Shown here: one piece after another, positions 1 through 64,000 of the stretch | How the letters are laid out: each line of letters opens with the position of its first letter | Position numbering within the stretch: the first letter of the stretch is position 1 | Assembly: GCA_041500405.1 (NCBI GenBank) | Contig: JBGQMB010000001.1 | Location: forward strand, 20,376-84,375 | From: Candidatus Micrarchaeia archaeon | GTDB lineage: Archaea > Micrarchaeota > Micrarchaeia > Anstonellales > J096 | DNA: 64,000 nucleotides | Reading direction: 5' to 3' | The notes under the pieces: generated by a model | The model's database searches: none | What the model was told of the DNA's origin: nothing | Seen by the model: the letters and a program-made list of their open reading frames with translations, nothing else | Position numbers and translations under genes: made by a program

Positions 1-115
1 TTATGGCTTTTGCTATATTGTCAAGGTGCGAGTCAAAAACCGCCTTGTCCATGCCAAGAAGCTCAAGGAAATGGTATCTCACATCGCCTGGCCCAACGAG
101 GCTTATCCTTAGCAT
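1..115 (-). CDS. 5' part of a gene running off the window start (possible Rossmann/SLOG-like N-terminus)
   Basis: Hand translation from ATG at 115: MLRISLVGPGDVRYHFLELLGMDKAVFDSHLDNIAKAI..., open to the edge; starts 3 bp after the stop of the upstream minus-strand gene. Confidence 0.5.
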   Translation of the reverse strand, partial: MLRISLVGPGDVRYHFLELLGMDKAVFDSHLDNIAKAI

Positions 116-118
116 ATG

Positions 119-907
119 TCAATGTTGCGGAGGCTCGGTTTTAATGCTTTCCCTTTTTCCGAAATTGAACCTGAAAAAAGGCAAAACCTTGAACCTCTTT
201 GCCGTCTTGTCAATGTTCAAAAGGCCTATCTGGGCCCCGCGGAGGCGCTTTTTGCAGATGTTGACAAGGCCTATCGCCAAGCCGTCAAGCTCGGCAATAT
301 TGTTGATTGTGGCAAGCGCAATGCCCCTCATATAGTTTATCTCGTTCACGCCGATTGCGGATATGGAGGCGGCAAAGCCCCTCATTTCTCCTATAACATT
401 GAGCGAGTGCACAAGCCCAAGCGTGATGACTGCGGCAATGGGCCCGGCCCTGCCCAGGTCCGCCACAGAATACATGCCTCCAAATGACACCAATGCCTTG
501 TGCAGCTCCTTTATGTCTGTGATGGACAAAAGCAAAGACATCGTGGTGGCGCCTTCGGTCCTTTCAATGCTGCTTATAGCAACCCCTGCGCCGAGCGTAT
601 CCACGCTGATTCTGCACTTTCCAATCCTGTTCTCTGCCATAATGCCTGCCGCCAAAACGCTCTTTTCAGCAACCTCTATGTCGTTGGACGCCCCGACGCC
701 GAGCGCGGACACGCCGCCCCTTGCAACCTTGATTTCATTGTCAGCTTCGCAGATACAGGCCGTTCCAACGGCGCCTTCCGCGCGCTCTATTTTGTTTTTT
801 GCTGATGCGCAGAACGCCAAGATGCCCCTGCTCCTTTGGGCCTCGTCCAGCCTAAGGTTTCCCCTGAGCATTATCTGCGGCATGCGCGCTGCCATCATTT
901 TTTTCAT
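119..907 (-). CDS. hypothetical protein with short C-terminal G-x-x-I-G-x-x-N repeats
   Basis: 262 aa; repeats such as GLAIGLVN, GAQIGLLN, ISAIGVN; AT-rich promoter region upstream. Confidence 0.6.
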   Translation of the reverse strand: MKKMMAARMPQIMLRGNLRLDEAQRSRGILAFCASAKNKIERAEGAVGTACICEADNEIKVARGGVSALGVGASNDIEVAEKSVLAAGIMAENRIGKCRISVDTLGAGVAISSIERTEGATTMSLLLSITDIKELHKALVSFGGMYSVADLGRAGPIAAVITLGLVHSLNVIGEMRGFAASISAIGVNEINYMRGIALATINNIAELDGLAIGLVNICKKRLRGAQIGLLNIDKTAKRFKVLPFFRFNFGKRESIKTEPPQH

Positions 908-1003
908 GCATATCTTTAGTTAGTTATATTTTTTAAATGTTTGTGGAAGATAAAACAGATCCGGCGCATAAACCTTTTATATCTCCTTGGCATTTAGCTT
1001 TTC

Positions 1004-1309
1004 ATGGGAATAATATCTGAGTTCAAGGACTTCCTGCAGGAGTACAAGGTAATGGGCCTGGCAGTGGCGTTCATAATGGCTGTTGCGGCAACGGCGCTCG
1101 TGCAGTCGTTGGTCAGCAACATCATAATGCCGCTGGTTTCGCCGTTCATACCAGGCGGGGACTGGCAGACCGCGGTGCTTGCCATAGGGCCGTTTAACTT
1201 CGGCTGGGGCCCGTTCCTTGCTGCGCTGGTAAACTTCATCATAATCGCCTTTGCGGTGTTCCTTATCGCGAAGTCGCTGATGAAGGGAACCAAAGCCTCC
1301 AAGAAGTAA
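1004..1309 (+). CDS. mscL: large-conductance mechanosensitive channel
   Basis: EFKDFLQEYKVMGLAVAFIM...LVSNIIMP...WGPFLAALVNFIIIAF is the MscL TM1/TM2 pattern. Confidence 0.92.
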   Translation: MGIISEFKDFLQEYKVMGLAVAFIMAVAATALVQSLVSNIIMPLVSPFIPGGDWQTAVLAIGPFNFGWGPFLAALVNFIIIAFAVFLIAKSLMKGTKASKK

Positions 1310-1313
1310 ACCC

Positions 1314-1340
1314 TTTGTTTTTAATTTATTTTTTTAATTT
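1314..1340 (+). terminator. oligo-T archaeal-type terminator
   Basis: tttgtttttaatttatttttttaattt just after the mscL stop; near-identical tract at 39828-39857. Confidence 0.55.
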
Positions 1341-1467
1341 CTGCTGGCGCTTAGCCAGACCCCATATTCTTTCATATAACCATTCCATCCCTCTTTTTAC
1401 CCTTTACTCTATACCAATCATCGTCCCACATGGCAAGTTTTTTAAAGAGTTATTTTTAAATGCCCTT

Positions 1468-2229
1468 GTGGCGCCTGCAAAAAAGGCAGAAAAAAGCGAA
1501 AAGGCCAATGACGGCAACGGAGGGGTATGCACAATGCTCAAAAAATACATTCAGATGTTCCCGTTCGTGAGGAAGGAGCTGGGCGAGCTTGCGGCAAACC
1601 CGAACAAGGCAATGCCCAAGGAGATAGAAAACTCGACGGCAATCCGCGGCCTGAAGGACGCGGCAATCTCCGCATTCGTCTTTTCCACAGTCATGTCGCT
1701 TTTCTGGATTATATTTAGCATGCGGACCCTTCTGCCGGCGCTGGCGGCGATGCCCTTGGTCGTGGTTGGCATGGTGATAAGCGTATACGCAATTTCGCTT
1801 GTCGCGACGATTTTGTTAAACATTGTGCTTGAGCTGATTCCGACTGCCTGCGTGTATTATCTCATAGCAAAAGTCTTGGGCGGCAAGGGCTCATTTGGAA
1901 AGACCTTGGGAATGCTCAGCACGATATCGGCGCCTAGAAACCTCCTGCTCATCGCACTGCTTGTGATTTCGGGCATACTGATGGCGATTGTCAACACGTT
2001 CCTGGGAAGCCTTTACACAATCGCATACATACTGGTAATTCTGGGCGGCACTGCGCTGGCGTTCTTCCAGCTTTACCTCAACTACAAGATGGTCAGGATG
2101 CTCCACGGCCTTTCAAGGGGCAAGTCCGTTGTGGTTGTCGCGATTCCGCCTTTGATGGCGATTGCAGTTGTGATGGCGCTTGTGTCATGGATAATTTCCA
2201 TCGTTGCGTCCATAATGCCCGCCGCCTAG
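1468..2229 (+). CDS. Yip1-domain multi-pass membrane protein, paralogue 1 (start uncertain: GTG 1468 or ATG 1534)
   Basis: About five hydrophobic helices with IAKVLGGKGSFGKT motif; TATA-like TTTTTAAA just upstream of 1468. Confidence 0.75.
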   Translation: MAPAKKAEKSEKANDGNGGVCTMLKKYIQMFPFVRKELGELAANPNKAMPKEIENSTAIRGLKDAAISAFVFSTVMSLFWIIFSMRTLLPALAAMPLVVVGMVISVYAISLVATILLNIVLELIPTACVYYLIAKVLGGKGSFGKTLGMLSTISAPRNLLLIALLVISGILMAIVNTFLGSLYTIAYILVILGGTALAFFQLYLNYKMVRMLHGLSRGKSVVVVAIPPLMAIAVVMALVSWIISIVASIMPAA

Positions 2230-2278
2230 GCGCGCGGGCCCGTTTCCATTTTTAAATTTTTCCTATCCAGCGTAGGCT

Positions 2279-2992
2279 ATGGCAGACAATTCTTGGGTTG
2301 TTGGTCTTAAGGACCTGATAAGGAAATACATTATGATTTTCCCGTTCGTGAGGAAGAAGGAATTCACAGAAATAATAATAAACCCGGATTCCGCGATCCC
2401 GAACGAGATAAAGACGTCCTCGATAGGCAAGGGATTCAAGGATGCAGTGGTGCCCTACCTTTTCATCGTCATCATAGGGTCCGTAATCAGCGCTTTGATA
2501 AGCATTGCAATGTCTGCGGCCGGACTTGGCGCTGCCGGGATTGTGAATACGGTAATATCAAGCGCCATCCAGTTCGTAATCGCGCTGGTCATCGCCCCCA
2601 TTTTCCTTGCGGTTGCGCTGTTCCTGACAGCGGCGCTGTATTTCATCCTGGCAAAGGTGCTTGGCGGAAAAGGCAGTTTCGGGAAGACGATGGGCATGCT
2701 CGGCACCATAGTGGGCCCGATATGCCTGCTCAACATAATAACCAACATTTTGAGCGTGATACCGCTGGTTGCATGCATAGCGGCCATACCGGCGCTGGCA
2801 ATAAGCATATACTGCCTTTACCTTAACTTCAGGATGGTCAAGGCGCTGCACAGCCTGGATGATATTAAGGCGGCGGTGGTCGTAATAATACCGATACTGC
2901 TGGCGATTGCGCTTACCATTGCCGTGATAGCGGTGATGGCATCCATGCTGGGAATGGCGGCATACACGCAGGCATTGCCGTCCACGGGCTGA
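2279..2992 (+). CDS. Yip1-domain membrane protein, paralogue 2
   Basis: LAKVLGGKGSFGKTMGML, final LHSL..KAAVVVIIP helix, shared KYIMIFPFVRK N-terminal motif. Confidence 0.8.
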   Translation: MADNSWVVGLKDLIRKYIMIFPFVRKKEFTEIIINPDSAIPNEIKTSSIGKGFKDAVVPYLFIVIIGSVISALISIAMSAAGLGAAGIVNTVISSAIQFVIALVIAPIFLAVALFLTAALYFILAKVLGGKGSFGKTMGMLGTIVGPICLLNIITNILSVIPLVACIAAIPALAISIYCLYLNFRMVKALHSLDDIKAAVVVIIPILLAIALTIAVIAVMASMLGMAAYTQALPSTG

Positions 2993-3058
2993 ACCGGGAT
3001 ACATTTAAAAGTCTTTCCGGGCATGGATTGCACTTAGCGTTGACAATTGGGTGATTAT

Positions 3059-3172
3059 TTGGGCTCAAAACCAAGAAAATGGAAGAAGAAAGGCAAAATG
3101 AGATGGAAATGGATAAAGAAGAGAAGAAAAAGGCTCAAGAGAAAGCTTAAGAGAAGGGTCGGCGAGCTTTGA
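3059..3172 (+). CDS. rpl41e: ribosomal protein eL41 (eS32), 37 aa, not in ORF track
   Basis: TTG start after [46 protein letters not shown] matches the archaeal L41e pattern [18 protein letters not shown]. Confidence 0.93.
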
Positions 3173-3221
3173 AGTTGCGTCGGACCCTCATTTTTTAAAC
3201 ATTTACTGCGCAAAACAGAAT

Positions 3222-3950
3222 ATGGCAGAGAATTCCCTGATTATTACGCTGAAGGACTGGACAAGGAAATACATAATGCTTTTTCCGTATATTAGGAAAA
3301 AGGAATTCGCTGGTATGGTAACCAACCCTGATTCCGCAATCCAGGCCGAGGTAAATTCAGCCTCAGCGTTGAAAGGGGTTGGTGATGCCATACTTTCGTT
3401 GTGGCTATACATAATAACAAAGTCTTGTTTTGTTATAGTTTTGTTCCTTGCGGCAGTCATCATATCAGCTTTTGCCAGCAGAGCAGCAGGCGTCGCAAGC
3501 ACATATAGCAGCGGAGAATTAATGGGCCCAATCGCAACCCTAGTTTTGAATTCAGCCAGTGCGCTCGTAATCTTGCCTTTTTTACTGGCCATTGGACTGT
3601 TTATTGCGGCCGTCATATATTTTGTTGTCGCGAAGATACTCGGCGGAAAGGGAAGCTTCGGCAAGACGATGGGAATGCTCGGCACCATAGCAGGCATCGT
3701 ATTCCTGCTCACGATAATACCAGACATTTTGTGCATTATTCCATTTGGTATATTGATAGCGGCTATACCATTATTGGCCGTATTGATTTTCGCCCTTTAC
3801 CTCAATTTCAAGATGATCCAGAGCCTTCACGGACTCAGCGGCATCAAGGCAGCGGCCGTGGTGGTAATATCGTTGCTGATAATAACCGCTCCATTTATCC
3901 TTGCCGGAGCCGTGCTGTTAATGCTATTATTCAATTTTGCACATATGTAA
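3222..3950 (+). CDS. Yip1-domain membrane protein, paralogue 3
   Basis: VAKILGGKGSFGKTMGML and KYIMLFPYIRK motifs shared with paralogues 1 and 2. Confidence 0.8.
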   Translation: MAENSLIITLKDWTRKYIMLFPYIRKKEFAGMVTNPDSAIQAEVNSASALKGVGDAILSLWLYIITKSCFVIVLFLAAVIISAFASRAAGVASTYSSGELMGPIATLVLNSASALVILPFLLAIGLFIAAVIYFVVAKILGGKGSFGKTMGMLGTIAGIVFLLTIIPDILCIIPFGILIAAIPLLAVLIFALYLNFKMIQSLHGLSGIKAAAVVVISLLIITAPFILAGAVLLMLLFNFAHM

Positions 3951-3988
3951 GTTCTGGCATCCGTGCTGGCGTGGGTTTAACGAATAGA

Positions 3989-5320
3989 TCATTTCGTTTC
4001 CTTGTACAGTTTCTCCATCCTTGCGTACAATCCCTTTCCGTTTTTTGCAGCAAGTTTTTCGTCCATCGAGCTTGCCCATATCCTTATCAGCGGCTCCGTT
4101 CCGCTTACCCTTACCATAATCCAGTAATCCTTGTAGTCAACCCTTGTGGTCTCGTTGTCCATGTTTATTGCATTGTCCTTCTCGAACGTTTTCCTCACCT
4201 TTGCCATGAATTTTGCCGATTTTGCCTTGTCCATCATAAGCTTTTCCTTGTGTATGTGCCAAACCGGAAGCACGGAAACAAGGTTCTTCAGCTTTTTGCC
4301 GTCAAGCATCTCCATTATCTTCAATGCGGTGAACATGCCGTCCTTTGCCAGGCTCAATTCCTTCCAGATTGTCCCGCCTACCTCCTCCCCGCCTGCCATC
4401 ATGCCGTCTTCCAGCATCTTCTCGGCAACATAGGAAGCCCCGACCTTCGTGTACCTTACCTTGAAGCCGGCCTTTTCCGCAATGTGGTTCACGAGCTTCG
4501 AGCTTGCAATCGTTGTCGCAACGTCCCCCTTCAGCCCCTCCTCGTACATCTTCTTCACTGCAAGCGAGAACACAACATCCCCGCTTACGAAATTTCCGTT
4601 TTCATCAACCATGCTCAGCCTGTCGCCATCCCCGTCAAAGGCCAGGCCAGGCAGGCCCTGGCTCCTGCATGTTTCCATGAGCAGCTTGAGGTTTGCCTGC
4701 GAGGGCTCCGACTCCCTTCCGGGGAAGTTTCCGTCCATCGTGGCGTTGAGCCAAACGGTGTCCAGCTCAAGCTCCCTGAGTATCTTTGAGAATATGTCAA
4801 CAGTGACGCCGTTTCCGTAGTCAACCACAAACCTCTTTCCCTTCAGCTTTTTCCTGTCTATGAGCTCAAGCACCCTTTCTATGTAGAATGCGGATGCGCT
4901 CTCGCGCCTGTCCCTATCCTTTCCAACGCAGTTCCAGTTTGCAAGGCTCGTGCCCTTCGCGACCATTTTGTTTGACGTTTCCTTGTTTATGATTACGCCT
5001 CTCCTGTCGGCTATCTTTATGCCGTTGTACTCCGGAGGGTTGTGGCTCGCCGTGACTATGAAAAGGCCGTCATACCTCTTGAATGTGTTGTAGAACTCCG
5101 CAACCGGGCTCGGGCAGTATCCAAGCTCTATGGCATCGCTTCCGCCGTCCATTATGCCGGAAATCAGGCTATGGTATATTGAAGGCGATGTAAGCCTGTG
5201 GTCCATCGCAACGACGATGTTCTTGCCCAGCTGGGGCGCGAAAATGTTGCCTATCTCGTATGCAGTCCTGCCGTTTATCTCGTCGAATAGCCCCCTGACG
5301 CCCGATGTTCCGAAGTCCAT
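3989..5320 (-). CDS. alpha-D-phosphohexomutase (PGM/PMM/GlmM family)
   Basis: FGTSGVRG, phosphoserine loop TASHNP, metal loop FDGDGDR, GGEE, VRVSGTEP. Confidence 0.95.
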   Translation of the reverse strand: MDFGTSGVRGLFDEINGRTAYEIGNIFAPQLGKNIVVAMDHRLTSPSIYHSLISGIMDGGSDAIELGYCPSPVAEFYNTFKRYDGLFIVTASHNPPEYNGIKIADRRGVIINKETSNKMVAKGTSLANWNCVGKDRDRRESASAFYIERVLELIDRKKLKGKRFVVDYGNGVTVDIFSKILRELELDTVWLNATMDGNFPGRESEPSQANLKLLMETCRSQGLPGLAFDGDGDRLSMVDENGNFVSGDVVFSLAVKKMYEEGLKGDVATTIASSKLVNHIAEKAGFKVRYTKVGASYVAEKMLEDGMMAGGEEVGGTIWKELSLAKDGMFTALKIMEMLDGKKLKNLVSVLPVWHIHKEKLMMDKAKSAKFMAKVRKTFEKDNAINMDNETTRVDYKDYWIMVRVSGTEPLIRIWASSMDEKLAAKNGKGLYARMEKLYKETK

Positions 5321-5427
5321 ATTCAACAATTCTTGATATAATGCTTAAAAAGGTTTCAATTTTCCGCCGAACCATAAACATATAAAAACAGTTATATACA
5401 CAGATTACTCTTCATATAGGTGCCAAA

Positions 5428-6693
5428 ATGAGCGAAACGTCACATAAGCAAAAAAGACATAAGGACCACCCGGCGGCAAGGCTGGGGAAGTTCTTCTTTG
5501 AATCAAAGGAGGGCGCAAAAAGGCTGCTGCCGCTCAAGCTGGCCCTTAAAAGGCAGGAGCATTTTGAGAGGCTTACGATAGCGGCAATACAGGAGATATC
5601 CGCGGACGCCCTGTTCTTTGTCGGCATGGACAAGAAGGTAATAAGCTGCAGCGACTCCGCATCTGGCATCTTCGGGTACGGAAAAGGCGAGCTTATTGGC
5701 ATGGACGCATCAGTGTTCCTTCCAAGTGAGGATAAGGTAAGGCCGGTGCACGGCCAAATAGCAAAGAGGGTTTGCACATTCATAAGGAAGGACGGCTCAA
5801 CGTTTTCTGGGGAGCTTTGCGGAAAGGTCGTGAACGACCATAAAGGCAAGCCCTCTTTCGTCGTGATTTCAGTTTGGGACACCACAGACAGGGAAAGGAG
5901 CCTCATGGAGCAAAAAGCCGAGAGCGCGACAATAGTTGGCAGCGGCCTTGCGCACGACATCAACAACATGTTGGGTGCAGTTTTGGGCAATGTTGAACTG
6001 GCGAAAAGCAATGTCCCGCAGCATGGAATGGACCATGCCAACCCGGCCAAGTGCCTGGCGTACTTGTCAAAGGCCATGGAATCAATCATGGCGATAAGGG
6101 GGCTCACGCAAATGTTCAATGACATCTCAGGCTTTACAGTAATGAGGGGCGAGCGCGTTGACCTTGAGCCCATCATGGGCTATCTGTTCGACAAGATAAA
6201 GGACAATGCAGGCAAGGCAAACGTCAATCTCGATTTCACGGGCGGAAAGGATTGCGCATTCCTTGGGGACCCGATAAAGACATTGGAAATGCTTGAGATG
6301 TTCGCCGTAAACGCCATAGAGGCGATGGAAGGGAAGGGCGGAATCCTGCGCATAAGGGTGTTCAAAAGGAACATAGATGCAGCCGGGGCGCCGGGAGACC
6401 CGCTTAGCCCAAGCAGGTGGGCAAGGCGCGATGCGCAAGGAAGGGATTCGATAATGATAACAGTGGCGGATACCGGAAAAGGCATGGACGAAAAGACCAA
6501 AAGGAAGATATTTGATCCCTATTTCTCCACCAAGGACAGGGGATCGCAGAAGGGCATGGGCCTGAGCCTTGCTGTTGCGCATTCCCTGATAAGCATATTC
6601 AAGGGGGACATAAAAGTGAATTCCGCTCCGGGCAAGGGAACGACCTTTTGGATGAGGTTTCCGGCGGCCGGCCAGGAGGACCGCAACATATAA
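5428..6693 (+). CDS. cytoplasmic PAS-domain sensor histidine kinase
   Basis: PAS-like IFGYGKGELIG...RKDGSTF; H-box LAHDINNML; N-box VNAIEAM; DTGKGM; IFDPYFSTK; GMGLSL; PGKGTTF. Confidence 0.92.
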   Translation: MSETSHKQKRHKDHPAARLGKFFFESKEGAKRLLPLKLALKRQEHFERLTIAAIQEISADALFFVGMDKKVISCSDSASGIFGYGKGELIGMDASVFLPSEDKVRPVHGQIAKRVCTFIRKDGSTFSGELCGKVVNDHKGKPSFVVISVWDTTDRERSLMEQKAESATIVGSGLAHDINNMLGAVLGNVELAKSNVPQHGMDHANPAKCLAYLSKAMESIMAIRGLTQMFNDISGFTVMRGERVDLEPIMGYLFDKIKDNAGKANVNLDFTGGKDCAFLGDPIKTLEMLEMFAVNAIEAMEGKGGILRIRVFKRNIDAAGAPGDPLSPSRWARRDAQGRDSIMITVADTGKGMDEKTKRKIFDPYFSTKDRGSQKGMGLSLAVAHSLISIFKGDIKVNSAPGKGTTFWMRFPAAGQEDRNI

Positions 6694-6747
6694 AAGCATA
6701 TTCTCCTGAATTATCCTTTGCAAACTCATGATTAGCAGGTGTCAATA

Positions 6748-8943
6748 ATGGGAAAGAAAGAATTCGTTGTAGAAGAAGTGCAGAAAATAATGGACGACCT
6801 TAAACACGTCAGGAACGTCGCGATAGTCGCGCACGTCGACCACGGAAAGACGACGCTTACAGACTCGCTTGTCGCAAGGGCCGGCCTGATATCCAAGGAA
6901 TTGGCAGGCTCCCAGAGGGTTATGGACTACGATGAGCAGGAGCAGAAAAGGGGCATCACAATCAAGGCGGCGAACATATCCCTTGGATTTACGTATGAGG
7001 GCAGCGACTACCTCATCAACCTGATTGACACGCCAGGCCACGTGGACTTCGGCGGGCACGTCACAAGGGCCATGAGGGCGGTCGACGGCGTCGTTGTGGT
7101 CGTTGACTCAGTGGAAGGCGTGATGCCGCAGACTGAAACGGTCCTGAGGCAGGCGCTCAAGGAAAGGGCGAAGCCGGTCATATTCATAAACAAGGTCGAC
7201 AGGCTGATAAACGAGCTCAAGCTGACCAAGGAGCAGATGATTGAAAGGCTAACGAAGCTGATAATCAACATCAACAAGATAATACAGACCTCGGCACCGC
7301 CGGAATTCAAGGAAGACTGGGCGGTTTCGGTTGAGAATGGCAAGGTGGTGATAGGGTCCGCGTTCAACAAATGGGCGCTCAGCATAACGTCCATGAAGAA
7401 AACCGGGATAAACCTCGGGGACATTTACACCAAGGTTGAGGCAGGGGACCACAAATACCTTGTGGAAAAATCCCCGCTTGACGAAGTCCTGCTTGAGATA
7501 ATAATAAAGCACCTTCCCACGCCTTTTGTTGCGCAGAAATACAGGATACCGGTGCTGTGGAAAGGGGACCTTAACTCGCCGGTCGGCCAGAGCATGCTAA
7601 ACTGCGACAGAAACGCGCCGGTTGTCGGCATCATTTTCGTCGTGGTCCATGACGAGCACGCAGGCGAAGTCGGGGTGGCGAGGATTTTCGCCGGAAAGGT
7701 GGAAAAAGGGACACAGCTTTATCTCGCATCCAAGATGACATACGCCAAGGCCCAGCAGACCGCGATATACATGGGCCCTGACAGGATAGGGACGGAAAAG
7801 GTAACAGCAGGGAACATCGGCGCAATAATCGGCCTCCGCGACCTTTATGTGGGGGAAACGATATCCTCGGAGCCGATAGAGCCGTTCGAGCAGATAAAGC
7901 ACTACTCGGAGCCAGTGGTAACCAAATCCATAGAGGCGAAAAACAGCAAGGACCTTGGCAAGCTGATTGACGCGCTGAGAGGGATATCAAAGGAGGATCC
8001 GACGCTAAAAGTCGCGCTGAACCAGGAAACCGGGGAGCACCTCATAAGCGGCATGGGCGAACTGCACCTTGAAATCATTGAATACAAGATAAGGGAAGAG
8101 AAGAAGATACCGATTGAGACCTCTCCGCCGATTGTCGTTTACAGGGAGACTATGACAAGGGCCGGCCCGATAAGCGAGGGAAAGTCGCCAAACAAGCACA
8201 ACAAGTTCTACATAAAGGCAGAGCCCCTGTCCAAGGAAGTCATGCAGATGCTGGACAACGGGGAAATCAAGGAAGGCGTCCCGAAGGGAAAGAACCAGGA
8301 GGTTGTGGACAAGCTTGTCGCCGCCGGATGGGACAGGGACGAGGCCAAGGGAATATGGGACGTTTACAACAGGAACATAATTGTGGACGCCACCAAGGGA
8401 GTCCAGTACCTGAATGAGGTGCAGGAGCTTGCCATCCAGTCCTTCGAGGACGCGATGGACAGGGGGCCCCTTGCCCAGGAAAAGGTTTCGGGGCTCAAGA
8501 TAACGATTGACGACGTTTCGCTCCACGAAGACAACGTGCACCGCGGACCGGCCCAGATTCTGCCGGCAGTGAGGAACGCGATATACGTTTCCATGATAAG
8601 CGGCGGCATAGTGCTGCTTGAGCCGAAGCAGAAGGTGCTTATCCAGGTGCCGCATGATTACGCAGGGGACATAATCAACCTCGTGAACGGAAAGAGGGGG
8701 CAGATGGTCAACATGGAGCAGGAGGAGGACCTGACAAAGATTGTGGAAATCCTCCCGGTCGTTGAGATGTTCGGGTTCTCGAACACGCTCAGGGGCGCGT
8801 CCCAGGGAAGGGCGATTTGGTACCAGGAGTATGCGGGGTATGACCCGCTTCCGGTAAACCTCCAAGCAAAGATTGTGGAGGACACGAGGAAGAGAAAAGG
8901 GCTTCCGCCGCAGCCGCCGAACGCGCAGCACTTCATGGAATAA
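6748..8943 (+). CDS. fusA: archaeal elongation factor 2
   Basis: AHVDHGKTT, RGITI, DTPGHVDF, NKVD, diphthamide loop HEDNVHRGPAQ. Confidence 0.98.
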   Translation: MGKKEFVVEEVQKIMDDLKHVRNVAIVAHVDHGKTTLTDSLVARAGLISKELAGSQRVMDYDEQEQKRGITIKAANISLGFTYEGSDYLINLIDTPGHVDFGGHVTRAMRAVDGVVVVVDSVEGVMPQTETVLRQALKERAKPVIFINKVDRLINELKLTKEQMIERLTKLIININKIIQTSAPPEFKEDWAVSVENGKVVIGSAFNKWALSITSMKKTGINLGDIYTKVEAGDHKYLVEKSPLDEVLLEIIIKHLPTPFVAQKYRIPVLWKGDLNSPVGQSMLNCDRNAPVVGIIFVVVHDEHAGEVGVARIFAGKVEKGTQLYLASKMTYAKAQQTAIYMGPDRIGTEKVTAGNIGAIIGLRDLYVGETISSEPIEPFEQIKHYSEPVVTKSIEAKNSKDLGKLIDALRGISKEDPTLKVALNQETGEHLISGMGELHLEIIEYKIREEKKIPIETSPPIVVYRETMTRAGPISEGKSPNKHNKFYIKAEPLSKEVMQMLDNGEIKEGVPKGKNQEVVDKLVAAGWDRDEAKGIWDVYNRNIIVDATKGVQYLNEVQELAIQSFEDAMDRGPLAQEKVSGLKITIDDVSLHEDNVHRGPAQILPAVRNAIYVSMISGGIVLLEPKQKVLIQVPHDYAGDIINLVNGKRGQMVNMEQEEDLTKIVEILPVVEMFGFSNTLRGASQGRAIWYQEYAGYDPLPVNLQAKIVEDTRKRKGLPPQPPNAQHFME

Positions 8944-8951
8944 AGGGAGCG

Positions 8952-10085
8952 TTATTTTTCATTTCCCCTGTTCTTTCCAATCTTTTCATAAAGCGCAACA
9001 ATCCTTTTTGTCTGCTTCACAATGTCATATTTCTTAGCCGCTTCCCTGCACTTCCTGCAGTTTCCGTGTTTCATGGCAAAACTGACTGCCTTCCCGAATT
9101 CATCCGCGTTTGAGAACACAAGCCTTTTGTCGACCTCTTCGGCAATTTCCGCCCCAGACGTCCCTTTTGCCGCTATGACCGGCATTCCGGACGCCAATGC
9201 CTCAACCACAACAAGGCCCTGGGTGTCAAACGGCGAGCAAAAGACCAGCGCGTTCGCCTTCCTGTAAAGCGCGTTCAGCCTTTTGTGCGGCACAAATCCC
9301 AGGAATTTCACGTCCCTTGAGACGCCGAGCCTTTTCGCCTCCTCCCTGTAATGCGCGATGCCAGGCCCGCCGCCTGCAACAACCAGTTTGGCCTTCTTTC
9401 CCTTTTCCTTCATCGCGGCCATCATGCACATTGCCGTGTCTATCCTTTTCTCCTTTACGACGCGGCCAACGTGGAGCAAAAGAGGAATTCCCCTATTGGG
9501 TTTGCGCATAGCCTTGAGGTATCTGCCTAACTCTATGCCGTTCGGGAAAACAGCGGATTTTATGCCGTGGTCCGAGAGCATTTTCGCCGCAGTCTCCGAC
9601 GGCGCAAGAACAGCGTCGTAGTTCGAGTAAAGCCATCTCAGATAGTGCCACGCGATTGCCTCGAAGTGGCGGTCAAGCATCTTGAATTTGGATATGTAAT
9701 GCGTCGCTCCCGCGACGTTCGTGTGGAACGTAACAACTTTCGGGACATTGAGCCTCTTTGCCACCCTGTACGCCGCTATGCTGGTGAAAGCAATGCCGTG
9801 GCTATGCACCGCATCTATCTTCAGTTCCCTGCATTTCCTTGCCAGCGCGTCTATGCCAAGCGTGGCCTCATGCACCATGGCTATCCTGTACTGCGGATAT
9901 GGCGCAAACGGATGGGACTCGAAATAATGCACTTCCTTGTCAACCCAGCTTTCCCTTGATGGGGATGGCGCAAAAACATAGACAGTATGCCCGTTCCTTT
10001 CAAGCTCGCCCTTAAGAAGTTCAATGCACCTGACAACTCCATCAACGTTTGGCTTGTAGCTGTCCGTGAAAAAGGCAATGTTCAA
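8952..10085 (-). CDS. glycosyltransferase family 4
   Basis: MNIAFFTDSYKPNVDGV, GRVVKEK, DTQGLVVVEALASG. Confidence 0.92.
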   Translation of the reverse strand: MNIAFFTDSYKPNVDGVVRCIELLKGELERNGHTVYVFAPSPSRESWVDKEVHYFESHPFAPYPQYRIAMVHEATLGIDALARKCRELKIDAVHSHGIAFTSIAAYRVAKRLNVPKVVTFHTNVAGATHYISKFKMLDRHFEAIAWHYLRWLYSNYDAVLAPSETAAKMLSDHGIKSAVFPNGIELGRYLKAMRKPNRGIPLLLHVGRVVKEKRIDTAMCMMAAMKEKGKKAKLVVAGGGPGIAHYREEAKRLGVSRDVKFLGFVPHKRLNALYRKANALVFCSPFDTQGLVVVEALASGMPVIAAKGTSGAEIAEEVDKRLVFSNADEFGKAVSFAMKHGNCRKCREAAKKYDIVKQTKRIVALYEKIGKNRGNEK

Positions 10086-10089
10086 GTTT

Positions 10090-10779
10090 TCACCTTATCG
10101 GCTCGTACTCTGTCCCCGTCTTGTTAAGCAGGTTCGCCTCTATGAAATTCCTTGCATGGAAAAACGTGTATTTCAGGTATCCCCATTTCCTCATCCTTCT
10201 GGGGCTTGTGAACGCGAACGCGTCCTTGCTGTGGATTATCCTTCCATGCCTTTTTGCCGCCCTTACAAGCATGGTGTCCTCCCCGGTCATCACGTGCGGG
10301 AACCCGCCTATCTTGCGGTAGAACTTCCTTTCAAGCGCTATGTTGTCCGCGTTTGCGTAGACAAGGTTGAGCATGGACGTTGCTGGAAGCAAAACCTTAT
10401 TCACCAGGTGCCCTCCCCATTCTTCCAGGAAGTTGGGCTGGTCTATGTAAAGGCTCCCCATGACCGCGTCCGCCCTTTTCTCTATTATCGGCTCCGTTAT
10501 CCTTTCAAGCCAGCCCTTGGGGTAAATCGCGTCCGCTGAACAGCTTATGAGTATTGTTCCCCTTCCAGCCCGCATGGCCTTGTCCCTTGAGCGGCCTATG
10601 CTCCCGCGCGGGTCGAAAATGACCTTGGCGCCGATGTCCTCCGCTATTTTAACAGTTCCATCGCTGCTATAGCTGTCAACCACTATTGCCTCGATTTTAC
10701 CGCTTTGCCTAAAAAGGCTGTCAAGGCACTTTCCGATGTACTTTCCCTCATTGTACGTCGGTATAGTGAAGGTTATCAT
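10090..10779 (-). CDS. glycosyltransferase family 2
   Basis: IPTYNE, VVDSYSSDGT, GGF...GED, TSPRR. Confidence 0.9.
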   Translation of the reverse strand: MITFTIPTYNEGKYIGKCLDSLFRQSGKIEAIVVDSYSSDGTVKIAEDIGAKVIFDPRGSIGRSRDKAMRAGRGTILISCSADAIYPKGWLERITEPIIEKRADAVMGSLYIDQPNFLEEWGGHLVNKVLLPATSMLNLVYANADNIALERKFYRKIGGFPHVMTGEDTMLVRAAKRHGRIIHSKDAFAFTSPRRMRKWGYLKYTFFHARNFIEANLLNKTGTEYEPIR

Positions 10780-10812
10780 GCGTTTTCCGTGTTGTGCAAA
10801 CAATTAATAACC

Positions 10813-11736
10813 CTATTGGCTGCTGCCTTCGGCGGCGCCTTCGGCGGGCTCTTCCACAAACTCTGTTTTCACATCAAGGCCGCTAACCCGCCTTATCCTT
10901 TCAATATGCCTTTCTATGCGCTCGAGCAGCCTTAGCGTCCTCTGCCCTGTTTTCATTGCATCGGTCTGCATTCTTTCCCCGACTCTCCTTTGGGATCCCT
11001 TCCTCAGCATCGCATCCCGCGAAAACTTGACGGATATTGCCGCGGCTGTTCCAGATGCAACAGCTATCCCAACGGATATCAGCATCTCGGCCAAGCGCTC
11101 AGATTGCGGCAGCGGCTCTATGCCCGGCGGCGCTGCGCTGTCAAGCCTTACCATCTCAATCATCAGGGACATAAGCACGATTCCGCCAAGGTATCCGCCC
11201 CATATGGCCCCGGTTTTCCAGTTTTTCTTGCTATGTGCCTTTAGCGGAAGCCCGTCATAATATCCTATGTCGCTCCTTGCAGACCCGAGCGATTCAACCA
11301 TTTCCGCATTTACCGCATTGAATACCTCCGCGCACTTCCTGCGCGCAAGGTCCAGCGCCTCGCCGACCTTTGTCATATCGCCGCTGAACGTTTCGCTGCC
11401 CGGCTTTATTTCCATAATGCTGTTCTTGAGCAGCGAAAGGCCCAGTATCGGGCTCTCGCAAAGCACCACATCATTCTTGGCTTCGGCATTATCCTCTTTC
11501 TTTTCGTTCTTAATTTTCATAGAGGTTGTGGTTGTCTTGGTCTTAGGAGGCTCCTTTTTCGGGGCCAGCCTCTCCATCCGCTCCATGCAGTCCTTTGCTT
11601 TCGCGATGCAGCGGAGCGCCATCTTCTTTTCGTGGCCCGCAACCAGCTTTTTCACGCATTTCGGCATCTGGGGCTTCCTGAAATGGGCCTGAAAATATGC
11701 CTGTATTTTCTCCATCCTCTCGCCTGGTTCTGCCAT
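10813..11736 (-). CDS. hypothetical protein with two hydrophobic segments
   Basis: About 307-aa ORF filling the gap; TATA-like TTTTTAAA upstream. Confidence 0.6.
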   Translation of the reverse strand: MAEPGERMEKIQAYFQAHFRKPQMPKCVKKLVAGHEKKMALRCIAKAKDCMERMERLAPKKEPPKTKTTTTSMKIKNEKKEDNAEAKNDVVLCESPILGLSLLKNSIMEIKPGSETFSGDMTKVGEALDLARRKCAEVFNAVNAEMVESLGSARSDIGYYDGLPLKAHSKKNWKTGAIWGGYLGGIVLMSLMIEMVRLDSAAPPGIEPLPQSERLAEMLISVGIAVASGTAAAISVKFSRDAMLRKGSQRRVGERMQTDAMKTGQRTLRLLERIERHIERIRRVSGLDVKTEFVEEPAEGAAEGSSQ

Positions 11737-11806
11737 ATACACTTACTATTTGAAACAATTTAAAAAGCTGGCGCTGGTTCAGCTGCCGTTTCCGCCGCGC
11801 CTGCCA

Positions 11807-13165
11807 TCACATGTGGAAGTACTGGTCGAACTCGTAGGCGTTCGGTATCATGCTCCCCATCCTCTGCTCCTTTATCTTCTGTTCTAGGTAATCAACAAGC
11901 AGTTCCGGGGTTATTACGCCCTTCACGAAATCAACGTCGTTTTCCATGGCATCTATCGCCGTCATCAGGTCCCTTGGGAAGTCCTCAACCTTGAGCCTCT
12001 TCCTTTCCTTTGACTGCATTGTCGAAGGCCTTTCAGTGAGCATCTCCATCGGAGGCTCGGTCTTTCTTTTCACTCCGTCAAGGCCTGCGGCCATTATGAC
12101 GGAATAGGCCAGGAACGGGTTGAGCGTCGGGTCCGGGAAGGTCGCGACTATCCTGGCGTCCTTTCCGGAATTGTCTATGAAAACCGCGTTTGACTTGTCC
12201 GCATTGCCCCAGGACATGTATTTCGGATCCTCGTAGAACCTCTTGTATGAGTTTGTCGTGGGGTTTGTGAAAAGCATGAGAGCTTTCAAATGCTCCAGTA
12301 TGCCTCCGACAAAATACCTTGCGTTGTCGCTGATTCCGTCCTTTTTGCCGTAGAACACGTTTTCGCCCTTGTCTCCGATTGCCGATATCTCAAGCTCAAG
12401 GCCGCTTCCCTTTTCAGACGGTATCGGCATGGGCATGAACGTGGCGTTTACGCCGTTCAGGAAACCGACCGTCCTTGCCACCTGCTTGAAGGACGTGAAT
12501 GCAAATGCGGATGTTATGAAGTCCAGGTCCTTTATGAACATGGCCTGGTGCGAACTGTTGTTCCTGCCGTGCATGTGCCTTTCAACCGCGTATCCAAATT
12601 GCGAATAGACCTGGCATATCTGCTGCCTTATGCCGTTGTAAAGGTCGTTCGGGAACGATGCGGCATTCATGTTTTCCATTATCGGCGCGTTCGGGGTCCA
12701 CTTGCTTTCCTTGCTTCCGAGCGTTACGGCAGAGCCTCCCTCCTTGTAGGTCCTATCCACGCCGTACCTGTCAAAGACGTAGAACTCCACCTTCTGCCTC
12801 ACGATGATCTTGCTGATTCCGAGCGCATCCGCGTTCTTTCCGAGCCTGTCGGCGGCGTAAACAGGGTCCTTGAGGTGCCTTGTCCCGTCAGTTTTCTGTA
12901 TCCTGCAGATGAGCCTTGCGTTCTTGTCCCCCATGTCAACGTACGTGTCCAAATCCGGGACAAGGACAAGCTTCTCGTAATAGTCGTCATTGAAGATGCT
13001 GCCGACATTGTCAGCCTCGATTCCTTTTTCGAAGTCGCTTGCCGCGATGAGTTCCCTGTTGACGCTGACCTCCCTCACGGAGCCGAAAATGTCTATGAAC
13101 TGCAGATTCAGCCACTTTATCCCGTTGGAGTTCATCTTATCCATAATTTCGTTTGAGCTTGGCAT
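11807..13165 (-). CDS. glutamine synthetase type I-like protein, catalytically degenerate
   Basis: LQFIDIFG, LVPDLDT, ATFMPMP, GSG, NPTTNSYKR, FPDPTLNPFLA; most metal and substrate ligands substituted. Confidence 0.88.
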   Translation of the reverse strand: MPSSNEIMDKMNSNGIKWLNLQFIDIFGSVREVSVNRELIAASDFEKGIEADNVGSIFNDDYYEKLVLVPDLDTYVDMGDKNARLICRIQKTDGTRHLKDPVYAADRLGKNADALGISKIIVRQKVEFYVFDRYGVDRTYKEGGSAVTLGSKESKWTPNAPIMENMNAASFPNDLYNGIRQQICQVYSQFGYAVERHMHGRNNSSHQAMFIKDLDFITSAFAFTSFKQVARTVGFLNGVNATFMPMPIPSEKGSGLELEISAIGDKGENVFYGKKDGISDNARYFVGGILEHLKALMLFTNPTTNSYKRFYEDPKYMSWGNADKSNAVFIDNSGKDARIVATFPDPTLNPFLAYSVIMAAGLDGVKRKTEPPMEMLTERPSTMQSKERKRLKVEDFPRDLMTAIDAMENDVDFVKGVITPELLVDYLEQKIKEQRMGSMIPNAYEFDQYFHM

Positions 13166-13208
13166 AATACCACGTCTTCCTTTTGGGGTCAAGCTGTTTT
13201 TAAATCTT

Positions 13209-13553
13209 TTAGCGCTTCACACTCAACCTTACATTTCCTGCAATCGAATCGTGGTTCACTGAAACCGATTCGGCTTCCGCGCCGTCGCATCCGGACTCAA
13301 TGGCGCAGAACGGCGTTTCGTAGGACACGCAGGCGCCTGACATCTTTGCCATCTTCACAATATCGGCTTCAAGCCCGACGGGGTCAGAGCAATAGAACAT
13401 GCCTGTTCCGTGCCTGGCATAAAGGGTTGAGAGCATGTCCTCCGCTATCGCATACTGCGCCGCCCTCCTGTCGTCCCCGCCGTAGAATATCGGGACCATT
13501 GGCAGCATCGCGACCAGCAGCAAAAGCGAGACAGCGGCCTCAAGCGCCTTCAT
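13209..13553 (-). CDS. small secreted or membrane-anchored hypothetical protein
   Basis: N-terminal hydrophobic LEAAVSLLLLVAML, four Cys in the C-terminal part. Confidence 0.55.
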   Translation of the reverse strand: MKALEAAVSLLLLVAMLPMVPIFYGGDDRRAAQYAIAEDMLSTLYARHGTGMFYCSDPVGLEADIVKMAKMSGACVSYETPFCAIESGCDGAEAESVSVNHDSIAGNVRLSVKR

Positions 13554-13597
13554 GGTTAAGCATTCCAGAATAAGCTTTTAATCCATAGCGCAACAAT

Positions 13598-13643
13598 GGG
13601 CCCGCTGCAGCGATGACCCTGCTGGTCCATTTGCAGCAGGCCC
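13598..13643 (-). other. 12-bp hairpin resembling the tRNA-Ile acceptor end
   Basis: GGGCCUGCUGCA pairs with UGCAGCGGGCCC (one G-U); 11-bp direct repeat of the tRNA 3' end at 13597-13607 and 13666-13676. Confidence 0.55.
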
Positions 13644-13665
13644 TCGGGAGCCATGCCGTATTATT

Positions 13666-13739
13666 TGGGCCCGCTGGGAGTTGGACCCAGGACCTTTCGA
13701 TTATCAGTCGAACGCTCTACCAGGCTGAGCTACGAGCCC
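13666..13739 (-). tRNA. tRNA-Ile(GAT)
   Basis: GGGCTCG/CGGGCCC acceptor stem, D arm GCTC-AGCCTGGTA-GAGC, anticodon arm TTCGA-CTGATAA-TCGAA, T arm CTGGG-TCCAACT-CCCAG; CCA not encoded. Confidence 0.95.
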
Positions 13740-13890
13740 CATTGGCATTTAAACGTAGGAAAACGTGCAGGAAAAGGTTTTTAACACGCTTGCCTTTGCG
13801 GTTTTGGCAGAACAATCATTTTTGTGTCTTTTTGTGGCAGAAAGCAATCTTTTTAAACCGTTTGTGGATAGTTATCCAAAAGGTATCATT

Positions 13891-15156
13891 ATGGCAGAAC
13901 AAACCGTTGCACCAGGGGCAAAGCTCAATCCGAATTACAGGAAGCTTGCGGCAGGCTATCTTTTTCCGGAGATAGCGAAAAGAGCGAATGCATTTGCGGC
14001 CAAAAATCCGGACGCAAAGATAATCAGGCTGGGCATAGGCGACACTGTTTTGCCCTTGACAGCTACGGTCATAGAGCACCTGCACAGGGGCGTCGACAAG
14101 CTTTCAAAGCAGGAGACATATTCTGGCTATGGAGAAGAGCATGGGGACATCAGGCTGAGGAAAGCGCTGGCTGATTATTACAGGAAAACGAGATATGTAG
14201 AGATTGAATCAGAAGAATTTTTTATAAGCGACGGGGCGAAATGCGACTCAGGAAACATTCAGTCCATTTTCGACATAAAAAACATCGTTGCTGTGCAGGA
14301 CCCGGCATACCCGGTCTACGTTGACACGAACGTGGCATCAGGAAGGTCCGAAGAATACAACGCTGACCTTTCATGCTATTCAGGGATAGTGTACATGCCG
14401 TGCAATGCATCAAACGGGTTTTTCCCGGATGTCCCGAAACAGCATGTTGACCTGATATACATCTGCAGCCCGAACAACCCGACCGGCGCGGCTGCAACAA
14501 AGGAGCAGCTGAAGACAATTGTCGAATATTCAATAGCTGAAAAGGCCATAATACTGTTCGACTCCGCATACTTCATGTTCATAAGCGACCCTTTGCTGCC
14601 AAAGAGCATTTATGAGATAGAAGGCGCAAGGCAATGCGCGATTGAGATTAGCAGCTTCTCAAAATGGGCAGGCTACACCGGTGTAAGAGGGGGCTGGTCC
14701 ATTGTGCCAAAGACGCTCATTACCGCTGATTCCAAGCCTGGAGAGGTCCATACTGTATGGAGCCTGTGGCACAGGAGACAGCGCACCTTCTTCAACGGGC
14801 CTTCAAACATAGCCCAGGAAGGGGCACTTGGAGTCCTTACAGAAAAGGGCCTTGCGGAAAGCCAGGGGCTGATTGACTATTACATGCACAACGCAACGAT
14901 ATTGGCGGAGTGCTTCAAGAAACTGGGTCTTGAAGTGTATGGCGGGAAAAACGCGCCTTTCCTTTGGGTAAGGACGCCAAACGGCATGAAATCCTGGGAG
15001 TTCTTCGACAAGATGCTCAACGAGGCTCATGTCGTCGTCACTCCGGGCTCAGGTTTCGGGCCAAGCGGAGAAGGGTATTTCAGGGTCAGCGCATTCGGCA
15101 TGAGGGACAGCATAAACGCCGGCGTTGAAAGCATAAAGTCAAACCTTAAGCTGTGA
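13891..15156 (+). CDS. dapL: LL-diaminopimelate aminotransferase
   Basis: GYLFPEIAKR, IIRLGIGD, SDGAKCD, YPVYVDTNV, CSPNNPTG, SFSKWAGYTGVR, TPGSGFG..GEGYFRVSAF. Confidence 0.93.
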   Translation: MAEQTVAPGAKLNPNYRKLAAGYLFPEIAKRANAFAAKNPDAKIIRLGIGDTVLPLTATVIEHLHRGVDKLSKQETYSGYGEEHGDIRLRKALADYYRKTRYVEIESEEFFISDGAKCDSGNIQSIFDIKNIVAVQDPAYPVYVDTNVASGRSEEYNADLSCYSGIVYMPCNASNGFFPDVPKQHVDLIYICSPNNPTGAAATKEQLKTIVEYSIAEKAIILFDSAYFMFISDPLLPKSIYEIEGARQCAIEISSFSKWAGYTGVRGGWSIVPKTLITADSKPGEVHTVWSLWHRRQRTFFNGPSNIAQEGALGVLTEKGLAESQGLIDYYMHNATILAECFKKLGLEVYGGKNAPFLWVRTPNGMKSWEFFDKMLNEAHVVVTPGSGFGPSGEGYFRVSAFGMRDSINAGVESIKSNLKL

Positions 15157-15158
15157 TC

Positions 15159-16448
15159 ATGATGTCGCAAAAAACATTGCCGTTCACAAAGCACCAGGTA
15201 GAAAAGCTGGCGCAATGCCAGCCTACGCCGTTCTACATTTACCACGAAAAGGGAATAAAGGAGACCGCAGGGGGGCTGAACAGCGCATTTTCTTGGGTTC
15301 CAAGGGGATTCAGGAACTATTTTGCTTTCAAGGCCTGCCCAAACCTCTTCATACTGGAAAGGCTGAAAAAACAGGGACTCGGCGCTGACTGCAGTTCTAT
15401 GTCTGAACTGCAAATGGCTGAAATGGTCGGGATGAAGGGCGAGGACATAATGTTCACGTCCAACGACACGCCTGCCGAGGAGTTCCAGTATGCAAAGGAG
15501 CTTGGAGCGATAATAAATTTGGATGACATCAGCCACCTGCCTTTCCTTGAGGAGTATTGTGGCGGCCTTCCAGACCTGCTTTGCTTCAGGCTCAACCCAG
15601 GCAAGATTGTCCAAGGGAACAAGATCATAGGGCAGCCGGAAGAGGCGAAATATGGGCTGACACCCGACCAGCTTTTCAAGGCATACAAAATCGCGAAAGC
15701 CAAGGGCGTGAAAAGGTTCGGCATTCATATGATGGTGGCGTCCAACGAGCTGGACCCGCAAAAGTTCATTGACGACGTAAGGATGCTTGTCGAAATACAG
15801 CTAAAGCTGAAAAAGGACTTTTCAATAAACCTGGAATTCATCAACAGGGGCGGCGGAATAGGCATAGCCTACAGGCCAGAGCAGAATGATGTCGATCTTG
15901 ACTTTGTTTCAGAAGGGATAAGGAAGGAATTTTCCAGGCTTGAAGGCATAGTTGATCCCATGCCAAGGCTGTTCATGGAATGCGGAAGGATGATTACTGG
16001 GCCGCACGGCTACCTTGTATCAACTGTCAGGCACATAAAACACATATACAGGGACTATGTCGGCCTTGACGCATGCATGGCGAACCTGATGAGGCCTGCG
16101 CTTTATGGGTCATACCACCACATAACCGTGATGGGCAAGGAGAACATGCCGCTGGACCACATTTACGACGTCACTGGCTCGCTTTGCGAGAACAATGACA
16201 AGTTTGCAATCCAGAGGCCGTTGCCGGAGATTGTGCCTGGAGACATCGTTGTCATCCACGACGCGGGCGCTCATGGATATGCGATGGGCTTTCAGTACAA
16301 TGGCAAGCTCAGGTGCGCGGAGTTCCTGCTAAGGGAAAAGGACGGAGAATTCCAGATGATAAGACGGGCAGAAACAACTTCGGACTACCTCTCGACTTTC
16401 GACTTCGAGGGCTCAAAGTTCCGCGATGCGGTAAGGGAGATGGAATAA
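15159..16448 (+). CDS. lysA: diaminopimelate decarboxylase
   Basis: TPFYIY, PLP lysine FAFKACPN, GGG, ECGR, LMRPALY, GSLCENND, AGAHG. Confidence 0.93.
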   Translation: MMSQKTLPFTKHQVEKLAQCQPTPFYIYHEKGIKETAGGLNSAFSWVPRGFRNYFAFKACPNLFILERLKKQGLGADCSSMSELQMAEMVGMKGEDIMFTSNDTPAEEFQYAKELGAIINLDDISHLPFLEEYCGGLPDLLCFRLNPGKIVQGNKIIGQPEEAKYGLTPDQLFKAYKIAKAKGVKRFGIHMMVASNELDPQKFIDDVRMLVEIQLKLKKDFSINLEFINRGGGIGIAYRPEQNDVDLDFVSEGIRKEFSRLEGIVDPMPRLFMECGRMITGPHGYLVSTVRHIKHIYRDYVGLDACMANLMRPALYGSYHHITVMGKENMPLDHIYDVTGSLCENNDKFAIQRPLPEIVPGDIVVIHDAGAHGYAMGFQYNGKLRCAEFLLREKDGEFQMIRRAETTSDYLSTFDFEGSKFRDAVREME

Positions 16449-16485
16449 ACTCCCTTTTTTAAATTTTCCCGAACAATCCAATTGC

Positions 16486-17217
16486 ATGATTTACGTTGTT
16501 GATATAGACGGGACCATTTTCATAGAGGGCGTCGGGGCGATTGACGGCGCCGTTGAATTTGTTGAAAAATTAAAGAAAAAGGGCCCGGTCTACATAATGA
16601 CCAACAACTCCACCCAGTCGTCCATCCAAATAGCAGAGAAAGTATATCCGGTCAAGGTTGATGCGGCGCATATACTTTCAACGCTCCCGATGGTGGAATA
16701 TGTCATAAAAAGGGACAATATCAAAAGCGCATTCTATATAGGCAACTTCGTGCTTGAGCAGTTCATACTCAACTCGGGGTCAAGGATAAGCGACAAGGAG
16801 GCGGATGCGGTCTTTATAGGCTACACCAAGAACCCGAAATTCGCGAACATAACAAAGGCGGCAAGGCTTTTGAGAAAAGGCGCGAGGCTCTATGCGCTCG
16901 GCATCGACTCTTTTTACCCAATATTCGGCAGGCCGACGCCTGGCGTGGGCTACCTTGTGGGCTCGTTCGAGTACCTTTCAGGGCAAAAGCCGACGCTGCT
17001 CGGAAAGCCGGGCACAACAATGCTGGACTTCATAGTCCACAAGGAAAAGGCGAAAAAGGAGGACATCATTGTCATTGGCGACAATCCGGAAACTGACATG
17101 AGAATGGCAAACGCCTACGGATGCAGGGGCATATTGGTTGGAAAAAGGGAGGACAAGCGCGCGACCTGGTGCGTAAGGGACCTGAAATCTGCCATGCAGA
17201 TAATAGAGAAACTATGA
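16486..17217 (+). CDS. HAD-IIA (NagD-like) phosphatase
   Basis: DIDGT, TNNS, LGKP, IGDNPETD. Confidence 0.92.
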   Translation: MIYVVDIDGTIFIEGVGAIDGAVEFVEKLKKKGPVYIMTNNSTQSSIQIAEKVYPVKVDAAHILSTLPMVEYVIKRDNIKSAFYIGNFVLEQFILNSGSRISDKEADAVFIGYTKNPKFANITKAARLLRKGARLYALGIDSFYPIFGRPTPGVGYLVGSFEYLSGQKPTLLGKPGTTMLDFIVHKEKAKKEDIIVIGDNPETDMRMANAYGCRGILVGKREDKRATWCVRDLKSAMQIIEKL

Positions 17218-18294
17218 CTTGTCGAACGCTTCCATTATCTTTTCCGCGCTTCCTTTGTATTTTATCCCGCGCCTGTCAAAATGGGCCTTTGTCGCGCTTC
17301 CGCCCATCTTTTTGAAGCTGTTTATGACATCTTCTGTCTTCGGCGGGCTCATTTTCCTGTATTTTGACGCGTCTGAAAGCGAAAGGAAGAATGGCGGATA
17401 GCCCAGTTCGCCCTTTATCAATTCCAGCATGCGCTTTGCCTCCCCGTCCGCGTTCTTCAGCGCTTTTTTGGCTATGTTCCTGTCCGCAAGGTCTCCCGTC
17501 CACAGCGGGCCGGCATAATCGTAATATTTTTTTTCGATTATCGGCTTTTTTGACGTTTTCACAAAAACGGAATCCTTGTCAAGCGCAAAAACATACCCGA
17601 GATTTTCCAGGTTCGCGTCGCAATGCTCCGCCCCGCGCCTCAATCTCAGGATTATCTTCATCTGGTGCCTGTAATAGAAGCACAGCAGCGGCTCTATCCC
17701 GAAATTAAACTCATGCGCGCTTTCCATAACCCTTTTGACCAATATCCTCAACCCTGTTTCGTGGCAGAACTCGTTGAGCATGGGCTTTGAATGGTAATTT
17801 TTTATGCACGGTTTTGGGTGAGTCCCGCAGAGCACCGCGGTGTCGGTCGCGGTTGCGGAAATGTACGCAACCTTTTCCCTGCGCATCGCCCTTATTGCGG
17901 AATGCAGTGACGGAACCGGGCTTCCGAATGGGTCAAGGTCTATGAAATTGTATTTTCCGTATCCGTCATTCAGCATGTATCTTATCGCATCAGACTTAAT
18001 CACGTTTCCATTTATTTTGTGCTTCTTCAGGTTTTTCTTCAACGATTTCACCGCGTTTGGCTCGGCGTCAACAAAGTCAACGCTTTCAACGTTTTTGCAT
18101 TCAAGCGCATAGCGCATGCCCCTTATGCCTGATGCGGCGAACGCGTCAAGCACCCTGAGCTTGTCATCTATCTCATTGATTGCAAGCGAGGAAAGGGTCC
18201 TGCTGAGCTCCATGAAGGGGTTGTAGAACACGTTTTTTCCAATATGGAAAATAAGCCCGTTTTCTGTTATTGCCTTTGCGCCCTGGGATGCCAC
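17212..18294 (-). CDS. trm1: tRNA (guanine26-N2)-dimethyltransferase
   Basis: VFYNPFM..SR, DAFAASGIRGMRY, IDLDPFGSP, TATD, HETGLRIL, AGPLWTG. Confidence 0.95.
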   Translation of the reverse strand: MASQGAKAITENGLIFHIGKNVFYNPFMELSRTLSSLAINEIDDKLRVLDAFAASGIRGMRYALECKNVESVDFVDAEPNAVKSLKKNLKKHKINGNVIKSDAIRYMLNDGYGKYNFIDLDPFGSPVPSLHSAIRAMRREKVAYISATATDTAVLCGTHPKPCIKNYHSKPMLNEFCHETGLRILVKRVMESAHEFNFGIEPLLCFYYRHQMKIILRLRRGAEHCDANLENLGYVFALDKDSVFVKTSKKPIIEKKYYDYAGPLWTGDLADRNIAKKALKNADGEAKRMLELIKGELGYPPFFLSLSDASKYRKMSPPKTEDVINSFKKMGGSATKAHFDRRGIKYKGSAEKIMEAFDKS

Positions 18295-18947
18295 TATTCA
18301 AGCGCCCCAAGAATCCTTGTGAGCAGCATGTCTGGCGCAAGCGTCCCATCAAAGCCGTCAACAGGCTTTCCGTTCGCAATGACAACAGTCCTCGGGACGT
18401 GCCTTACGCCGTTCTTGTCCGCCCATTCGCTGAACTCCACGGCCTCAACTCCGCATCCCATGACGTTCTTGTTCAGTATCGCCATGGCGTGCGCGAGCCT
18501 CACAGCTCCGGGGCAATACGGGCACTGCGGGGTCACGAAAACATCCAGCCTAAGCGGAACATTTATGGACGCAATCTTCTTTTTCAGGTCTTCCGGGAAT
18601 TCTACGGTTTCCCCTTTCGAGACTTCCACTATGGTTGCAAGGAAACCGCCGAATTCATGGCCGGACGGTATGCCGTAAAACCTGACCTTTCCCTTGTTCT
18701 TGCCATCAAAAATTACCAGCGGCGCGCGGTCTGCGCCGTATTTTTCCGCGGCGGCCTTGTCGCTTATCAGGTGCTTTTCAACCTCTATCTTGTCGCCAGC
18801 GCCCTTTATCTCGTCAAGCAGCATGGCTATGTCATTGCAGTATGTGCAGTTGTCCCCGCTGTCAAAATAGACAAGCTTTATCCTGTTTTCCATCCCCCTG
18901 AGGAAGTTCTTTACCTCGTTCTTCGTGTTTTCGTCAAGCAGCGGCAT
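18294..18947 (-). CDS. protein disulfide oxidoreductase (two thioredoxin folds)
   Basis: CTYC and CPYC motifs, RFYGIPSGHEF. Confidence 0.92.
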   Translation of the reverse strand: MPLLDENTKNEVKNFLRGMENRIKLVYFDSGDNCTYCNDIAMLLDEIKGAGDKIEVEKHLISDKAAAEKYGADRAPLVIFDGKNKGKVRFYGIPSGHEFGGFLATIVEVSKGETVEFPEDLKKKIASINVPLRLDVFVTPQCPYCPGAVRLAHAMAILNKNVMGCGVEAVEFSEWADKNGVRHVPRTVVIANGKPVDGFDGTLAPDMLLTRILGALE

Positions 18948-19088
18948 AGCGGCACCCATTTCCAAAATATAAAGAACTCTTGCGAACAGAGTGTTTAAAT
19001 AATTTCCGAACGCCCGCGCCGCGTCCCGGAATGTTTGCGCACCCTTTAAAATCTTAACGCTGCTTATTCCACCTGCTAAGGTGCATTG

Positions 19089-19496
19089 ATGGAAAATTAC
19101 GAGAAGCTTCTTGACAACGTCTATGGAAAGCTCAACTCCGAAAAGGCAAAACCCGGGGAAAGGTTCGAGATGCCGCCCCTTGACGTTCTCAATGAGGGAA
19201 AGAACAAGACTATCGTTAAAAACTTCAAAAGGATATGCGACGCCGTAAGGAGGGACCCGGCGATGCTGTCCAGGTACATTTCAAGGGAGGTCGGCGCGCC
19301 CGTCGATTTGGACGGCGAACGGCTCATCATACACAGGAGGGTGATGGGCATGGTCCTGCAGAAGAGGCTTGACTTCTTCGTTAAGGAATACGTGATATGC
19401 CAGCAGTGCGGAAAGCCCGACACCAACCTCGCGACAATAGAAAGGACAAAGATGCTCGTTTGCGAAAGCTGCGGGGCAAGAAGGCCGGTGAAATAA
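19089..19496 (+). CDS. eif2b: translation initiation factor 2 beta
   Basis: ERFEMP, TIVKNF, EYVICQQCGKPDT...CESCGA zinc ribbon. Confidence 0.95.
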   Translation: MENYEKLLDNVYGKLNSEKAKPGERFEMPPLDVLNEGKNKTIVKNFKRICDAVRRDPAMLSRYISREVGAPVDLDGERLIIHRRVMGMVLQKRLDFFVKEYVICQQCGKPDTNLATIERTKMLVCESCGARRPVK

Positions 19497-19837
19497 TGGG
19501 AAGGAAAGAAAGGGAAAAGCAAGCGGCGGCAATGAAGAACACTGTCTTCAGGGTAAGGATGCCAAGGAAAGAGGACGAGGAGATGTTCGGCATTGTCGTT
19601 TCAACGCTCGGCGGGGCAAGGATGCTCGTTGTCTGCGAGGACGGCAAGGAAAGGATTTGCAGGATACCCGGCAAGATAAAGAACAGGGTCTGGGTCAAGG
19701 AAGGGGACTATGTCGTGATCCAGCTTTGGGACGCGGAGAAGGACAGGAAAGCGGACATTGTCTGGAGATACAGGGACAACGAGTCCAAGTTCCTGAAGTC
19801 AAGGGGATTCCTGGACTTCCTCGGAGCCTCCCAGTAG
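19496..19837 (+). CDS. eif1a: translation initiation factor 1A
   Basis: RVRMP, LGGARM.V.CEDGKERICRIPGK, GDYVVI..W, ADIVWRY; ATG overlaps the aIF-2beta stop. Confidence 0.95.
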   Translation: MGRKEREKQAAAMKNTVFRVRMPRKEDEEMFGIVVSTLGGARMLVVCEDGKERICRIPGKIKNRVWVKEGDYVVIQLWDAEKDRKADIVWRYRDNESKFLKSRGFLDFLGASQ

Positions 19838-19882
19838 GGCCTTTCCAAAATTCTTATAAACAGTTGGGATGCATATCAGCGC

Positions 19883-20383
19883 ATGCAAAGCTTTGACATA
19901 ATTGCGCTTTTCCTGCTGCTGGTGCTGCCGGCATACATAGCAAATGCCATTCCCGTCGTTCTTGGGGGCGGAAAGTCCTTTGACGAGCTGCTGAAAGCCA
20001 GGCTATTTGGCAAGAACAAGACCATCAGGGGATTTGTTTCAGGCCTTGTTTTCGGGACATTGGCGGCATTCGCGGTTGCGATGGCGCTTCCGGCCTCCAT
20101 GGTGGCGCCGTACATCGCATTTGGTTTTCTTTCCTCGCTTGGAACAATGGCAGGGGACCTGCTTGGCAGCTTCATAAAAAGGAAATCCAAAATCGAGGAG
20201 GGCAAGCCGTTCTTCCTTGACCAGGTGCTTTTCATAATACTGGCCATGGCCTTTGGCTATCCGGTGCTGGGAAGCTATTACACGATTGAGCTGATGGCCG
20301 CAATCCTCATCCTGACATATGTTTTCCATGTGCTTTTCAACATAATAGCCAACAGGCTCGGAATCAAGAAAGTTCCTTGGTAG
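19883..20383 (+). CDS. carS: CDP-archaeol synthase
   Basis: LPAYIANAIPV, RLFGKNKTIRG, GDLLGSFIKR, LDQ, C-terminal LGIKKVPW. Confidence 0.93.
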   Translation: MQSFDIIALFLLLVLPAYIANAIPVVLGGGKSFDELLKARLFGKNKTIRGFVSGLVFGTLAAFAVAMALPASMVAPYIAFGFLSSLGTMAGDLLGSFIKRKSKIEEGKPFFLDQVLFIILAMAFGYPVLGSYYTIELMAAILILTYVFHVLFNIIANRLGIKKVPW

Positions 20384-20384
20384 T

Positions 20385-21590
20385 TCAGCGCATTGCATCT
20401 ATCGCGTTTATGGACGCGGCGCTCCTTGCAGGGAGTATTCCGGCAACAACGCCGACAAGCACGCCCATGGCAATAGCTATTATGACGACAAAAGAATCGA
20501 CCTCAAAAGGGATGCCATAGACTGCCTTCACAGTATATCCAACGGCCGTTCCGAATAGTGCGCCAAGCGCGGCGCCGGTCATGGACAGCGTGACAGATTC
20601 CAGCAGGAATATGCCGATGATGTCCTTCCTTTTTGCGCCAAGCGCCTTCATTATGCCTATCTCCTTTCTTCTCCTGAAAACGGACGTGAACATGGTGTTG
20701 CCTATTCCGACTGCGCTTACAAGGCTGGCTATGAGGCCGACTGCGGTAGCCCCGATGTACAGTATATTGAGCGACTGGTTGGCCATGTCTATTATGAACT
20801 TGGTCGTTATCACGCTGAAGCCGGCGTTGTCCAGGCTCACGCCCATCCTCCTTGCCAGCAGAGTCTCTATCTGGCTTTTCGTGTCGTCAATGTTGCATCC
20901 CTCGCCCACCTTAAGGATGGCCGCGTCCCTCTTGCCCTGCTTGTCGAACAGCGTTTCTGCCTCGCGTACCGGTATGTATATCTGTTCGTCGTCCGTCTGG
21001 CTGTAGGATGTCCCGACCTTGGTGAGCGTTCCGACCACCCTGAACGTCCTGTTGCCTATCATTATCGACTTGCCGGGCAGGATTTCCTCGCTGAAAATGG
21101 TGTTTGCGACCGCATATGCCAGGACCGCGGACGTGGTTTCCGTGTCCTTGAACACCCTTCCCTTTGCGACCTGCTGGTAATCGGGGTACATCGTGAAATA
21201 ATTGTCAGAAAGCCCCATCACCAGTATGCTGGCCTCCTCGTCCCCGTAATAGATGTTCTGCTTTTTGTATACCATCTCGCATACGCTCTCCACGCAAGTT
21301 AGCCCCTTTATTGCGGTTATGTCAGCGTTGCTGAATTCCGTTATGGCGCTGAATGCCCCCCCAACGCCGCTGCCCACCATCTTGTTCATGTTGAACGGCA
21401 TCACTATTATCTGGTCGGTGCCGATTTGCATTATCAGGGACTGGACATCCATTATTATCCCCCTGCCGACCCCGAGGATTATGACAGCGGTGAAAAGGCC
21501 CAAGAATATGCCTATCAGCGTGAGCATGCTCCTGAGGCTGTCTCTTCTGAGCGCATCCACCACAAAGCCCAGCATATGGCCCAATCTCAT
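20385..21590 (-). CDS. MacB/FtsX-family ABC permease
   Basis: RSMLTLIGI, GIGNTMFTSV.RR.KEIGIMKALGA, PARSAASI. Confidence 0.92.
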   Translation of the reverse strand: MRLGHMLGFVVDALRRDSLRSMLTLIGIFLGLFTAVIILGVGRGIIMDVQSLIMQIGTDQIIVMPFNMNKMVGSGVGGAFSAITEFSNADITAIKGLTCVESVCEMVYKKQNIYYGDEEASILVMGLSDNYFTMYPDYQQVAKGRVFKDTETTSAVLAYAVANTIFSEEILPGKSIMIGNRTFRVVGTLTKVGTSYSQTDDEQIYIPVREAETLFDKQGKRDAAILKVGEGCNIDDTKSQIETLLARRMGVSLDNAGFSVITTKFIIDMANQSLNILYIGATAVGLIASLVSAVGIGNTMFTSVFRRRKEIGIMKALGAKRKDIIGIFLLESVTLSMTGAALGALFGTAVGYTVKAVYGIPFEVDSFVVIIAIAMGVLVGVVAGILPARSAASINAIDAMR

Positions 21591-21591
21591 G

Positions 21592-22797
21592 CTACTCGTA
21601 CCTCAGGGCCTCTGCGGCGTTTATGCCTGACGCTATCTTCGCGGGAACGTATGACGCAACGCCTGAGCCGATTGTTATGAACACGATTGCCAGCCCCGTC
21701 TGCAAATATTCTATTGAAAATGGCACCCAGGGGGCTATCAGGGTTCCCAACCCAATCCCCACAGCCGCGCCAACCACAGACCCGATGAAGCCAAGGCCCG
21801 CGCCCTCAAGAAGGTATATCGCCAGTATCTCTGACCTTTTTGCGCCTATGGACTTCATTATGGCTATCTCCTTTGTCCTGTCGATGACGTTCATGTACAT
21901 CGTGTTTCCAACGCCGACAAGGCCGATTATCACGGATATTGAGGCGACCGCAATGAAGAATAGGTTAAGGGTTCCCAGTATCTTGTCCATCTGGCTGTTT
22001 ATGAACGCCGGGGTTATCACAGTGAACCATTTGTCGTCCTCGCTGGTTATTTTTTTGTAGAACATCAGCGTTCTCTCTATCTCTGCTCCAACGGAGTTGG
22101 AGTCGTATCCGGGGCTTGTCTTCACCACAATGGCGCCTATCTGGTCGCTTCCGTACGTGCTGTTGTAGAACTCCCTGCCCGTTTCGTACGGTATGTAAAC
22201 AAGGTTGTCCAGGTTTGCGGCCGGATTGCCGGTCTCGTTGAGTATCCCGACCAGCGTGAACGTCCTGTTGTTGAGCACGATTTTCTTTCCGATGTTTATT
22301 TTCCCGCCAAGGTTTTCGTTGACGTTGCTCCCAAAGACCATCTCAAACCTGCCCGTGCTGAGCCACCTGCCCTCATTCACTATTATTCCAGTTAAAATTT
22401 CATCGGCATCCTCCGAAATCGCATAAACAGAGACCTCGAATTCCTTGTCTTTGTATTCCATCTTTGAGGTCCCGCTCAGCACCGGGATGGCCTTCTTCAC
22501 GCCCTCCACCATCAGGATTTTCTTTATGTCGCTTTCCGTGAACCTGTCGGTCTGCACGCTGAACTGCGTCGCTGAAATAGACGCTATGCTCTGGGTGCTG
22601 ATTGGTATTATAGTAATGACGTCTGTTCCAATGAACTTCAGCTTTGACATGACGCTCTCCTCTGTTCCCTTGGAGATGCCTGTCAGAAGCGCCACGCTGA
22701 ACACGCCTATCACTATCGCCGTAAGCGTGAGCAGCGTCCTTATGTTGGAGTAGCCCATCGACTTCAGGGCGAACTTCCCTATTGACTCGCGCTTCAT
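21592..22797 (-). CDS. MacB/FtsX-family ABC permease
   Basis: RTLLTLTAIVIG, NTMYMNV.DRTKEIAIMKSIGA, EALRYE. Confidence 0.92.
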   Translation of the reverse strand: MKRESIGKFALKSMGYSNIRTLLTLTAIVIGVFSVALLTGISKGTEESVMSKLKFIGTDVITIIPISTQSIASISATQFSVQTDRFTESDIKKILMVEGVKKAIPVLSGTSKMEYKDKEFEVSVYAISEDADEILTGIIVNEGRWLSTGRFEMVFGSNVNENLGGKINIGKKIVLNNRTFTLVGILNETGNPAANLDNLVYIPYETGREFYNSTYGSDQIGAIVVKTSPGYDSNSVGAEIERTLMFYKKITSEDDKWFTVITPAFINSQMDKILGTLNLFFIAVASISVIIGLVGVGNTMYMNVIDRTKEIAIMKSIGAKRSEILAIYLLEGAGLGFIGSVVGAAVGIGLGTLIAPWVPFSIEYLQTGLAIVFITIGSGVASYVPAKIASGINAAEALRYE

Positions 22798-24251
22798 TTC
22801 TTCGCTTCCTTCCTTTTCCTGAACAGCAGGTATGCGGCAACCGCAACAACGGCTATGCCGATTATCATCAGCATGCCGCCGTCGCCCGATCTCTCCGCCG
22901 CCTTTATGTTTATTGGCACTTCTGTTGTCTTCACATGCTCAACGCCGGACGGGTCCTTGAAGCTGACCGTTATTTCCACGGAGCTGTTTGCCGGCGGGCT
23001 GCCCGCTACCCTTATCTTGAATTGCTGGCTGCTGAAGTCGTCGTTGTTTATTGAGCCTATGAATTTTCTCTTCTCAACGTCCAGGACGTCGAAGCTGTTG
23101 GAGTCTATGCTGACCGAGACGCCGTCCATCTCATAGCTGGCCTTGTTTGCCACAACCACGGAAAGCGTATGCTCGCCCCCCGCGGTAAGCGGGCTTGGGT
23201 TCGCCTCCATGTAAATTTCTATGGGGTCGTCAGACCCGACGGATATCGGCACCCCGATGGTGTCGCTCTTTTCCTGGCCGTTTTCCTTCCAGCGCACGGT
23301 GAAGTTGACAACGTTCACTCCGGGATCAAGCGAGGTGTATGTCATTTCCGAGAATGATTCCTTCTGCCCGCTTGCCATGTCCCCGGCCTCTATCTCGCTG
23401 CTCTTCGTCAGGGTTATGCTGGAGCCTGGCGTTATCCTGATGTCCTGCGCCGCTTCTCCCTTGTTCTCGACAGTGAATGCCAGGGCGCCGCTCTTCCTGT
23501 TTGTTATTGTTCCTGTCTGGCTTATGACGAACCTGCCAGCCTCCTTGGAGATGCTCATCGGTATATAGACGGTTTCGGAATATCTACCGCCAAGCGTGTC
23601 CGAATAGCTGAGGTTGAACGCTATGTTGCCGGTCCCCTCATTCAGGCCGGATGAATCGTATTCCGCATTCACTGTTGTGCAGTTGCTCACGCTGCTGATG
23701 TATATCCTTCCGCCGTTAAGGTAAAGCTGCGACGAAATTTCAATGTTCTTCGGGCTTCCCTTCTTGGCGCAGACCGTCAATCCGATCGTGCCGCTCTTGC
23801 CTATGCTTTTCGGGCTCGCCTCAAGCGTAATTACCGGCTTCGAGACGACCTTGACTATAACGGCCGCGACCCCGCTGTCAATCTTGTCGCTCTTTGTCCC
23901 GCTCTCGTCGATCTTGGCAACGCCGGACACCGTTGCCGGCACAGTGTAAATGCCCTCCTGCGTGTTCGCCCCTATCGTAATGGGCACGGTCAGTATGGTG
24001 CTTCCGCCGCTTATGGTGCCAAGGTTCTGGTAATAGTCCGTGAAAGACGAATACGACGTTATAGTGACAGCGCTGAACCCTGAAAGCGTCTCGCCGGACG
24101 CTAGGTTCGTCGTCATCGCAACGTTCAATGTCGCATATCCAGAGTCCCCGGGCTCATAGCTGGCCTTGTCAGTAGACCAGGACGTTATCGTTATCCCAAA
24201 CGACGCCACCATGAGCGCCGCCAACACAAACAACATGCAAAGTTTTTTCAT
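22794..24251 (-). CDS. secreted beta-rich S-layer-domain-like (COG1361-type) protein with C-terminal membrane anchor
   Basis: Signal peptide, repeated Ig/CARDB-like segments (FTVENKGE, VVVANK), C-terminal TM plus basic tail; lies between ABC ATPase and permeases. Confidence 0.75.
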   Translation of the reverse strand: MKKLCMLFVLAALMVASFGITITSWSTDKASYEPGDSGYATLNVAMTTNLASGETLSGFSAVTITSYSSFTDYYQNLGTISGGSTILTVPITIGANTQEGIYTVPATVSGVAKIDESGTKSDKIDSGVAAVIVKVVSKPVITLEASPKSIGKSGTIGLTVCAKKGSPKNIEISSQLYLNGGRIYISSVSNCTTVNAEYDSSGLNEGTGNIAFNLSYSDTLGGRYSETVYIPMSISKEAGRFVISQTGTITNRKSGALAFTVENKGEAAQDIRITPGSSITLTKSSEIEAGDMASGQKESFSEMTYTSLDPGVNVVNFTVRWKENGQEKSDTIGVPISVGSDDPIEIYMEANPSPLTAGGEHTLSVVVANKASYEMDGVSVSIDSNSFDVLDVEKRKFIGSINNDDFSSQQFKIRVAGSPPANSSVEITVSFKDPSGVEHVKTTEVPINIKAAERSGDGGMLMIIGIAVVAVAAYLLFRKRKEAKK

Positions 24252-24937
24252 TTCTTTTCAACCTCTTTTTCTATTTTTCCATCCCTTAGGAATATAATCC
24301 TGTCGGCATGCGCCGTAAGGTCCGAGTCATGCGTGACTATCACGATTGTCTTTCCCTCGTCGTTGAGCTCCTGGAACAGCTCTATCACGTCCTCCCCGCT
24401 TTTGGAGTCCAGGTTTCCCGTAGGCTCGTCCGCAAGCAGGAAGGACGGCCTCATGCTAAGCGCCCTTGCTATCGCGACGCGCTGCTGCTGGCCCCCGCTG
24501 AGCTGGTTGGGCCTGTTCTGCAGCCTGTCGCCCATGCCGAGCCTTTTTAGCGTCTCTTCCGCAGTTTCCCTTGCCTCTTCGTCGTCAAAATCATAAATCT
24601 GCATCGGCAGCATGACGTTCTCAACCGCGGTAAGCGACGGTATGAGGTTGAACGCCTGGAAAATGAACCCTATGTCCTTGCCCCTTTCCGCCGCGGCCTC
24701 GTCCTCAGTGAGCTTTGAGACATCCTTGTCGTTAAGGAACACCTTTCCCGTTGTCGGCGTGTCCAGCAGCCCCATCATGTGGAGCAAGGTTGACTTTCCG
24801 CTTCCGCTGGGCCCAAGTATTGTCAGCAATTCGCCTGGGTGCACCTCGAGGTCAATGTCCTTCAGCACGTGCGCCTTTATCACCGTGCTGTTGTATATCT
24901 TGTTGACATTCTCCAGCTTCATCGTGTGCTTGTGCAT
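24248..24937 (-). CDS. ABC ATP-binding protein (LolD/MacB type)
   Basis: GPSGSGKST, LSGGQQQRVAIAR, ADEPTGNLD, IVTHD. Confidence 0.96.
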   Translation of the reverse strand: MHKHTMKLENVNKIYNSTVIKAHVLKDIDLEVHPGELLTILGPSGSGKSTLLHMMGLLDTPTTGKVFLNDKDVSKLTEDEAAAERGKDIGFIFQAFNLIPSLTAVENVMLPMQIYDFDDEEARETAEETLKRLGMGDRLQNRPNQLSGGQQQRVAIARALSMRPSFLLADEPTGNLDSKSGEDVIELFQELNDEGKTIVIVTHDSDLTAHADRIIFLRDGKIEKEVEKK

Positions 24938-25278
24938 CCTGCCATCTCCCTCATGAACTGCCCCCTCATCCCGTGGCTCACGAATCCCTTAGCCGCGGAC
25001 AGGCATTTTGCGCCCTTTGACGTTATTGTGTAGCAGACCTTCCTGCCTTTTTTGCCCCTTGATATGAGCCCCTCCTTTGACATTGAAGACAGGAGCGGAT
25101 ATATCCTTGACGCCTTTATGTATCCCATGCCCATCGCATTCAGGTCCTTCATTATTGCGTAGCCGTGGGCGGAGCCCCTGCCCATTATCCAGAGCACGAC
25201 AATGGTGTGCTTCATGCGCATGACTTTCCGCACGAAGCCTATGCCGAGCTTCCCGCCTTTGGGCATGCGTATATCCAT
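24919..25278 (-). CDS. PadR-family transcriptional regulator
   Basis: HGYAIM, IYPLLSSM..EGLI, RKVCYTITSKG. Confidence 0.88.
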   Translation of the reverse strand: MDIRMPKGGKLGIGFVRKVMRMKHTIVVLWIMGRGSAHGYAIMKDLNAMGMGYIKASRIYPLLSSMSKEGLISRGKKGRKVCYTITSKGAKCLSAAKGFVSHGMRGQFMREMAGCTSTR

Positions 25279-25305
25279 AATTGGATATATCTTGGATTTG
25301 ATATA
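25270..25305. promoter_or_regulatory. two overlapping TATATC-N8-GATATA palindromes, putative PadR operator
   Basis: Copies at 25270-25289 and 25286-25305 covering the padR start codon and promoter. Confidence 0.7.
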
Positions 25306-25371
25306 TAAACCTTTGCCTTTTTTTGCGTCGATAGCTTAAGGGTTATAAATCTATGATAGGATATCATTCCG

Positions 25372-26067
25372 ATGCCAATGGCGGAATCAAGGCCGTATGT
25401 GATAAGGTCCATAGACAGGATAGGGGACATAAAGGTGTTCCGGCTTTTCCCTGAAGACGGAAAGCCGGTTGCGTTCCTGCCTGGCCAATTCGTTAGCCTC
25501 TTTAAGCTGGACGAAAGGACATTGACGCGCGCATATTCTGTCGCCTCTTCTCCAGACTCGCCCCTGATGGAGCTGGCAATCCAGATAATCGGCGGGAAGT
25601 TCACGTCATATCTTGACACCCTTAAGGCCAATGACAGAATAGGGCTGATGGGGCCTTTTGGCGCCAACGGCTATTCCGGGGAAACAAAGGCGGTCATGAT
25701 AGCGGCGGGGGTCGGCATAACGCCCATGGCGTCCATATGCAGGCACATCGCCTCAAAAAAGATAAAGGGCGATTTCAGGCTTTACTATTTCTGCGGGAAG
25801 AGGGAGAACGCGGCGTTCCTTCCAGAGCTTATGTCATATTCCAAGTCCGGCATCATAAAGGGCGATTTCAGGTTCACCAAGGAACCGGTTCCGGGATTCA
25901 GCCAGGAAAGGGTTAATATCAACAAGGTAATCGAGAGCCTGGGTCCCTCGTTTGCGGAATACTCGTATTACCTCTGCGGGCCTGTTGCAATGGTTAAGTC
26001 GTTCAGCGACGCAATCATCGCAAAGGGCGTTGACAGGAAAAAGATAAAGTCCGACGCGTTCGGCTAG
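25372..26067 (+). CDS. FAD/NAD(P)-binding oxidoreductase (ferredoxin-NADP reductase family)
   Basis: FLPGQFV, RAYSVAS, GKFTSYL, GPFG, AAGVGITP, YLCGP..MV. Confidence 0.92.
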   Translation: MPMAESRPYVIRSIDRIGDIKVFRLFPEDGKPVAFLPGQFVSLFKLDERTLTRAYSVASSPDSPLMELAIQIIGGKFTSYLDTLKANDRIGLMGPFGANGYSGETKAVMIAAGVGITPMASICRHIASKKIKGDFRLYYFCGKRENAAFLPELMSYSKSGIIKGDFRFTKEPVPGFSQERVNINKVIESLGPSFAEYSYYLCGPVAMVKSFSDAIIAKGVDRKKIKSDAFG

Positions 26068-26152
26068 AGCGAGAAAATAAAGTAGGAAATATTGGCCCTG
26101 GGCTGCGATGGATTTTAAAACTGTTATAATACCACTTAATATGTGGTTTATA

Positions 26153-26941
26153 ATGGCACTCAGAACCAAAGAATCGGCAACAGGACCATGCACGGCGCCC
26201 TCGGGCATTTGCAAATTCAAGAACGCAACTGAAATCGGAAAAAATGCATCCGCAACCAAGAGCATGCTTCATACAAAATTCGGCCTGGCAATATGGAGAA
26301 GGAATCTGGATTCTGCAACCAGGTGCATTGCGGACGGGGCCGACCCCAATGCGATGTTTGATGGCATTCCGGACGCAATCAACCAGGGCCTATGGACGAT
26401 GTTCTCCTATGCATGCCATCATGCGTTGTCTGAAAATGACGCCCATATAGTGAGGGCGATGCTTGAAAGGTGCAGGGGCGTGGGCATCAACGCAATCGAC
26501 ATCGAAGGCAAAACCCCGTTGATGCTGGCATTGGAAAATTCCAACAAGGAGGTTGCCGGGCTGATACTGAAATACGATGTGGACGTCAGAATAAAGGACA
26601 ATGAAGGCAAGACTGCCCTGGTTCACGCAATCAAGAACTGCAACGGCATTGGTATCATTGCCATGATTCTTGAAAAAGGCGCGGATGCCAATGCAACCGA
26701 CAACTGCGGCAGGACGCCGATGATGTGGGCTTCTGATTCGGAGTGCGCCGCGGCGCTTATTGCCAGCAGAGCAGAAATGAATGCAAGGGACGCCAACGGC
26801 AGGTCCGTGCTTGGCCATGCTATCGGAAGCCTCGAGTTCTGCAAGGCATGCCTCCATTCCGAACTTGAATATTACATCGAAATGGTGGAGAGTTATGGCA
26901 AACTGGTTGATTTCCTAAAAGGCGCAGGCGCAAGGGAATAA
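26153..26941 (+). CDS. ankyrin-repeat protein (start uncertain)
   Basis: GKTPLMLA, GKTALVHA, GRTPMMWA, GRSVLGHA with GADxN-type linkers. Confidence 0.88.
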   Translation: MALRTKESATGPCTAPSGICKFKNATEIGKNASATKSMLHTKFGLAIWRRNLDSATRCIADGADPNAMFDGIPDAINQGLWTMFSYACHHALSENDAHIVRAMLERCRGVGINAIDIEGKTPLMLALENSNKEVAGLILKYDVDVRIKDNEGKTALVHAIKNCNGIGIIAMILEKGADANATDNCGRTPMMWASDSECAAALIASRAEMNARDANGRSVLGHAIGSLEFCKACLHSELEYYIEMVESYGKLVDFLKGAGARE

Positions 26942-26949
26942 TAGCGGCA

Positions 26950-28038
26950 TCATATCGAGAAAACAAGGTACGGAATTATTATTGAGCCGAGCAGCGCCGT
27001 TTTCTCGTCGTAGAATTTGTTTCCCACTGCAAAAGACGCCAGCATCAGCGCCGCGCCTGCCAGCCCGGATGTCGCAATGACAACAAGCGATATTGCCGCG
27101 GCAGCCAGGGCATACCCAAGCCTGCCCCTGCTGATTGTCCTGAAAATATTCTCTGCGACCGCAACCACAATCAGCGCGCCTGCGACATAGCCCATCACGA
27201 ACCAGATTTCGTTTCCTTTCACGATGTCCGCAATCTGGATGGTCGCGCCCACGCGCGGGGCCCCGACATCCAAGCCGGAAAAGCTCATGAAATACTGGGA
27301 CGCGGAGAACGAGGAAAAGAAGGACAGCATGGAAATGTCCTTCAGCATCGGATATGCAAACGCGCCCATTGCAGACGGCGCGCCCACTGCCGGAATTCCG
27401 AAGGAGACAAGCGCAAGCAGGACGCCAAGAATTGCACCCTTCGCCATTTCCTTGGAGTTTGGCATGCGGATGCTCTGCTGGACCGGCTTTTCCGTCCTTC
27501 CAAGCATTCCTCCGATGAGGAACGGAAGCGCAAAAAGGCCAGTGAAAATCGCCATGAACGGGTTGTCCAGATGAAAAGATATGCCGATGTAGCCGATTGC
27601 GCCTGAAAGAAGCAATCCAATGACCCAGCCGATGCGCCTGTTGAAAACCAGATTAAGGAAAAGCACAAGCAGGACAAGGTAAAACGAAACGGGCTTTAAC
27701 AGGGTTGCGGCGCTTTGCACAACGCTCCCGGGAATCATCACAGAAAGAATCAATCCAATGAACCCTGCGCCAAGCCAGCAGAAAACATACTCCCTGAGCC
27801 TGCCCTGGTTCAGGAACCTGTGCACAAGCGGAAGGGCTATGCCTGCCTCCCCTGGCGAGTAGGCGTAGATTATGGTCTGGATGATGACAAGCGCTGAAAA
27901 GGACCCGTACATCAGCATAAGCGCCTCGGGCGGCAGGATGCCCTCCGTAAGGCTCAAAATAAGCGAGATATGCACCCCTGGCAAGAACGAGAAAAGAACG
28001 ACCAATGCCAGACCAATGGCAAGGTCCACTGCAGCCAT
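26950..28038 (-). CDS. multi-pass membrane protein, TctA/DUF112-like
   Basis: FLPGVH, LPLVHRFL.QGR, LLSGAIG, AIFTGLFALP. Confidence 0.65.
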   Translation of the reverse strand: MAAVDLAIGLALVVLFSFLPGVHISLILSLTEGILPPEALMLMYGSFSALVIIQTIIYAYSPGEAGIALPLVHRFLNQGRLREYVFCWLGAGFIGLILSVMIPGSVVQSAATLLKPVSFYLVLLVLFLNLVFNRRIGWVIGLLLSGAIGYIGISFHLDNPFMAIFTGLFALPFLIGGMLGRTEKPVQQSIRMPNSKEMAKGAILGVLLALVSFGIPAVGAPSAMGAFAYPMLKDISMLSFFSSFSASQYFMSFSGLDVGAPRVGATIQIADIVKGNEIWFVMGYVAGALIVVAVAENIFRTISRGRLGYALAAAAISLVVIATSGLAGAALMLASFAVGNKFYDEKTALLGSIIIPYLVFSI

Positions 28039-28090
28039 GAATCAGATTGGCGCAGCCTGATTTTTAACCCCTTCGCCGTACAATAAAGGC

Positions 28091-28579
28091 ATGCAGCAGC
28101 GCCAGAAGGAAAAGGAGCATGGCCGTTTCAGGAAAAAGGCAATGCACCTGCTGGAATCAGGCAAAAGGTCAGTAAAGAGGATACTCACGCTCTCAAAGAA
28201 GAGCAAGGAGCTGGATGAGGCGCTCATCGTCTCCGCATGTAATGGCAACAACGTGGGAGTAATGCGGCTAATCAGGGCAGGAGCAAATATCGCAGCAAGG
28301 GATAACGAAGACAGGACAACAGCCCTGTTATGGGCCGCACGGAATGGATACACTAAAACCTGCGCCCTGCTTATCTCAGAATATACAAAAGCCAACGGAA
28401 ACATAAAGAGACTGATTGCAGCAAAGGACAATAAAGGCAGAACAGCTACGAAATGGGCCGCACGGAACGGACACACCCAAATTGTTCAGTTGTTCGATTC
28501 CATGGAAAACATGCAGGAAAGCATGGGCAAGGAAGCGTTCAGCTCATTCCTTTCCGCTTTCAATGAATGCGTTTCCTGA
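28091..28579 (+). CDS. ankyrin-repeat protein
   Basis: TALLWAARNGY and TATKWAARNGH repeats, GANIAARD. Confidence 0.88.
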   Translation: MQQRQKEKEHGRFRKKAMHLLESGKRSVKRILTLSKKSKELDEALIVSACNGNNVGVMRLIRAGANIAARDNEDRTTALLWAARNGYTKTCALLISEYTKANGNIKRLIAAKDNKGRTATKWAARNGHTQIVQLFDSMENMQESMGKEAFSSFLSAFNECVS

Positions 28580-28698
28580 CCCCCAAACGGGCTTTTTAAA
28601 CAGCCCTTCCGTCTAAGTGGTATTCCAAGCTCACCCCCGCCCTTTTTATAATGTTTGTAGCTAAAAATAGCTTGTCAAAGTTTAATTTACGGTGAAAC

Positions 28699-29394
28699 AT
28701 GATGCCCAAAAGGTATGAAGAGATTGGCCAGTTCCTGGCCAACGACGCCGTGAGGAAAGAACTCATAAACTGCGCAGGCGAGAACGCGATAGACATACTC
28801 AAATTGCTGGGCAAGGAAACCGAAGACGAGAAAATCGCCAATGTCCTCAAGCTGAAGGTCAGCGACGTCCGCTCCGTCTTAAACAGGCTGAACGAGATAG
28901 GCATCGCCTTCTATGACAGGACCAAGAACGAGGACACGGGCTGGTACTACTACAACTGGTCGGTGGACATGAACAAGTTCAGGGGCTGGGTGAACAGCAC
29001 GCTCAGGAACCAGGACGCAAGGATAAAGTACGCGTACCTCATTGAGGATGAGCATTATTACTGCCCGCAATGCGGGATAGGGACAAGCTTTGCGTTCCAT
29101 GACGCGGCTGATTTGGTGTTCAAGTGCCCGTCCTGCACAAACACGCTGGAGCTTATAGAAAGCGGGGTTTTGGACAGGTATTTTGGCAGGCCAAAGAAGC
29201 TGACAGTCATGCTGCCCCCGGTTGTGCATGAGCATAGGCACGTTCCGTCCGGGCCGAAGCACGAAAAAAAGCCGCACCTTGTAAAGCACACGGCAAAGGC
29301 CCACAAGGCTGCCGCTAAAAAAGCCGTTAAAAAAGCAGTGAAGAAAAAGGCTAAATTCTCAGCCAAGAAAAAGGCAAAGAAAAGGAAAAGATGA
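28699..29394 (+). CDS. tfe: transcription factor E with Lys/Ala-rich C-terminal extension
   Basis: EDEKIA..L.LKVSDVRSVLNRL, TGWYYYNW, CPQC...FKCPSC zinc ribbon. Confidence 0.9.
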   Translation: MMPKRYEEIGQFLANDAVRKELINCAGENAIDILKLLGKETEDEKIANVLKLKVSDVRSVLNRLNEIGIAFYDRTKNEDTGWYYYNWSVDMNKFRGWVNSTLRNQDARIKYAYLIEDEHYYCPQCGIGTSFAFHDAADLVFKCPSCTNTLELIESGVLDRYFGRPKKLTVMLPPVVHEHRHVPSGPKHEKKPHLVKHTAKAHKAAAKKAVKKAVKKKAKFSAKKKAKKRKR

Positions 29395-29400
29395 TTGCCT

Positions 29401-30477
29401 TTAGCCTGTTCCGTTCATCGCTGTCTCATTGCTAAGGCAATCTGTTTTCATGGTCCCGTTAGCTATCCTTTCGCAGTATGCCGGGTCCTTCTTGTCCATT
29501 ACCTTGCCGAAATAGTACCAGCACTGGTCCTTTTCGCTTCCTGAAAGCAGCGGGCACGCGTTCGGGTTCTTGGTCCCTGTCATATAGTCCAGGATGCAGA
29601 GTGAGAAGTTCGACGTTTTCCTGCACAGCTCAGGCATGCGGTACTCCATTGCCAGGGTTATCATGCCGGTGTCCGAGGAAACGTTGTTGTATGCCTTCCA
29701 GAACTGCGAGAAAGAATAGAAAAGCGCCTTGAACTCCGTGTCATTGACAACAGAGGGGGATTCTATTTCGCTTGAAGACCTCGCAAAGGACGTGACGTTT
29801 GTGCTTTCGGAGTATCCCTGCCCCAAATAAGTGTAATCAAGGCTGTCAAAAACCCTCATTCCGTCCGATTCTCCGAAAGCCATCCTTTCATTGAATGAAA
29901 GCACGCTTATCAGCGGTGACGTTGGCGAGATGTAAAGCATTGAAAGCTCCTCCCCGCTAAGGTCCTTGAGAGAAAATCTCATTGCAAAGGCGCTTCCTTT
30001 GCTGTCGTTGCTGAATTCGGTTATGTTGAGCGAGTTGTGCTCCATCAGGCCATTGTATTCCACGGAAAGCTGGCTTGCCTGCGCTTTCGTTAAAAGGACT
30101 GAGGAAAGGCTTGAGGATATGCCTGAGGACGATGTTCCCAAAACGGAGATGTTTGCAGTGCACGATGTCTGGTTCCCGAATTTCAGGCAAAGGTATTCCG
30201 TGCCGTTCTTCTTTATTGTTGTCCAGGCATAGAACTCCGAGCCCAATGAAACGGAATAATCGCTTCCGTGCCTTGAGACGCTTACATCGGACGTCCTGTT
30301 GGACACTGACATCACTATCGTTTCGGAATAGTCGCCTGTGCTGTTGACCAAATATATGTACCTGTTGATGCTTGCGTTGAACGCGTCCATTGCCGCATTG
30401 CCCTTGGATTCTCCGCCCAGGCATCCGAACACAAGGCACATTGCCATTGCCAAAACAATTATTTTATATCCCATCAT
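29401..30477 (-). CDS. putative lipoprotein with Cys-rich C-terminal repeats
   Basis: Lipobox-like LVFGC; repeated PxxC...C units (PELC, PNAC, PAYC); many NxS/T sequons. Confidence 0.7.
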   Translation of the reverse strand: MMGYKIIVLAMAMCLVFGCLGGESKGNAAMDAFNASINRYIYLVNSTGDYSETIVMSVSNRTSDVSVSRHGSDYSVSLGSEFYAWTTIKKNGTEYLCLKFGNQTSCTANISVLGTSSSGISSSLSSVLLTKAQASQLSVEYNGLMEHNSLNITEFSNDSKGSAFAMRFSLKDLSGEELSMLYISPTSPLISVLSFNERMAFGESDGMRVFDSLDYTYLGQGYSESTNVTSFARSSSEIESPSVVNDTEFKALFYSFSQFWKAYNNVSSDTGMITLAMEYRMPELCRKTSNFSLCILDYMTGTKNPNACPLLSGSEKDQCWYYFGKVMDKKDPAYCERIANGTMKTDCLSNETAMNGTG

Positions 30478-30479
30478 AA

Positions 30480-31616
30480 TCACTTCTTTGCTGTTGAAAC
30501 GATTTTGATTACATCCAAATCCTTAATAATGTGATCCTTCGCGATTTTCATCTTGGTCCTTGCGTCTATCCCGTACAGCATGTTGTTCGCTATGTCCGTG
30601 TGGATTGTCGCCGCCAGGTCGTGCGCCGTCTTTCCCTTTTCCAGAAGCTTGACGTTTGGCAGGACGTTGCCTTTCTTGTCCGTAAGCTTTGTTTCGTCTT
30701 CCACCGGATAGGCCGTTATGTACCCAAGAAGCTCGAACGCCATTGCGTTGAGCGCCTCTGTTATCCCGGTTCCATTGTTCCTGTCCATGAATTCCTTTAT
30801 CCTCGCAAGCGCGGCCTTCTGTTCATCTGTTCCATTGTTTATCGTGAATGTCCTGTCCCCCGGCATGTAGCTTATTACCCCTGCCTTTGCCGCCTTTACA
30901 AGCGCAAGCTCATAGACCCCCGAGCCGTAGATTACCGGCCTTGAGCATATTATTTCCTTCTTTCCCTTGTCAGCCTTGTTTCCGAAAACGAGTATGGGCT
31001 TGTCCTTGACTATTTGGTCTGCAAGCGCCCACGCGATTTTCTCGTCCATCCTGACCTTGCCCTTGTCTATGCCCGCCTTTTCCGCGGCGCGGAGCATCAT
31101 TTCATTATCAACTTTCAATGAGGAAAGGATGTCCATAAGCTTGGCGATGTCCCTGTTCTCAAAATCCTTCCTGTTCCTGAGTATTATGCCCTTTATCCAT
31201 TCCCTTAGCTCCGTTTCAATAAGCTCGACTTCCTTTGAAGGGTCGCAGTCCCCTGGATTTCCCTCCAGGTCAGACTGGCCGGACGCGTCAACCACTATGA
31301 TGATTCCGTCCGCCTGCCTCATATCATCGAGGAACTGCAATCCTAATCCCTTTCCCGCGTGCGCATCAGGCACAATCCCTGCCACGTCCAGCAGCTGCGC
31401 AGGTATCAGCCTTGAGCCGCTGACGCATATCGAGTCCTGGGGATTGCATTTAACGTGAAAATCCGAGCACGGGCACGCCTTCCTCAGGTAACCCACGCCC
31501 CTGTTCGGCTCTATGGTGGTAAACGGATAGTTTGCTATCTTTACGTCCACATGGGTTGCCGCAGAGAAGAACGTCGACTTGCCAGAGTTGGGCTTGCCCA
31601 CTATTCCGATCAGCAT
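30480..31616 (-). CDS. ychF: YchF/Obg-family GTPase (archaeal type, TGS domain)
   Basis: GKPNSGKST, ANYPFTTIEPN, DVAG, NKAD, IHTD. Confidence 0.93.
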   Translation of the reverse strand: MLIGIVGKPNSGKSTFFSAATHVDVKIANYPFTTIEPNRGVGYLRKACPCSDFHVKCNPQDSICVSGSRLIPAQLLDVAGIVPDAHAGKGLGLQFLDDMRQADGIIIVVDASGQSDLEGNPGDCDPSKEVELIETELREWIKGIILRNRKDFENRDIAKLMDILSSLKVDNEMMLRAAEKAGIDKGKVRMDEKIAWALADQIVKDKPILVFGNKADKGKKEIICSRPVIYGSGVYELALVKAAKAGVISYMPGDRTFTINNGTDEQKAALARIKEFMDRNNGTGITEALNAMAFELLGYITAYPVEDETKLTDKKGNVLPNVKLLEKGKTAHDLAATIHTDIANNMLYGIDARTKMKIAKDHIIKDLDVIKIVSTAKK

Positions 31617-31617
31617 T

Positions 31618-31848
31618 TTACTTCTTTCCCTTTTTCGGCTTTTTCTTGGCCTTTGGCTTTGCCGCCGGCTTTATGGGAACGATGACGTCCTCACTTTGTT
31701 CCTCCTTCGGGGGCGCCTTTTCCTCGCCAATCATGTCCCTCTCAACATCCTCGTTCTTCTCGAATTCAGTGACGTCGTCGGGCTCGAGCTTGATTTCGCT
31801 TGGCTCCTTTTTCCCGAAAAGCGACTTGAACCATTCTATCAGTCCCAT
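31618..31848 (-). CDS. small hypothetical protein, acidic middle and Lys-rich tail
   Basis: 76 aa; AGGTGG RBS-like sequence upstream; abuts ychF. Confidence 0.6.
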   Translation of the reverse strand: MGLIEWFKSLFGKKEPSEIKLEPDDVTEFEKNEDVERDMIGEEKAPPKEEQSEDVIVPIKPAAKPKAKKKPKKGKK

Positions 31849-31948
31849 TCTACCACCTTCTGAAATGTAGGCTACTTGTATTTATAAATTTTGCCGTTTT
31901 CCTAGAAGTTGCAGGCTATTTTTAATTGCTTTGGCGCATTGGGGTTGC

Positions 31949-32290
31949 ATGCAGAAAGAGAATCCTTTGGCTGGGCCGGAACCAGTGAAAAAGGAGATAA
32001 TGGCCGCGCTTTCAACGGTCATAGACCCGGAAATCGGCATAGACATCGTCAACCTGGGTCTGGTTTACGGCGTTGAGGTTGATTTAAAGAACAGCAAGGC
32101 AACGGTCCGCTTGACAATGACAACGCCGGCCTGCCCGCTCATGGGCGTCATCCTTTCTGACATCGAAAAGGCGCTCGGCGAAGTCAAGTCAGTGAAGGAC
32201 ATAATAGTCAAGCTTGTCTGGGACCCGCCATGGGACCAAAACAGGATGAGCGAAAGGGCGAAGATGATGCTTGGCGCGCCGAAACCCTAG
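31949..32290 (+). CDS. DUF59/SufT/PaaD-like Fe-S assembly protein
   Basis: VIDPEIGIDIVNLGLVY, TMTTPACP, WDPPW. Confidence 0.92.
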   Translation: MQKENPLAGPEPVKKEIMAALSTVIDPEIGIDIVNLGLVYGVEVDLKNSKATVRLTMTTPACPLMGVILSDIEKALGEVKSVKDIIVKLVWDPPWDQNRMSERAKMMLGAPKP

Positions 32291-32883
32291 ACGCGCTTGA
32301 ACGCAATGAGCCCGCCCTGGACCCTTGCAAACCTGTAATTGAGGATTAAGTATTTTTTCTGGATAAGGCTTCCGCCGCTTTCTATATTCGCCCTTATGTC
32401 GCCTTCAGGAAGCTCGCCGCACATGCCGACCGCGTACTCAAGCCCGTTCCTTTTTGCCTCCCTTTCCCTTTCCTCTATGAGCATCTCTATTATGCCCTTG
32501 CCCTGGTACTCGTTCAGCACCGCGGTCTCCTCCATGTAAAGCGCGTTTGCGGCCTGGCCGGTGTCAAGCGTCTTTTCAGACCTGTCGAAAAACACGGGCC
32601 ACGCAAGGCCAACCCCGACTATGAACTTCTCCACGCACGCGCCGTAGCTGTGGCCTTCGGCAATGATGTCCTTTATCTGCTTCACTTCCCTTGTCCCTAT
32701 CTCGAAAAGGGCGCTTCTCATCAGCTTGACGACCTCCTCAAGGTCTTCCTCATCAAGGCGCTTTATCTCGGCGCTTTCGTTGCTCGCTATTTCCAGGTCC
32801 TCAAGCAGCGCCCTCCTTTTCAGCGCGGACGGCGGGGCAAGCGCCTTGTGCCTTTCCTCCTTTTCCTTCTCCTGCTGGACCAT
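32287..32883 (-). CDS. GNAT-family acetyltransferase
   Basis: YMEETAVLNEYQGKGI acetyl-CoA binding motif A. Confidence 0.75.
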   Translation of the reverse strand: MVQQEKEKEERHKALAPPSALKRRALLEDLEIASNESAEIKRLDEEDLEEVVKLMRSALFEIGTREVKQIKDIIAEGHSYGACVEKFIVGVGLAWPVFFDRSEKTLDTGQAANALYMEETAVLNEYQGKGIIEMLIEEREREAKRNGLEYAVGMCGELPEGDIRANIESGGSLIQKKYLILNYRFARVQGGLIAFKRV

Positions 32884-32935
32884 GTTTTTTTGTGGAACTG
32901 TTTTGTTTTAAAACGTTGCCCTGCCCCAAACTATC

Positions 32936-33589
32936 ATGAAGGAGATTTTTCCCGGCGTCTTTGCGGACGGAAGGAGGATATTCACCATAAACGCAGTGCC
33001 GGGCAAGAGCGTGTACGGGGAAAAGCTCGTCCGCCAGGGAAGCGTCGAGTTCCGCGAGTGGGACCCTTTCAGGAGCAAGCTGTGCGGGGCGCTCAGGAAG
33101 GGGCTGAAGACATTCCCGTTTTCCAGGACCAGCAAGGTCCTTTACCTTGGCGCGTCAACCGGAACGACTGTAAGTCACCTTTCAGACATTGCGGAAGAAG
33201 GGGAAATCTACGCGGTTGAGATGGCGCCGGTAATGGGCGAAAGGCTGATGGAACTGGCTGAAAAAAGGCAGAACATAGTGCCCATAATCGCCGATGCAAG
33301 GAAGCCGGACGAGTATGCGGAAATACCTGAAGTTGACGTCGTGTACCAGGACGTGGCCCAGCCGGACCAGGACAGGATTCTTGCGATAAACGCAAGGCAG
33401 TTCCTGAAAAAGGGCGGAATTGCGATGCTGTGCGTTAAGAGCCAGAGCATAGACGTGACAATGGACCCGAAGAAGGTGTTTGCGATGGTTGAAAAGTCCC
33501 TTTCTTCTGATTTTGAGATAGTTGAAAAGTTTTATTTGGAGCCGTATGACAAGGAGCACGAGTTCCTTGTGCTGAGGCTGAAGGGATAG
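32936..33589 (+). CDS. flpA: fibrillarin rRNA/tRNA 2'-O-methyltransferase
   Basis: VYGEK, REWDPFRSKL, VLYLGASTGTTVSH, YQDVAQPDQ. Confidence 0.96.
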   Translation: MKEIFPGVFADGRRIFTINAVPGKSVYGEKLVRQGSVEFREWDPFRSKLCGALRKGLKTFPFSRTSKVLYLGASTGTTVSHLSDIAEEGEIYAVEMAPVMGERLMELAEKRQNIVPIIADARKPDEYAEIPEVDVVYQDVAQPDQDRILAINARQFLKKGGIAMLCVKSQSIDVTMDPKKVFAMVEKSLSSDFEIVEKFYLEPYDKEHEFLVLRLKG

Positions 33590-33630
33590 AGCAGTTCCAT
33601 TAAAAAACCCCTTTATCCACAAATAAGCAC

Positions 33631-35349
33631 ATGAAAAGGCTGCTGTACCGCGCGCGTCACCATCCCATAGGCGCAGCCAACCATCCGCCGGCACAAACCC
33701 AGGAGCCAGCAATAGAATCCCCTGCAAGCATGTTGAAGGAGAGGGTATCCGCGCTCCTGCAAAAGGTCATGTCCAGCCCGCGTTATGACCAAAGGATGCA
33801 GCCTATTGTCAACGACATAATCCAGCTGGAGTGCAAGTTCGGGAATGAAAAGGACGGATACGACAACAGCAACAGGGTGAAGATAGACTCGCTGGAGGAG
33901 CTTTCCCTGCTCATGGAAAGCGGCGCGCTCGGAAAGCACCTTGCGCCAATCCTGGCTGAACTGCACAGCAAGCTCATTTCTGCGGCAATTGAGGCAGGCA
34001 AATGCTTTTACGCGCGCAATTTCATGGAGTCAAAAAGGAACGTCTCAACATCGCTGTTCTGGGCCCTGAAGCAGCTAAGGAGGCTGTCCCAGGCTCCGGA
34101 GTTTTCCGGGACAGACGCAATGCTTGCCGAAAAGGCCACAATGAGGACAGATTTCGGCAACATCATGTTCAGCTATTCAATTTTGAAATCGATGCTTGGC
34201 AACAGGAACCTGGACAAGCTTAAGGAAAGCAGGAACGCATTCGACAACACATTCATTTCCATAACAGATGCCGCAAAAGAGGCAGTGAAAAAGGCATACC
34301 GCAGGCAGGACCCGGGCCAGCTGTATGCATGGATAGAGAGGATTGCGGGCAGCCCCAATTTCGGCCCTGACACCGTCCCGGCGCTGGTCATGGTGCTCAA
34401 CGACATCGGCATCGGATACAGCGTCGCTGCAAAGTCCATGAACCCGGAAAGCGCCACAAAGGCCGCGGCCTCGATTTCCGAACTGGGCCTCCTTATCAAT
34501 TCCCCGAACTATGACCGCCACGCTGAGCTGGCGCTGCGCAATGTTGCAATAACCGGCGAGCGCATGCTTGCCTCAGACACTGTCAATGCGATGTACTCTG
34601 TTTTCATTAACAAAAACCTGCCGGAAGAAGCGCGCCGCACTGTATTTTTCATATCAACCAAGTGCCCGCCAAAGCACCTGATGCGCGCCTATAATGCAGC
34701 ATCCCGCCTTTTCAAGATAGGAAAGTTCCAGGGCAGGGTAGGCTCCGCGATAGCGAGTGCCGCATCGGCGATAGAGGACCAGGACCTTGCAGACTTCCTG
34801 GATTCCATTGCAAATGCAGTATGCAGCGATCCAGGCATCAAGCCAAGGATGGTGGCCCCGCTTTGCAGCGTAATACTGGGCTGCGTGCATGACGAAAAGA
34901 CCAGGGAGGAATGCCTGGGCCTGTTTTCCAAAATCGCAAACCACAAGAACATGAAAGGCAGGATGGTCCGCGTACTGGACATGGCCGCTTCGGAAAGGGG
35001 GGAGGACCTTTATCCTGCCCTTGCCTCGCTTTATTCGCTTATCAACAGCAACCCGTTCAGCAACAAGTTTTCGGTCATGGCGGAAAAGGCGGCGTCATTG
35101 GCGAAAGAGGGCGCAGTGTCGGACTCGCTTGACATGCTTGGCATCATGCTGAAAAACGAGATGATAGGGATAAGGCGGCTTGACAGGGACCTTTTGTCGG
35201 CTTCGTGCGCAATCGCCAACCATGCGTCGCTTGCAAGGCACGGGGGCATGCGCCAGGGCACAGTTGCTGACGCGCTCAAGAAGCTTGGCAGAGGGTTTTC
35301 CAAGGAAGACCTGCTCTGGACGGCAGAAGCGCTTCCCTCGTTCAAGTGA
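33631..35349 (+). CDS. hypothetical alpha-solenoid protein with ~36-aa repeats
   Basis: Recurrent LINSPNY/IAGSPNF/LINSNPF/VMSSPRY-type turns. Confidence 0.7.
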   Translation: MKRLLYRARHHPIGAANHPPAQTQEPAIESPASMLKERVSALLQKVMSSPRYDQRMQPIVNDIIQLECKFGNEKDGYDNSNRVKIDSLEELSLLMESGALGKHLAPILAELHSKLISAAIEAGKCFYARNFMESKRNVSTSLFWALKQLRRLSQAPEFSGTDAMLAEKATMRTDFGNIMFSYSILKSMLGNRNLDKLKESRNAFDNTFISITDAAKEAVKKAYRRQDPGQLYAWIERIAGSPNFGPDTVPALVMVLNDIGIGYSVAAKSMNPESATKAAASISELGLLINSPNYDRHAELALRNVAITGERMLASDTVNAMYSVFINKNLPEEARRTVFFISTKCPPKHLMRAYNAASRLFKIGKFQGRVGSAIASAASAIEDQDLADFLDSIANAVCSDPGIKPRMVAPLCSVILGCVHDEKTREECLGLFSKIANHKNMKGRMVRVLDMAASERGEDLYPALASLYSLINSNPFSNKFSVMAEKAASLAKEGAVSDSLDMLGIMLKNEMIGIRRLDRDLLSASCAIANHASLARHGGMRQGTVADALKKLGRGFSKEDLLWTAEALPSFK

Positions 35350-35414
35350 ACTATTTCCACCTTTTGTCACTAGTGCAAACCAATAAAAACCCTTAGCAGC
35401 AATAATATATATTT

Positions 35415-36215
35415 ATGGATACCAAAAATGCCACCGGAAGCGGACAAGGGCACAAGGATCCCCAGCCCGGCCGCACTGCCGCACATGAGCCATTGGAAAG
35501 CGGAACCGGCGAGCACAACTTTTTTGCTCAATTGTGCAGCAAGCTTTCAAAAGACCGCCAGGCAGTCTCATTCATAACCGCCCTTTCAAGAAGCATAACC
35601 CCGGCCATGCCGAACTATGAGCTGCTGGCCAAAGGCAAAAGCGCCTCAAACGCCCTGGTCCTTCTTGCAAAGCGCATAGCCGAAATCTATAGGGACAGCC
35701 CGCCCCACGGCAGCATGGCGTCACAGGCCGCGCTCAGGGCGATTTGCGGGCCAAGGCTTGACGAAGGCTCGCTGTCCCTTCTGCTTTCAGCGGCGCTCCG
35801 CTCTTCAGAGATGCACACAGGCCTTTGCATCAACACCATAAGCGACATGGCGGAGAAGGGAATCCTGTCGTGCGCAGGCGTCGGGGGCACCCTGGATTCA
35901 TTTGTCATACGCACCGATGCGAACGAGGTTTATCCGTTCCTCCTGGTGTCGGATGCCGCGCTTTCCAACCCGCACATGCCTCAAGGGAGCATTACCATAG
36001 CCGTGCTTTCTGACATCCATGATGCAGTCTCGGCATTCTGCCGCAATTCCCCCGGCAGCAGCTTGCCGATAGAGGTGCTCAACATGGCGGCATATCTTGA
36101 AATCATGTCGTTCCAAGTGCACACGCACGCCGATTCCCCTGCCCATGAGCCGTCTGCAGCTGCCGGCGAAAATGCCATCAAGCAGATGATAAAGATGATG
36201 CAGGGCAAGCCATAG
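35415..36215 (+). CDS. hypothetical helical-repeat protein (same family)
   Basis: AICGPRL, MAEKGIL, ALSNPHM at 36-37 aa spacing. Confidence 0.6.
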   Translation: MDTKNATGSGQGHKDPQPGRTAAHEPLESGTGEHNFFAQLCSKLSKDRQAVSFITALSRSITPAMPNYELLAKGKSASNALVLLAKRIAEIYRDSPPHGSMASQAALRAICGPRLDEGSLSLLLSAALRSSEMHTGLCINTISDMAEKGILSCAGVGGTLDSFVIRTDANEVYPFLLVSDAALSNPHMPQGSITIAVLSDIHDAVSAFCRNSPGSSLPIEVLNMAAYLEIMSFQVHTHADSPAHEPSAAAGENAIKQMIKMMQGKP

Positions 36216-36298
36216 GCGCCCCGAATCGCATTATTCTCTTTGTGTTTAAATATAAGCGCAAGTGTAGCATTATTAAACTGTTTGCTGCGCAATAAAAC

Positions 36299-37021
36299 AT
36301 GGTAAAATCCTGCTCCCTAGCATATGCCGCCAGCAGAAACTGCAATGGCTGCGCAGCGGGGCAGGGCAATGAATTTTTCAGCAGTTACAAATGGTTTTGC
36401 TCCCCTGACATGACTTCTTACAAAAAGCAAAGGGCGGCGGCAGGCATCCGCATGACATCAAGGTCGCTTTGCAGAATTGCAGATGGCAGTGCCCAGCTAT
36501 CGGCCAATCACTCCCTGATGAAGCTGATAGGCGAAGAAAAGTTTGACCCGTCAATCCTTCCTTTTATGAACAGGCTCGTCTCGAATGGCCGCCTTTCAGG
36601 ATTTTATACCGCGATTTCCATAAACTGTTTCAGGGATATATGCGCAACCGGAAGATTCGAGAGGTCAATGCTGCCTTTCTTTGATTGCATGCTCCGCAAA
36701 AAAGGGAAGAATGACATGTACCTTGCGGTCGAATCCGTGCGCGCGCTTTTCCGCAACCCGGATTTTGACAAAGGATGGCTCACGCAGGACAACTACGCCA
36801 TTATATTGAGGATAATCGGCGCCATGGCCCAGAAACCGGATTCGGACACTGTGCCTTATCCATTCTACAGCTTCACTTCCCTGATAGGCAGCAGGGGATT
36901 CTCGGTTGCTGAGCTTCCCAAGGTGCATGACGGCATGCAAAACCTGAACGGCATTGCGATGGCGGCGTATTTTTACAGTCTTGAGAAGGAGCGGCATCCA
37001 AACGCCGAGCCGAAAACCTAA
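36299..37021 (+). CDS. hypothetical helical-repeat protein (same family; start uncertain)
   Basis: LIGEEKF, ICATGRF, LFRNPDF, LIGSRGF. Confidence 0.65.
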   Translation: MVKSCSLAYAASRNCNGCAAGQGNEFFSSYKWFCSPDMTSYKKQRAAAGIRMTSRSLCRIADGSAQLSANHSLMKLIGEEKFDPSILPFMNRLVSNGRLSGFYTAISINCFRDICATGRFERSMLPFFDCMLRKKGKNDMYLAVESVRALFRNPDFDKGWLTQDNYAIILRIIGAMAQKPDSDTVPYPFYSFTSLIGSRGFSVAELPKVHDGMQNLNGIAMAAYFYSLEKERHPNAEPKT

Positions 37022-37074
37022 AAAATCAGGGCATGGGTCAATAGCTTTTAATCTTATCCCGCAGTAATAAGCGC

Positions 37075-38901
37075 ATGGCCCAGCAGGGCGATCTAAATTG
37101 GGGCTCGGCGCTTGCAATCGTTGCATTAGTGTCCATCATCGCAATCGTGGCTTACGTATTTTTCGCGCATGGCCCAAGGGAGATTGTGATGGGCGGAAGG
37201 ACGCCGCTCCTGAATTCCGCGATAAGCTTTTACATCCTCAATGGCGACGGGAGCAAGGGCGCGCTTGCAGGCAGCACAACAACGGATGAGGACGGCATTT
37301 ATGTCACTGCAATCAACGCGTCGCCCAATGATTTCCTTCTCATTGAGGCAACAAACGGCTCGTATGCCAAGGACACAGCCAACACAAGGCCGCTCAAGCC
37401 ATCGCAAAGCCTGGCAACAGCAGTGTCCGCGTCAAACTCCAGCACTTGGGCAGCAATAACGCCTCTCACGCACATGGCAGCAGCAAGGGCAAGGGCGCTC
37501 GCGGCAGGAGGGACGCCATTGTCGACAGCCGTTGTGTCATCAAACATTGGCGTTGCGCGGCAGTATGGCCTTGCTGACATAATATCAAACCAGCCTGTTC
37601 CTGTTGACGACGAGGAATGGGCCGCGCGCGCGAACATTGACGAACGGCAATATTCTCTTGTCATTGCGGGCATCTCAGAAGAGGCGGAAGACCTCAATAT
37701 GGACGCCGTGGGTTTTGCGGACGCGCTTGCAAAGGACGCGAGCGACGGCCTGCTTGACGGCAAAGAGAACGGAGAGCCGATAACAATGGAGTCATTGTCA
37801 GGCGGGACAATGAGGCTTGACGCGAATGCCGGGACAGAAGGCGTGCAGGACGGCATTGCCAGCGCGCAGGTCGCACCAAACCTTGCGCCCAACCAGGCAA
37901 ATGCCCAAGTGCCGCTCCAGCCAGTCCAGCTCGGCATAAACGGGGCAGGGAAATTTTACATAACATCAACAATGCTTCCTGCTGCCATAGCGCAAACACA
38001 ATATAATTTTCAGTTAACTGCACAAGGGGGAACTACCCCTTACACGTGTTCATTGGCAGGAAGGAATGCGGACAACACGGTTTCGGCTTTGCCGAATTGG
38101 CTCTTGCTTGGAAACGATTGCACGCTTTACGGCGGCGTTCCTTTGCTTGCAGGCGGAACAACGATGTCAATTTCACAGCCGTTCACAATAGCAATGTGCG
38201 ATTCCGCAAACTCGTGCGAAAACCTGGAGCTGCGCATAACGACAATAGGGCAGAAGCCGGAGATAACGACATATATCGCCAAGTGCTTTATTAATGAATT
38301 CTGCAACCAGAACATCGCAACAGCGCAAGGAGGGATAACGCCGTATTATTTCAGGTCCGACTATCTCAGGAACGGCGCGTCGCCGCTCGGCACAATCGTG
38401 GACCTGAACGGCAACATCCGCGGGACGCCAACGGAGATGGGGACGTTTGACGTCGGCGTTTGCGCAATAGACAGCATAGGCGCATACTCCTGCGATACAG
38501 CCGAAGTCAGGGTTATTTCGCGGAACGTTACGCTTTATCTTACGAAAACTGGCACCGGCACAGGCAAGGTCTACTCGAACCCCTTCAATGACGACAACAT
38601 CTTTTCGTACGGCGTGACGCTCACGCTCACGGCAACCCCGAACAGCGATTCCGAGTTCACGGGATGGGGCGGCGCGTGCAGCGGAACAGGGACATGCAGG
38701 CTACTGATGGACGGGGACAAGGAAATCACTGCGGAGTTCACCCAGACAGAGGAGGAGCCTACGCCGAACCCCAATCCGCCGGACACATGCGGAAGCGGAT
38801 ATCACATCAGCAACTGCGGAAACGGCCAGACGCGCTGCTGCCGCAGCGGCTGGGAGTGCTGCAACAGCGGCAACTGCGCGCCGGCTGTCTGGTGCGGCTG
38901 A
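37075..38901 (+). CDS. N-terminally anchored surface protein with Ig-like domains, InlB-B-like repeat and Cys-rich tip
   Basis: N-terminal TM; two AQGGxTPY Ig-like units; LTATPNSDSEFTGWGGAC; PTPNPNPP linker; 8-Cys C-terminus. Confidence 0.8.
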   Translation: MAQQGDLNWGSALAIVALVSIIAIVAYVFFAHGPREIVMGGRTPLLNSAISFYILNGDGSKGALAGSTTTDEDGIYVTAINASPNDFLLIEATNGSYAKDTANTRPLKPSQSLATAVSASNSSTWAAITPLTHMAAARARALAAGGTPLSTAVVSSNIGVARQYGLADIISNQPVPVDDEEWAARANIDERQYSLVIAGISEEAEDLNMDAVGFADALAKDASDGLLDGKENGEPITMESLSGGTMRLDANAGTEGVQDGIASAQVAPNLAPNQANAQVPLQPVQLGINGAGKFYITSTMLPAAIAQTQYNFQLTAQGGTTPYTCSLAGRNADNTVSALPNWLLLGNDCTLYGGVPLLAGGTTMSISQPFTIAMCDSANSCENLELRITTIGQKPEITTYIAKCFINEFCNQNIATAQGGITPYYFRSDYLRNGASPLGTIVDLNGNIRGTPTEMGTFDVGVCAIDSIGAYSCDTAEVRVISRNVTLYLTKTGTGTGKVYSNPFNDDNIFSYGVTLTLTATPNSDSEFTGWGGACSGTGTCRLLMDGDKEITAEFTQTEEEPTPNPNPPDTCGSGYHISNCGNGQTRCCRSGWECCNSGNCAPAVWCG

Positions 38902-38978
38902 GGCGTTTTCTTAGGCGGGCGCCTTGCATTTTGCCTCATATTTATAAATTAAGCGAGCCAAATGCCATTGTGGTCAAA

Positions 38979-39827
38979 ATGGAAAAAATACACATCGCTT
39001 TTGCAATGTTAGCGTTGCTTCTGTTCTCTTTCGGGTGCACAAGCCTGATGAGCGACACTCAAAGCTTGGTTGGCGGCGACAGCGGGCGCACGTCATCCAC
39101 TATAGGCGTTTCGGAAGACTTGAGCTACAAGTCGGCGCCAAGCGCATCAGACGGCGCTGTCCAGGACGCAATGGTCATAAAGACCGGCTCTGCGCAGATA
39201 GAGGTGCCTGAGAACACGCTTTCGGCAAGGTACGAAAGCCTAAAGGCTATGGCTGTCCAATATGGCGGCTCAATCTCGTACTCAAGCTACTATGAGAGCG
39301 AATCCGGCAAGACGCAGTATGTCACCGTGAAAGTGAACTCGGAAAAATTTGACGAGTTTACGGGAAGGCTCTCCGAGATAGGGACAGTCAAGAGCTTCTC
39401 CAGCAACACGGACGACGTCACGCAGGAGTACATCGACACGACCGCGAAGCTCAGCAACCTGATAGCCTCAAGGGACAGGCTGCTTGCGCTGTACAACACG
39501 ACGGGAAACCTGAGCGACATACTGATGCTCGAGCAGGCGATTGAGAACGTGCAGTACCAGATAGACTCCGCGACGCAGCAGAAGCTGTACTACGAGAGGC
39601 AGTCCGCGAAGGCGAGCGTGAGCATAACTCTTTCCGAGCCGCTTCCGGTCGTCGACACCACGATTCTGGACCCGCTTTCGCAGCTTGCGAACCTGTTCAT
39701 CGGCAGCCTCATTGTCGGCGTGACGCTTATCGTCATTGGCGCCGGCTTCGTGATACCGATAGCCATAGCGCTGTTCGTGCTCTGGAAGATATGCGCGTGG
39801 CTCTGGACCAAGCTCAAGAAGAAATGA
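38979..39827 (+). CDS. DUF4349-like lipoprotein
   Basis: Lipobox FSFGC; VIKTG, DDVTQEYID, coiled coil, C-terminal TM. Confidence 0.82.
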   Translation: MEKIHIAFAMLALLLFSFGCTSLMSDTQSLVGGDSGRTSSTIGVSEDLSYKSAPSASDGAVQDAMVIKTGSAQIEVPENTLSARYESLKAMAVQYGGSISYSSYYESESGKTQYVTVKVNSEKFDEFTGRLSEIGTVKSFSSNTDDVTQEYIDTTAKLSNLIASRDRLLALYNTTGNLSDILMLEQAIENVQYQIDSATQQKLYYERQSAKASVSITLSEPLPVVDTTILDPLSQLANLFIGSLIVGVTLIVIGAGFVIPIAIALFVLWKICAWLWTKLKKK

Positions 39828-39857
39828 TTTTGTTTTTTAATTTCTTTTTTCGTTTTT
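39828..39857 (+). terminator. oligo-T terminator
   Basis: ttttgttttttaatttctttttttcgttttt-type tract directly after the stop codon. Confidence 0.55.
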
Positions 39858-39895
39858 CCGAATGATTTTTATATTTATCCATCAAAAATAACAGT

Positions 39896-40678
39896 ATGGC
39901 CGAAAAGAGCGTCCAGGCCCAAACGGGAAAGCCGGAAGGGAAGCGGATTCACGCCGGCATAATTGAGCAGTCCGCAGTCTCAATGAAGGACATCGTCGAA
40001 GCCATAAGGACCGCCATTTCCTTTTCCGACGACCGCGGCATTCCGCTGCCAAACGAGCTGACGCTTCCGCAAAAGCAAAAGGACGCGATAATGGGCTTTG
40101 TGGAATCGCTTGCAAAGGACCCTGCAAGGGACAGCGACCTTGTCTCGTTCGCAGTCGCAATAAGCCGCATATGCAATTCTTGCTCGTACAATGAAGAAAG
40201 GCTGGCCACGCTCAATACGTTGGCGATGCTGGTCTCCGGGGAGAGGTTCAAGGAGCTCTCAAAGGAAACGGTCGGCATAGTCCACAAGGTGGCGCTCAAC
40301 CCGCTGAACAGCGGCATAAAGGACTCAATCTTGGTGTCGCTTGCCAGCTTGATTGACAGCCCGGACTTCAGTGGCGGGCTTCTGCCGGCCCTGCACATCA
40401 TTTCAGAGCAAACAGACGGCGCGCACATGGTAATGTCGCTGGAGCACATGCTGAGCATATGCCAAAGCAAGCGCTGCACGCCTGCCGTCGAGGCCCTGGT
40501 GCTTGAAGTGGCCAAGAAGACATGGAGCAAGGAGACGGAGCTCTCCCTGTGCTCGCTTTCCCTGCTTGTGGAAAGCAGCAAGGCGTCGGACGCCCTGTTC
40601 GCCGGCCTGCGCAACGAGATAAGGGACATGCCGGCCTACAGCATAGCGCTCCGCATCAACAACACAAGAGGCGGATAA
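39896..40678 (+). CDS. hypothetical helical-repeat protein (same family)
   Basis: LVSGERF, LIDSPDF, ICQSKRC, LVESSKA at 40/36/36 aa spacing. Confidence 0.68.
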   Translation: MAEKSVQAQTGKPEGKRIHAGIIEQSAVSMKDIVEAIRTAISFSDDRGIPLPNELTLPQKQKDAIMGFVESLAKDPARDSDLVSFAVAISRICNSCSYNEERLATLNTLAMLVSGERFKELSKETVGIVHKVALNPLNSGIKDSILVSLASLIDSPDFSGGLLPALHIISEQTDGAHMVMSLEHMLSICQSKRCTPAVEALVLEVAKKTWSKETELSLCSLSLLVESSKASDALFAGLRNEIRDMPAYSIALRINNTRGG

Positions 40679-40679
40679 G

Positions 40680-41363
40680 ATGGATTCAGTGAAAAGACCG
40701 TTAAATAAGCAAGGCGAACCCGCGAACAACAAGAAGCCGCAGCTTGAGAAGTTCAAGGACAGGTTCCCGAAAGCGAACCTCATATGCAGGCGCCTCGGCG
40801 CCAAGATGGACAACTTCGACCGCATGACGAGGCTTCCGCAGGAGGACAGGCAGAACATACTGGATTATGCGGCAATGCTTGCAAGCCGCAACAAAAAGGG
40901 AAATCTCGGCCTGCTTGCGAGCACGGTAGACGCAATCTGCAACTACGGCGAGCCGCACGACAGGAGCTACTTTAACCTCGTTTATCTGAACAGGCTACTT
41001 GGAAGCCAGCGGTTCATTGATGCGCCGCGCTTTGTCATGGTTCCTGTTGCAATGATAGCGTGCCAGCCAAGGAACAGGGATCTGCTCTATTTTCACTTGG
41101 ACTCCATAAGGACGATAGCGGACGACAACTTCCTTTCGGCGGCAACCGCGTTGGAGCTGTGCACGATGGCCATGGGAAACACAGGAAACGACCTTTCGAT
41201 GAAATTCCACGAGCTCATAATAAGGCTCAGGGCGGAAAGGAAAAAAGAAAACATGAAATCCGGCCGCGAGCTTGGAAAAACGCTAAAGGAAATTGACCAC
41301 TTTGAAAAGTCCAGCAGGAATCCGAACCCGCCAATAATGGTCAAGGAAAAGAAGCAGGCGTGA
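40680..41363 (+). CDS. hypothetical protein, paralogue of the preceding gene
   Basis: Gap-free by-eye alignment of the ICN...L..L....RF...PxN region with 39896-40678. Confidence 0.65.
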   Translation: MDSVKRPLNKQGEPANNKKPQLEKFKDRFPKANLICRRLGAKMDNFDRMTRLPQEDRQNILDYAAMLASRNKKGNLGLLASTVDAICNYGEPHDRSYFNLVYLNRLLGSQRFIDAPRFVMVPVAMIACQPRNRDLLYFHLDSIRTIADDNFLSAATALELCTMAMGNTGNDLSMKFHELIIRLRAERKKENMKSGRELGKTLKEIDHFEKSSRNPNPPIMVKEKKQA

Positions 41364-41436
41364 GACGGGCGGTGCGGTTCCTTTTTAAATTTTTCACTGG
41401 AATAAGGCAAAAGCATAACCGTAAAGGTGTTTATCG

Positions 41437-41724
41437 ATGAAATTTCCAGGGGAACTAATGAGGTATTGCCCGCACTGCAACGCAAGGACTTTGCACAAGG
41501 CGAAGAACGTGTCAAAGGGCAAGGCAAGCCCGTTCTCGTTCGGAACCATGAAGCACGCAAAGAAGCTCATGGGCCACGGCGGAAAAAGGGCGGGCCAGAA
41601 GGAAGTGAAGAAGCAGGGCAAGAAGCAGAAGGTAATTTTAACGTGCACGGCCTGCAGCAAGAAGCAGGAGTGGGTCTGCCACAAAAGGACCAAGAAAAAG
41701 GTGGAAATCGTGAAGAAACAGTAA
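41437..41724 (+). CDS. rpl44e: ribosomal protein eL42 (L44e)
   Basis: MKFP...RYCPHC...H, GHGG, LTCTAC; operon position. Confidence 0.93.
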   Translation: MKFPGELMRYCPHCNARTLHKAKNVSKGKASPFSFGTMKHAKKLMGHGGKRAGQKEVKKQGKKQKVILTCTACSKKQEWVCHKRTKKKVEIVKKQ

Positions 41725-41734
41725 AGTGATGCTT

Positions 41735-41908
41735 ATGGCAACAAGTTTCATGAAGATAAAGTGCTCGAAGTGCGGCGAGGAAAGGAAGGTTTTCTCGCAT
41801 TCAAACAAGGACATCTTCTGCGGCAAGTGCAAGGCGCACCTAATGCAGCCGAGAGGCGGAAAGGCGCTGCTGATTGACGCGGAGATATTAGAGGAGTACA
41901 ATGAGTGA
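41735..41908 (+). CDS. rps27e: ribosomal protein eS27
   Basis: SFMKIKCSKC...VFSH...CGKC..L.QP.GGKA. Confidence 0.93.
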   Translation: MATSFMKIKCSKCGEERKVFSHSNKDIFCGKCKAHLMQPRGGKALLIDAEILEEYNE

Positions 41909-42671
41909 CATAAAGGATCTCAAGCTTCCGCAGAAGGACGAGCTTGTAGTCGGCGAAGTGAAGAAGGTCCTGAATTACGGCGCATTCTGCTCATTATTGG
42001 AGTATCCGGGCGTTGACGGGTTTTTGCACGTCAGCGAGGTCGCAAGCAAGTGGATAAGGAACATAGGCGAGTATGTCAGGGAGAACCAGAGGGTCGTAAT
42101 CAAGGTAATAAACGTCGACCCAGGCAAGAACGTGGTTGACGTCTCATTAAGGCGCGTCAATGAGAACGAAAGGAAGCAGGTGCTGGAGTTTTTCGACAGC
42201 AACCAAAAGGCAGAAAGGATGATAGGGGTTGCTTCAAAAAAGACCAAGATTGAGGTTCCTGCAAACATCGTTTCTGAAATACTGAAAACCTACAGCTCGG
42301 TCTATGATTTCGCATATGACGTTTATGAGAAGGGCGAGGCAGTGGCGGAAAAGGCCGGCATGCCGAAAAAGCTCGCAACGGCCTATTTCGAGCTGGTCCA
42401 GATCTCAATGAAGCCGTCCAAGGTCACCGTAAGGGCCGAGATAAAGGCAACATCCCTCAGGCCCAAAGGCGTTGAGGACATAAGGGCCGTGCTTTCCGGG
42501 ATAGAGGGCGCCTCAATAAAATACCTGGGCGCGCCGAGGTACATGGCGGTAATAGAGGACGAGTCGTTCAAGCAGGCCAACAAGAGGATGACCGCGCTTT
42601 TGTCGTCGGTGGAAAAGAAGGCAAAGGCGTCCGGCGTGTCCATGGAATACGAGATAATGAAAAATGAGTGA
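41901..42671 (+). CDS. eif2a: translation initiation factor 2 alpha
   Basis: S1 domain YGAFCSLLEY, HVSEVASKWIRNI, DVSLRRV, YLGAPRY. Confidence 0.95.
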   Translation: MSDIKDLKLPQKDELVVGEVKKVLNYGAFCSLLEYPGVDGFLHVSEVASKWIRNIGEYVRENQRVVIKVINVDPGKNVVDVSLRRVNENERKQVLEFFDSNQKAERMIGVASKKTKIEVPANIVSEILKTYSSVYDFAYDVYEKGEAVAEKAGMPKKLATAYFELVQISMKPSKVTVRAEIKATSLRPKGVEDIRAVLSGIEGASIKYLGAPRYMAVIEDESFKQANKRMTALLSSVEKKAKASGVSMEYEIMKNE

Positions 42672-42825
42672 AATTCTTGGAAGATTGAGGAGGTGCACGG
42701 CATGCGGGGCATACACGATGCTCATCACCCACCACAAAATGCTCTCAACCAACGCCCACAGCCCGGTTTTTAAGCCTTTTGACAGATACGCAAAGTATAG
42801 GGAGATGGAGAAGGAGATTGAATGA
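42664..42825 (+). CDS. nop10: H/ACA RNP protein Nop10, 53 aa, not in ORF track
   Basis: MSEILGRLRRCTACGAYTMLITHHKMLSTNAHSPVFKPFDRYAKYREMEKEIE; canonical slot between aIF-2alpha and PAC2. Confidence 0.88.
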   Translation: MSEILGRLRRCTACGAYTMLITHHKMLSTNAHSPVFKPFDRYAKYREMEKEIE

Positions 42826-43577
42826 ACCACACGATGATAGTGGTCAGGAAGAAGCTGCCGGAGCAGCTCAACAAGCCAGTGCTTCTTGTCGGGTTGCCCG
42901 GAGTGGGATTCATAGGCCGCGTTGTTGCCAAGTACATGATAAGCAAGCTCAACGGCGAGCGTTTCGCCGATGTCTATTCGCCGTATTTCCCGCCGCATGC
43001 GATAATGGCGCGGAGCGGCGTGCTGAGGCTCATAAAGGACTCATTATACCTGGTCAAGACCAAGAATGCGGACGTAATCGTGCTTTACGGGGAGACGCAG
43101 GCGCTCAGCACGGAAGGGCATTATGAGTTTGCCTCAAGGATGCTGCATTTCTGCGAAGTCCATAAAATCAAGGAGATCATAACAGTAGGCGGATACGCGA
43201 CAGGCAAGCTGATAAAGGAGCCGAGGATTTTCGGCGCAGCCAACTCAAAGGCGTACGTTGAAGCGCTCAAGAAAAAGGGGATATCGTTCGGGGACTCGTT
43301 CGGGGCGATAGCCGGCATATCCGGCCTGCTTCCGGCGATGGCAAAGTCGGTGAGGATACCGGCGGTGTGCCTGATGGGCGAGACGCACGGCGGGTTCGTC
43401 GACGCGGTCGCGTCAAGCAAGATTTTGGAGTTCATTTCATCCTATTTCGAGACAAAGATAGACATGGCGGAGATTGACAAGGCCGTGAAGATAAACGAGG
43501 ACGTCATAAAGAAGGTTGAAACCGAGATAAAGAAGCAGATGTCCGAAAGCGCGACCAAGCCAAGCTACATCAGGTGA
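42822..43577 (+). CDS. PAC2-family proteasome assembly chaperone
   Basis: GLPGVGFIG, ITVGGY, GISGLL, CLMGET, C-terminal YIR. Confidence 0.9.
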   Translation: MNHTMIVVRKKLPEQLNKPVLLVGLPGVGFIGRVVAKYMISKLNGERFADVYSPYFPPHAIMARSGVLRLIKDSLYLVKTKNADVIVLYGETQALSTEGHYEFASRMLHFCEVHKIKEIITVGGYATGKLIKEPRIFGAANSKAYVEALKKKGISFGDSFGAIAGISGLLPAMAKSVRIPAVCLMGETHGGFVDAVASSKILEFISSYFETKIDMAEIDKAVKINEDVIKKVETEIKKQMSESATKPSYIR

Positions 43578-43590
43578 TTTTACGGTATCA

Positions 43591-44280
43591 ATGGACAAGG
43601 CGATAATAGGCAGGATAGTCAGGAACGGCGAGAAGTTCGAGCTTTTCCTTGACCCGGACAACGCCTATGCGTACATAGAGAAGAAAAAGCCGGATTTAAA
43701 GAACATCTTGGTCAGCGAGGATGTCTTCAAGGACGCGAAAAAAGGCGACAGGCAGGGGCCGATGGCGATAAAGAAGGCGTTTGGGACAGAGGACATTTAC
43801 GTCATACTGAAGGAAGTTTTCGACAAGGGAGAGGTTCAGTTAACGACGGAACAGAAGCACAGGATGGCAGAGGAAAAGAAGCAGCTCATAGTCGCAATGA
43901 TAACAAGGGAGGCCATCGACGCAAGGACAGGGGCGCCGATACCGGACAAGAGGATTGAGCTGGCCATGGAGGAAGTGAGGTTCCACGTGGACCCGTTCGT
44001 GCCTGCGAAGGACCAGATGGACAGTTTGGTCAAGCAGCTCAGGCTCAAGATACCCATAAAGTTCGAAAAGGTGAAGCTGGACGTCAGGATACCGGCGGCG
44101 CATGCGTCGAAGGCGTATGGCGTTTTAAAACACTATGGTCTAAAAAGGGAGGAATGGACCCAGTCCGGCGACTTCGTAGGATTGCTGGAAATACCGGCGG
44201 GCATGCAGGCGGAAGTCATAGACAAGCTGAACAAGGCCACGTCCGGAGAGGTCCAAATCAAGGTTGAAAAATCACAGTGA
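43591..44280 (+). CDS. ribosome maturation protein SBDS/Sdo1
   Basis: GEKFE, VFKDAKKG, FGT, KGEVQLTTEQ, IPAGMQ. Confidence 0.95.
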   Translation: MDKAIIGRIVRNGEKFELFLDPDNAYAYIEKKKPDLKNILVSEDVFKDAKKGDRQGPMAIKKAFGTEDIYVILKEVFDKGEVQLTTEQKHRMAEEKKQLIVAMITREAIDARTGAPIPDKRIELAMEEVRFHVDPFVPAKDQMDSLVKQLRLKIPIKFEKVKLDVRIPAAHASKAYGVLKHYGLKREEWTQSGDFVGLLEIPAGMQAEVIDKLNKATSGEVQIKVEKSQ

Positions 44281-44301
44281 TGCTTAAAGAGGTGCATTTG
44301 A

Positions 44302-44925
44302 ATGAAGGAGATATATCTGCCGGGCGACAAGCTGCCGGCTTCCGTGCGCGTTTCGAGGCTGAACCAGAACGCGGTCAGGAGGCAGGGCAACGTGCTGTAC
44401 GCCACGGTCGTGGGTTCAGTCAGCGACGAGATGTTCATGCCGTTTGAGATGGTGTACATCCCGAAGGAGGGGGACTCCATAGTCGGCATAGTGACAGGCA
44501 AGAGGAACGTCGGCTATTTCGTGGACACCGGAACGGCTTATGAGGGCCTGATACTGTCAAGGGAGACAAGGATAGAGCTTAGCATAGGCGACATCGTGTG
44601 CGGAAAGGTCGACAGGGTGGAGGACGAGGACACCATCATAGTGTCGCACGCGAAACAGCTTGAGGTTGGCCGGGTCCTTGACCTGCCGCCGTCCAAGATA
44701 CCGAGGATAATCGGCAAGGAGGCGAGCATGATAAACCTGATAAAGAGCCACACCGGAGTGGACATATTCGTAGGCGCAAACGGCTACGTCTGGATAAGCT
44801 CAAAGGGAAAGCTCAACAAGGCAATCCAGGCAATGACCACAATAGTCAACAAGGCCCATATGGAAGGGCTTACTGACGAGATAACAAAATTCCTCGAACA
44901 GGGTGAAACTCATGGGAACGCATAA
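44302..44925 (+). CDS. rrp4: exosome RNA-binding subunit Rrp4
   Basis: YIPKEGDSIVG S1 domain; KH domain KIPRIIGK..SMI, VGANGYVWI; GLTD. Confidence 0.92.
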   Translation: MKEIYLPGDKLPASVRVSRLNQNAVRRQGNVLYATVVGSVSDEMFMPFEMVYIPKEGDSIVGIVTGKRNVGYFVDTGTAYEGLILSRETRIELSIGDIVCGKVDRVEDEDTIIVSHAKQLEVGRVLDLPPSKIPRIIGKEASMINLIKSHTGVDIFVGANGYVWISSKGKLNKAIQAMTTIVNKAHMEGLTDEITKFLEQGETHGNA

Positions 44926-45658
44926 TCCAAACCTGAAGCTCATAGCAGCTGACGGAAAAAGGCTGGACGGAAGGACAGCCAACCAGCTTAGGAACATACG
45001 CATAGACGTCGGCGTCCTTGAGGGCGCGGTCGGCTCGGCATATGTGGAGTGGGGCGACAACAAGGTCATCGCCGGAGTATATGGCCCAAGGGAAGTTTTT
45101 CCAAAGTTCTTCGCAAAGGCGGACAGGGCCATTGTAAGGACAATCTACTCAATGTCAACGTTTGCGTCCTTGGAGGAGCACGGCAGGGCCGGCCCAAACA
45201 GGAGGAGCAACGAGATTTCCATGGTTCTTGCCGAGGCGTTCGAGAACGTGGTCATGATAGAGAAGTTCCCGACAAAGATGATTGACACGCACATAACGGT
45301 CCTCCAGGCCGCGGCAGGGACAAGGATAGCCGCGTTCCTGGCAGGCGTTGCGGCGCTCATAGACGGCGGATTCCCGATGAATGACATCGCGGCCGGCGTT
45401 TCAGTCGGAAAGGCGGACGGGGCGCTTGTGGTTGACCTCAACAAGGAGGAGGACAACTTCGGGCAGGCGGACATGCCTATTGTGTTCTCAGGCTCTGACG
45501 ACATTTTGCTGCTCCAGATGGACGGCAAGATGACAAGGGAGGAAATAAAGGAGGGCCTGGACCTGACAAACGAGGCGTCCAAGGCCATAATGGGCATGAT
45601 AAGGAAAGCGGTTGGAGCCAAGTATGAAGGCGCGATATCCAACAAGCTCAACCTTTGA
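44912..45658 (+). CDS. rrp41: exosome catalytic subunit Rrp41
   Basis: RLDGR, GSAY, YGPRE, NRRSNE, GTR, DLNKEEDNFGQAD. Confidence 0.95.
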   Translation: MGTHNPNLKLIAADGKRLDGRTANQLRNIRIDVGVLEGAVGSAYVEWGDNKVIAGVYGPREVFPKFFAKADRAIVRTIYSMSTFASLEEHGRAGPNRRSNEISMVLAEAFENVVMIEKFPTKMIDTHITVLQAAAGTRIAAFLAGVAALIDGGFPMNDIAAGVSVGKADGALVVDLNKEEDNFGQADMPIVFSGSDDILLLQMDGKMTREEIKEGLDLTNEASKAIMGMIRKAVGAKYEGAISNKLNL

Positions 45659-45668
45659 GGCGATATTC

Positions 45669-46463
45669 ATGGTAAAAGAAAGCGTTTTGAAAAGGATGAG
45701 AAGGGAATTCCAGATAGATGTCCTTGAAAGCGGCGTTAGACCTGACGGAAGGGGCTTCCGCGACTACAGGGACATCAAGGTCACGACAAATGTCATAGGA
45801 AGCGCCGAAGGGTCGGCGCTTGCGCAGATCGGCAACACGAAAGTGCTGGCCGGCGTCAAGCTCGGGATGCTGACGCCGTTCCCGGACGAGCCGAACAAGG
45901 GCGTCATGATGGTTGGGGCGGAGCTTCTGCCGATGGCGTCGCCGACATTCGAGCCCGGGCCCCCTGACGAAAGGAGCATTGAGTTCAGCAGGGTGGTTGA
46001 CAGGGGAATAAGGAGCGCGGAAATAGTTGACATGAGCAAGCTCTTTGTCGAGGAAGGCAAGGTCCTTGGCCTTTTTATCGACCTTTATGTGCTTGACTAC
46101 GACGGCAACCTGTTTGACACCGGAACGCTGGCGGCGGTCGCGGCACTGAAGAACACGAAAATGCCGAAGATAGAGAACGGCGCGATAGTGAGGGGGGAAT
46201 ACACCGGCCCGCTTGAGGTGCTCGGCTACCCGACATCGTCAACGTTCGTCAAGATAGGCAACTACATACTGATTGACCCTGAGATGCACGAGGAAGGGGC
46301 GGCCGACTCAAGGCTTACGGTAACGGTTTGCGACGACAAGGTGGTCGCGATGCAGAAAGGCGGCAACGGCGGCCTCAAAAAGGAGGAAGTGGTTAACTTA
46401 ATAAACATTTCTTTCGAAAAGAGGGACACGCTGATGAAATACATCACAGGGCGAGGGTTATGA
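45669..46463 (+). CDS. rrp42: exosome subunit Rrp42
   Basis: RPDGR, AEGSA, PFPD.P..G, FEPGPPDE, RVVDRGIR, DGNLFD. Confidence 0.95.
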   Translation: MVKESVLKRMRREFQIDVLESGVRPDGRGFRDYRDIKVTTNVIGSAEGSALAQIGNTKVLAGVKLGMLTPFPDEPNKGVMMVGAELLPMASPTFEPGPPDERSIEFSRVVDRGIRSAEIVDMSKLFVEEGKVLGLFIDLYVLDYDGNLFDTGTLAAVAALKNTKMPKIENGAIVRGEYTGPLEVLGYPTSSTFVKIGNYILIDPEMHEEGAADSRLTVTVCDDKVVAMQKGGNGGLKKEEVVNLINISFEKRDTLMKYITGRGL

Positions 46464-46693
46464 TAAACACAGTGAAGTTCGGAAGGAAGATAAGGAATTT
46501 ATACAACAAGGCATTCGAGGGCAGGAAAGAGTTCGAGTGCCCGAAGTGCGGAAAAATAGGCAAGATGAAGAAGAAATCGTTCTCGGTCTGGGAATGCAAG
46601 TCCTGCGGCGCGGTTGTCGCAGGAGGGGCGTACCAGCTTACGACGGAGGCGGGGGAAACCATGAAAAGGATCCTGACCTCAACAAAAAGGTGA
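46460..46693 (+). CDS. rpl37ae: ribosomal protein eL43 (L37ae)
   Basis: KFGRKIR, CPKC, WECKSC, AGGAY. Confidence 0.93.
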   Translation: MINTVKFGRKIRNLYNKAFEGRKEFECPKCGKIGKMKKKSFSVWECKSCGAVVAGGAYQLTTEAGETMKRILTSTKR

Positions 46694-46699
46694 ATGAAG

Positions 46700-46837
46700 A
46701 TGCCCAATTACAGAGTATGGCTTTCAGGAGAGAAGATAGAGATAAAGGACGTAAAGAACTACACCCTGGCGCTTTCCGGCGCAAAGATACTGCTTAAGGA
46801 GAGGCCGCCGGTCGCAAAAGAGGTCTCCACGGATTGA
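46700..46837 (+). CDS. rpoP: RNA polymerase subunit P (Rpo12), cysteine-free, not in ORF track (alternative start 46694)
   Basis: MPNYRVWLSGEKIEIKDVKNYTLALSGAKILLKERPPVAKEVSTD; GxKILxKERP tail and position after rpl37ae. Confidence 0.82.
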   Translation: MPNYRVWLSGEKIEIKDVKNYTLALSGAKILLKERPPVAKEVSTD

Positions 46838-47280
46838 TTCTTCTAACAACCTCCCTTAATCCAACAAAAGGCGCAAGGTCCCTTGCAAGGGGCCTTTCAA
46901 ACTCCATTTTTGGCTTCTATATGAACAGGGGCAGCGCCACATTTGAGCGCGTGATGCGGAAAGCAGCGTCTTTAGGATGCGCCAAAGCGGCGTTCGTGTT
47001 TTCCGGCAATGGAAAGGCGTCAAGGATAAGGTTCGCCTCGCTGGACAACGGGTGGGCGTGGGACAGGGAGGAGTTCGTTGTCAGCAGGCATCCGCAGTCT
47101 TCCGTGGAACGCAAAAACGGCGAGGCTGCTTCAAGGTCAAAGAAGCTGAAAAGCGCCTTCGGGCTTTCCGGCCCGGCAGCGGACGCGGACAGGGTTCTGT
47201 CATATTCTGGAAAAAAACTTTCAATAAAGGAAGGAAAAAAAGAGGTGTTTTGGGTTGAAGGGCATTTCTCTAAGCGCTGA
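46834..47280 (+). CDS. Brix/Imp4-like rRNA maturation protein
   Basis: MILLTTS.NP....RSLARGL, Y.NRG; superoperon position. Confidence 0.8.
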   Translation: MILLTTSLNPTKGARSLARGLSNSIFGFYMNRGSATFERVMRKAASLGCAKAAFVFSGNGKASRIRFASLDNGWAWDREEFVVSRHPQSSVERKNGEAASRSKKLKSAFGLSGPAADADRVLSYSGKKLSIKEGKKEVFWVEGHFSKR

Positions 47281-47491
47281 GATAAGGGTAAATGGGGACA
47301 TGAAGACGCTGGCTGCGATGAAGGCCGCGCTGCTCGAGTCCAAGGACGCAAGGATATGTGGAAGCGTTTCGCTGAAAAAATCGCTTGTGATAACCGTTGA
47401 ATCGCCGGATGCGACGGCGTTGAGGGCAGGTTTAAATACATATCTAAGGATATTGCAATCAGTCGAGGATATTTCAAAAGGTGATTATTGA
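47255..47491 (+). CDS. pcc1: KEOPS complex subunit Pcc1
   Basis: LVITVES.D.TALRAGLNTYLR. Confidence 0.85.
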   Translation: MKGISLSAEIRVNGDMKTLAAMKAALLESKDARICGSVSLKKSLVITVESPDATALRAGLNTYLRILQSVEDISKGDY

Positions 47492-47832
47492 TGGCATCAG
47501 CAGACATAGAAGAAAAGGTAATAGAGTTCCAGAAAATGGAGAAGCAGCTCGAGATGTACATGGGGCAAAGGTACCAGTTCGAGATGCAGCTTGCGGAGAC
47601 GAATGCGGCAACGGAAGAGATATCCAAGCTTGCGGAATCTGCGGAAATATACAAGTCAACGGGCGGCTTCTTCGTGAAGGTGGCAAAGGCTCCTGCGCTT
47701 GAGGAGCTCAACTCAAGGAAAACGCTGCTTGAAAGCAGGTCCAAGATGTTCAGGGAGCAGGAGGAGAAGCTCAAGGTGAGCCTGACGAGACTTGGAAAAA
47801 GCCTTGAGGAAGAGATGAAGGGCGCAAAGTGA
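47491..47832 (+). CDS. pfdB: prefoldin beta subunit
   Basis: Coiled coil, IYKSTGGFFVK hairpin, coiled coil. Confidence 0.9.
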   Translation: MASADIEEKVIEFQKMEKQLEMYMGQRYQFEMQLAETNAATEEISKLAESAEIYKSTGGFFVKVAKAPALEELNSRKTLLESRSKMFREQEEKLKVSLTRLGKSLEEEMKGAK

Positions 47833-48804
47833 ATGGACGACTTTGGCGCGTTCTTCCGGAAATACGGGAACTCGAAGCTCGCGTTTGTCGCGCATTCAAG
47901 GGCGGACATTGACAGCATAGCGTCCGCGCACGTCCTAAGGAAAAGGTTCAGGAACAGCGTCCTGCTGGTCCCAAACGACACAACATATTCCGCAGGAAAG
48001 CTCATTGAAACGTTCGGGATAAGGTTCGAGACGCTTGAGACTGTAAACATCAAGGATTTCGAGGCCGTTGTTTCGGTTGACGCGTCCAACTACGGGCTTT
48101 TCGAAATTGACAGGTCAATGAAGATAGCCGCGGTTTTCGACCACCACCAGAAGGCATACAATGGGTTCGAGGGCGAGTTCAACTATATAGACCCGAATGC
48201 AAAATCCACTGCTGAAATAATAGCCGGCATACTGGAAAGGGAGCTGGACAAGGAGGATGCGGCCATGCTTGCAGCTGCCATAATAATGGACACGGCGAGG
48301 TTCAAGTCCGCGAACAACGAAACATTCAGCATCCTGTTCAAGCTTATAGAAAAATCGAAGAGGGATTATTCAGAGCTTCTTTCAATCGCATACCCTCCGC
48401 TTCCGACAGACGAAAAAATAGCGATCCTCAAGGCGCTTCAAAGGGTGGAGTTCTTCGAGCACAAGGGATTCATAATCGCCCTGTCCAACGTCAACGCGAA
48501 GATAGGAGAGGCGTCATCAATGCTTTCTGATGCTGCGGATGCCGCGTTTGTCGCGCAGTTCAACGAAACTGAAAGGAAGACCATGGTTTCCGCAAGGGCA
48601 AATTCGCATTTCCCGGTTCCGCTGAACGGCATAATGTCGGAGATAGGCAAAAAATTCAAGGGCTCGGGAGGAGGCCATTTCAAGGCGTCCGGCGCATTCG
48701 GCTACGCAAAGCCAAATGAGGTGCTTGAGATGTGCCTCGGATTAGTCAAGCAGGAAATAGACAAGAAGAACCTGGATTATAGTCAGATTGTGCCGAAGAA
48801 ATAA
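47833..48804 (+). CDS. DHH/DHHA1 phosphoesterase
   Basis: HSRADID, FDHH, STAE, DT..F, GGGH..ASG. Confidence 0.92.
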   Translation: MDDFGAFFRKYGNSKLAFVAHSRADIDSIASAHVLRKRFRNSVLLVPNDTTYSAGKLIETFGIRFETLETVNIKDFEAVVSVDASNYGLFEIDRSMKIAAVFDHHQKAYNGFEGEFNYIDPNAKSTAEIIAGILERELDKEDAAMLAAAIIMDTARFKSANNETFSILFKLIEKSKRDYSELLSIAYPPLPTDEKIAILKALQRVEFFEHKGFIIALSNVNAKIGEASSMLSDAADAAFVAQFNETERKTMVSARANSHFPVPLNGIMSEIGKKFKGSGGGHFKASGAFGYAKPNEVLEMCLGLVKQEIDKKNLDYSQIVPKK

Positions 48805-48891
48805 TTGTCATTAAGCGGAGTTTTGTGTTGATATTCCGCTGCAGCCAGCCATCTTTTATAAACCGTTTACACAACCAACCATGTAAGTGGT

Positions 48892-50454
48892 ATGATGAAC
48901 GGAACCTTCAAGGATGTCAAAAAGGAGCTTGATGTCTACAGGCACAGGAAATACATCACGCAGGCCAAGCTGATAGACATCAGCACAGGCAAGAAGATTG
49001 TCGTGCTCAACGACAGGGAAGCAACCGCCAACGACGTATTCGAGGGCCAGAGGGTCGAGATAAAGATAAAGGGCGCGCCGCACATAGTCGTTGTCAACCT
49101 TTCAACGCACCTTGTCAAGGAAGGCGAGATTGGCATTTATGCTGATGTTTCAAAAGGATTCACAATATCAAATGGGGACATCATAGAGATAAACCACGTG
49201 CCGCTGCCGAAAAGCATTGAAACGATAATAAAGAAAATAGGCGGCCAGCCGACCACGAAGGAGGAAACAGACGCGATAATAACGGACCTCATGGCAAACA
49301 GGCTTTCGGAGGCAGAGCTGTCCGCGTGGCTGACCGCGTGCTCGGTAAGGGGGCTTAATGACGACGAGACTGTTTCACTCACCGAATCCATGGTCGCGTC
49401 CGGGGACACGCTCAAGCTTGGCAAGTCTCCCATAGTGGACAAGCACTGCATAGGCGGGGTTGCGGGAAACAGGACCACGATGGTGCTCGTCCCGATAATC
49501 GCGTCCGCAGGCATTTTCATACCGAAAACATCCTCAAGGGCGATAACGTCCCCTGCCGGGACAGCGGACACCATGGAGGTTTTCGCGCCCGTCAACATAA
49601 GCATGGACGAAATGAGGGAAATAGTCAAGAAAACATTCGGCGTCATAGTCTGGGGAGGCGGCATAAACATAGCGCCTGCAGACGACAAGATGATACAGCT
49701 CAGGCGCTCGCTGAGGATGGACCCGAAAGGCGTCCTTCTTGCAAGCATCCTGAGCAAGAAGAAGGCTGTCGGCTCGGAGCATGTGCTCATAGACGTGCCG
49801 CTCGGCATAAACGTCAAGATAGGCGATATGGGCGCAGCGCAGGACCTTGCAAAGGAATTCAAGACAATAGGCGCAAGGCTTGGCATGAACGTCGGCGTGA
49901 TCGTGACAAACGGCTCTGAGCCCATAGGCGACGGCATGGGGCCGGTCCTTGAGGCAAAAGATGTTCTCATGGTGTTGGAGGGCAAAGGCCCTGCGGACCT
50001 TAGGGACAAGAGCCTGCTGATGGCCGGAAAGATATTCGAGCTGTGCGGCAAGGTCAGCAAGGGCGAAGGATACGACGTGGCAAAGCACTTCCTTGAATCA
50101 GGCAAGGCGCTTGCGAAGATGAAAGAGATCATAGCGGCCCAGGGAGGGGACCCGAATGTGAAATCAAGCTCATTGCCGACAGCGAAATACTCTTATATTG
50201 TCAAGGCCACGGTTGACGGAAAGATAGAGCACATAGACAACAAGTGCGTGTCCCGCATCGCAAGGGCGACGGGGGCGCCGCAGGACAAGGCCGCGGGCCT
50301 TTACCTGCACAAGGCAAAGGGCGACACCATCAAGGTGGGCGACGTGCTTTTCGAGCTTTTCGCGGAAAGCGAGGCAAACCTGGATTTTGCGCTCAAGATG
50401 GCGGAAGAGTTCAACCCCGTTATGATGGGCAAGGTGCTGCTTGACGAGTTCTGA
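48892..50454 (+). CDS. AMP phosphorylase (thymidine phosphorylase family)
   Basis: Extra N-terminal beta domain; DKHCIGGVAGNRTT, PKTSSRAITSPAGTADTME, SILSKK, GAPQDKAAG. Confidence 0.95.
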   Translation: MMNGTFKDVKKELDVYRHRKYITQAKLIDISTGKKIVVLNDREATANDVFEGQRVEIKIKGAPHIVVVNLSTHLVKEGEIGIYADVSKGFTISNGDIIEINHVPLPKSIETIIKKIGGQPTTKEETDAIITDLMANRLSEAELSAWLTACSVRGLNDDETVSLTESMVASGDTLKLGKSPIVDKHCIGGVAGNRTTMVLVPIIASAGIFIPKTSSRAITSPAGTADTMEVFAPVNISMDEMREIVKKTFGVIVWGGGINIAPADDKMIQLRRSLRMDPKGVLLASILSKKKAVGSEHVLIDVPLGINVKIGDMGAAQDLAKEFKTIGARLGMNVGVIVTNGSEPIGDGMGPVLEAKDVLMVLEGKGPADLRDKSLLMAGKIFELCGKVSKGEGYDVAKHFLESGKALAKMKEIIAAQGGDPNVKSSSLPTAKYSYIVKATVDGKIEHIDNKCVSRIARATGAPQDKAAGLYLHKAKGDTIKVGDVLFELFAESEANLDFALKMAEEFNPVMMGKVLLDEF

Positions 50455-50466
50455 TGCACCGTCAGG

Positions 50467-50474
50467 TATAAAAA
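50467..50474 (+). promoter_or_regulatory. TATA box candidate for pta-ackA-acpS
   Basis: TATAAAAA ending 23 bp before ATG 50498. Confidence 0.5.
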
Positions 50475-50497
50475 CATCGGCCGCCCAATCGTTGCAC

Positions 50498-51493
50498 ATG
50501 GGCGTAATCTCCATTTTCGGAAAGACCGCCTGGAAAGGCTGCAGGATAGCCCTTCCCGAGGCAGAGGACGGGCGCATTTTGGAGGCGGCCGCGGCGGCAA
50601 TGAAAAAAGGGTTCGCGACGCCGGTCCTGATCGGGGACAAAAAAAAGATAAAGGCAAAGGCCACGGAGCTCGGCATCAGCATTGCCGGCATTGAGGTAAT
50701 GGACACGTCCAAAGGCGTTCCGCGGAAATACGTGGACGCCTATGCGAAAATAAGGCATGTGCCTCTGCGGCTTGCCGAGCGCATCCTTTCGGAGCCCATC
50801 TTCCTTGCTGCCCTGCTTGTTAAGCAGGGGGAGTGCGATGCCATGATGGGCGGCGCCGTGTACACCTCTGCCGACGTCATAACCGCATCAGAAGGCATAA
50901 TCGGCCTGAAAAAGGGCATATCCGTGCCTTCGAGCTTCTTCATAATGGAGATACCGGGATATGAAAACAAGGAGGGCGGGCTTGTGCTTTTCGCGGATTC
51001 ATCGGTGAATATTGAGCCGACGGCAGAACAGCTCGCTGATGTGGCAATAACAACTGCGCAGAGCGCAGCCGAGCTGCTTGGCTGGACCCCAAGGGTGGCA
51101 ATGCTGTCCTTTTCGACAAAGGGAAGCGCCATCCATCCAAGGGCGGACAAGGTCATAAAGGCAACGCAGATTGCGAACAGGAAGGCGCCGGGGCTTTTCA
51201 TAGACGGCGAGCTGCAGGGCGACTCCGCGCTTGTTGAAAGCACTGCAATGAAGAAGATGGGCAAGAAGATCGGCAATGTGGCAGGAAGAGCGAACGTCCT
51301 CATATTCCCTGACTTGGATTCAGGCAACATATCATACAAGCTTGTGCAGGCCTTCGCAAAGGCGAACTGCTACGGCCCGATACTGCAGGGCTTCCTGAAA
51401 CCGGTCAGCGACCTTTCAAGGGGGGCAAAGCCCGAAGACATAGCCGGCGCAATGGCAATCCTCAGCACATGGGCAGGGAGGATGAAAAGATGA
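50498..51493 (+). CDS. pta: phosphate acetyltransferase
   Basis: IALPEAED.RIL.AA, LSFSTKGS, DGELQ.D.AL, ANVLIFPDLDSGNISYK, GPILQG, DLSRG. Confidence 0.95.
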   Translation: MGVISIFGKTAWKGCRIALPEAEDGRILEAAAAAMKKGFATPVLIGDKKKIKAKATELGISIAGIEVMDTSKGVPRKYVDAYAKIRHVPLRLAERILSEPIFLAALLVKQGECDAMMGGAVYTSADVITASEGIIGLKKGISVPSSFFIMEIPGYENKEGGLVLFADSSVNIEPTAEQLADVAITTAQSAAELLGWTPRVAMLSFSTKGSAIHPRADKVIKATQIANRKAPGLFIDGELQGDSALVESTAMKKMGKKIGNVAGRANVLIFPDLDSGNISYKLVQAFAKANCYGPILQGFLKPVSDLSRGAKPEDIAGAMAILSTWAGRMKR

Positions 51494-52680
51494 ACAAGAT
51501 ATTGGTGCTCAACTGCGGAAGCTCCTCCATAAAATACAGGCTTTTTGACTCGAAGTTCAGGGAAATGCTCAGCGGAAAGGTGGAAAGGATAGGGGAAAAG
51601 GGGCCTGGGATTGTCCATGCCAAGGGCAAGGAAACCTTTAGGGCAAACGCAAAAGCAAGCAGCCACAAGGAGGCAATAGCATTGATGATAAGGATGCTCC
51701 ATGACAGGAAATGGGGCGGCATACGCAGCGTTTCGGAGATATCCGTCATAGGCCACCGCGCCGTCCACGGAGGCCAGATGGCGAAAACATCGCTTGTCTC
51801 CGGCGCGGCGCTGGACTACCTGAGGTCGTTTGAGATGCTCGCGCCGCTGCACAACCCCCATAACATAGAGGGCATGAAGGAGATGAAGAAGGCCATGCCG
51901 AACGTGCCGCAGGTCATGGTGTTCGACACGGCGTTCCACCAGACCATGCCGAGGAAGGCGTACATGTACGGGCTTCCTTACGCGTTCTTCGACAAATACG
52001 CGGTAAGGAGATACGGGTTCCACGGCACGTCCCACAAGTACGTTTCGCTCAGGGCCGCCGAAATGCTGAAAATGAAAAGGCCCAACCTCATAACATGCCA
52101 CCTTGGCGCAGGCTCAAGCATAACCGCGGTCAGGGAAGGCAGGTCTGTCGACACAAGCATGGGCATGACGCCATTGGAAGGCGTGATGATGGGAACAAGG
52201 ACAGGGGACATAGACCCGTCCATAGTCCAATACCTGGTGAAGAAATACGGCTTCAGCTATGACGACCTTTTTGACATCATGAACAACAGGAGCGGCCTGC
52301 TTGGCATATCCGGCGCAAGCAAGGACGTCAGGGTGATAATGGGAAAGGCAGGCAAGGGCAACGAGAGGTGCAGGCTTGCGCTCGAGATGTTCAGTTATAG
52401 AGTTTCAAAATACATCGGCGCATACGCCGCCGCGCTTGGCAAAGTCGACGCAATCGTGTTCACCGCAGGCATTGGCGAGAACTCCCCCTGGATAAGGAAA
52501 GAAATATGCGCCAGCCTCGGCATAATCGGGGCAAAGCTTGATTCCGGAAAAAACAGGAGGGCCATAGGCAAGGAAGCCGATATAAGCGCAAAAGGCTCGA
52601 AAATAAGAATGCTTGTGATTCCGACGGATGAGGAGCTGATGATGGCAAGGGAGGCCGCAGCCGCACTCGGGGGATTGTGA
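51490..52680 (+). CDS. ackA: acetate kinase
   Basis: LNCGSSSIK, GHRAVHGG, APLHN, FDTAFHQT, YGFHGTSH, TPLEG, FTAGIGEN. Confidence 0.97.
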   Translation: MNKILVLNCGSSSIKYRLFDSKFREMLSGKVERIGEKGPGIVHAKGKETFRANAKASSHKEAIALMIRMLHDRKWGGIRSVSEISVIGHRAVHGGQMAKTSLVSGAALDYLRSFEMLAPLHNPHNIEGMKEMKKAMPNVPQVMVFDTAFHQTMPRKAYMYGLPYAFFDKYAVRRYGFHGTSHKYVSLRAAEMLKMKRPNLITCHLGAGSSITAVREGRSVDTSMGMTPLEGVMMGTRTGDIDPSIVQYLVKKYGFSYDDLFDIMNNRSGLLGISGASKDVRVIMGKAGKGNERCRLALEMFSYRVSKYIGAYAAALGKVDAIVFTAGIGENSPWIRKEICASLGIIGAKLDSGKNRRAIGKEADISAKGSKIRMLVIPTDEELMMAREAAAALGGL

Positions 52681-53051
52681 TGGAGACAAGGGGAATCGGC
52701 GTGGACATTGTTGACATAAGAAAGCTCAGAAAAATCCTGAAGGGCAAGGCCGGAACGAAGTTCGTCTCCAACACCTTCACCAGGCGCGAGATAGGGTGCG
52801 CGAAAGGCGGGGCGAACATTTTCAAGCTCGCAACCTCGTTCGCCGCAAAGGAGGCGGTCTTCAAGGCCCTTGGCACAGGCTGGATTGAGGGAAAGGACGT
52901 GGAGATTGTGAGAAGCAGGGAAGAGGGCACGCCCAGCATAAGGCTTCATGGAAAAATCGAAAAAATGGCGAAGAAAATGAAAATAAGGAGAGTGCTGGTT
53001 TCGCTTTCGTTTGCCGAAGACTACGCAATTGCCTTTGCGGTCATCTCCTAG
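52677..53051 (+). CDS. acpS: holo-ACP synthase (AcpS-type phosphopantetheinyl transferase)
   Basis: GIGVDIVD, FT..E, FAAKEAVFKALGTG, G.P, VSLS; 124 aa. Confidence 0.93.
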   Translation: MMETRGIGVDIVDIRKLRKILKGKAGTKFVSNTFTRREIGCAKGGANIFKLATSFAAKEAVFKALGTGWIEGKDVEIVRSREEGTPSIRLHGKIEKMAKKMKIRRVLVSLSFAEDYAIAFAVIS

Positions 53052-53286
53052 CCTTCTTGTGCATATAGTCGATTGCCTCGCCCACCGTCTTGTTCTGCCT
53101 GACGTCCCCTTGCGGCACCCTTGTGTTGAACTCCATCTCAAGGGCCGCAAGCAGCTCAACGATGTTCATTGACTTTGCGTGCAGGTCGTCCACAAAGCTG
53201 GTGGAATCCTTAAGCTTGGCCGCGCTGACGCCGAACACGTCAGCAACGACCCTTTTGACCTTTTTTTCCACTTCCTTCCTATCCAT
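53041..53286 (-). CDS. acyl carrier protein
   Basis: 81 aa; SFVDDLHAKSMNIVELLAALEMEF...TVGEAIDY aligns with ACP SFxxDLGADSLDxVELxMALEEEF...TVGxAIDY; attachment Ser kept. Confidence 0.9.
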   Translation of the reverse strand: MDRKEVEKKVKRVVADVFGVSAAKLKDSTSFVDDLHAKSMNIVELLAALEMEFNTRVPQGDVRQNKTVGEAIDYMHKKARR

Positions 53287-53287
53287 C

Positions 53288-53695
53288 CTATTCCGCCACC
53301 TTGAACACGACGATGTTCATGCCGGCCATCTTCTTGACTTTTGCCTTGACCTTCATTGGCATCTTCGCATTCTGCGCCTCTATCGCCTCGACGTTTGAGA
53401 CATCCAGGCCCTCTATCTGCGTGAAGAAGCAGGGCCCCTCCTTGAGCTCTATGACTCCGTAGGCGTACGGATGATATTTCGCGAACTTCATGGGCGGAAG
53501 GTTTCCGCTTGAGAAGAAATGCAGCTTCCCGTCGCCGCTTATCTCCTCCCATTTCATGTCATGCGCGCTGCAGTTCTTGCACCCGGCCTTTGGCGGGAAC
53601 GTGAACTGACCGCACTTTTTGCACCTGACTCCGTAGATTTTGCCCTTTGCAAGGGACGCGTAGAACTTGCTTATCATGCTTTCCATGCTTTTCAC
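53288..53695 (-). CDS. DUF35 zinc-ribbon/OB-fold protein (thiolase partner)
   Basis: RCKKCG...FPPK..CKNC, W.EISG.G, PYAYGVIELKEG. Confidence 0.92.
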   Translation of the reverse strand: MKSMESMISKFYASLAKGKIYGVRCKKCGQFTFPPKAGCKNCSAHDMKWEEISGDGKLHFFSSGNLPPMKFAKYHPYAYGVIELKEGPCFFTQIEGLDVSNVEAIEAQNAKMPMKVKAKVKKMAGMNIVVFKVAE

Positions 53696-54972
53696 CTCTT
53701 AAGCACCGTAACAGCGGCATGCATGCCGTACCCGTGGTTGTGCACTACGGACACTCTCGGTATGTCCTTTATCTGCCTTCCCTTCGCCTCGCCCCTCATC
53801 TGCTTCACGGCCTCGTATATCTCCGAGCCTGCGGACGCCGCGAAAGCGTGCCCCTTTCCGTGCCTTCCACCGGACGTGTTCATGGGCTTGTCGCCGTCGT
53901 ACCTGGTCCTTCCCTCCATGACAGCCTTCCATGCCTCGCCCTTGCCGAAATACCCGCATATCTCGGACTCTATCAGGTGGTATATCTGCATGCAGTCGTG
54001 CACGCTAAGGTAGTCTATGTCGTCGGCCGTTATGCCCGCCATCCTCATGGCCGTGCTGAACGCGGTCCTGTCTATGTCCCATTCCGCGGGGTCCTTTCCG
54101 TACCACGGGTAGTTGCTTGCGCTCCAGTGGAATCCCTCCACGCCTATAGGCTCCTTTTTGCAGAACTCCCTTGCCTGCGCGTCCGAGCTTATTATGTATG
54201 CGGATGCGCCGTCGACTGTGTTGAGCGCGCTCCTCACCCTTGTGGGCCATGCAAGGAACGGGTTCTTTGCGCTCTTCCAGAATTCCTTGTCGTCCCTGAA
54301 CCCGGCCTTCTTCGCGTCCTGCTCGAACGTGGTCTGCACGTATGCCTTGCTGTTTTTGGACGAGTGCAGCTTGATGGTCCTGTGGATTTCGCGCATTGCC
54401 TCATCCATCTTTTCCATCTTCACGCCGTATTTCTTCGCGTATCCGAGCGTGGGCAGGCCGCCGTATGCGGTCGCGATGTCATATGAATGGTGGTACCCGT
54501 ATGCCTGGTCCACGCCGAAGTCTGTCCAATACCAGAGCGTCGTGGGGTCCAGCGGCTTCCTTATTGTCGGGTCGTCGGTTGCCGTTGACGAGAGTATCTC
54601 GCATCCCACCACAAGGACGTTCCTGAACTTTCCGGACGCAACCCCCATCGCAGCAAGCCCGACGCCGGTGTTGGTGGTTGAACAGGCTGTCGCAAAATGG
54701 ATTGCCGGCTTCAGGTGCAGCCCAAGCCAGTCCGCCATCTGGGTATTGTGAGAATAAAGATGACTTGCATGGCTGAGCATGCTGCCTATATAGAACGCGT
54801 CTATGTCCTTCGGGTCTATCCCCGAATCGTCCATCGCCTCGAAGGCGGCCTCGCACGCGAGCTCCTGGAAGCTCAATCCCTTTATCTCAGGGGTTTCCAG
54901 AACGCTTCCGAATTTGGTGCATCCAACGCCGGTTATCACCGGCTTTTCCTTAAGATTTCCCGCATATGCCAT
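53692..54972 (-). CDS. SCP2/archaeal-type thiolase family protein
   Basis: ITGVGCTKFG, catalytic TACST, DGASA, VHDC, NTSGG..GKGHAFAAS, QMRGEA. Confidence 0.93.
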   Translation of the reverse strand: MAYAGNLKEKPVITGVGCTKFGSVLETPEIKGLSFQELACEAAFEAMDDSGIDPKDIDAFYIGSMLSHASHLYSHNTQMADWLGLHLKPAIHFATACSTTNTGVGLAAMGVASGKFRNVLVVGCEILSSTATDDPTIRKPLDPTTLWYWTDFGVDQAYGYHHSYDIATAYGGLPTLGYAKKYGVKMEKMDEAMREIHRTIKLHSSKNSKAYVQTTFEQDAKKAGFRDDKEFWKSAKNPFLAWPTRVRSALNTVDGASAYIISSDAQAREFCKKEPIGVEGFHWSASNYPWYGKDPAEWDIDRTAFSTAMRMAGITADDIDYLSVHDCMQIYHLIESEICGYFGKGEAWKAVMEGRTRYDGDKPMNTSGGRHGKGHAFAASAGSEIYEAVKQMRGEAKGRQIKDIPRVSVVHNHGYGMHAAVTVLKR

Positions 54973-55077
54973 AATCTCCCCCTGCTCTGGTTTGGGTTGT
55001 CTTGCTTTTATTTGTTTCTTAGGATATACAGGAATGTTCAGCAACTGCGACCATATGCCAAGTTTTGCTTAAAAGAA

Positions 55078-55503
55078 CTACTTTCTGGCGAGCCCCCGGG
55101 TTTCCCAGCGCCGCTTGAGCGCAACCTCGTCAAGGTTAAGGACGAGCGAGAACGCCACTTCCTTTAACCTTGGGTCGTAGCTGCTTTCCCTTACTTCAAG
55201 GTATTCGATGCCCCTGCTTCCAGGGTCGTACTTCTGGATTGCCGCGCCGAAGTCTTTTTTCATCTCCGCAACAGCGGCATTCGCGTCTATCTGGGACTGG
55301 ACGTTGAAAAGCTTGAAAATCATCGGCTGGTGGGACTTGAAATCCTGGACGGCAAGCCTTCCGTCGCGCCCGCTTCCGCCCGGCAGTATTGCGCCGTACT
55401 TGTCGTCAAGCTTGTTGAGCAGTCTCTCAAATTCCTTAGCCACCGCATCTTTCGCCGTTTCCTTCGGCACTGCCTCCTTCAAGCTGACTTTTCCATTGCC
55501 CAT
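55078..55503 (-). CDS. hypothetical protein
   Basis: 141-aa ORF filling the gap; no recognisable motif. Confidence 0.55.
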   Translation of the reverse strand: MGNGKVSLKEAVPKETAKDAVAKEFERLLNKLDDKYGAILPGGSGRDGRLAVQDFKSHQPMIFKLFNVQSQIDANAAVAEMKKDFGAAIQKYDPGSRGIEYLEVRESSYDPRLKEVAFSLVLNLDEVALKRRWETRGLARK

Positions 55504-55548
55504 ATGACCACTGTTCGATATTTTTCACGGAAAGGCACTAAAAGGTTG

Positions 55549-56163
55549 CTATTTCCTGAACGGGCTTTTCCATGTCTTGAGCTTTTCCTTCACGCCCAGG
55601 ACTTCGTAAACCCCTTTCATGGCCTTTTCCGCGTCTGCGAAAATACGCTCCATCTCGGCTTCGGAAAAGCCGTTGTTGTTATCCCTGTCCGACGTGAAAA
55701 TCGTGTCGCCCAGCGCATTCGCCTTCCTGCGGAGCACATTCAGGTTCAAGTTTGCCTGCATATTGGTTCCTTCGATGTTCTTGACGCAGTAGAACACTAT
55801 GCGGTCAGGCTTCAGGTCATTGTTGAAGTCTATCATGTCGTAGCTGTTGTCGCCCTTCTCGGGCCTGCCTTCGCGCACCACTTTGGCGCAAGGCGTCTTC
55901 ACGCCCTTTACATCGCTTATCTCAAAACTGAATTTCTGGTTCTTGAGCAAGCCTTCTGTCTTGAAGCCCCTCTGGCATTCGTAGAATGCCTTAGCTTCCG
56001 GTCCGGGCTTTATCTCCCTGAATTGCTTTTTGCCGCAGCTTATGCCTATAGTAAGCCCTGCAACAAGCGGAAGAAAGAGCACGAACGGCAACTCCTTTGC
56101 CGTCCTCTTGATCGCTGTCCTCAAGTCCGCATTTTCAGGCCGTGCCTTGAAAAGCTGTTTCAT
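55549..56163 (-). CDS. hypothetical membrane-anchored, possibly lipidated, protein
   Basis: Hydrophobic stretch ending GISC; TATA-like TTTTTATA upstream. Confidence 0.6.
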   Translation of the reverse strand: MKQLFKARPENADLRTAIKRTAKELPFVLFLPLVAGLTIGISCGKKQFREIKPGPEAKAFYECQRGFKTEGLLKNQKFSFEISDVKGVKTPCAKVVREGRPEKGDNSYDMIDFNNDLKPDRIVFYCVKNIEGTNMQANLNLNVLRRKANALGDTIFTSDRDNNNGFSEAEMERIFADAEKAMKGVYEVLGVKEKLKTWKSPFRK

Positions 56164-56209
56164 AACATGTTATTTCGTGTAAACAATATAAAAAACTTGC
56201 GGTGATGGC

Positions 56210-56869
56210 TCAGGTTCCCTCGATTATGGAAACAACCTCATTCTCGTCCTTGAAGCCCGCGTAAACGGCGTCGTCTATTATGAGCGTCGGGTAAGCGCTG
56301 AAGCTGTACATTTTCTTGAGCATGCTCACTATCGCGGACTCCGTGGACGAGCCGTCAAACGAGTATATCCTCAGCTTCACGCCCTTTTCCGTGAAATAGC
56401 TTCTCACGCGCCAGAGTGCGGTTCCCTGGTCGCTGCACTTGCCGCACTCGCCCTCCTTATTAGAGTAAATGTATATTATTGTTTTCACGCTGTCGTTGCA
56501 GAGCCCGGCCGCGTTCCTTGCAAGCAACAAGTCCCTGTACTCCAGCTGGTAATACTTGAATTTCAGGCTTTGGTCAAATGGCTTCTTGCTGTATTCCATG
56601 AACTCCAATTGCTGGCCTATGCCCCAGGTCTCGTTTTCAAATGACGGGGAAAGCTCCCCGTACATGCTGCAGAACAGCGCGGGGTTTGATTCCGAGCCAA
56701 GAAGAAGCTGCATGTTCATCATGTTGTCGTTCATCGCCTCTATCTGCGCCATGACCGGGTCGGAGGCGTTGTCAGTAAGGTAATACCCTATCGCGACGCC
56801 TGAAAGGAACAGCAGCAGCGTAAGCACGAACGTTATCGCATATATCTCCCAAGTCCACATCCTCATCAT
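56210..56869 (-). CDS. membrane-anchored protein with C-terminal thioredoxin-like CxxC domain
   Basis: N-terminal TM; IYIYS...CGKC..QG; YPTLIID cis-Pro-like loop. Confidence 0.7.
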   Translation of the reverse strand: MMRMWTWEIYAITFVLTLLLFLSGVAIGYYLTDNASDPVMAQIEAMNDNMMNMQLLLGSESNPALFCSMYGELSPSFENETWGIGQQLEFMEYSKKPFDQSLKFKYYQLEYRDLLLARNAAGLCNDSVKTIIYIYSNKEGECGKCSDQGTALWRVRSYFTEKGVKLRIYSFDGSSTESAIVSMLKKMYSFSAYPTLIIDDAVYAGFKDENEVVSIIEGT

Positions 56870-56871
56870 TT

Positions 56872-58107
56872 TCACCTTGTGCTCCAAGCTTTCTCTTTTC
56901 CCATTATCTCCATGAGCAGGCTGGTGACCCATATATAGGGCCAGATGTACCCGAAGACAAAAAGGTAAACGAACATCTCCGGCGCCTCCCTGACTATGTT
57001 GATAGGCTTCTGTTTGGCGTAAGACCTTATATTGTTTACTGTGTACATCAGCCAGACCGCGGTTATCAGGACCATGGAAACAGTGACTATTATTATGGGG
57101 TCTGAAAGGTAGCCGTACGTGAAGCTGCCTGTGCCGATCCTCTCGCTCCAGAAGGATGACGGCTTTATGACGTTGTACACTATGCTGCTTATCAGTATTA
57201 TGGAAGGGATGAACACAAGCAGGTCTGTCATCATGCCGAAGAACAGGAAGTCCCCGTAATCCAGGCTAAAGAGGTCCTTGTGCTTTATCCTGTTCCATAT
57301 CCCGCCCCTGACCCACCTTACCCTTTGCTTGACCAAAAGGTCAAGCCTCGGCATAGCCGCCGTGTACACGAACGCGTCAAGCGAGCACTTTATCTTGTAC
57401 CCCTTTTTCTGGAGCTTGAGCGCGACCTCCTGGTCCTCCGTAAGGCTTTCCGGGTCAAATCCGCCAATCTTGAGCATGGCGTCCCTCCTGAACATGCTCA
57501 ATCCGCCTGGCGTGACGTATATGGAGTCAACCGCCATCATCAGCCTTCTCAAAAACAGTATCGAGTCGTACTCAAAGGCCTGCACCTTCTCAAGGATGTT
57601 CTTTGGCTCCCTTACCCTTATGGCAGCGGCAACCCCGCCAACAGACTTGTCAGCAAAATAAGAGGCAAGGTTCCTGAATGTGCCGCTATCAACTACGGAA
57701 TCGGAGTCCAGCGTTGCAACCAGCTCCCCGGCTGCGGCGTTTATCCCAACATTCTTGGAGTCGGATGCGCCGGTGTTTTTCTCTTTATGTATTATCCTGA
57801 ACCCGTATTTTTCGTACTCCTTGGCTATCGCGTGGCTGTTGTCCTTGGAGCAGTCGTCAACCACTATGACTTCGAGCTTTTCCTTGGGATAGTCGGACTT
57901 CAATACGGCGTCCAGCCCGAGCCTTAATGCCTCTCCCTCGTTGTAAACCGGCATCACGACGGACAGCATCGGAAGCTCCTTGTCTGCCATTTCCCTTGGC
58001 TTAAAATGCACATTATGGCGCTTGAGCGCAAAAAGCACTATGAACGTTATGGTGAGGTAAAGCAGGATGAACGCGGATACGTATATCAGCGGCCTTAGGA
58101 TGTCCAT
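56872..58107 (-). CDS. processive family 2 glycosyltransferase (PgaC/IcaA/cellulose-synthase-like)
   Basis: PVYNE, VDD, LDSDS, LTED, QRVRW, N- and C-terminal TMs. Confidence 0.92.
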   Translation of the reverse strand: MDILRPLIYVSAFILLYLTITFIVLFALKRHNVHFKPREMADKELPMLSVVMPVYNEGEALRLGLDAVLKSDYPKEKLEVIVVDDCSKDNSHAIAKEYEKYGFRIIHKEKNTGASDSKNVGINAAAGELVATLDSDSVVDSGTFRNLASYFADKSVGGVAAAIRVREPKNILEKVQAFEYDSILFLRRLMMAVDSIYVTPGGLSMFRRDAMLKIGGFDPESLTEDQEVALKLQKKGYKIKCSLDAFVYTAAMPRLDLLVKQRVRWVRGGIWNRIKHKDLFSLDYGDFLFFGMMTDLLVFIPSIILISSIVYNVIKPSSFWSERIGTGSFTYGYLSDPIIIVTVSMVLITAVWLMYTVNNIRSYAKQKPINIVREAPEMFVYLFVFGYIWPYIWVTSLLMEIMGKEKAWSTR

Positions 58108-58203
58108 ATCTTTTCCATATTCGGATGCATGATTTTTAAAGTTGCCCTATGCGCCAAAGGGCACCAACAATCCTTTTTAACCCTTCGCTGGACAAAAGGC
58201 ATT

Positions 58204-58752
58204 ATGGACCCGGCCGGAGTGCTAAGCATGATAAACAAGGGCAAGTTCGATGCAGCCGAATCCATAATAGACGAGTCGATAAAGCTCAATGTCTCCAACT
58301 CCGATGCGTGGTTCGCAAAGGGGCTTTTGTCCCTTTCAAGGCGCGAGTACGAGAATGCGATAGAGTTCATACTCAAGTCAAAAAGCTACGGCAAAAAGGG
58401 CGACGAACTGACAAGGGCGCTCGGATACTCATTTTTCTCCATGTTCAGGCTTGACGAGGCCATAACATATTTCTCAGAGCTCAAGAGCAAGATGCCGGAC
58501 GACTATTTCATGCTTGGGATCGCGTATCTTTTGATAAACGACCCGATAACGTCAAAGGAGTATATCCACACCGCATACAACATAGAGCCGGCAAGGACAA
58601 AGGAGCTTCTCCAGCTTTTCTACGTCGCGTTCGTCCATCCTTCGCAGGAGGTCAGCGACAAGGCGAAAACTGACTTGGTTGAAAAGATAAACGCGCTTGC
58701 CCGCGGCGCTGTCCTTTCACGCAAGGGCGGAAAGCAGCAGCGCGGCAAGTAA
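58204..58752 (+). CDS. TPR-repeat protein
   Basis: AWFAKG...YENAI, ALG...LDEAI.YF, YFMLGIAY. Confidence 0.78.
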   Translation: MDPAGVLSMINKGKFDAAESIIDESIKLNVSNSDAWFAKGLLSLSRREYENAIEFILKSKSYGKKGDELTRALGYSFFSMFRLDEAITYFSELKSKMPDDYFMLGIAYLLINDPITSKEYIHTAYNIEPARTKELLQLFYVAFVHPSQEVSDKAKTDLVEKINALARGAVLSRKGGKQQRGK

Positions 58753-59937
58753 GGCCGGAATAGCATATCTCAGCAGCGGCGCAAGCATACAATATTCCTT
58801 AATCTTTTCAACGCTGAACGAGAGCGCGTAGGAGAACAGCATCCCGCATACCAGCAGAAGGCCGAACCCGAACACCCCGTCCATGAACCCTATTGAGAAT
58901 ATCCCCGCCATCTGCATTATGGAAAGCGCCAGAATTGCCAATGACGACACGGCCATCGTTTCCCATTTGCCCATGCCCAGCGCATTCTTCAGGATTTCCA
59001 CGGCTATGAGCAGCATTGAAACAGCGGAAGTCGCGGCTGCGGTGAACAGCGTAAGGTAAAACATGGATGCAACAATGTTCCCATAGGGCAGGCTGCTGAA
59101 TATGGCCGGAAGCGTTTCGAACGAAAGTGTCACGCCGTCATTTATCTCTATGCTGCTTGAGAACAGGAACGAGAATATTATGAAGGAAGACATCAGCGCA
59201 ACCATGGTGTCCGGTATGCCTATCCTTAGCGATTCGGAAACCGGGTTTTCCTCCTTTTTCTTGTAGCTTGCGTACGTTATCATCACGCCCATGCCTATTG
59301 AAAGCGAGAAGAAAACCTGGCTTAGCGCGGCAATCCATGTCGCGGGGCTTATGAGGAACGAAGCGTCAAACCGCAGGAGCTTTTCGGCGCCACCGATTCC
59401 GTATGTAAATGCCGTGTATGCGCACAGTGCTGCAAGAAGAACAAACAGCATCGGCACCATGACATTGTTCAGCCTTTCAAGGCCTTTCCTTATCCCATTG
59501 TTTACCGTGAAAATGCATATGGCAAGCGCCACCAAATAGCACGCGATTGGAAGCCATGTATTCTTGAATTCCGCAACATTTGGATAATCCCCAAACGGGG
59601 ACACCAGCGTGTACGCAAGCGCCCATCCGGTCAGTATCAGGTAATAGGAAAGAATGCCTATGAGCGTTATGGCGACAAGGATGCCGACATAGCTGCTTTT
59701 GAAAAATTCCTTAAGGAACGTCGAGGCGTCCTGCCTTTTCCTTTCGCCTGCCAGTATCTCCGCAGCCAAAAACGGAATGCCCACAAGGGCGAGGCTTACA
59801 AGGTAGGCAATCACAAACGCAAGATAGCCGTTCTCGCTCGCGAGGTACGGAAACCTCCAAATGTTTCCCAATCCAACCGCGGAGCCTATTGCCGCTATTA
59901 TGAACGCAAGGTTTGAGCTCCAGCTTTCCTTTGCCAT
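58717..59937 (-). CDS. NSS/SNF-family sodium-dependent transporter
   Basis: WSS.LAFI.AAIGSAVGLGNIWRFPY, QVFFSLSIG.G...TYASY. Confidence 0.95.
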   Translation of the reverse strand: MAKESWSSNLAFIIAAIGSAVGLGNIWRFPYLASENGYLAFVIAYLVSLALVGIPFLAAEILAGERKRQDASTFLKEFFKSSYVGILVAITLIGILSYYLILTGWALAYTLVSPFGDYPNVAEFKNTWLPIACYLVALAICIFTVNNGIRKGLERLNNVMVPMLFVLLAALCAYTAFTYGIGGAEKLLRFDASFLISPATWIAALSQVFFSLSIGMGVMITYASYKKKEENPVSESLRIGIPDTMVALMSSFIIFSFLFSSSIEINDGVTLSFETLPAIFSSLPYGNIVASMFYLTLFTAAATSAVSMLLIAVEILKNALGMGKWETMAVSSLAILALSIMQMAGIFSIGFMDGVFGFGLLLVCGMLFSYALSFSVEKIKEYCMLAPLLRYAIPALLAALLLSALA

Positions 59938-59941
59938 GGTT

Positions 59942-60454
59942 TCACTTCCTGGCGTAATACCTTCTTACGTCGCCTTCAGACCATGTTTTCGCGCCCTTCA
60001 TGTCAATGCCAAGCGACTCCGCGGCTTTCCTTATCTCTTCAACGCCCGGCGCCTCTATCTCAAGGAATGGGGGCATGCCCGCTATCGTGTCTATCTCAAA
60101 ATGCGTTTCCCCAATCGCATAGGTGATCCTGTGCTTTGCCCTTTTTACGGTTTCAACGTATCCAAGGGCCCCGAGTATCAGCTTCGTCTCCTCAAAATCG
60201 CTGACTGTGCTTTCATGCTCCTCCATGACCTTGGCGCCTATTGCGCTTATCCTCCTTTTCAGCGTTATCTCCGAGCCCTGTCCGCGCCTCCTTAGCCTCA
60301 GTATAAGGCCCTTCCTTTTCAGGTGGCGCTTGCGCGTGTCAAAATAGGATGCGATAATCTCTCCCTCAAACGTTTTCCTTGCGCCGAGGGATTCCAGCTT
60401 GGCTATTATATTGTCCTTGTCAATCTCAAGGAACTTGGCCTCTATCTCCTTCAT
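59942..60454 (-). CDS. CYTH/class IV adenylate cyclase-like protein
   Basis: EIEAK, YFDT, LRLR, ITLK, K.R..Y, FLEIE. Confidence 0.9.
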   Translation of the reverse strand: MKEIEAKFLEIDKDNIIAKLESLGARKTFEGEIIASYFDTRKRHLKRKGLILRLRRRGQGSEITLKRRISAIGAKVMEEHESTVSDFEETKLILGALGYVETVKRAKHRITYAIGETHFEIDTIAGMPPFLEIEAPGVEEIRKAAESLGIDMKGAKTWSEGDVRRYYARK

Positions 60455-60500
60455 GCGCCTATGGGGATGTGAAATGCTTAAAAACTCGTGCGGTGCGCCT

Positions 60501-61880
60501 TCACAAAACCCTTGCGGGTATCTTCGGCCCCTTCTTGAGCTTTGAAATGTCGCTTGCCTTAGGCATTATCCTCATAAGCCTTTCAGCATCCCTTATGCCA
60601 ATGCGGCTTTCAGTGCCTTTTCTCCTGAACCAGTCCACGCACGACTCGCATGTCCTTCCTTTGGTCGCAACTAGCATGTCGCGCGCGTCCTCCTTCATCT
60701 GTTTTGTCACTTCGCTGATGTTATCCCGGTCTGCGCTCCCCAATGTACCTAACTTCAGGAAATGGGAGACAAAATGGCAGCAGCCCGGAATTACCGTGCC
60801 GTCAGGCATAAGGCCGAATTCCTCGCTGTTGCAGTCCTTGAACGAGTACCAGGGGGTCATCACGAAATAGGCCTCGTCGTCCGCCTTTTTGCCGCTGAAA
60901 TACTTATTCATCCTTTCGATTATTTCTTTATGGTTTTTCACGGCGTTACCTATGCACCAAATGCCGCCCCTGTAATGGATATCGCTTGGGAATTTCATAG
61001 CGTCTTCGCGCCTTATGCCGAAGCCCGAGAGGAGGTCCGCAAGCATAGCGCCCCTGTTCTGGATATTCTTCCGCCATTCACCATCCTTGCGGTGTATCAG
61101 GCTTATGCCCTCAAGGCGCGGAACTGCCCTTATGCCGTTTTCGATGAAGAACTTGAGCGTTTTTCCTGCAGGTTCCATGCTGTCCATGAAGCTCCTTGTG
61201 CTGATGCTGATTCCAATCCTTGCCTTGTCGAAATCGCAGAGCTTGGCAAGCTTTTCAGCCGCTTCCATCTCGGCATGTGTCCTGATTCCGGACGTCATTA
61301 TGTACAAATATACATGAGGGAACATTTCAAAGATAGTCTTTACGACGTCACCGAGATCCTTTCCGCCGTCATTGTAAAGGAATGGCTCGCCATACGTGAT
61401 TGTGAGATGCCTACGTATAGACACTAGGCTGAGATAGTGTTCCAGGTCCTTGAATGGCATCTGCCCCAGCGTCATATCCGCTGACACGGCGCAGTGCAGA
61501 CATCCCCTGTTGCACCTTTCGGTTATGCCGATTGCCAATATCGGCAGCTTTTGCACGCCTGCTGATTTTTCTTCCTCAAGCGCCTTTTCCCTCAGCTCCC
61601 TGAGCCTGCGGCCAAATGCATCTGCCTTCTTCCTGCGCCTTGCGGATGCCCTGTATATCTGCACCATCTTCAGTTTCTGCCATTCCCCCAGCTTTTCGAA
61701 CTGCCTTTTCTGCTCTTCGGCGCTGGCGCCATTGGCAATGCCCATGAACATCTTATGCGCATCAGAGCCCCTTGGCTCGAAAGCTATGCCGCTCTCAAGA
61801 AGCGAAACTGCGGTCTTTGCCTTGAGCCCTTTGTAAACGAGCGGTATCTCCTTCCATATTGCGTTTTTCATTGCTTTCAC
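60501..61880 (-). CDS. radical SAM protein with SPASM/Twitch-like C-terminus, paralogue A
   Basis: CNRGCLHC, YGEPF, TSG; C...GLMPDGTVIPGCC...CESC. Confidence 0.88.
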   Translation of the reverse strand: MKAMKNAIWKEIPLVYKGLKAKTAVSLLESGIAFEPRGSDAHKMFMGIANGASAEEQKRQFEKLGEWQKLKMVQIYRASARRRKKADAFGRRLRELREKALEEEKSAGVQKLPILAIGITERCNRGCLHCAVSADMTLGQMPFKDLEHYLSLVSIRRHLTITYGEPFLYNDGGKDLGDVVKTIFEMFPHVYLYIMTSGIRTHAEMEAAEKLAKLCDFDKARIGISISTRSFMDSMEPAGKTLKFFIENGIRAVPRLEGISLIHRKDGEWRKNIQNRGAMLADLLSGFGIRREDAMKFPSDIHYRGGIWCIGNAVKNHKEIIERMNKYFSGKKADDEAYFVMTPWYSFKDCNSEEFGLMPDGTVIPGCCHFVSHFLKLGTLGSADRDNISEVTKQMKEDARDMLVATKGRTCESCVDWFRRKGTESRIGIRDAERLMRIMPKASDISKLKKGPKIPARVL

Positions 61881-63334
61881 GTATTCAACAGCGGGTTTAC
61901 AGCCCGCCTTATCACTGTTCCGCCGAACGTGCGGTTGAGTGCCTTGATGTCCTTTTCTGTCGGCAATACGCTAATGAGCTTTTCAGGGTTCCTTATGCCG
62001 AGCCTTCCGCCCATTCTCTTTTCCATTTTCACAAACCAGCTTACGCACTTGGCGCAGGACCTGCTTTTTCTCCAGCCCCTTTGCGCCGCGATGAAGCTGT
62101 ATTTGTCTTCCAGCATCTGCTTCACGACGCTTTCCCGGTTATCCTGCCCGATATTCTCAAGGGAGCCGAGCCTCATGAACGGAAACGCGAAGTTGCAGCA
62201 TCCTGGAACAATCTCGCCGTCAGGCATCAGGCCGAACCATTTCCTTTCGCACACGTCCTTGCGAAGGTCGCTGCAGTCATCCCAGCTTTTTATGATTATC
62301 CCCCCCAATTTTGCAGGGCTGAAATACATCTTCATGCTCTTTATCAGGCTTATGTAATTCGCGACCATGTTTCCCATGAACGCAAAGCACGGGTCGCACT
62401 GGATGTTGCTTTTTATGCTGTAGAGATCAGATATGCCAAAGCAGCTTGCCAGGTCCTTTATCACGGACTTCCTTTCCTGCTCGTCTATCCTGGCCTTTCC
62501 GTCATCACATTTGCTGAGCGTAACGCCTTCAAGCGACGGGGCTACCTTTATGCCGTTTTCAATGAAGAACTTCAGCGTTTCCCTTGCGGCGTCCATCCTG
62601 TGCGTGAAGTTCCTTACGCTCAGGGATATAGAAACCCTTTCCTTGTCCATTTCATTCAAACTTGCGAGCTTGCGCGCGGCCCTTGCCTCCAGCGAATTCT
62701 CGTCTTTCATGCTTATTCCGGAAGTGACTATGCCTATGGATACGTAGTCGCACTGTTCCAGCATGGCTTTTACGGCGTCGCCAAGGTCCTTTCCGCTGTC
62801 ATAGTAAAGGAACGGCTCCCCTGCGCCGGTAAATATCGTGTCCGGGTGCAGCCTAATGAGCCCAAGGTATCTTTCAAAATTCCTGAACGGCATCGCCTTT
62901 CCGCCCATATTGGCTGATACCATGCAGTGCAGGCATCCCCTGTTGCACTTTTCAGTCATTGTGATATACTTTACAGGCGCCTTCAATCCTTCATGTACTG
63001 ACTCTTTCAATGCCCTGTCCAGGTTTCCATTGATGATTTTGTAATTTCTTTTTCCAATGTCAATCCACTTTTCCCTTGCGTCTATGCTTTCCCTTATCCT
63101 TTCAACCTGCCAAGGCTCCAAATCCCTGGTCAAGGCGCTGACTTGCTTCTTGTCGTATTTTGCCTTTCTCAGCCTTTTCAAGGCCTCAAACGCCTTTGTG
63201 CCGTTTGGCTCGAAGAGCACGCCGCTCCTATAAAGCATCAATGCGGTTTGGGCCGGAATCTCCCTGTGAACTATCGGAAACAGGTCCTTGTCCTTCTTTT
63301 TGCCATCGCTGGCCATGTTCCTTACTGTGTTCAT
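61877..63334 (-). CDS. radical SAM protein with SPASM/Twitch-like C-terminus, paralogue B
   Basis: CNRGCLHC, AGEPF, TSG; C...GLMPDGEIVPGCC...CAKC. Confidence 0.88.
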   Translation of the reverse strand: MNTVRNMASDGKKKDKDLFPIVHREIPAQTALMLYRSGVLFEPNGTKAFEALKRLRKAKYDKKQVSALTRDLEPWQVERIRESIDAREKWIDIGKRNYKIINGNLDRALKESVHEGLKAPVKYITMTEKCNRGCLHCMVSANMGGKAMPFRNFERYLGLIRLHPDTIFTGAGEPFLYYDSGKDLGDAVKAMLEQCDYVSIGIVTSGISMKDENSLEARAARKLASLNEMDKERVSISLSVRNFTHRMDAARETLKFFIENGIKVAPSLEGVTLSKCDDGKARIDEQERKSVIKDLASCFGISDLYSIKSNIQCDPCFAFMGNMVANYISLIKSMKMYFSPAKLGGIIIKSWDDCSDLRKDVCERKWFGLMPDGEIVPGCCNFAFPFMRLGSLENIGQDNRESVVKQMLEDKYSFIAAQRGWRKSRSCAKCVSWFVKMEKRMGGRLGIRNPEKLISVLPTEKDIKALNRTFGGTVIRRAVNPLLNT

Positions 63335-63415
63335 ATATGTTTAAAAATGAGGTTTATCCAGGGGCTGCAAAAAGGCTTAAATCCCTTTTGCCGCATTTAT
63401 CTGTTGGTGTTGTTT

Positions 63416-63970
63416 ATGGCAGACGCAAAAAAAAGGAGGCAATTCGGTTTCGGGTTCGGCGATTCGTTCTTTTCGGACTTCAGCTCCATCTTCGCGAGCA
63501 TGGAAAAGGACATGATGGAGGACTTCGAGCGCATGAGGAACATGAAGCCTGGCCCCAATGCAAAGGTCTACGGCGTAAGCATAAAGATAGGGCCCGACGG
63601 CAAGCCCATAATAGAGGAGTTCGGCAACGTCAAGCAGCCCAGGATGGTCGAGGCGCCGTCTCCGAAACAGGAAAAGGGCAACGAAAGGGTGCCGTTCACG
63701 GACGTCATTGCGGACAAGGACACCATAAAGGTCATTGCCGAGATGCCGGGCGTCAAGAAGGAGGACATAAGGCTGGCGATGGTCGGCAAGGACAAGATAG
63801 AGATAAAGGTCAAGACGCCCGAAAGGCAGTACTACAAGGTCGTCGACCTTGAGGAGGAGCCGCAGGAAAGCACGATTGACGCGAAATACAACAACGGCGT
63901 GCTTGAGATAACGATGAAGACAAAGCATGCGAAGAAGGAGGAAGGCAAGAAGCCGATAAGCGTTAAGTGA
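63416..63970 (+). CDS. archaeal small heat shock protein Hsp20
   Basis: VYGVSIKIGPDGKPIIEEFGN, VIAEMPGV.KEDI, AKYNNGVLEI, C-terminal ISV. Confidence 0.95.
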   Translation: MADAKKRRQFGFGFGDSFFSDFSSIFASMEKDMMEDFERMRNMKPGPNAKVYGVSIKIGPDGKPIIEEFGNVKQPRMVEAPSPKQEKGNERVPFTDVIADKDTIKVIAEMPGVKKEDIRLAMVGKDKIEIKVKTPERQYYKVVDLEEEPQESTIDAKYNNGVLEITMKTKHAKKEEGKKPISVK

Positions 63971-64000
63971 CTTCCTTTTTAATTATGTCTTATTGCCATA

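Follow-up and report, generated by a model that had tools for sequence, protein, structure and literature searches.

Six genes in the window, by which we mean the whole 64,000-nt stretch of Micrarchaeota DNA that was analysed, form a conserved unit that we interpret, with moderate confidence, as an energy-harvesting acyl shuttle, in which a β-dicarbonyl would be cleaved and its acetyl group passed via an acyl carrier protein (ACP) to acetyl phosphate and on to ATP. The observations behind it are the gene content, the co-occurrence of the genes, their catalytic motifs, and the fact that one aerobic clade has lost ACP, AcpS, Pta and AckA together. All of the parts come from known families, and the novelty is the system. 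In the literature searched, we found no description of the module or of an acetyl-ACP-to-ATP route, nor a match to a characterised pathway, which the earlier note on this DNA had named as an outcome that would refute its proposal.

The gene cluster and its host genome

The cluster spans positions 50498..54972. The gene set and coordinates of the earlier note were borne out ORF by ORF, with all six ORFs passing Pfam cut-offs (PTA_PTB, Acetate_kinase, ACPS, PP-binding, OB_ChsH2_C with zf-ChsH2, and Thiolase_N with Thiolase_C_1):

50498..51493, + strand: Pta (phosphotransacetylase), 331 aa, cluster-specific subfamily (Pfam PTA_PTB, residue alignment)
51490..52680, + strand: AckA (acetate kinase), 396 aa (Pfam Acetate_kinase; TIGR00016 above cut-off)
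52677..53051, + strand: AcpS-type phosphopantetheinyl transferase (PF01648; start GTG 52677 or ATG 52680)
53041..53286, − strand: ACP (private acyl carrier protein), 81 aa (PF00550; Ser39 in an AKSM motif)
53288..53695, − strand: DUF35/ChsH2-type Zn-ribbon and OB-fold protein, thiolase partner (start GTG 53695 or ATG 53686)
53692..54972, − strand: SCP2/archaeal-type thiolase, 426 aa (Cys97, His325-Asp-Cys, Gly374-His375)

The overlaps reported earlier are all as stated: pta and ackA share ATGA, ackA and acpS share GTGA with an in-frame ATG after it, thiolase and DUF35 share GTGA, the gap from DUF35 to acp is 1 bp, and acpS and acp overlap by 11 bp at their 3' ends. The thiolase motifs TACS (Cys97), HDC (325-327) and GHA (374-376) are likewise present. 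Pfam scans (12 + 55 ORFs) detected no HMG-CoA synthase (HMGS), KAS, ketoacyl reductase or dehydratase in the window, as had been claimed; the accompanying statement that the window contains no acyltransferase is slightly too strong because of a weak GNAT acetyltransferase match at 32290-32883 (E 8e-6), ~18 kb from the cluster. No Rfam match was found at 48000-58000. The GC content of the cluster is 0.52-0.57, compared with 0.52 ± 0.02 for 349 long ORFs of the genome, and the convergent layout recurs in 11 other Micrarchaeota loci, three of which end at a contig edge inside ackA. The linkage is thus neither a chimeric assembly nor chance.

The source archaeon is of a tiny, symbiotic type, and its genome is 86% complete. 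Both ACD and POR are encoded in it. ACD scores over its cut-off in 16/18 module genomes and in 19/22 others, which rules out the module as an ACD replacement. The mevalonate genes are separate from the cluster and comprise a second thiolase (contig C8), a second DUF35 (contig C6) and HMGS, the last being found in this genome and in 5/5 module relatives. The search of this 86% complete genome detected no KAS (PF00109), FabD (PF00698) or AMP-binding enzyme, and neither PF00109 nor PF00698 was detected in the window, which sets the cluster apart from type II FAS/PKS. This inventory, suggested by the earlier note, returned HMGS and a second thiolase and no Fab-type KAS or FabD. Because the mevalonate and ACD genes are separate and no fatty-acid synthase genes were detected, the proposal that Pta-AckA makes acetyl-CoA for a malonyl-independent chain start or polyketide is unlikely; ACD and POR are already available, the Pta looks ACP-directed, and the module has no conserved reductase, synthase or exporter gene near it. 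What stands of the proposal is a conserved, self-contained unit, likely carrying an acyl group on a phosphopantetheinylated ACP.

The genome has no PP-binding match other than this ACP, a four-helix carrier with a conserved Ser (PF00550) and a cognate phosphopantetheinyl transferase (PF01648). The carrier Ser is conserved in 87/87 ACPs, with Asp before it in none. Nearly all archaea have been described as lacking both ACP and AcpS (bioRxiv 2024.07.05.601840).

Distribution and joint loss of the cluster genes

The six genes travel together in shuffled order in Micrarchaeota, Woesearchaeota, Asgard archaea, CPR and anaerobic bacteria, and the cluster-type thiolase is present in 18/301 Micrarchaeota genomes. 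Among 38 loci with a DPANN/Asgard/CPR-type thiolase, only 20 of which have a 3 kb flank on both sides, ACP was found in 35, AckA in 33, AcpS in 32, Pta in 31 and the complete set in 29; in 43 metagenome loci the counts were ACP 33, Pta 32, AcpS 31 and AckA 27. Identities co-vary pairwise between thiolase and ACP and between ACP and Pta (rho 0.83 for each, kin not being independent). No seventh conserved gene was found near the loci, and none of HMGS, reductase, dehydratase, synthase, exporter or tailoring gene is a conserved neighbour across them. A haloarchaeal query against genome contigs returned no haloarchaeal locus.

A nested, aerobic clade of Proteobacteria has jointly lost ACP, AcpS, Pta and AckA: 0/31 of its thiolase loci contain an ACP, Pta, kinase or phosphopantetheinyl transferase, and the cluster-type Pta was not found in 5/5 ACP-free genomes examined. 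This is a single loss event, and it shows that a close thiolase/DUF35 relative manages without a private ACP. Pta is retained in two Myxococcota. The two-gene form is 75-100% identical among Proteobacteria, with 94-99.6% DNA identity across genera, and adjoins IS5 on a Paracoccus plasmid; free-standing and recently spread, it resembles a detoxification cassette. A habitat search with this mobile pair hit runs from soil, sediment, sludge and compost alike and gave no clue to the substrate. The pair is carried, for example, on pFER4 of Paracoccus ferrooxidans.

In a Lachnospiraceae branch that has ACP and lacks a flanking Pta, the cluster-type Pta lies elsewhere in 5/5 genomes. The neighbours there are importers, C-glycoside deglycosidase subunits, a sugar kinase, an aldolase and esterases. 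These catabolic neighbours may not transfer to the studied cluster, because the branch is 32-36% identical and has lost the HDx histidine (NDF). A divergent FeaR-like regulator occurs at seven loci of Bacillota, Chloroflexota and Spirochaetales; Sinanaerobacter and Geosporobacter have such a regulator. In addition, the ACP-Pta-kinase shuttle recurs with a GlmU-like or CocE-like enzyme where the thiolase would be; the GlmU-like acetyltransferase (TIGR03991) is above cut-off at loci L299 and L334 and recognised via Pfam at L224, and this variant probably runs toward acetylation.

The Pta and its predicted docking of ACP

The Pta retains the catalytic residues Gln240, Ser307, Arg308 and Asp314, equivalent to Ser309, Arg310 and Asp316 in the Methanosarcina thermophila enzyme for the last three (Ser309, Arg310, Arg87 and Arg133 are numbered after PMC6461089), and the AckA has an acetate-sized pocket resembling that of M. 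thermophila AckA. The pair is therefore like the M. thermophila Pta (1QZT) and AckA (1G99/1TUU) in adjacency, catalytic Ser/Arg/Asp and acetate pocket. It differs from canonical Pta-AckA in that the Pta travels with ACP, AcpS and thiolase, occurs in genomes that also encode ACD or a housekeeping Pta, has ACP docked at its CoA site in the model, and has Thr129 in place of Arg133. The Arg is retained in 0/60 cluster Pta copies, compared with 7/7 housekeeping Ptas from cluster-carrying genomes, while Ser309/Arg310 are retained in 59/60 cluster copies. The Arg87 equivalent is still present in the studied Pta; Arg87 and Arg133 affect mainly Km (PMC6461089).

In a separately drawn sample, Arg133 is retained in 53/80 Ptas, and its absence from the other 27/80 weakens its loss as proof of ACP use. 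Two such Arg133-less Ptas (L242 and L244), which presumably use CoA and lie beside a TPP enzyme that we take to be Xsc, nest in the same clade as the cluster Ptas, and the ACP-linked Pta of L299 still has Arg at this position. A complex model of two Pta chains and ACP scored 0.70, against 0.00 for the best of three controls with unrelated proteins; as a rough guide here, the mark was reached by 116/157 solved pairs and 2/215 mismatched pairs. The model runs share at least 91% of contacts, with a partner pLDDT of 86, and place ACP Ser39 and helix 38-51 against Pta residues 86-96 and 125-134, which form the Arg87/Arg133 region. The model predicts docking of ACP at the CoA site. The Pta is accordingly predicted to act on acyl-ACP, and whichever way the shuttle runs, ACP is probably the partner of the Pta.

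Proposed substrate and direction of the shuttle

The thiolase falls below the cut-off of every NCBIfam family (139 bits against 600 for NF053570), and the BbsA/BbsB cut-offs are also not reached (35 vs 250 and 107 vs 750 bits). With its CxS, HDx and GHx motifs and a DUF35 partner, it is like the archaeal thiolase/HMGS/DUF35 complex (6ESQ/6ET9) and BbsAB (7PXP) in fold (query TM-score about 0.8), but it is 24-29% identical, has no HMGS in its cluster, and has both the ACP/AcpS/Pta/AckA linkage and an aromatic insertion, conserved and specific to the family, near residues 130-180, which suggests a substrate of its own. The cluster shares a thiolase-fold acyl-enzyme and DUF35 with PhlABC/MucABC, and the fold search matched PhlC and MucB-complex chains, among others; the cluster has no PhlA/MucA-like subunit, PKS or NRPS, and it keeps the HDx histidine (His325), lost only in the Lachnospiraceae branch. 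Thiolysis requires this histidine, which the acetyltransferases PhlC and MucB no longer have (PMC12960953).

In the proposed mechanism, AcpS would load ACP Ser39, and the thiolase/DUF35 would cleave a small β-dicarbonyl and place the acetyl group on the private ACP. For the Pta, the predicted substrate is acetyl-ACP instead of acetyl-CoA; the product would be acetyl phosphate, from which acetate kinase would yield ATP and acetate. The substrate may be a free 1,3-diketone (acetylacetone, acetylpyruvate or P-HPD) or a 3-oxoacyl thioester. LsrF has an aldolase fold. PlsX, an acyl-ACP:phosphate acyltransferase, feeds lipid synthesis with long chains, and the citrate lyase ACP is a catabolic carrier protein. 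All three are single-step precedents, and none pairs a private ACP with an acyl kinase. The available part of the LsrF paper describes thiolysis of a free β-diketone, P-HPD, with CoA in contrast to the ACP proposed here (PMC6410053).

A RuBP-derived diketone from the adjacent AMP phosphorylase/Rubisco route was rejected as the general substrate; that adjacency occurs in 2/14 archaeal/CPR loci, and Rubisco-family genes occur in 6/21 other module genomes. Sugar cleavage (3-keto-glucose to formyl and ribulose, or to tetronyl and glycolaldehyde) was not assigned because none of the enzymes concerned (FGGY kinase, aldolase, dehydrogenases, OYE) scores above a specific NCBIfam cut-off. For the gut branch, cleavage of the phloretin type was also considered; according to the available part of PMC11170127, Catenibacillus has a phloretin hydrolase already, and the main text of that paper gave no match for acyl carrier, acetyltransferase or butyrate kinase. 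The available part of the Bathyarchaeia Pta-Ack paper (PMC12694404) holds nothing informative on the module.

The reverse option of the earlier note, thiolysis yielding acetate and ATP, is the reading that we prefer, with about as much confidence as doubt. The HDx histidine is kept and there is no conserved sink for acetoacetyl units; the FeaR-like regulators, the catabolic Lachnospiraceae neighbours, the ACD redundancy and the coupled loss also count for it. The main alternative, less probable, runs the ACP shuttle backwards, so that acetate and ATP would give acetyl phosphate and then acetyl-ACP, from which the thiolase/DUF35 would acetylate a small acceptor for detoxification or as a product, like PhlBC/MucBC without an HMGS-like subunit. 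The GlmU-like variants, the cassette-like Proteobacteria pair and the PhlC and MucB fold matches agree with it, whereas the retained histidine and the lack of a conserved exporter or tailoring gene do not, and it is difficult to see why ATP should go into a donor of the module's own when POR or ACD already supplies acetyl-CoA in carriers. E. coli GlmU also prefers acetyl-ACP to acetyl-CoA as its working thioester, but obtains it from malonyl-ACP decarboxylase on the housekeeping ACP rather than from Pta-AckA (PMC8666670).

It is improbable that the module merely drains the CoA pool into acetyl phosphate and ATP, with a thiolase that moves acetyl groups from CoA to ACP and back or splits acetoacetyl-CoA with ACP as the acceptor, or that the Pta uses CoA with ACP incidental. 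Thiolases can exchange acetyl via the acetyl-enzyme. Exchange would fit the presence of POR, the existence of Arg133-less Ptas probably using CoA, and a stand-alone Pseudomonas ACAT/HMGS-DUF35 that cleaves acetoacetyl-CoA (PMC12960953); however, ACD does this job already, ACP and Pta are co-retained, co-lost and modelled as a complex, and the aromatic insertion points elsewhere. Malonyl-independent Claisen condensation on ACP, as a fatty acid, polyketide or mevalonate start or for lipid or protein acylation, is very improbable. In its favour, the two cysteines are in place, as are the HDx and GH motifs, HMGS is encoded and an archaeal thiolase/DUF35 fatty-acid synthase complex is known (bioRxiv 2024.07.05.601840). 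Against it, KAS, FabD and an AMP-binding enzyme were not detected in the 86% complete genome, no reductase, dehydratase or HMGS is conserved nearby, and a second thiolase and DUF35 lie on other contigs. Condensation is also uphill without a sink.

Returning to the ATP-yielding reading, we tentatively suggest that anaerobes from DPANN and CPR to gut Lachnospiraceae share an undescribed platform for substrate-level phosphorylation, with a private ACP in place of CoA. Swappable thiolase/DUF35 or CocE-like heads would move acyl groups from small molecules to the ACP, and an acyl-ACP:phosphate transacylase and a kinase would turn them into ATP; the six-gene version here might draw on a diffusible β-dicarbonyl independently of CoA. 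All six proteins are small and seem to be soluble, and organisms with the module are in culture, which makes it directly testable. A genomic ACP is commonly taken as a sign of fatty-acid synthesis, and Pta-AckA as one of acetyl-CoA/acetate metabolism or acetogenesis; if our reading is true, some archaeal and CPR Pta-AckA pairs have been misread in metabolic reconstructions. A Pta that works on acyl-ACP would likewise be a new enzyme activity, and ultra-small symbionts, about whose energy supply little is known, would turn out to have a new source of ATP.

Setting and recurrence of the module

Re-examination of the window bore out the six open reading frames, gene junctions and thiolase motifs of the earlier note exactly as written. 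The cluster resembles the rest of its 916-kb source genome (86% complete; closest relatives labelled Micrarchaeota) in base composition and lies downstream of an exosome operon and an AMP phosphorylase, whose adjacency to pta is retained in the closest two relatives only (L001 and L002).

Features of the window and of other contigs (C) of its genome
Window 48892-50454: AMP phosphorylase, immediately upstream of pta
C20: HMGS, separate from the cluster
C8: second thiolase, separate from the cluster
C6: second DUF35, separate from the cluster
C2: POR
C10: Rubisco

Elsewhere in the window we observed two tandem radical SAM paralogues of no named subfamily (60501-63334; 459 and 485 aa), three Yip1-domain proteins in tandem (1315-3947) and two ankyrin-repeat proteins (26108-28576), the last with ankyrin-like counterparts on C2, C6 and C8.

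The linkage of thiolase, DUF35, ACP and AcpS, for which the earlier note had proposed a neighbourhood search, recurs in many archaeal and bacterial loci besides the window, with the gene order shuffled. The module thiolase was found in 18 of 301 phylum genomes (E <= 1e-60) and the Pta family in 19 genomes of a phylum sample of the same size, 16 of which are module genomes; the contigs of the two module genomes lacking a Pta match end in ackA, and two of the three Pta-family genomes outside the module set, the third being G052, carry plain Pta-AckA pairs. Scans of genome and metagenome collections showed that the family reaches Woesearchaeota, Asgard archaea, CPR, Actinomycetota, Chloroflexota, Bacillota, Spirochaetales and records labelled Methanosarcinales, and two metagenome loci (L335, L336) share 73-85% identity with a Halodesulfurarchaeum protein. 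Among the neighbours of these loci, no seventh conserved gene was found outside the gut Lachnospiraceae branch, the exception being 7 loci that share a divergent FeaR-like regulator.

Gene content by group, from profiles built on these same loci, excluding 6 duplicate, 1 partial and 5 outgroup loci
DPANN/Asgard/CPR-type (n = 38): ACP 35, Pta 31, kinase 33, PPTase 32, all six genes 29
Sister bacteria (n = 13): ACP 11, Pta 11, kinase 3, PPTase 6
Lachnospiraceae branch (n = 46): ACP 41, Pta 20, kinase 13 (butyrate-kinase type), PPTase 20
Metagenome loci (n = 43): ACP 33, Pta 32, PPTase 31, AckA 27
Proteobacteria (n = 31; 19 flanked by 3 kb on either side): ACP, Pta, kinase and PPTase all 0

The ACP profile does pick up housekeeping ACPs. 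The ACP-free Proteobacteria form a single clade nested among ACP-linked loci (FastTree, midpoint root), and genome-wide Pta searches in five of five returned long malic-enzyme-type matches only, or none. In L168 (14238-16957), L160, L162 and L152, the thiolase/DUF35 pair is a mobile two-gene cassette without conserved neighbours, shared between Paracoccus, Pseudaminobacter, Ciceribacter and Aquibaculum at 94-99.6% DNA identity. Five single loci (L112, L124, L157, L054, L046) hold two thiolase/DUF35 pairs of different subfamilies, both adjoining one Pta and kinase set in L112, L124 and L054.

The Pta and its probable carrier protein

All 60 Ptas travelling with the module keep Gln244 and 59 keep Ser309/Arg310 (M. 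thermophila numbering; the exception is one truncated copy), while Arg87 is found in 21, the window's copy included, and Arg133 in none. Arg133 is present in all seven housekeeping Ptas from cluster-carrying genomes and in three PDB Ptas. A comparison sample was taken from 2 of the collection's 64 parts, with resemblance to a cluster Pta as the ranking criterion; of its 80 Ptas, 53 have Arg133 and 27 lack it, the latter including copies adjoining a TPP enzyme, which we take to be Xsc of the taurine pathway. Since these 27 also lack Arg133, an ACP-linked Bathyarchaeota Pta retains it, and Arg87 and Arg133 affect mainly Km according to PMC6461089, loss of Arg133 should not be over-read.

When two Pta chains were modelled together with ACP, the complex scored 0.70, the best of the controls, all unrelated proteins, scoring 0.00; the mark for this score, roughly applicable here, is one that 116 of 157 solved pairs attain, against 2 of 215 mismatched ones. 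Contact agreement between runs was at least 91%, the partner pLDDT was 86, and ACP Ser39 is predicted to lie against Pta Thr129, at the Arg133 position. The model supports Pta-ACP binding, short of demonstrating it. Judged by name, none of 18 Pta-like PDB sequences is an ACP complex. The ACP serine is kept in 87 of 87 copies, in none of which Asp precedes it, and five of five gut-branch genomes with an ACP but no nearby Pta encode a cluster-type Pta elsewhere.

Thiolase chemistry and other heads

The thiolase model (pLDDT 94.9) resembles archaeal thiolases, SCP2-thiolases, PhlC and BbsB to much the same degree (20-29% identity), and the protein reaches no NCBIfam family cut-off. Cys97, His325-Asp-Cys and Gly374-His375 are conserved in the window's clade, sister bacteria and Proteobacteria. 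The HDxF histidine is required for thiolysis and missing from the acetyltransferases PhlC and MucB, as shown in PMC12960953; the main Lachnospiraceae branch has NDF at this position and may perform different chemistry.

Other acyl enzymes replace the thiolase/DUF35 pair beside the ACP-Pta-kinase shuttle.

L299 (Bathyarchaeota B24) 10001-14263: operon of Pta-AckA, a GlmU-like (TIGR03991) protein, ACP and AcpS
L247 (Lachnospiraceae) 7386-12110: ACP, CocE/NonD hydrolase, Pta, butyrate kinase, AcpS
L330 (Lachnospiraceae) 4154-8669: ACP, CocE/NonD hydrolase, Pta, butyrate kinase, no PPTase in view

TIGR03991 genes also lie with ACP and AcpS in L333 and L334, and L224 has one together with Pta and ACP. 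Among 17 genomes of the L299 class, 3 gave a PP-binding match. L330 adjoins C-glycoside deglycosidase-like genes and transporters. Gut genomes carry up to several thiolase/DUF35/ACP paralogues (L015-L062, L328, L329, L331), surrounded by genes for an OYE flavoenzyme, 2-hydroxyacid dehydrogenase, FGGY kinase, class II aldolase, Fe-ADH and ThuA-like proteins; these units probably make up a so far undescribed pathway for the breakdown of glycosides or polyphenols.

Proposed direction of acetyl flow

The reading we favour, with about an even chance of being right, takes up what the earlier note raised as an afterthought, thiolytic cleavage yielding acetate and ATP: thiolase/DUF35 would cleave a beta-dicarbonyl and the acetyl would pass via ACP and acetyl phosphate to ATP. 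AcpS would arm the ACP, a small beta-dicarbonyl would be cleaved via acetyl-Cys97, and the acetyl would move to ACP, phosphate and finally ADP. PlsX and citrate lyase offer precedents for individual steps of such a mechanism. Cleavage of a free beta-diketone has a precedent in LsrF (PMC6410053).

Doubt over the direction comes chiefly from the GlmU-like head on the same shuttle: E. coli GlmU prefers acetyl-ACP (PMC8666670), which makes a shuttle running towards acetylation plausible, and the reverse reading, with the shuttle as acetyl donor, is a tentative second to cleavage. Exchange with the CoA pool, or an incidental ACP, seems improbable. Least probable is the main idea of the earlier note, chain initiation on ACP, because the genome inventory it proposed recovered a single ACP and, at 86% completeness, no KAS, FabD or AMP-binding enzyme, leaving an ACP-bound chain without a detected synthase to receive it, and because the separate HMGS, thiolase, DUF35, POR and ACD already cover acetyl-CoA/acetate interconversion and mevalonate entry.

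We found no description of thiolase/DUF35 together with ACP and Pta-AckA in full-text searches of open-access literature; the parts belong to known families, and the system as a whole fits no known family on the membership tests applied. Bathyarchaeal Pta-Ack is cited as evidence for acetogenesis, so the ACP and GlmU-like context of the bathyarchaeal Pta-AckA may matter.
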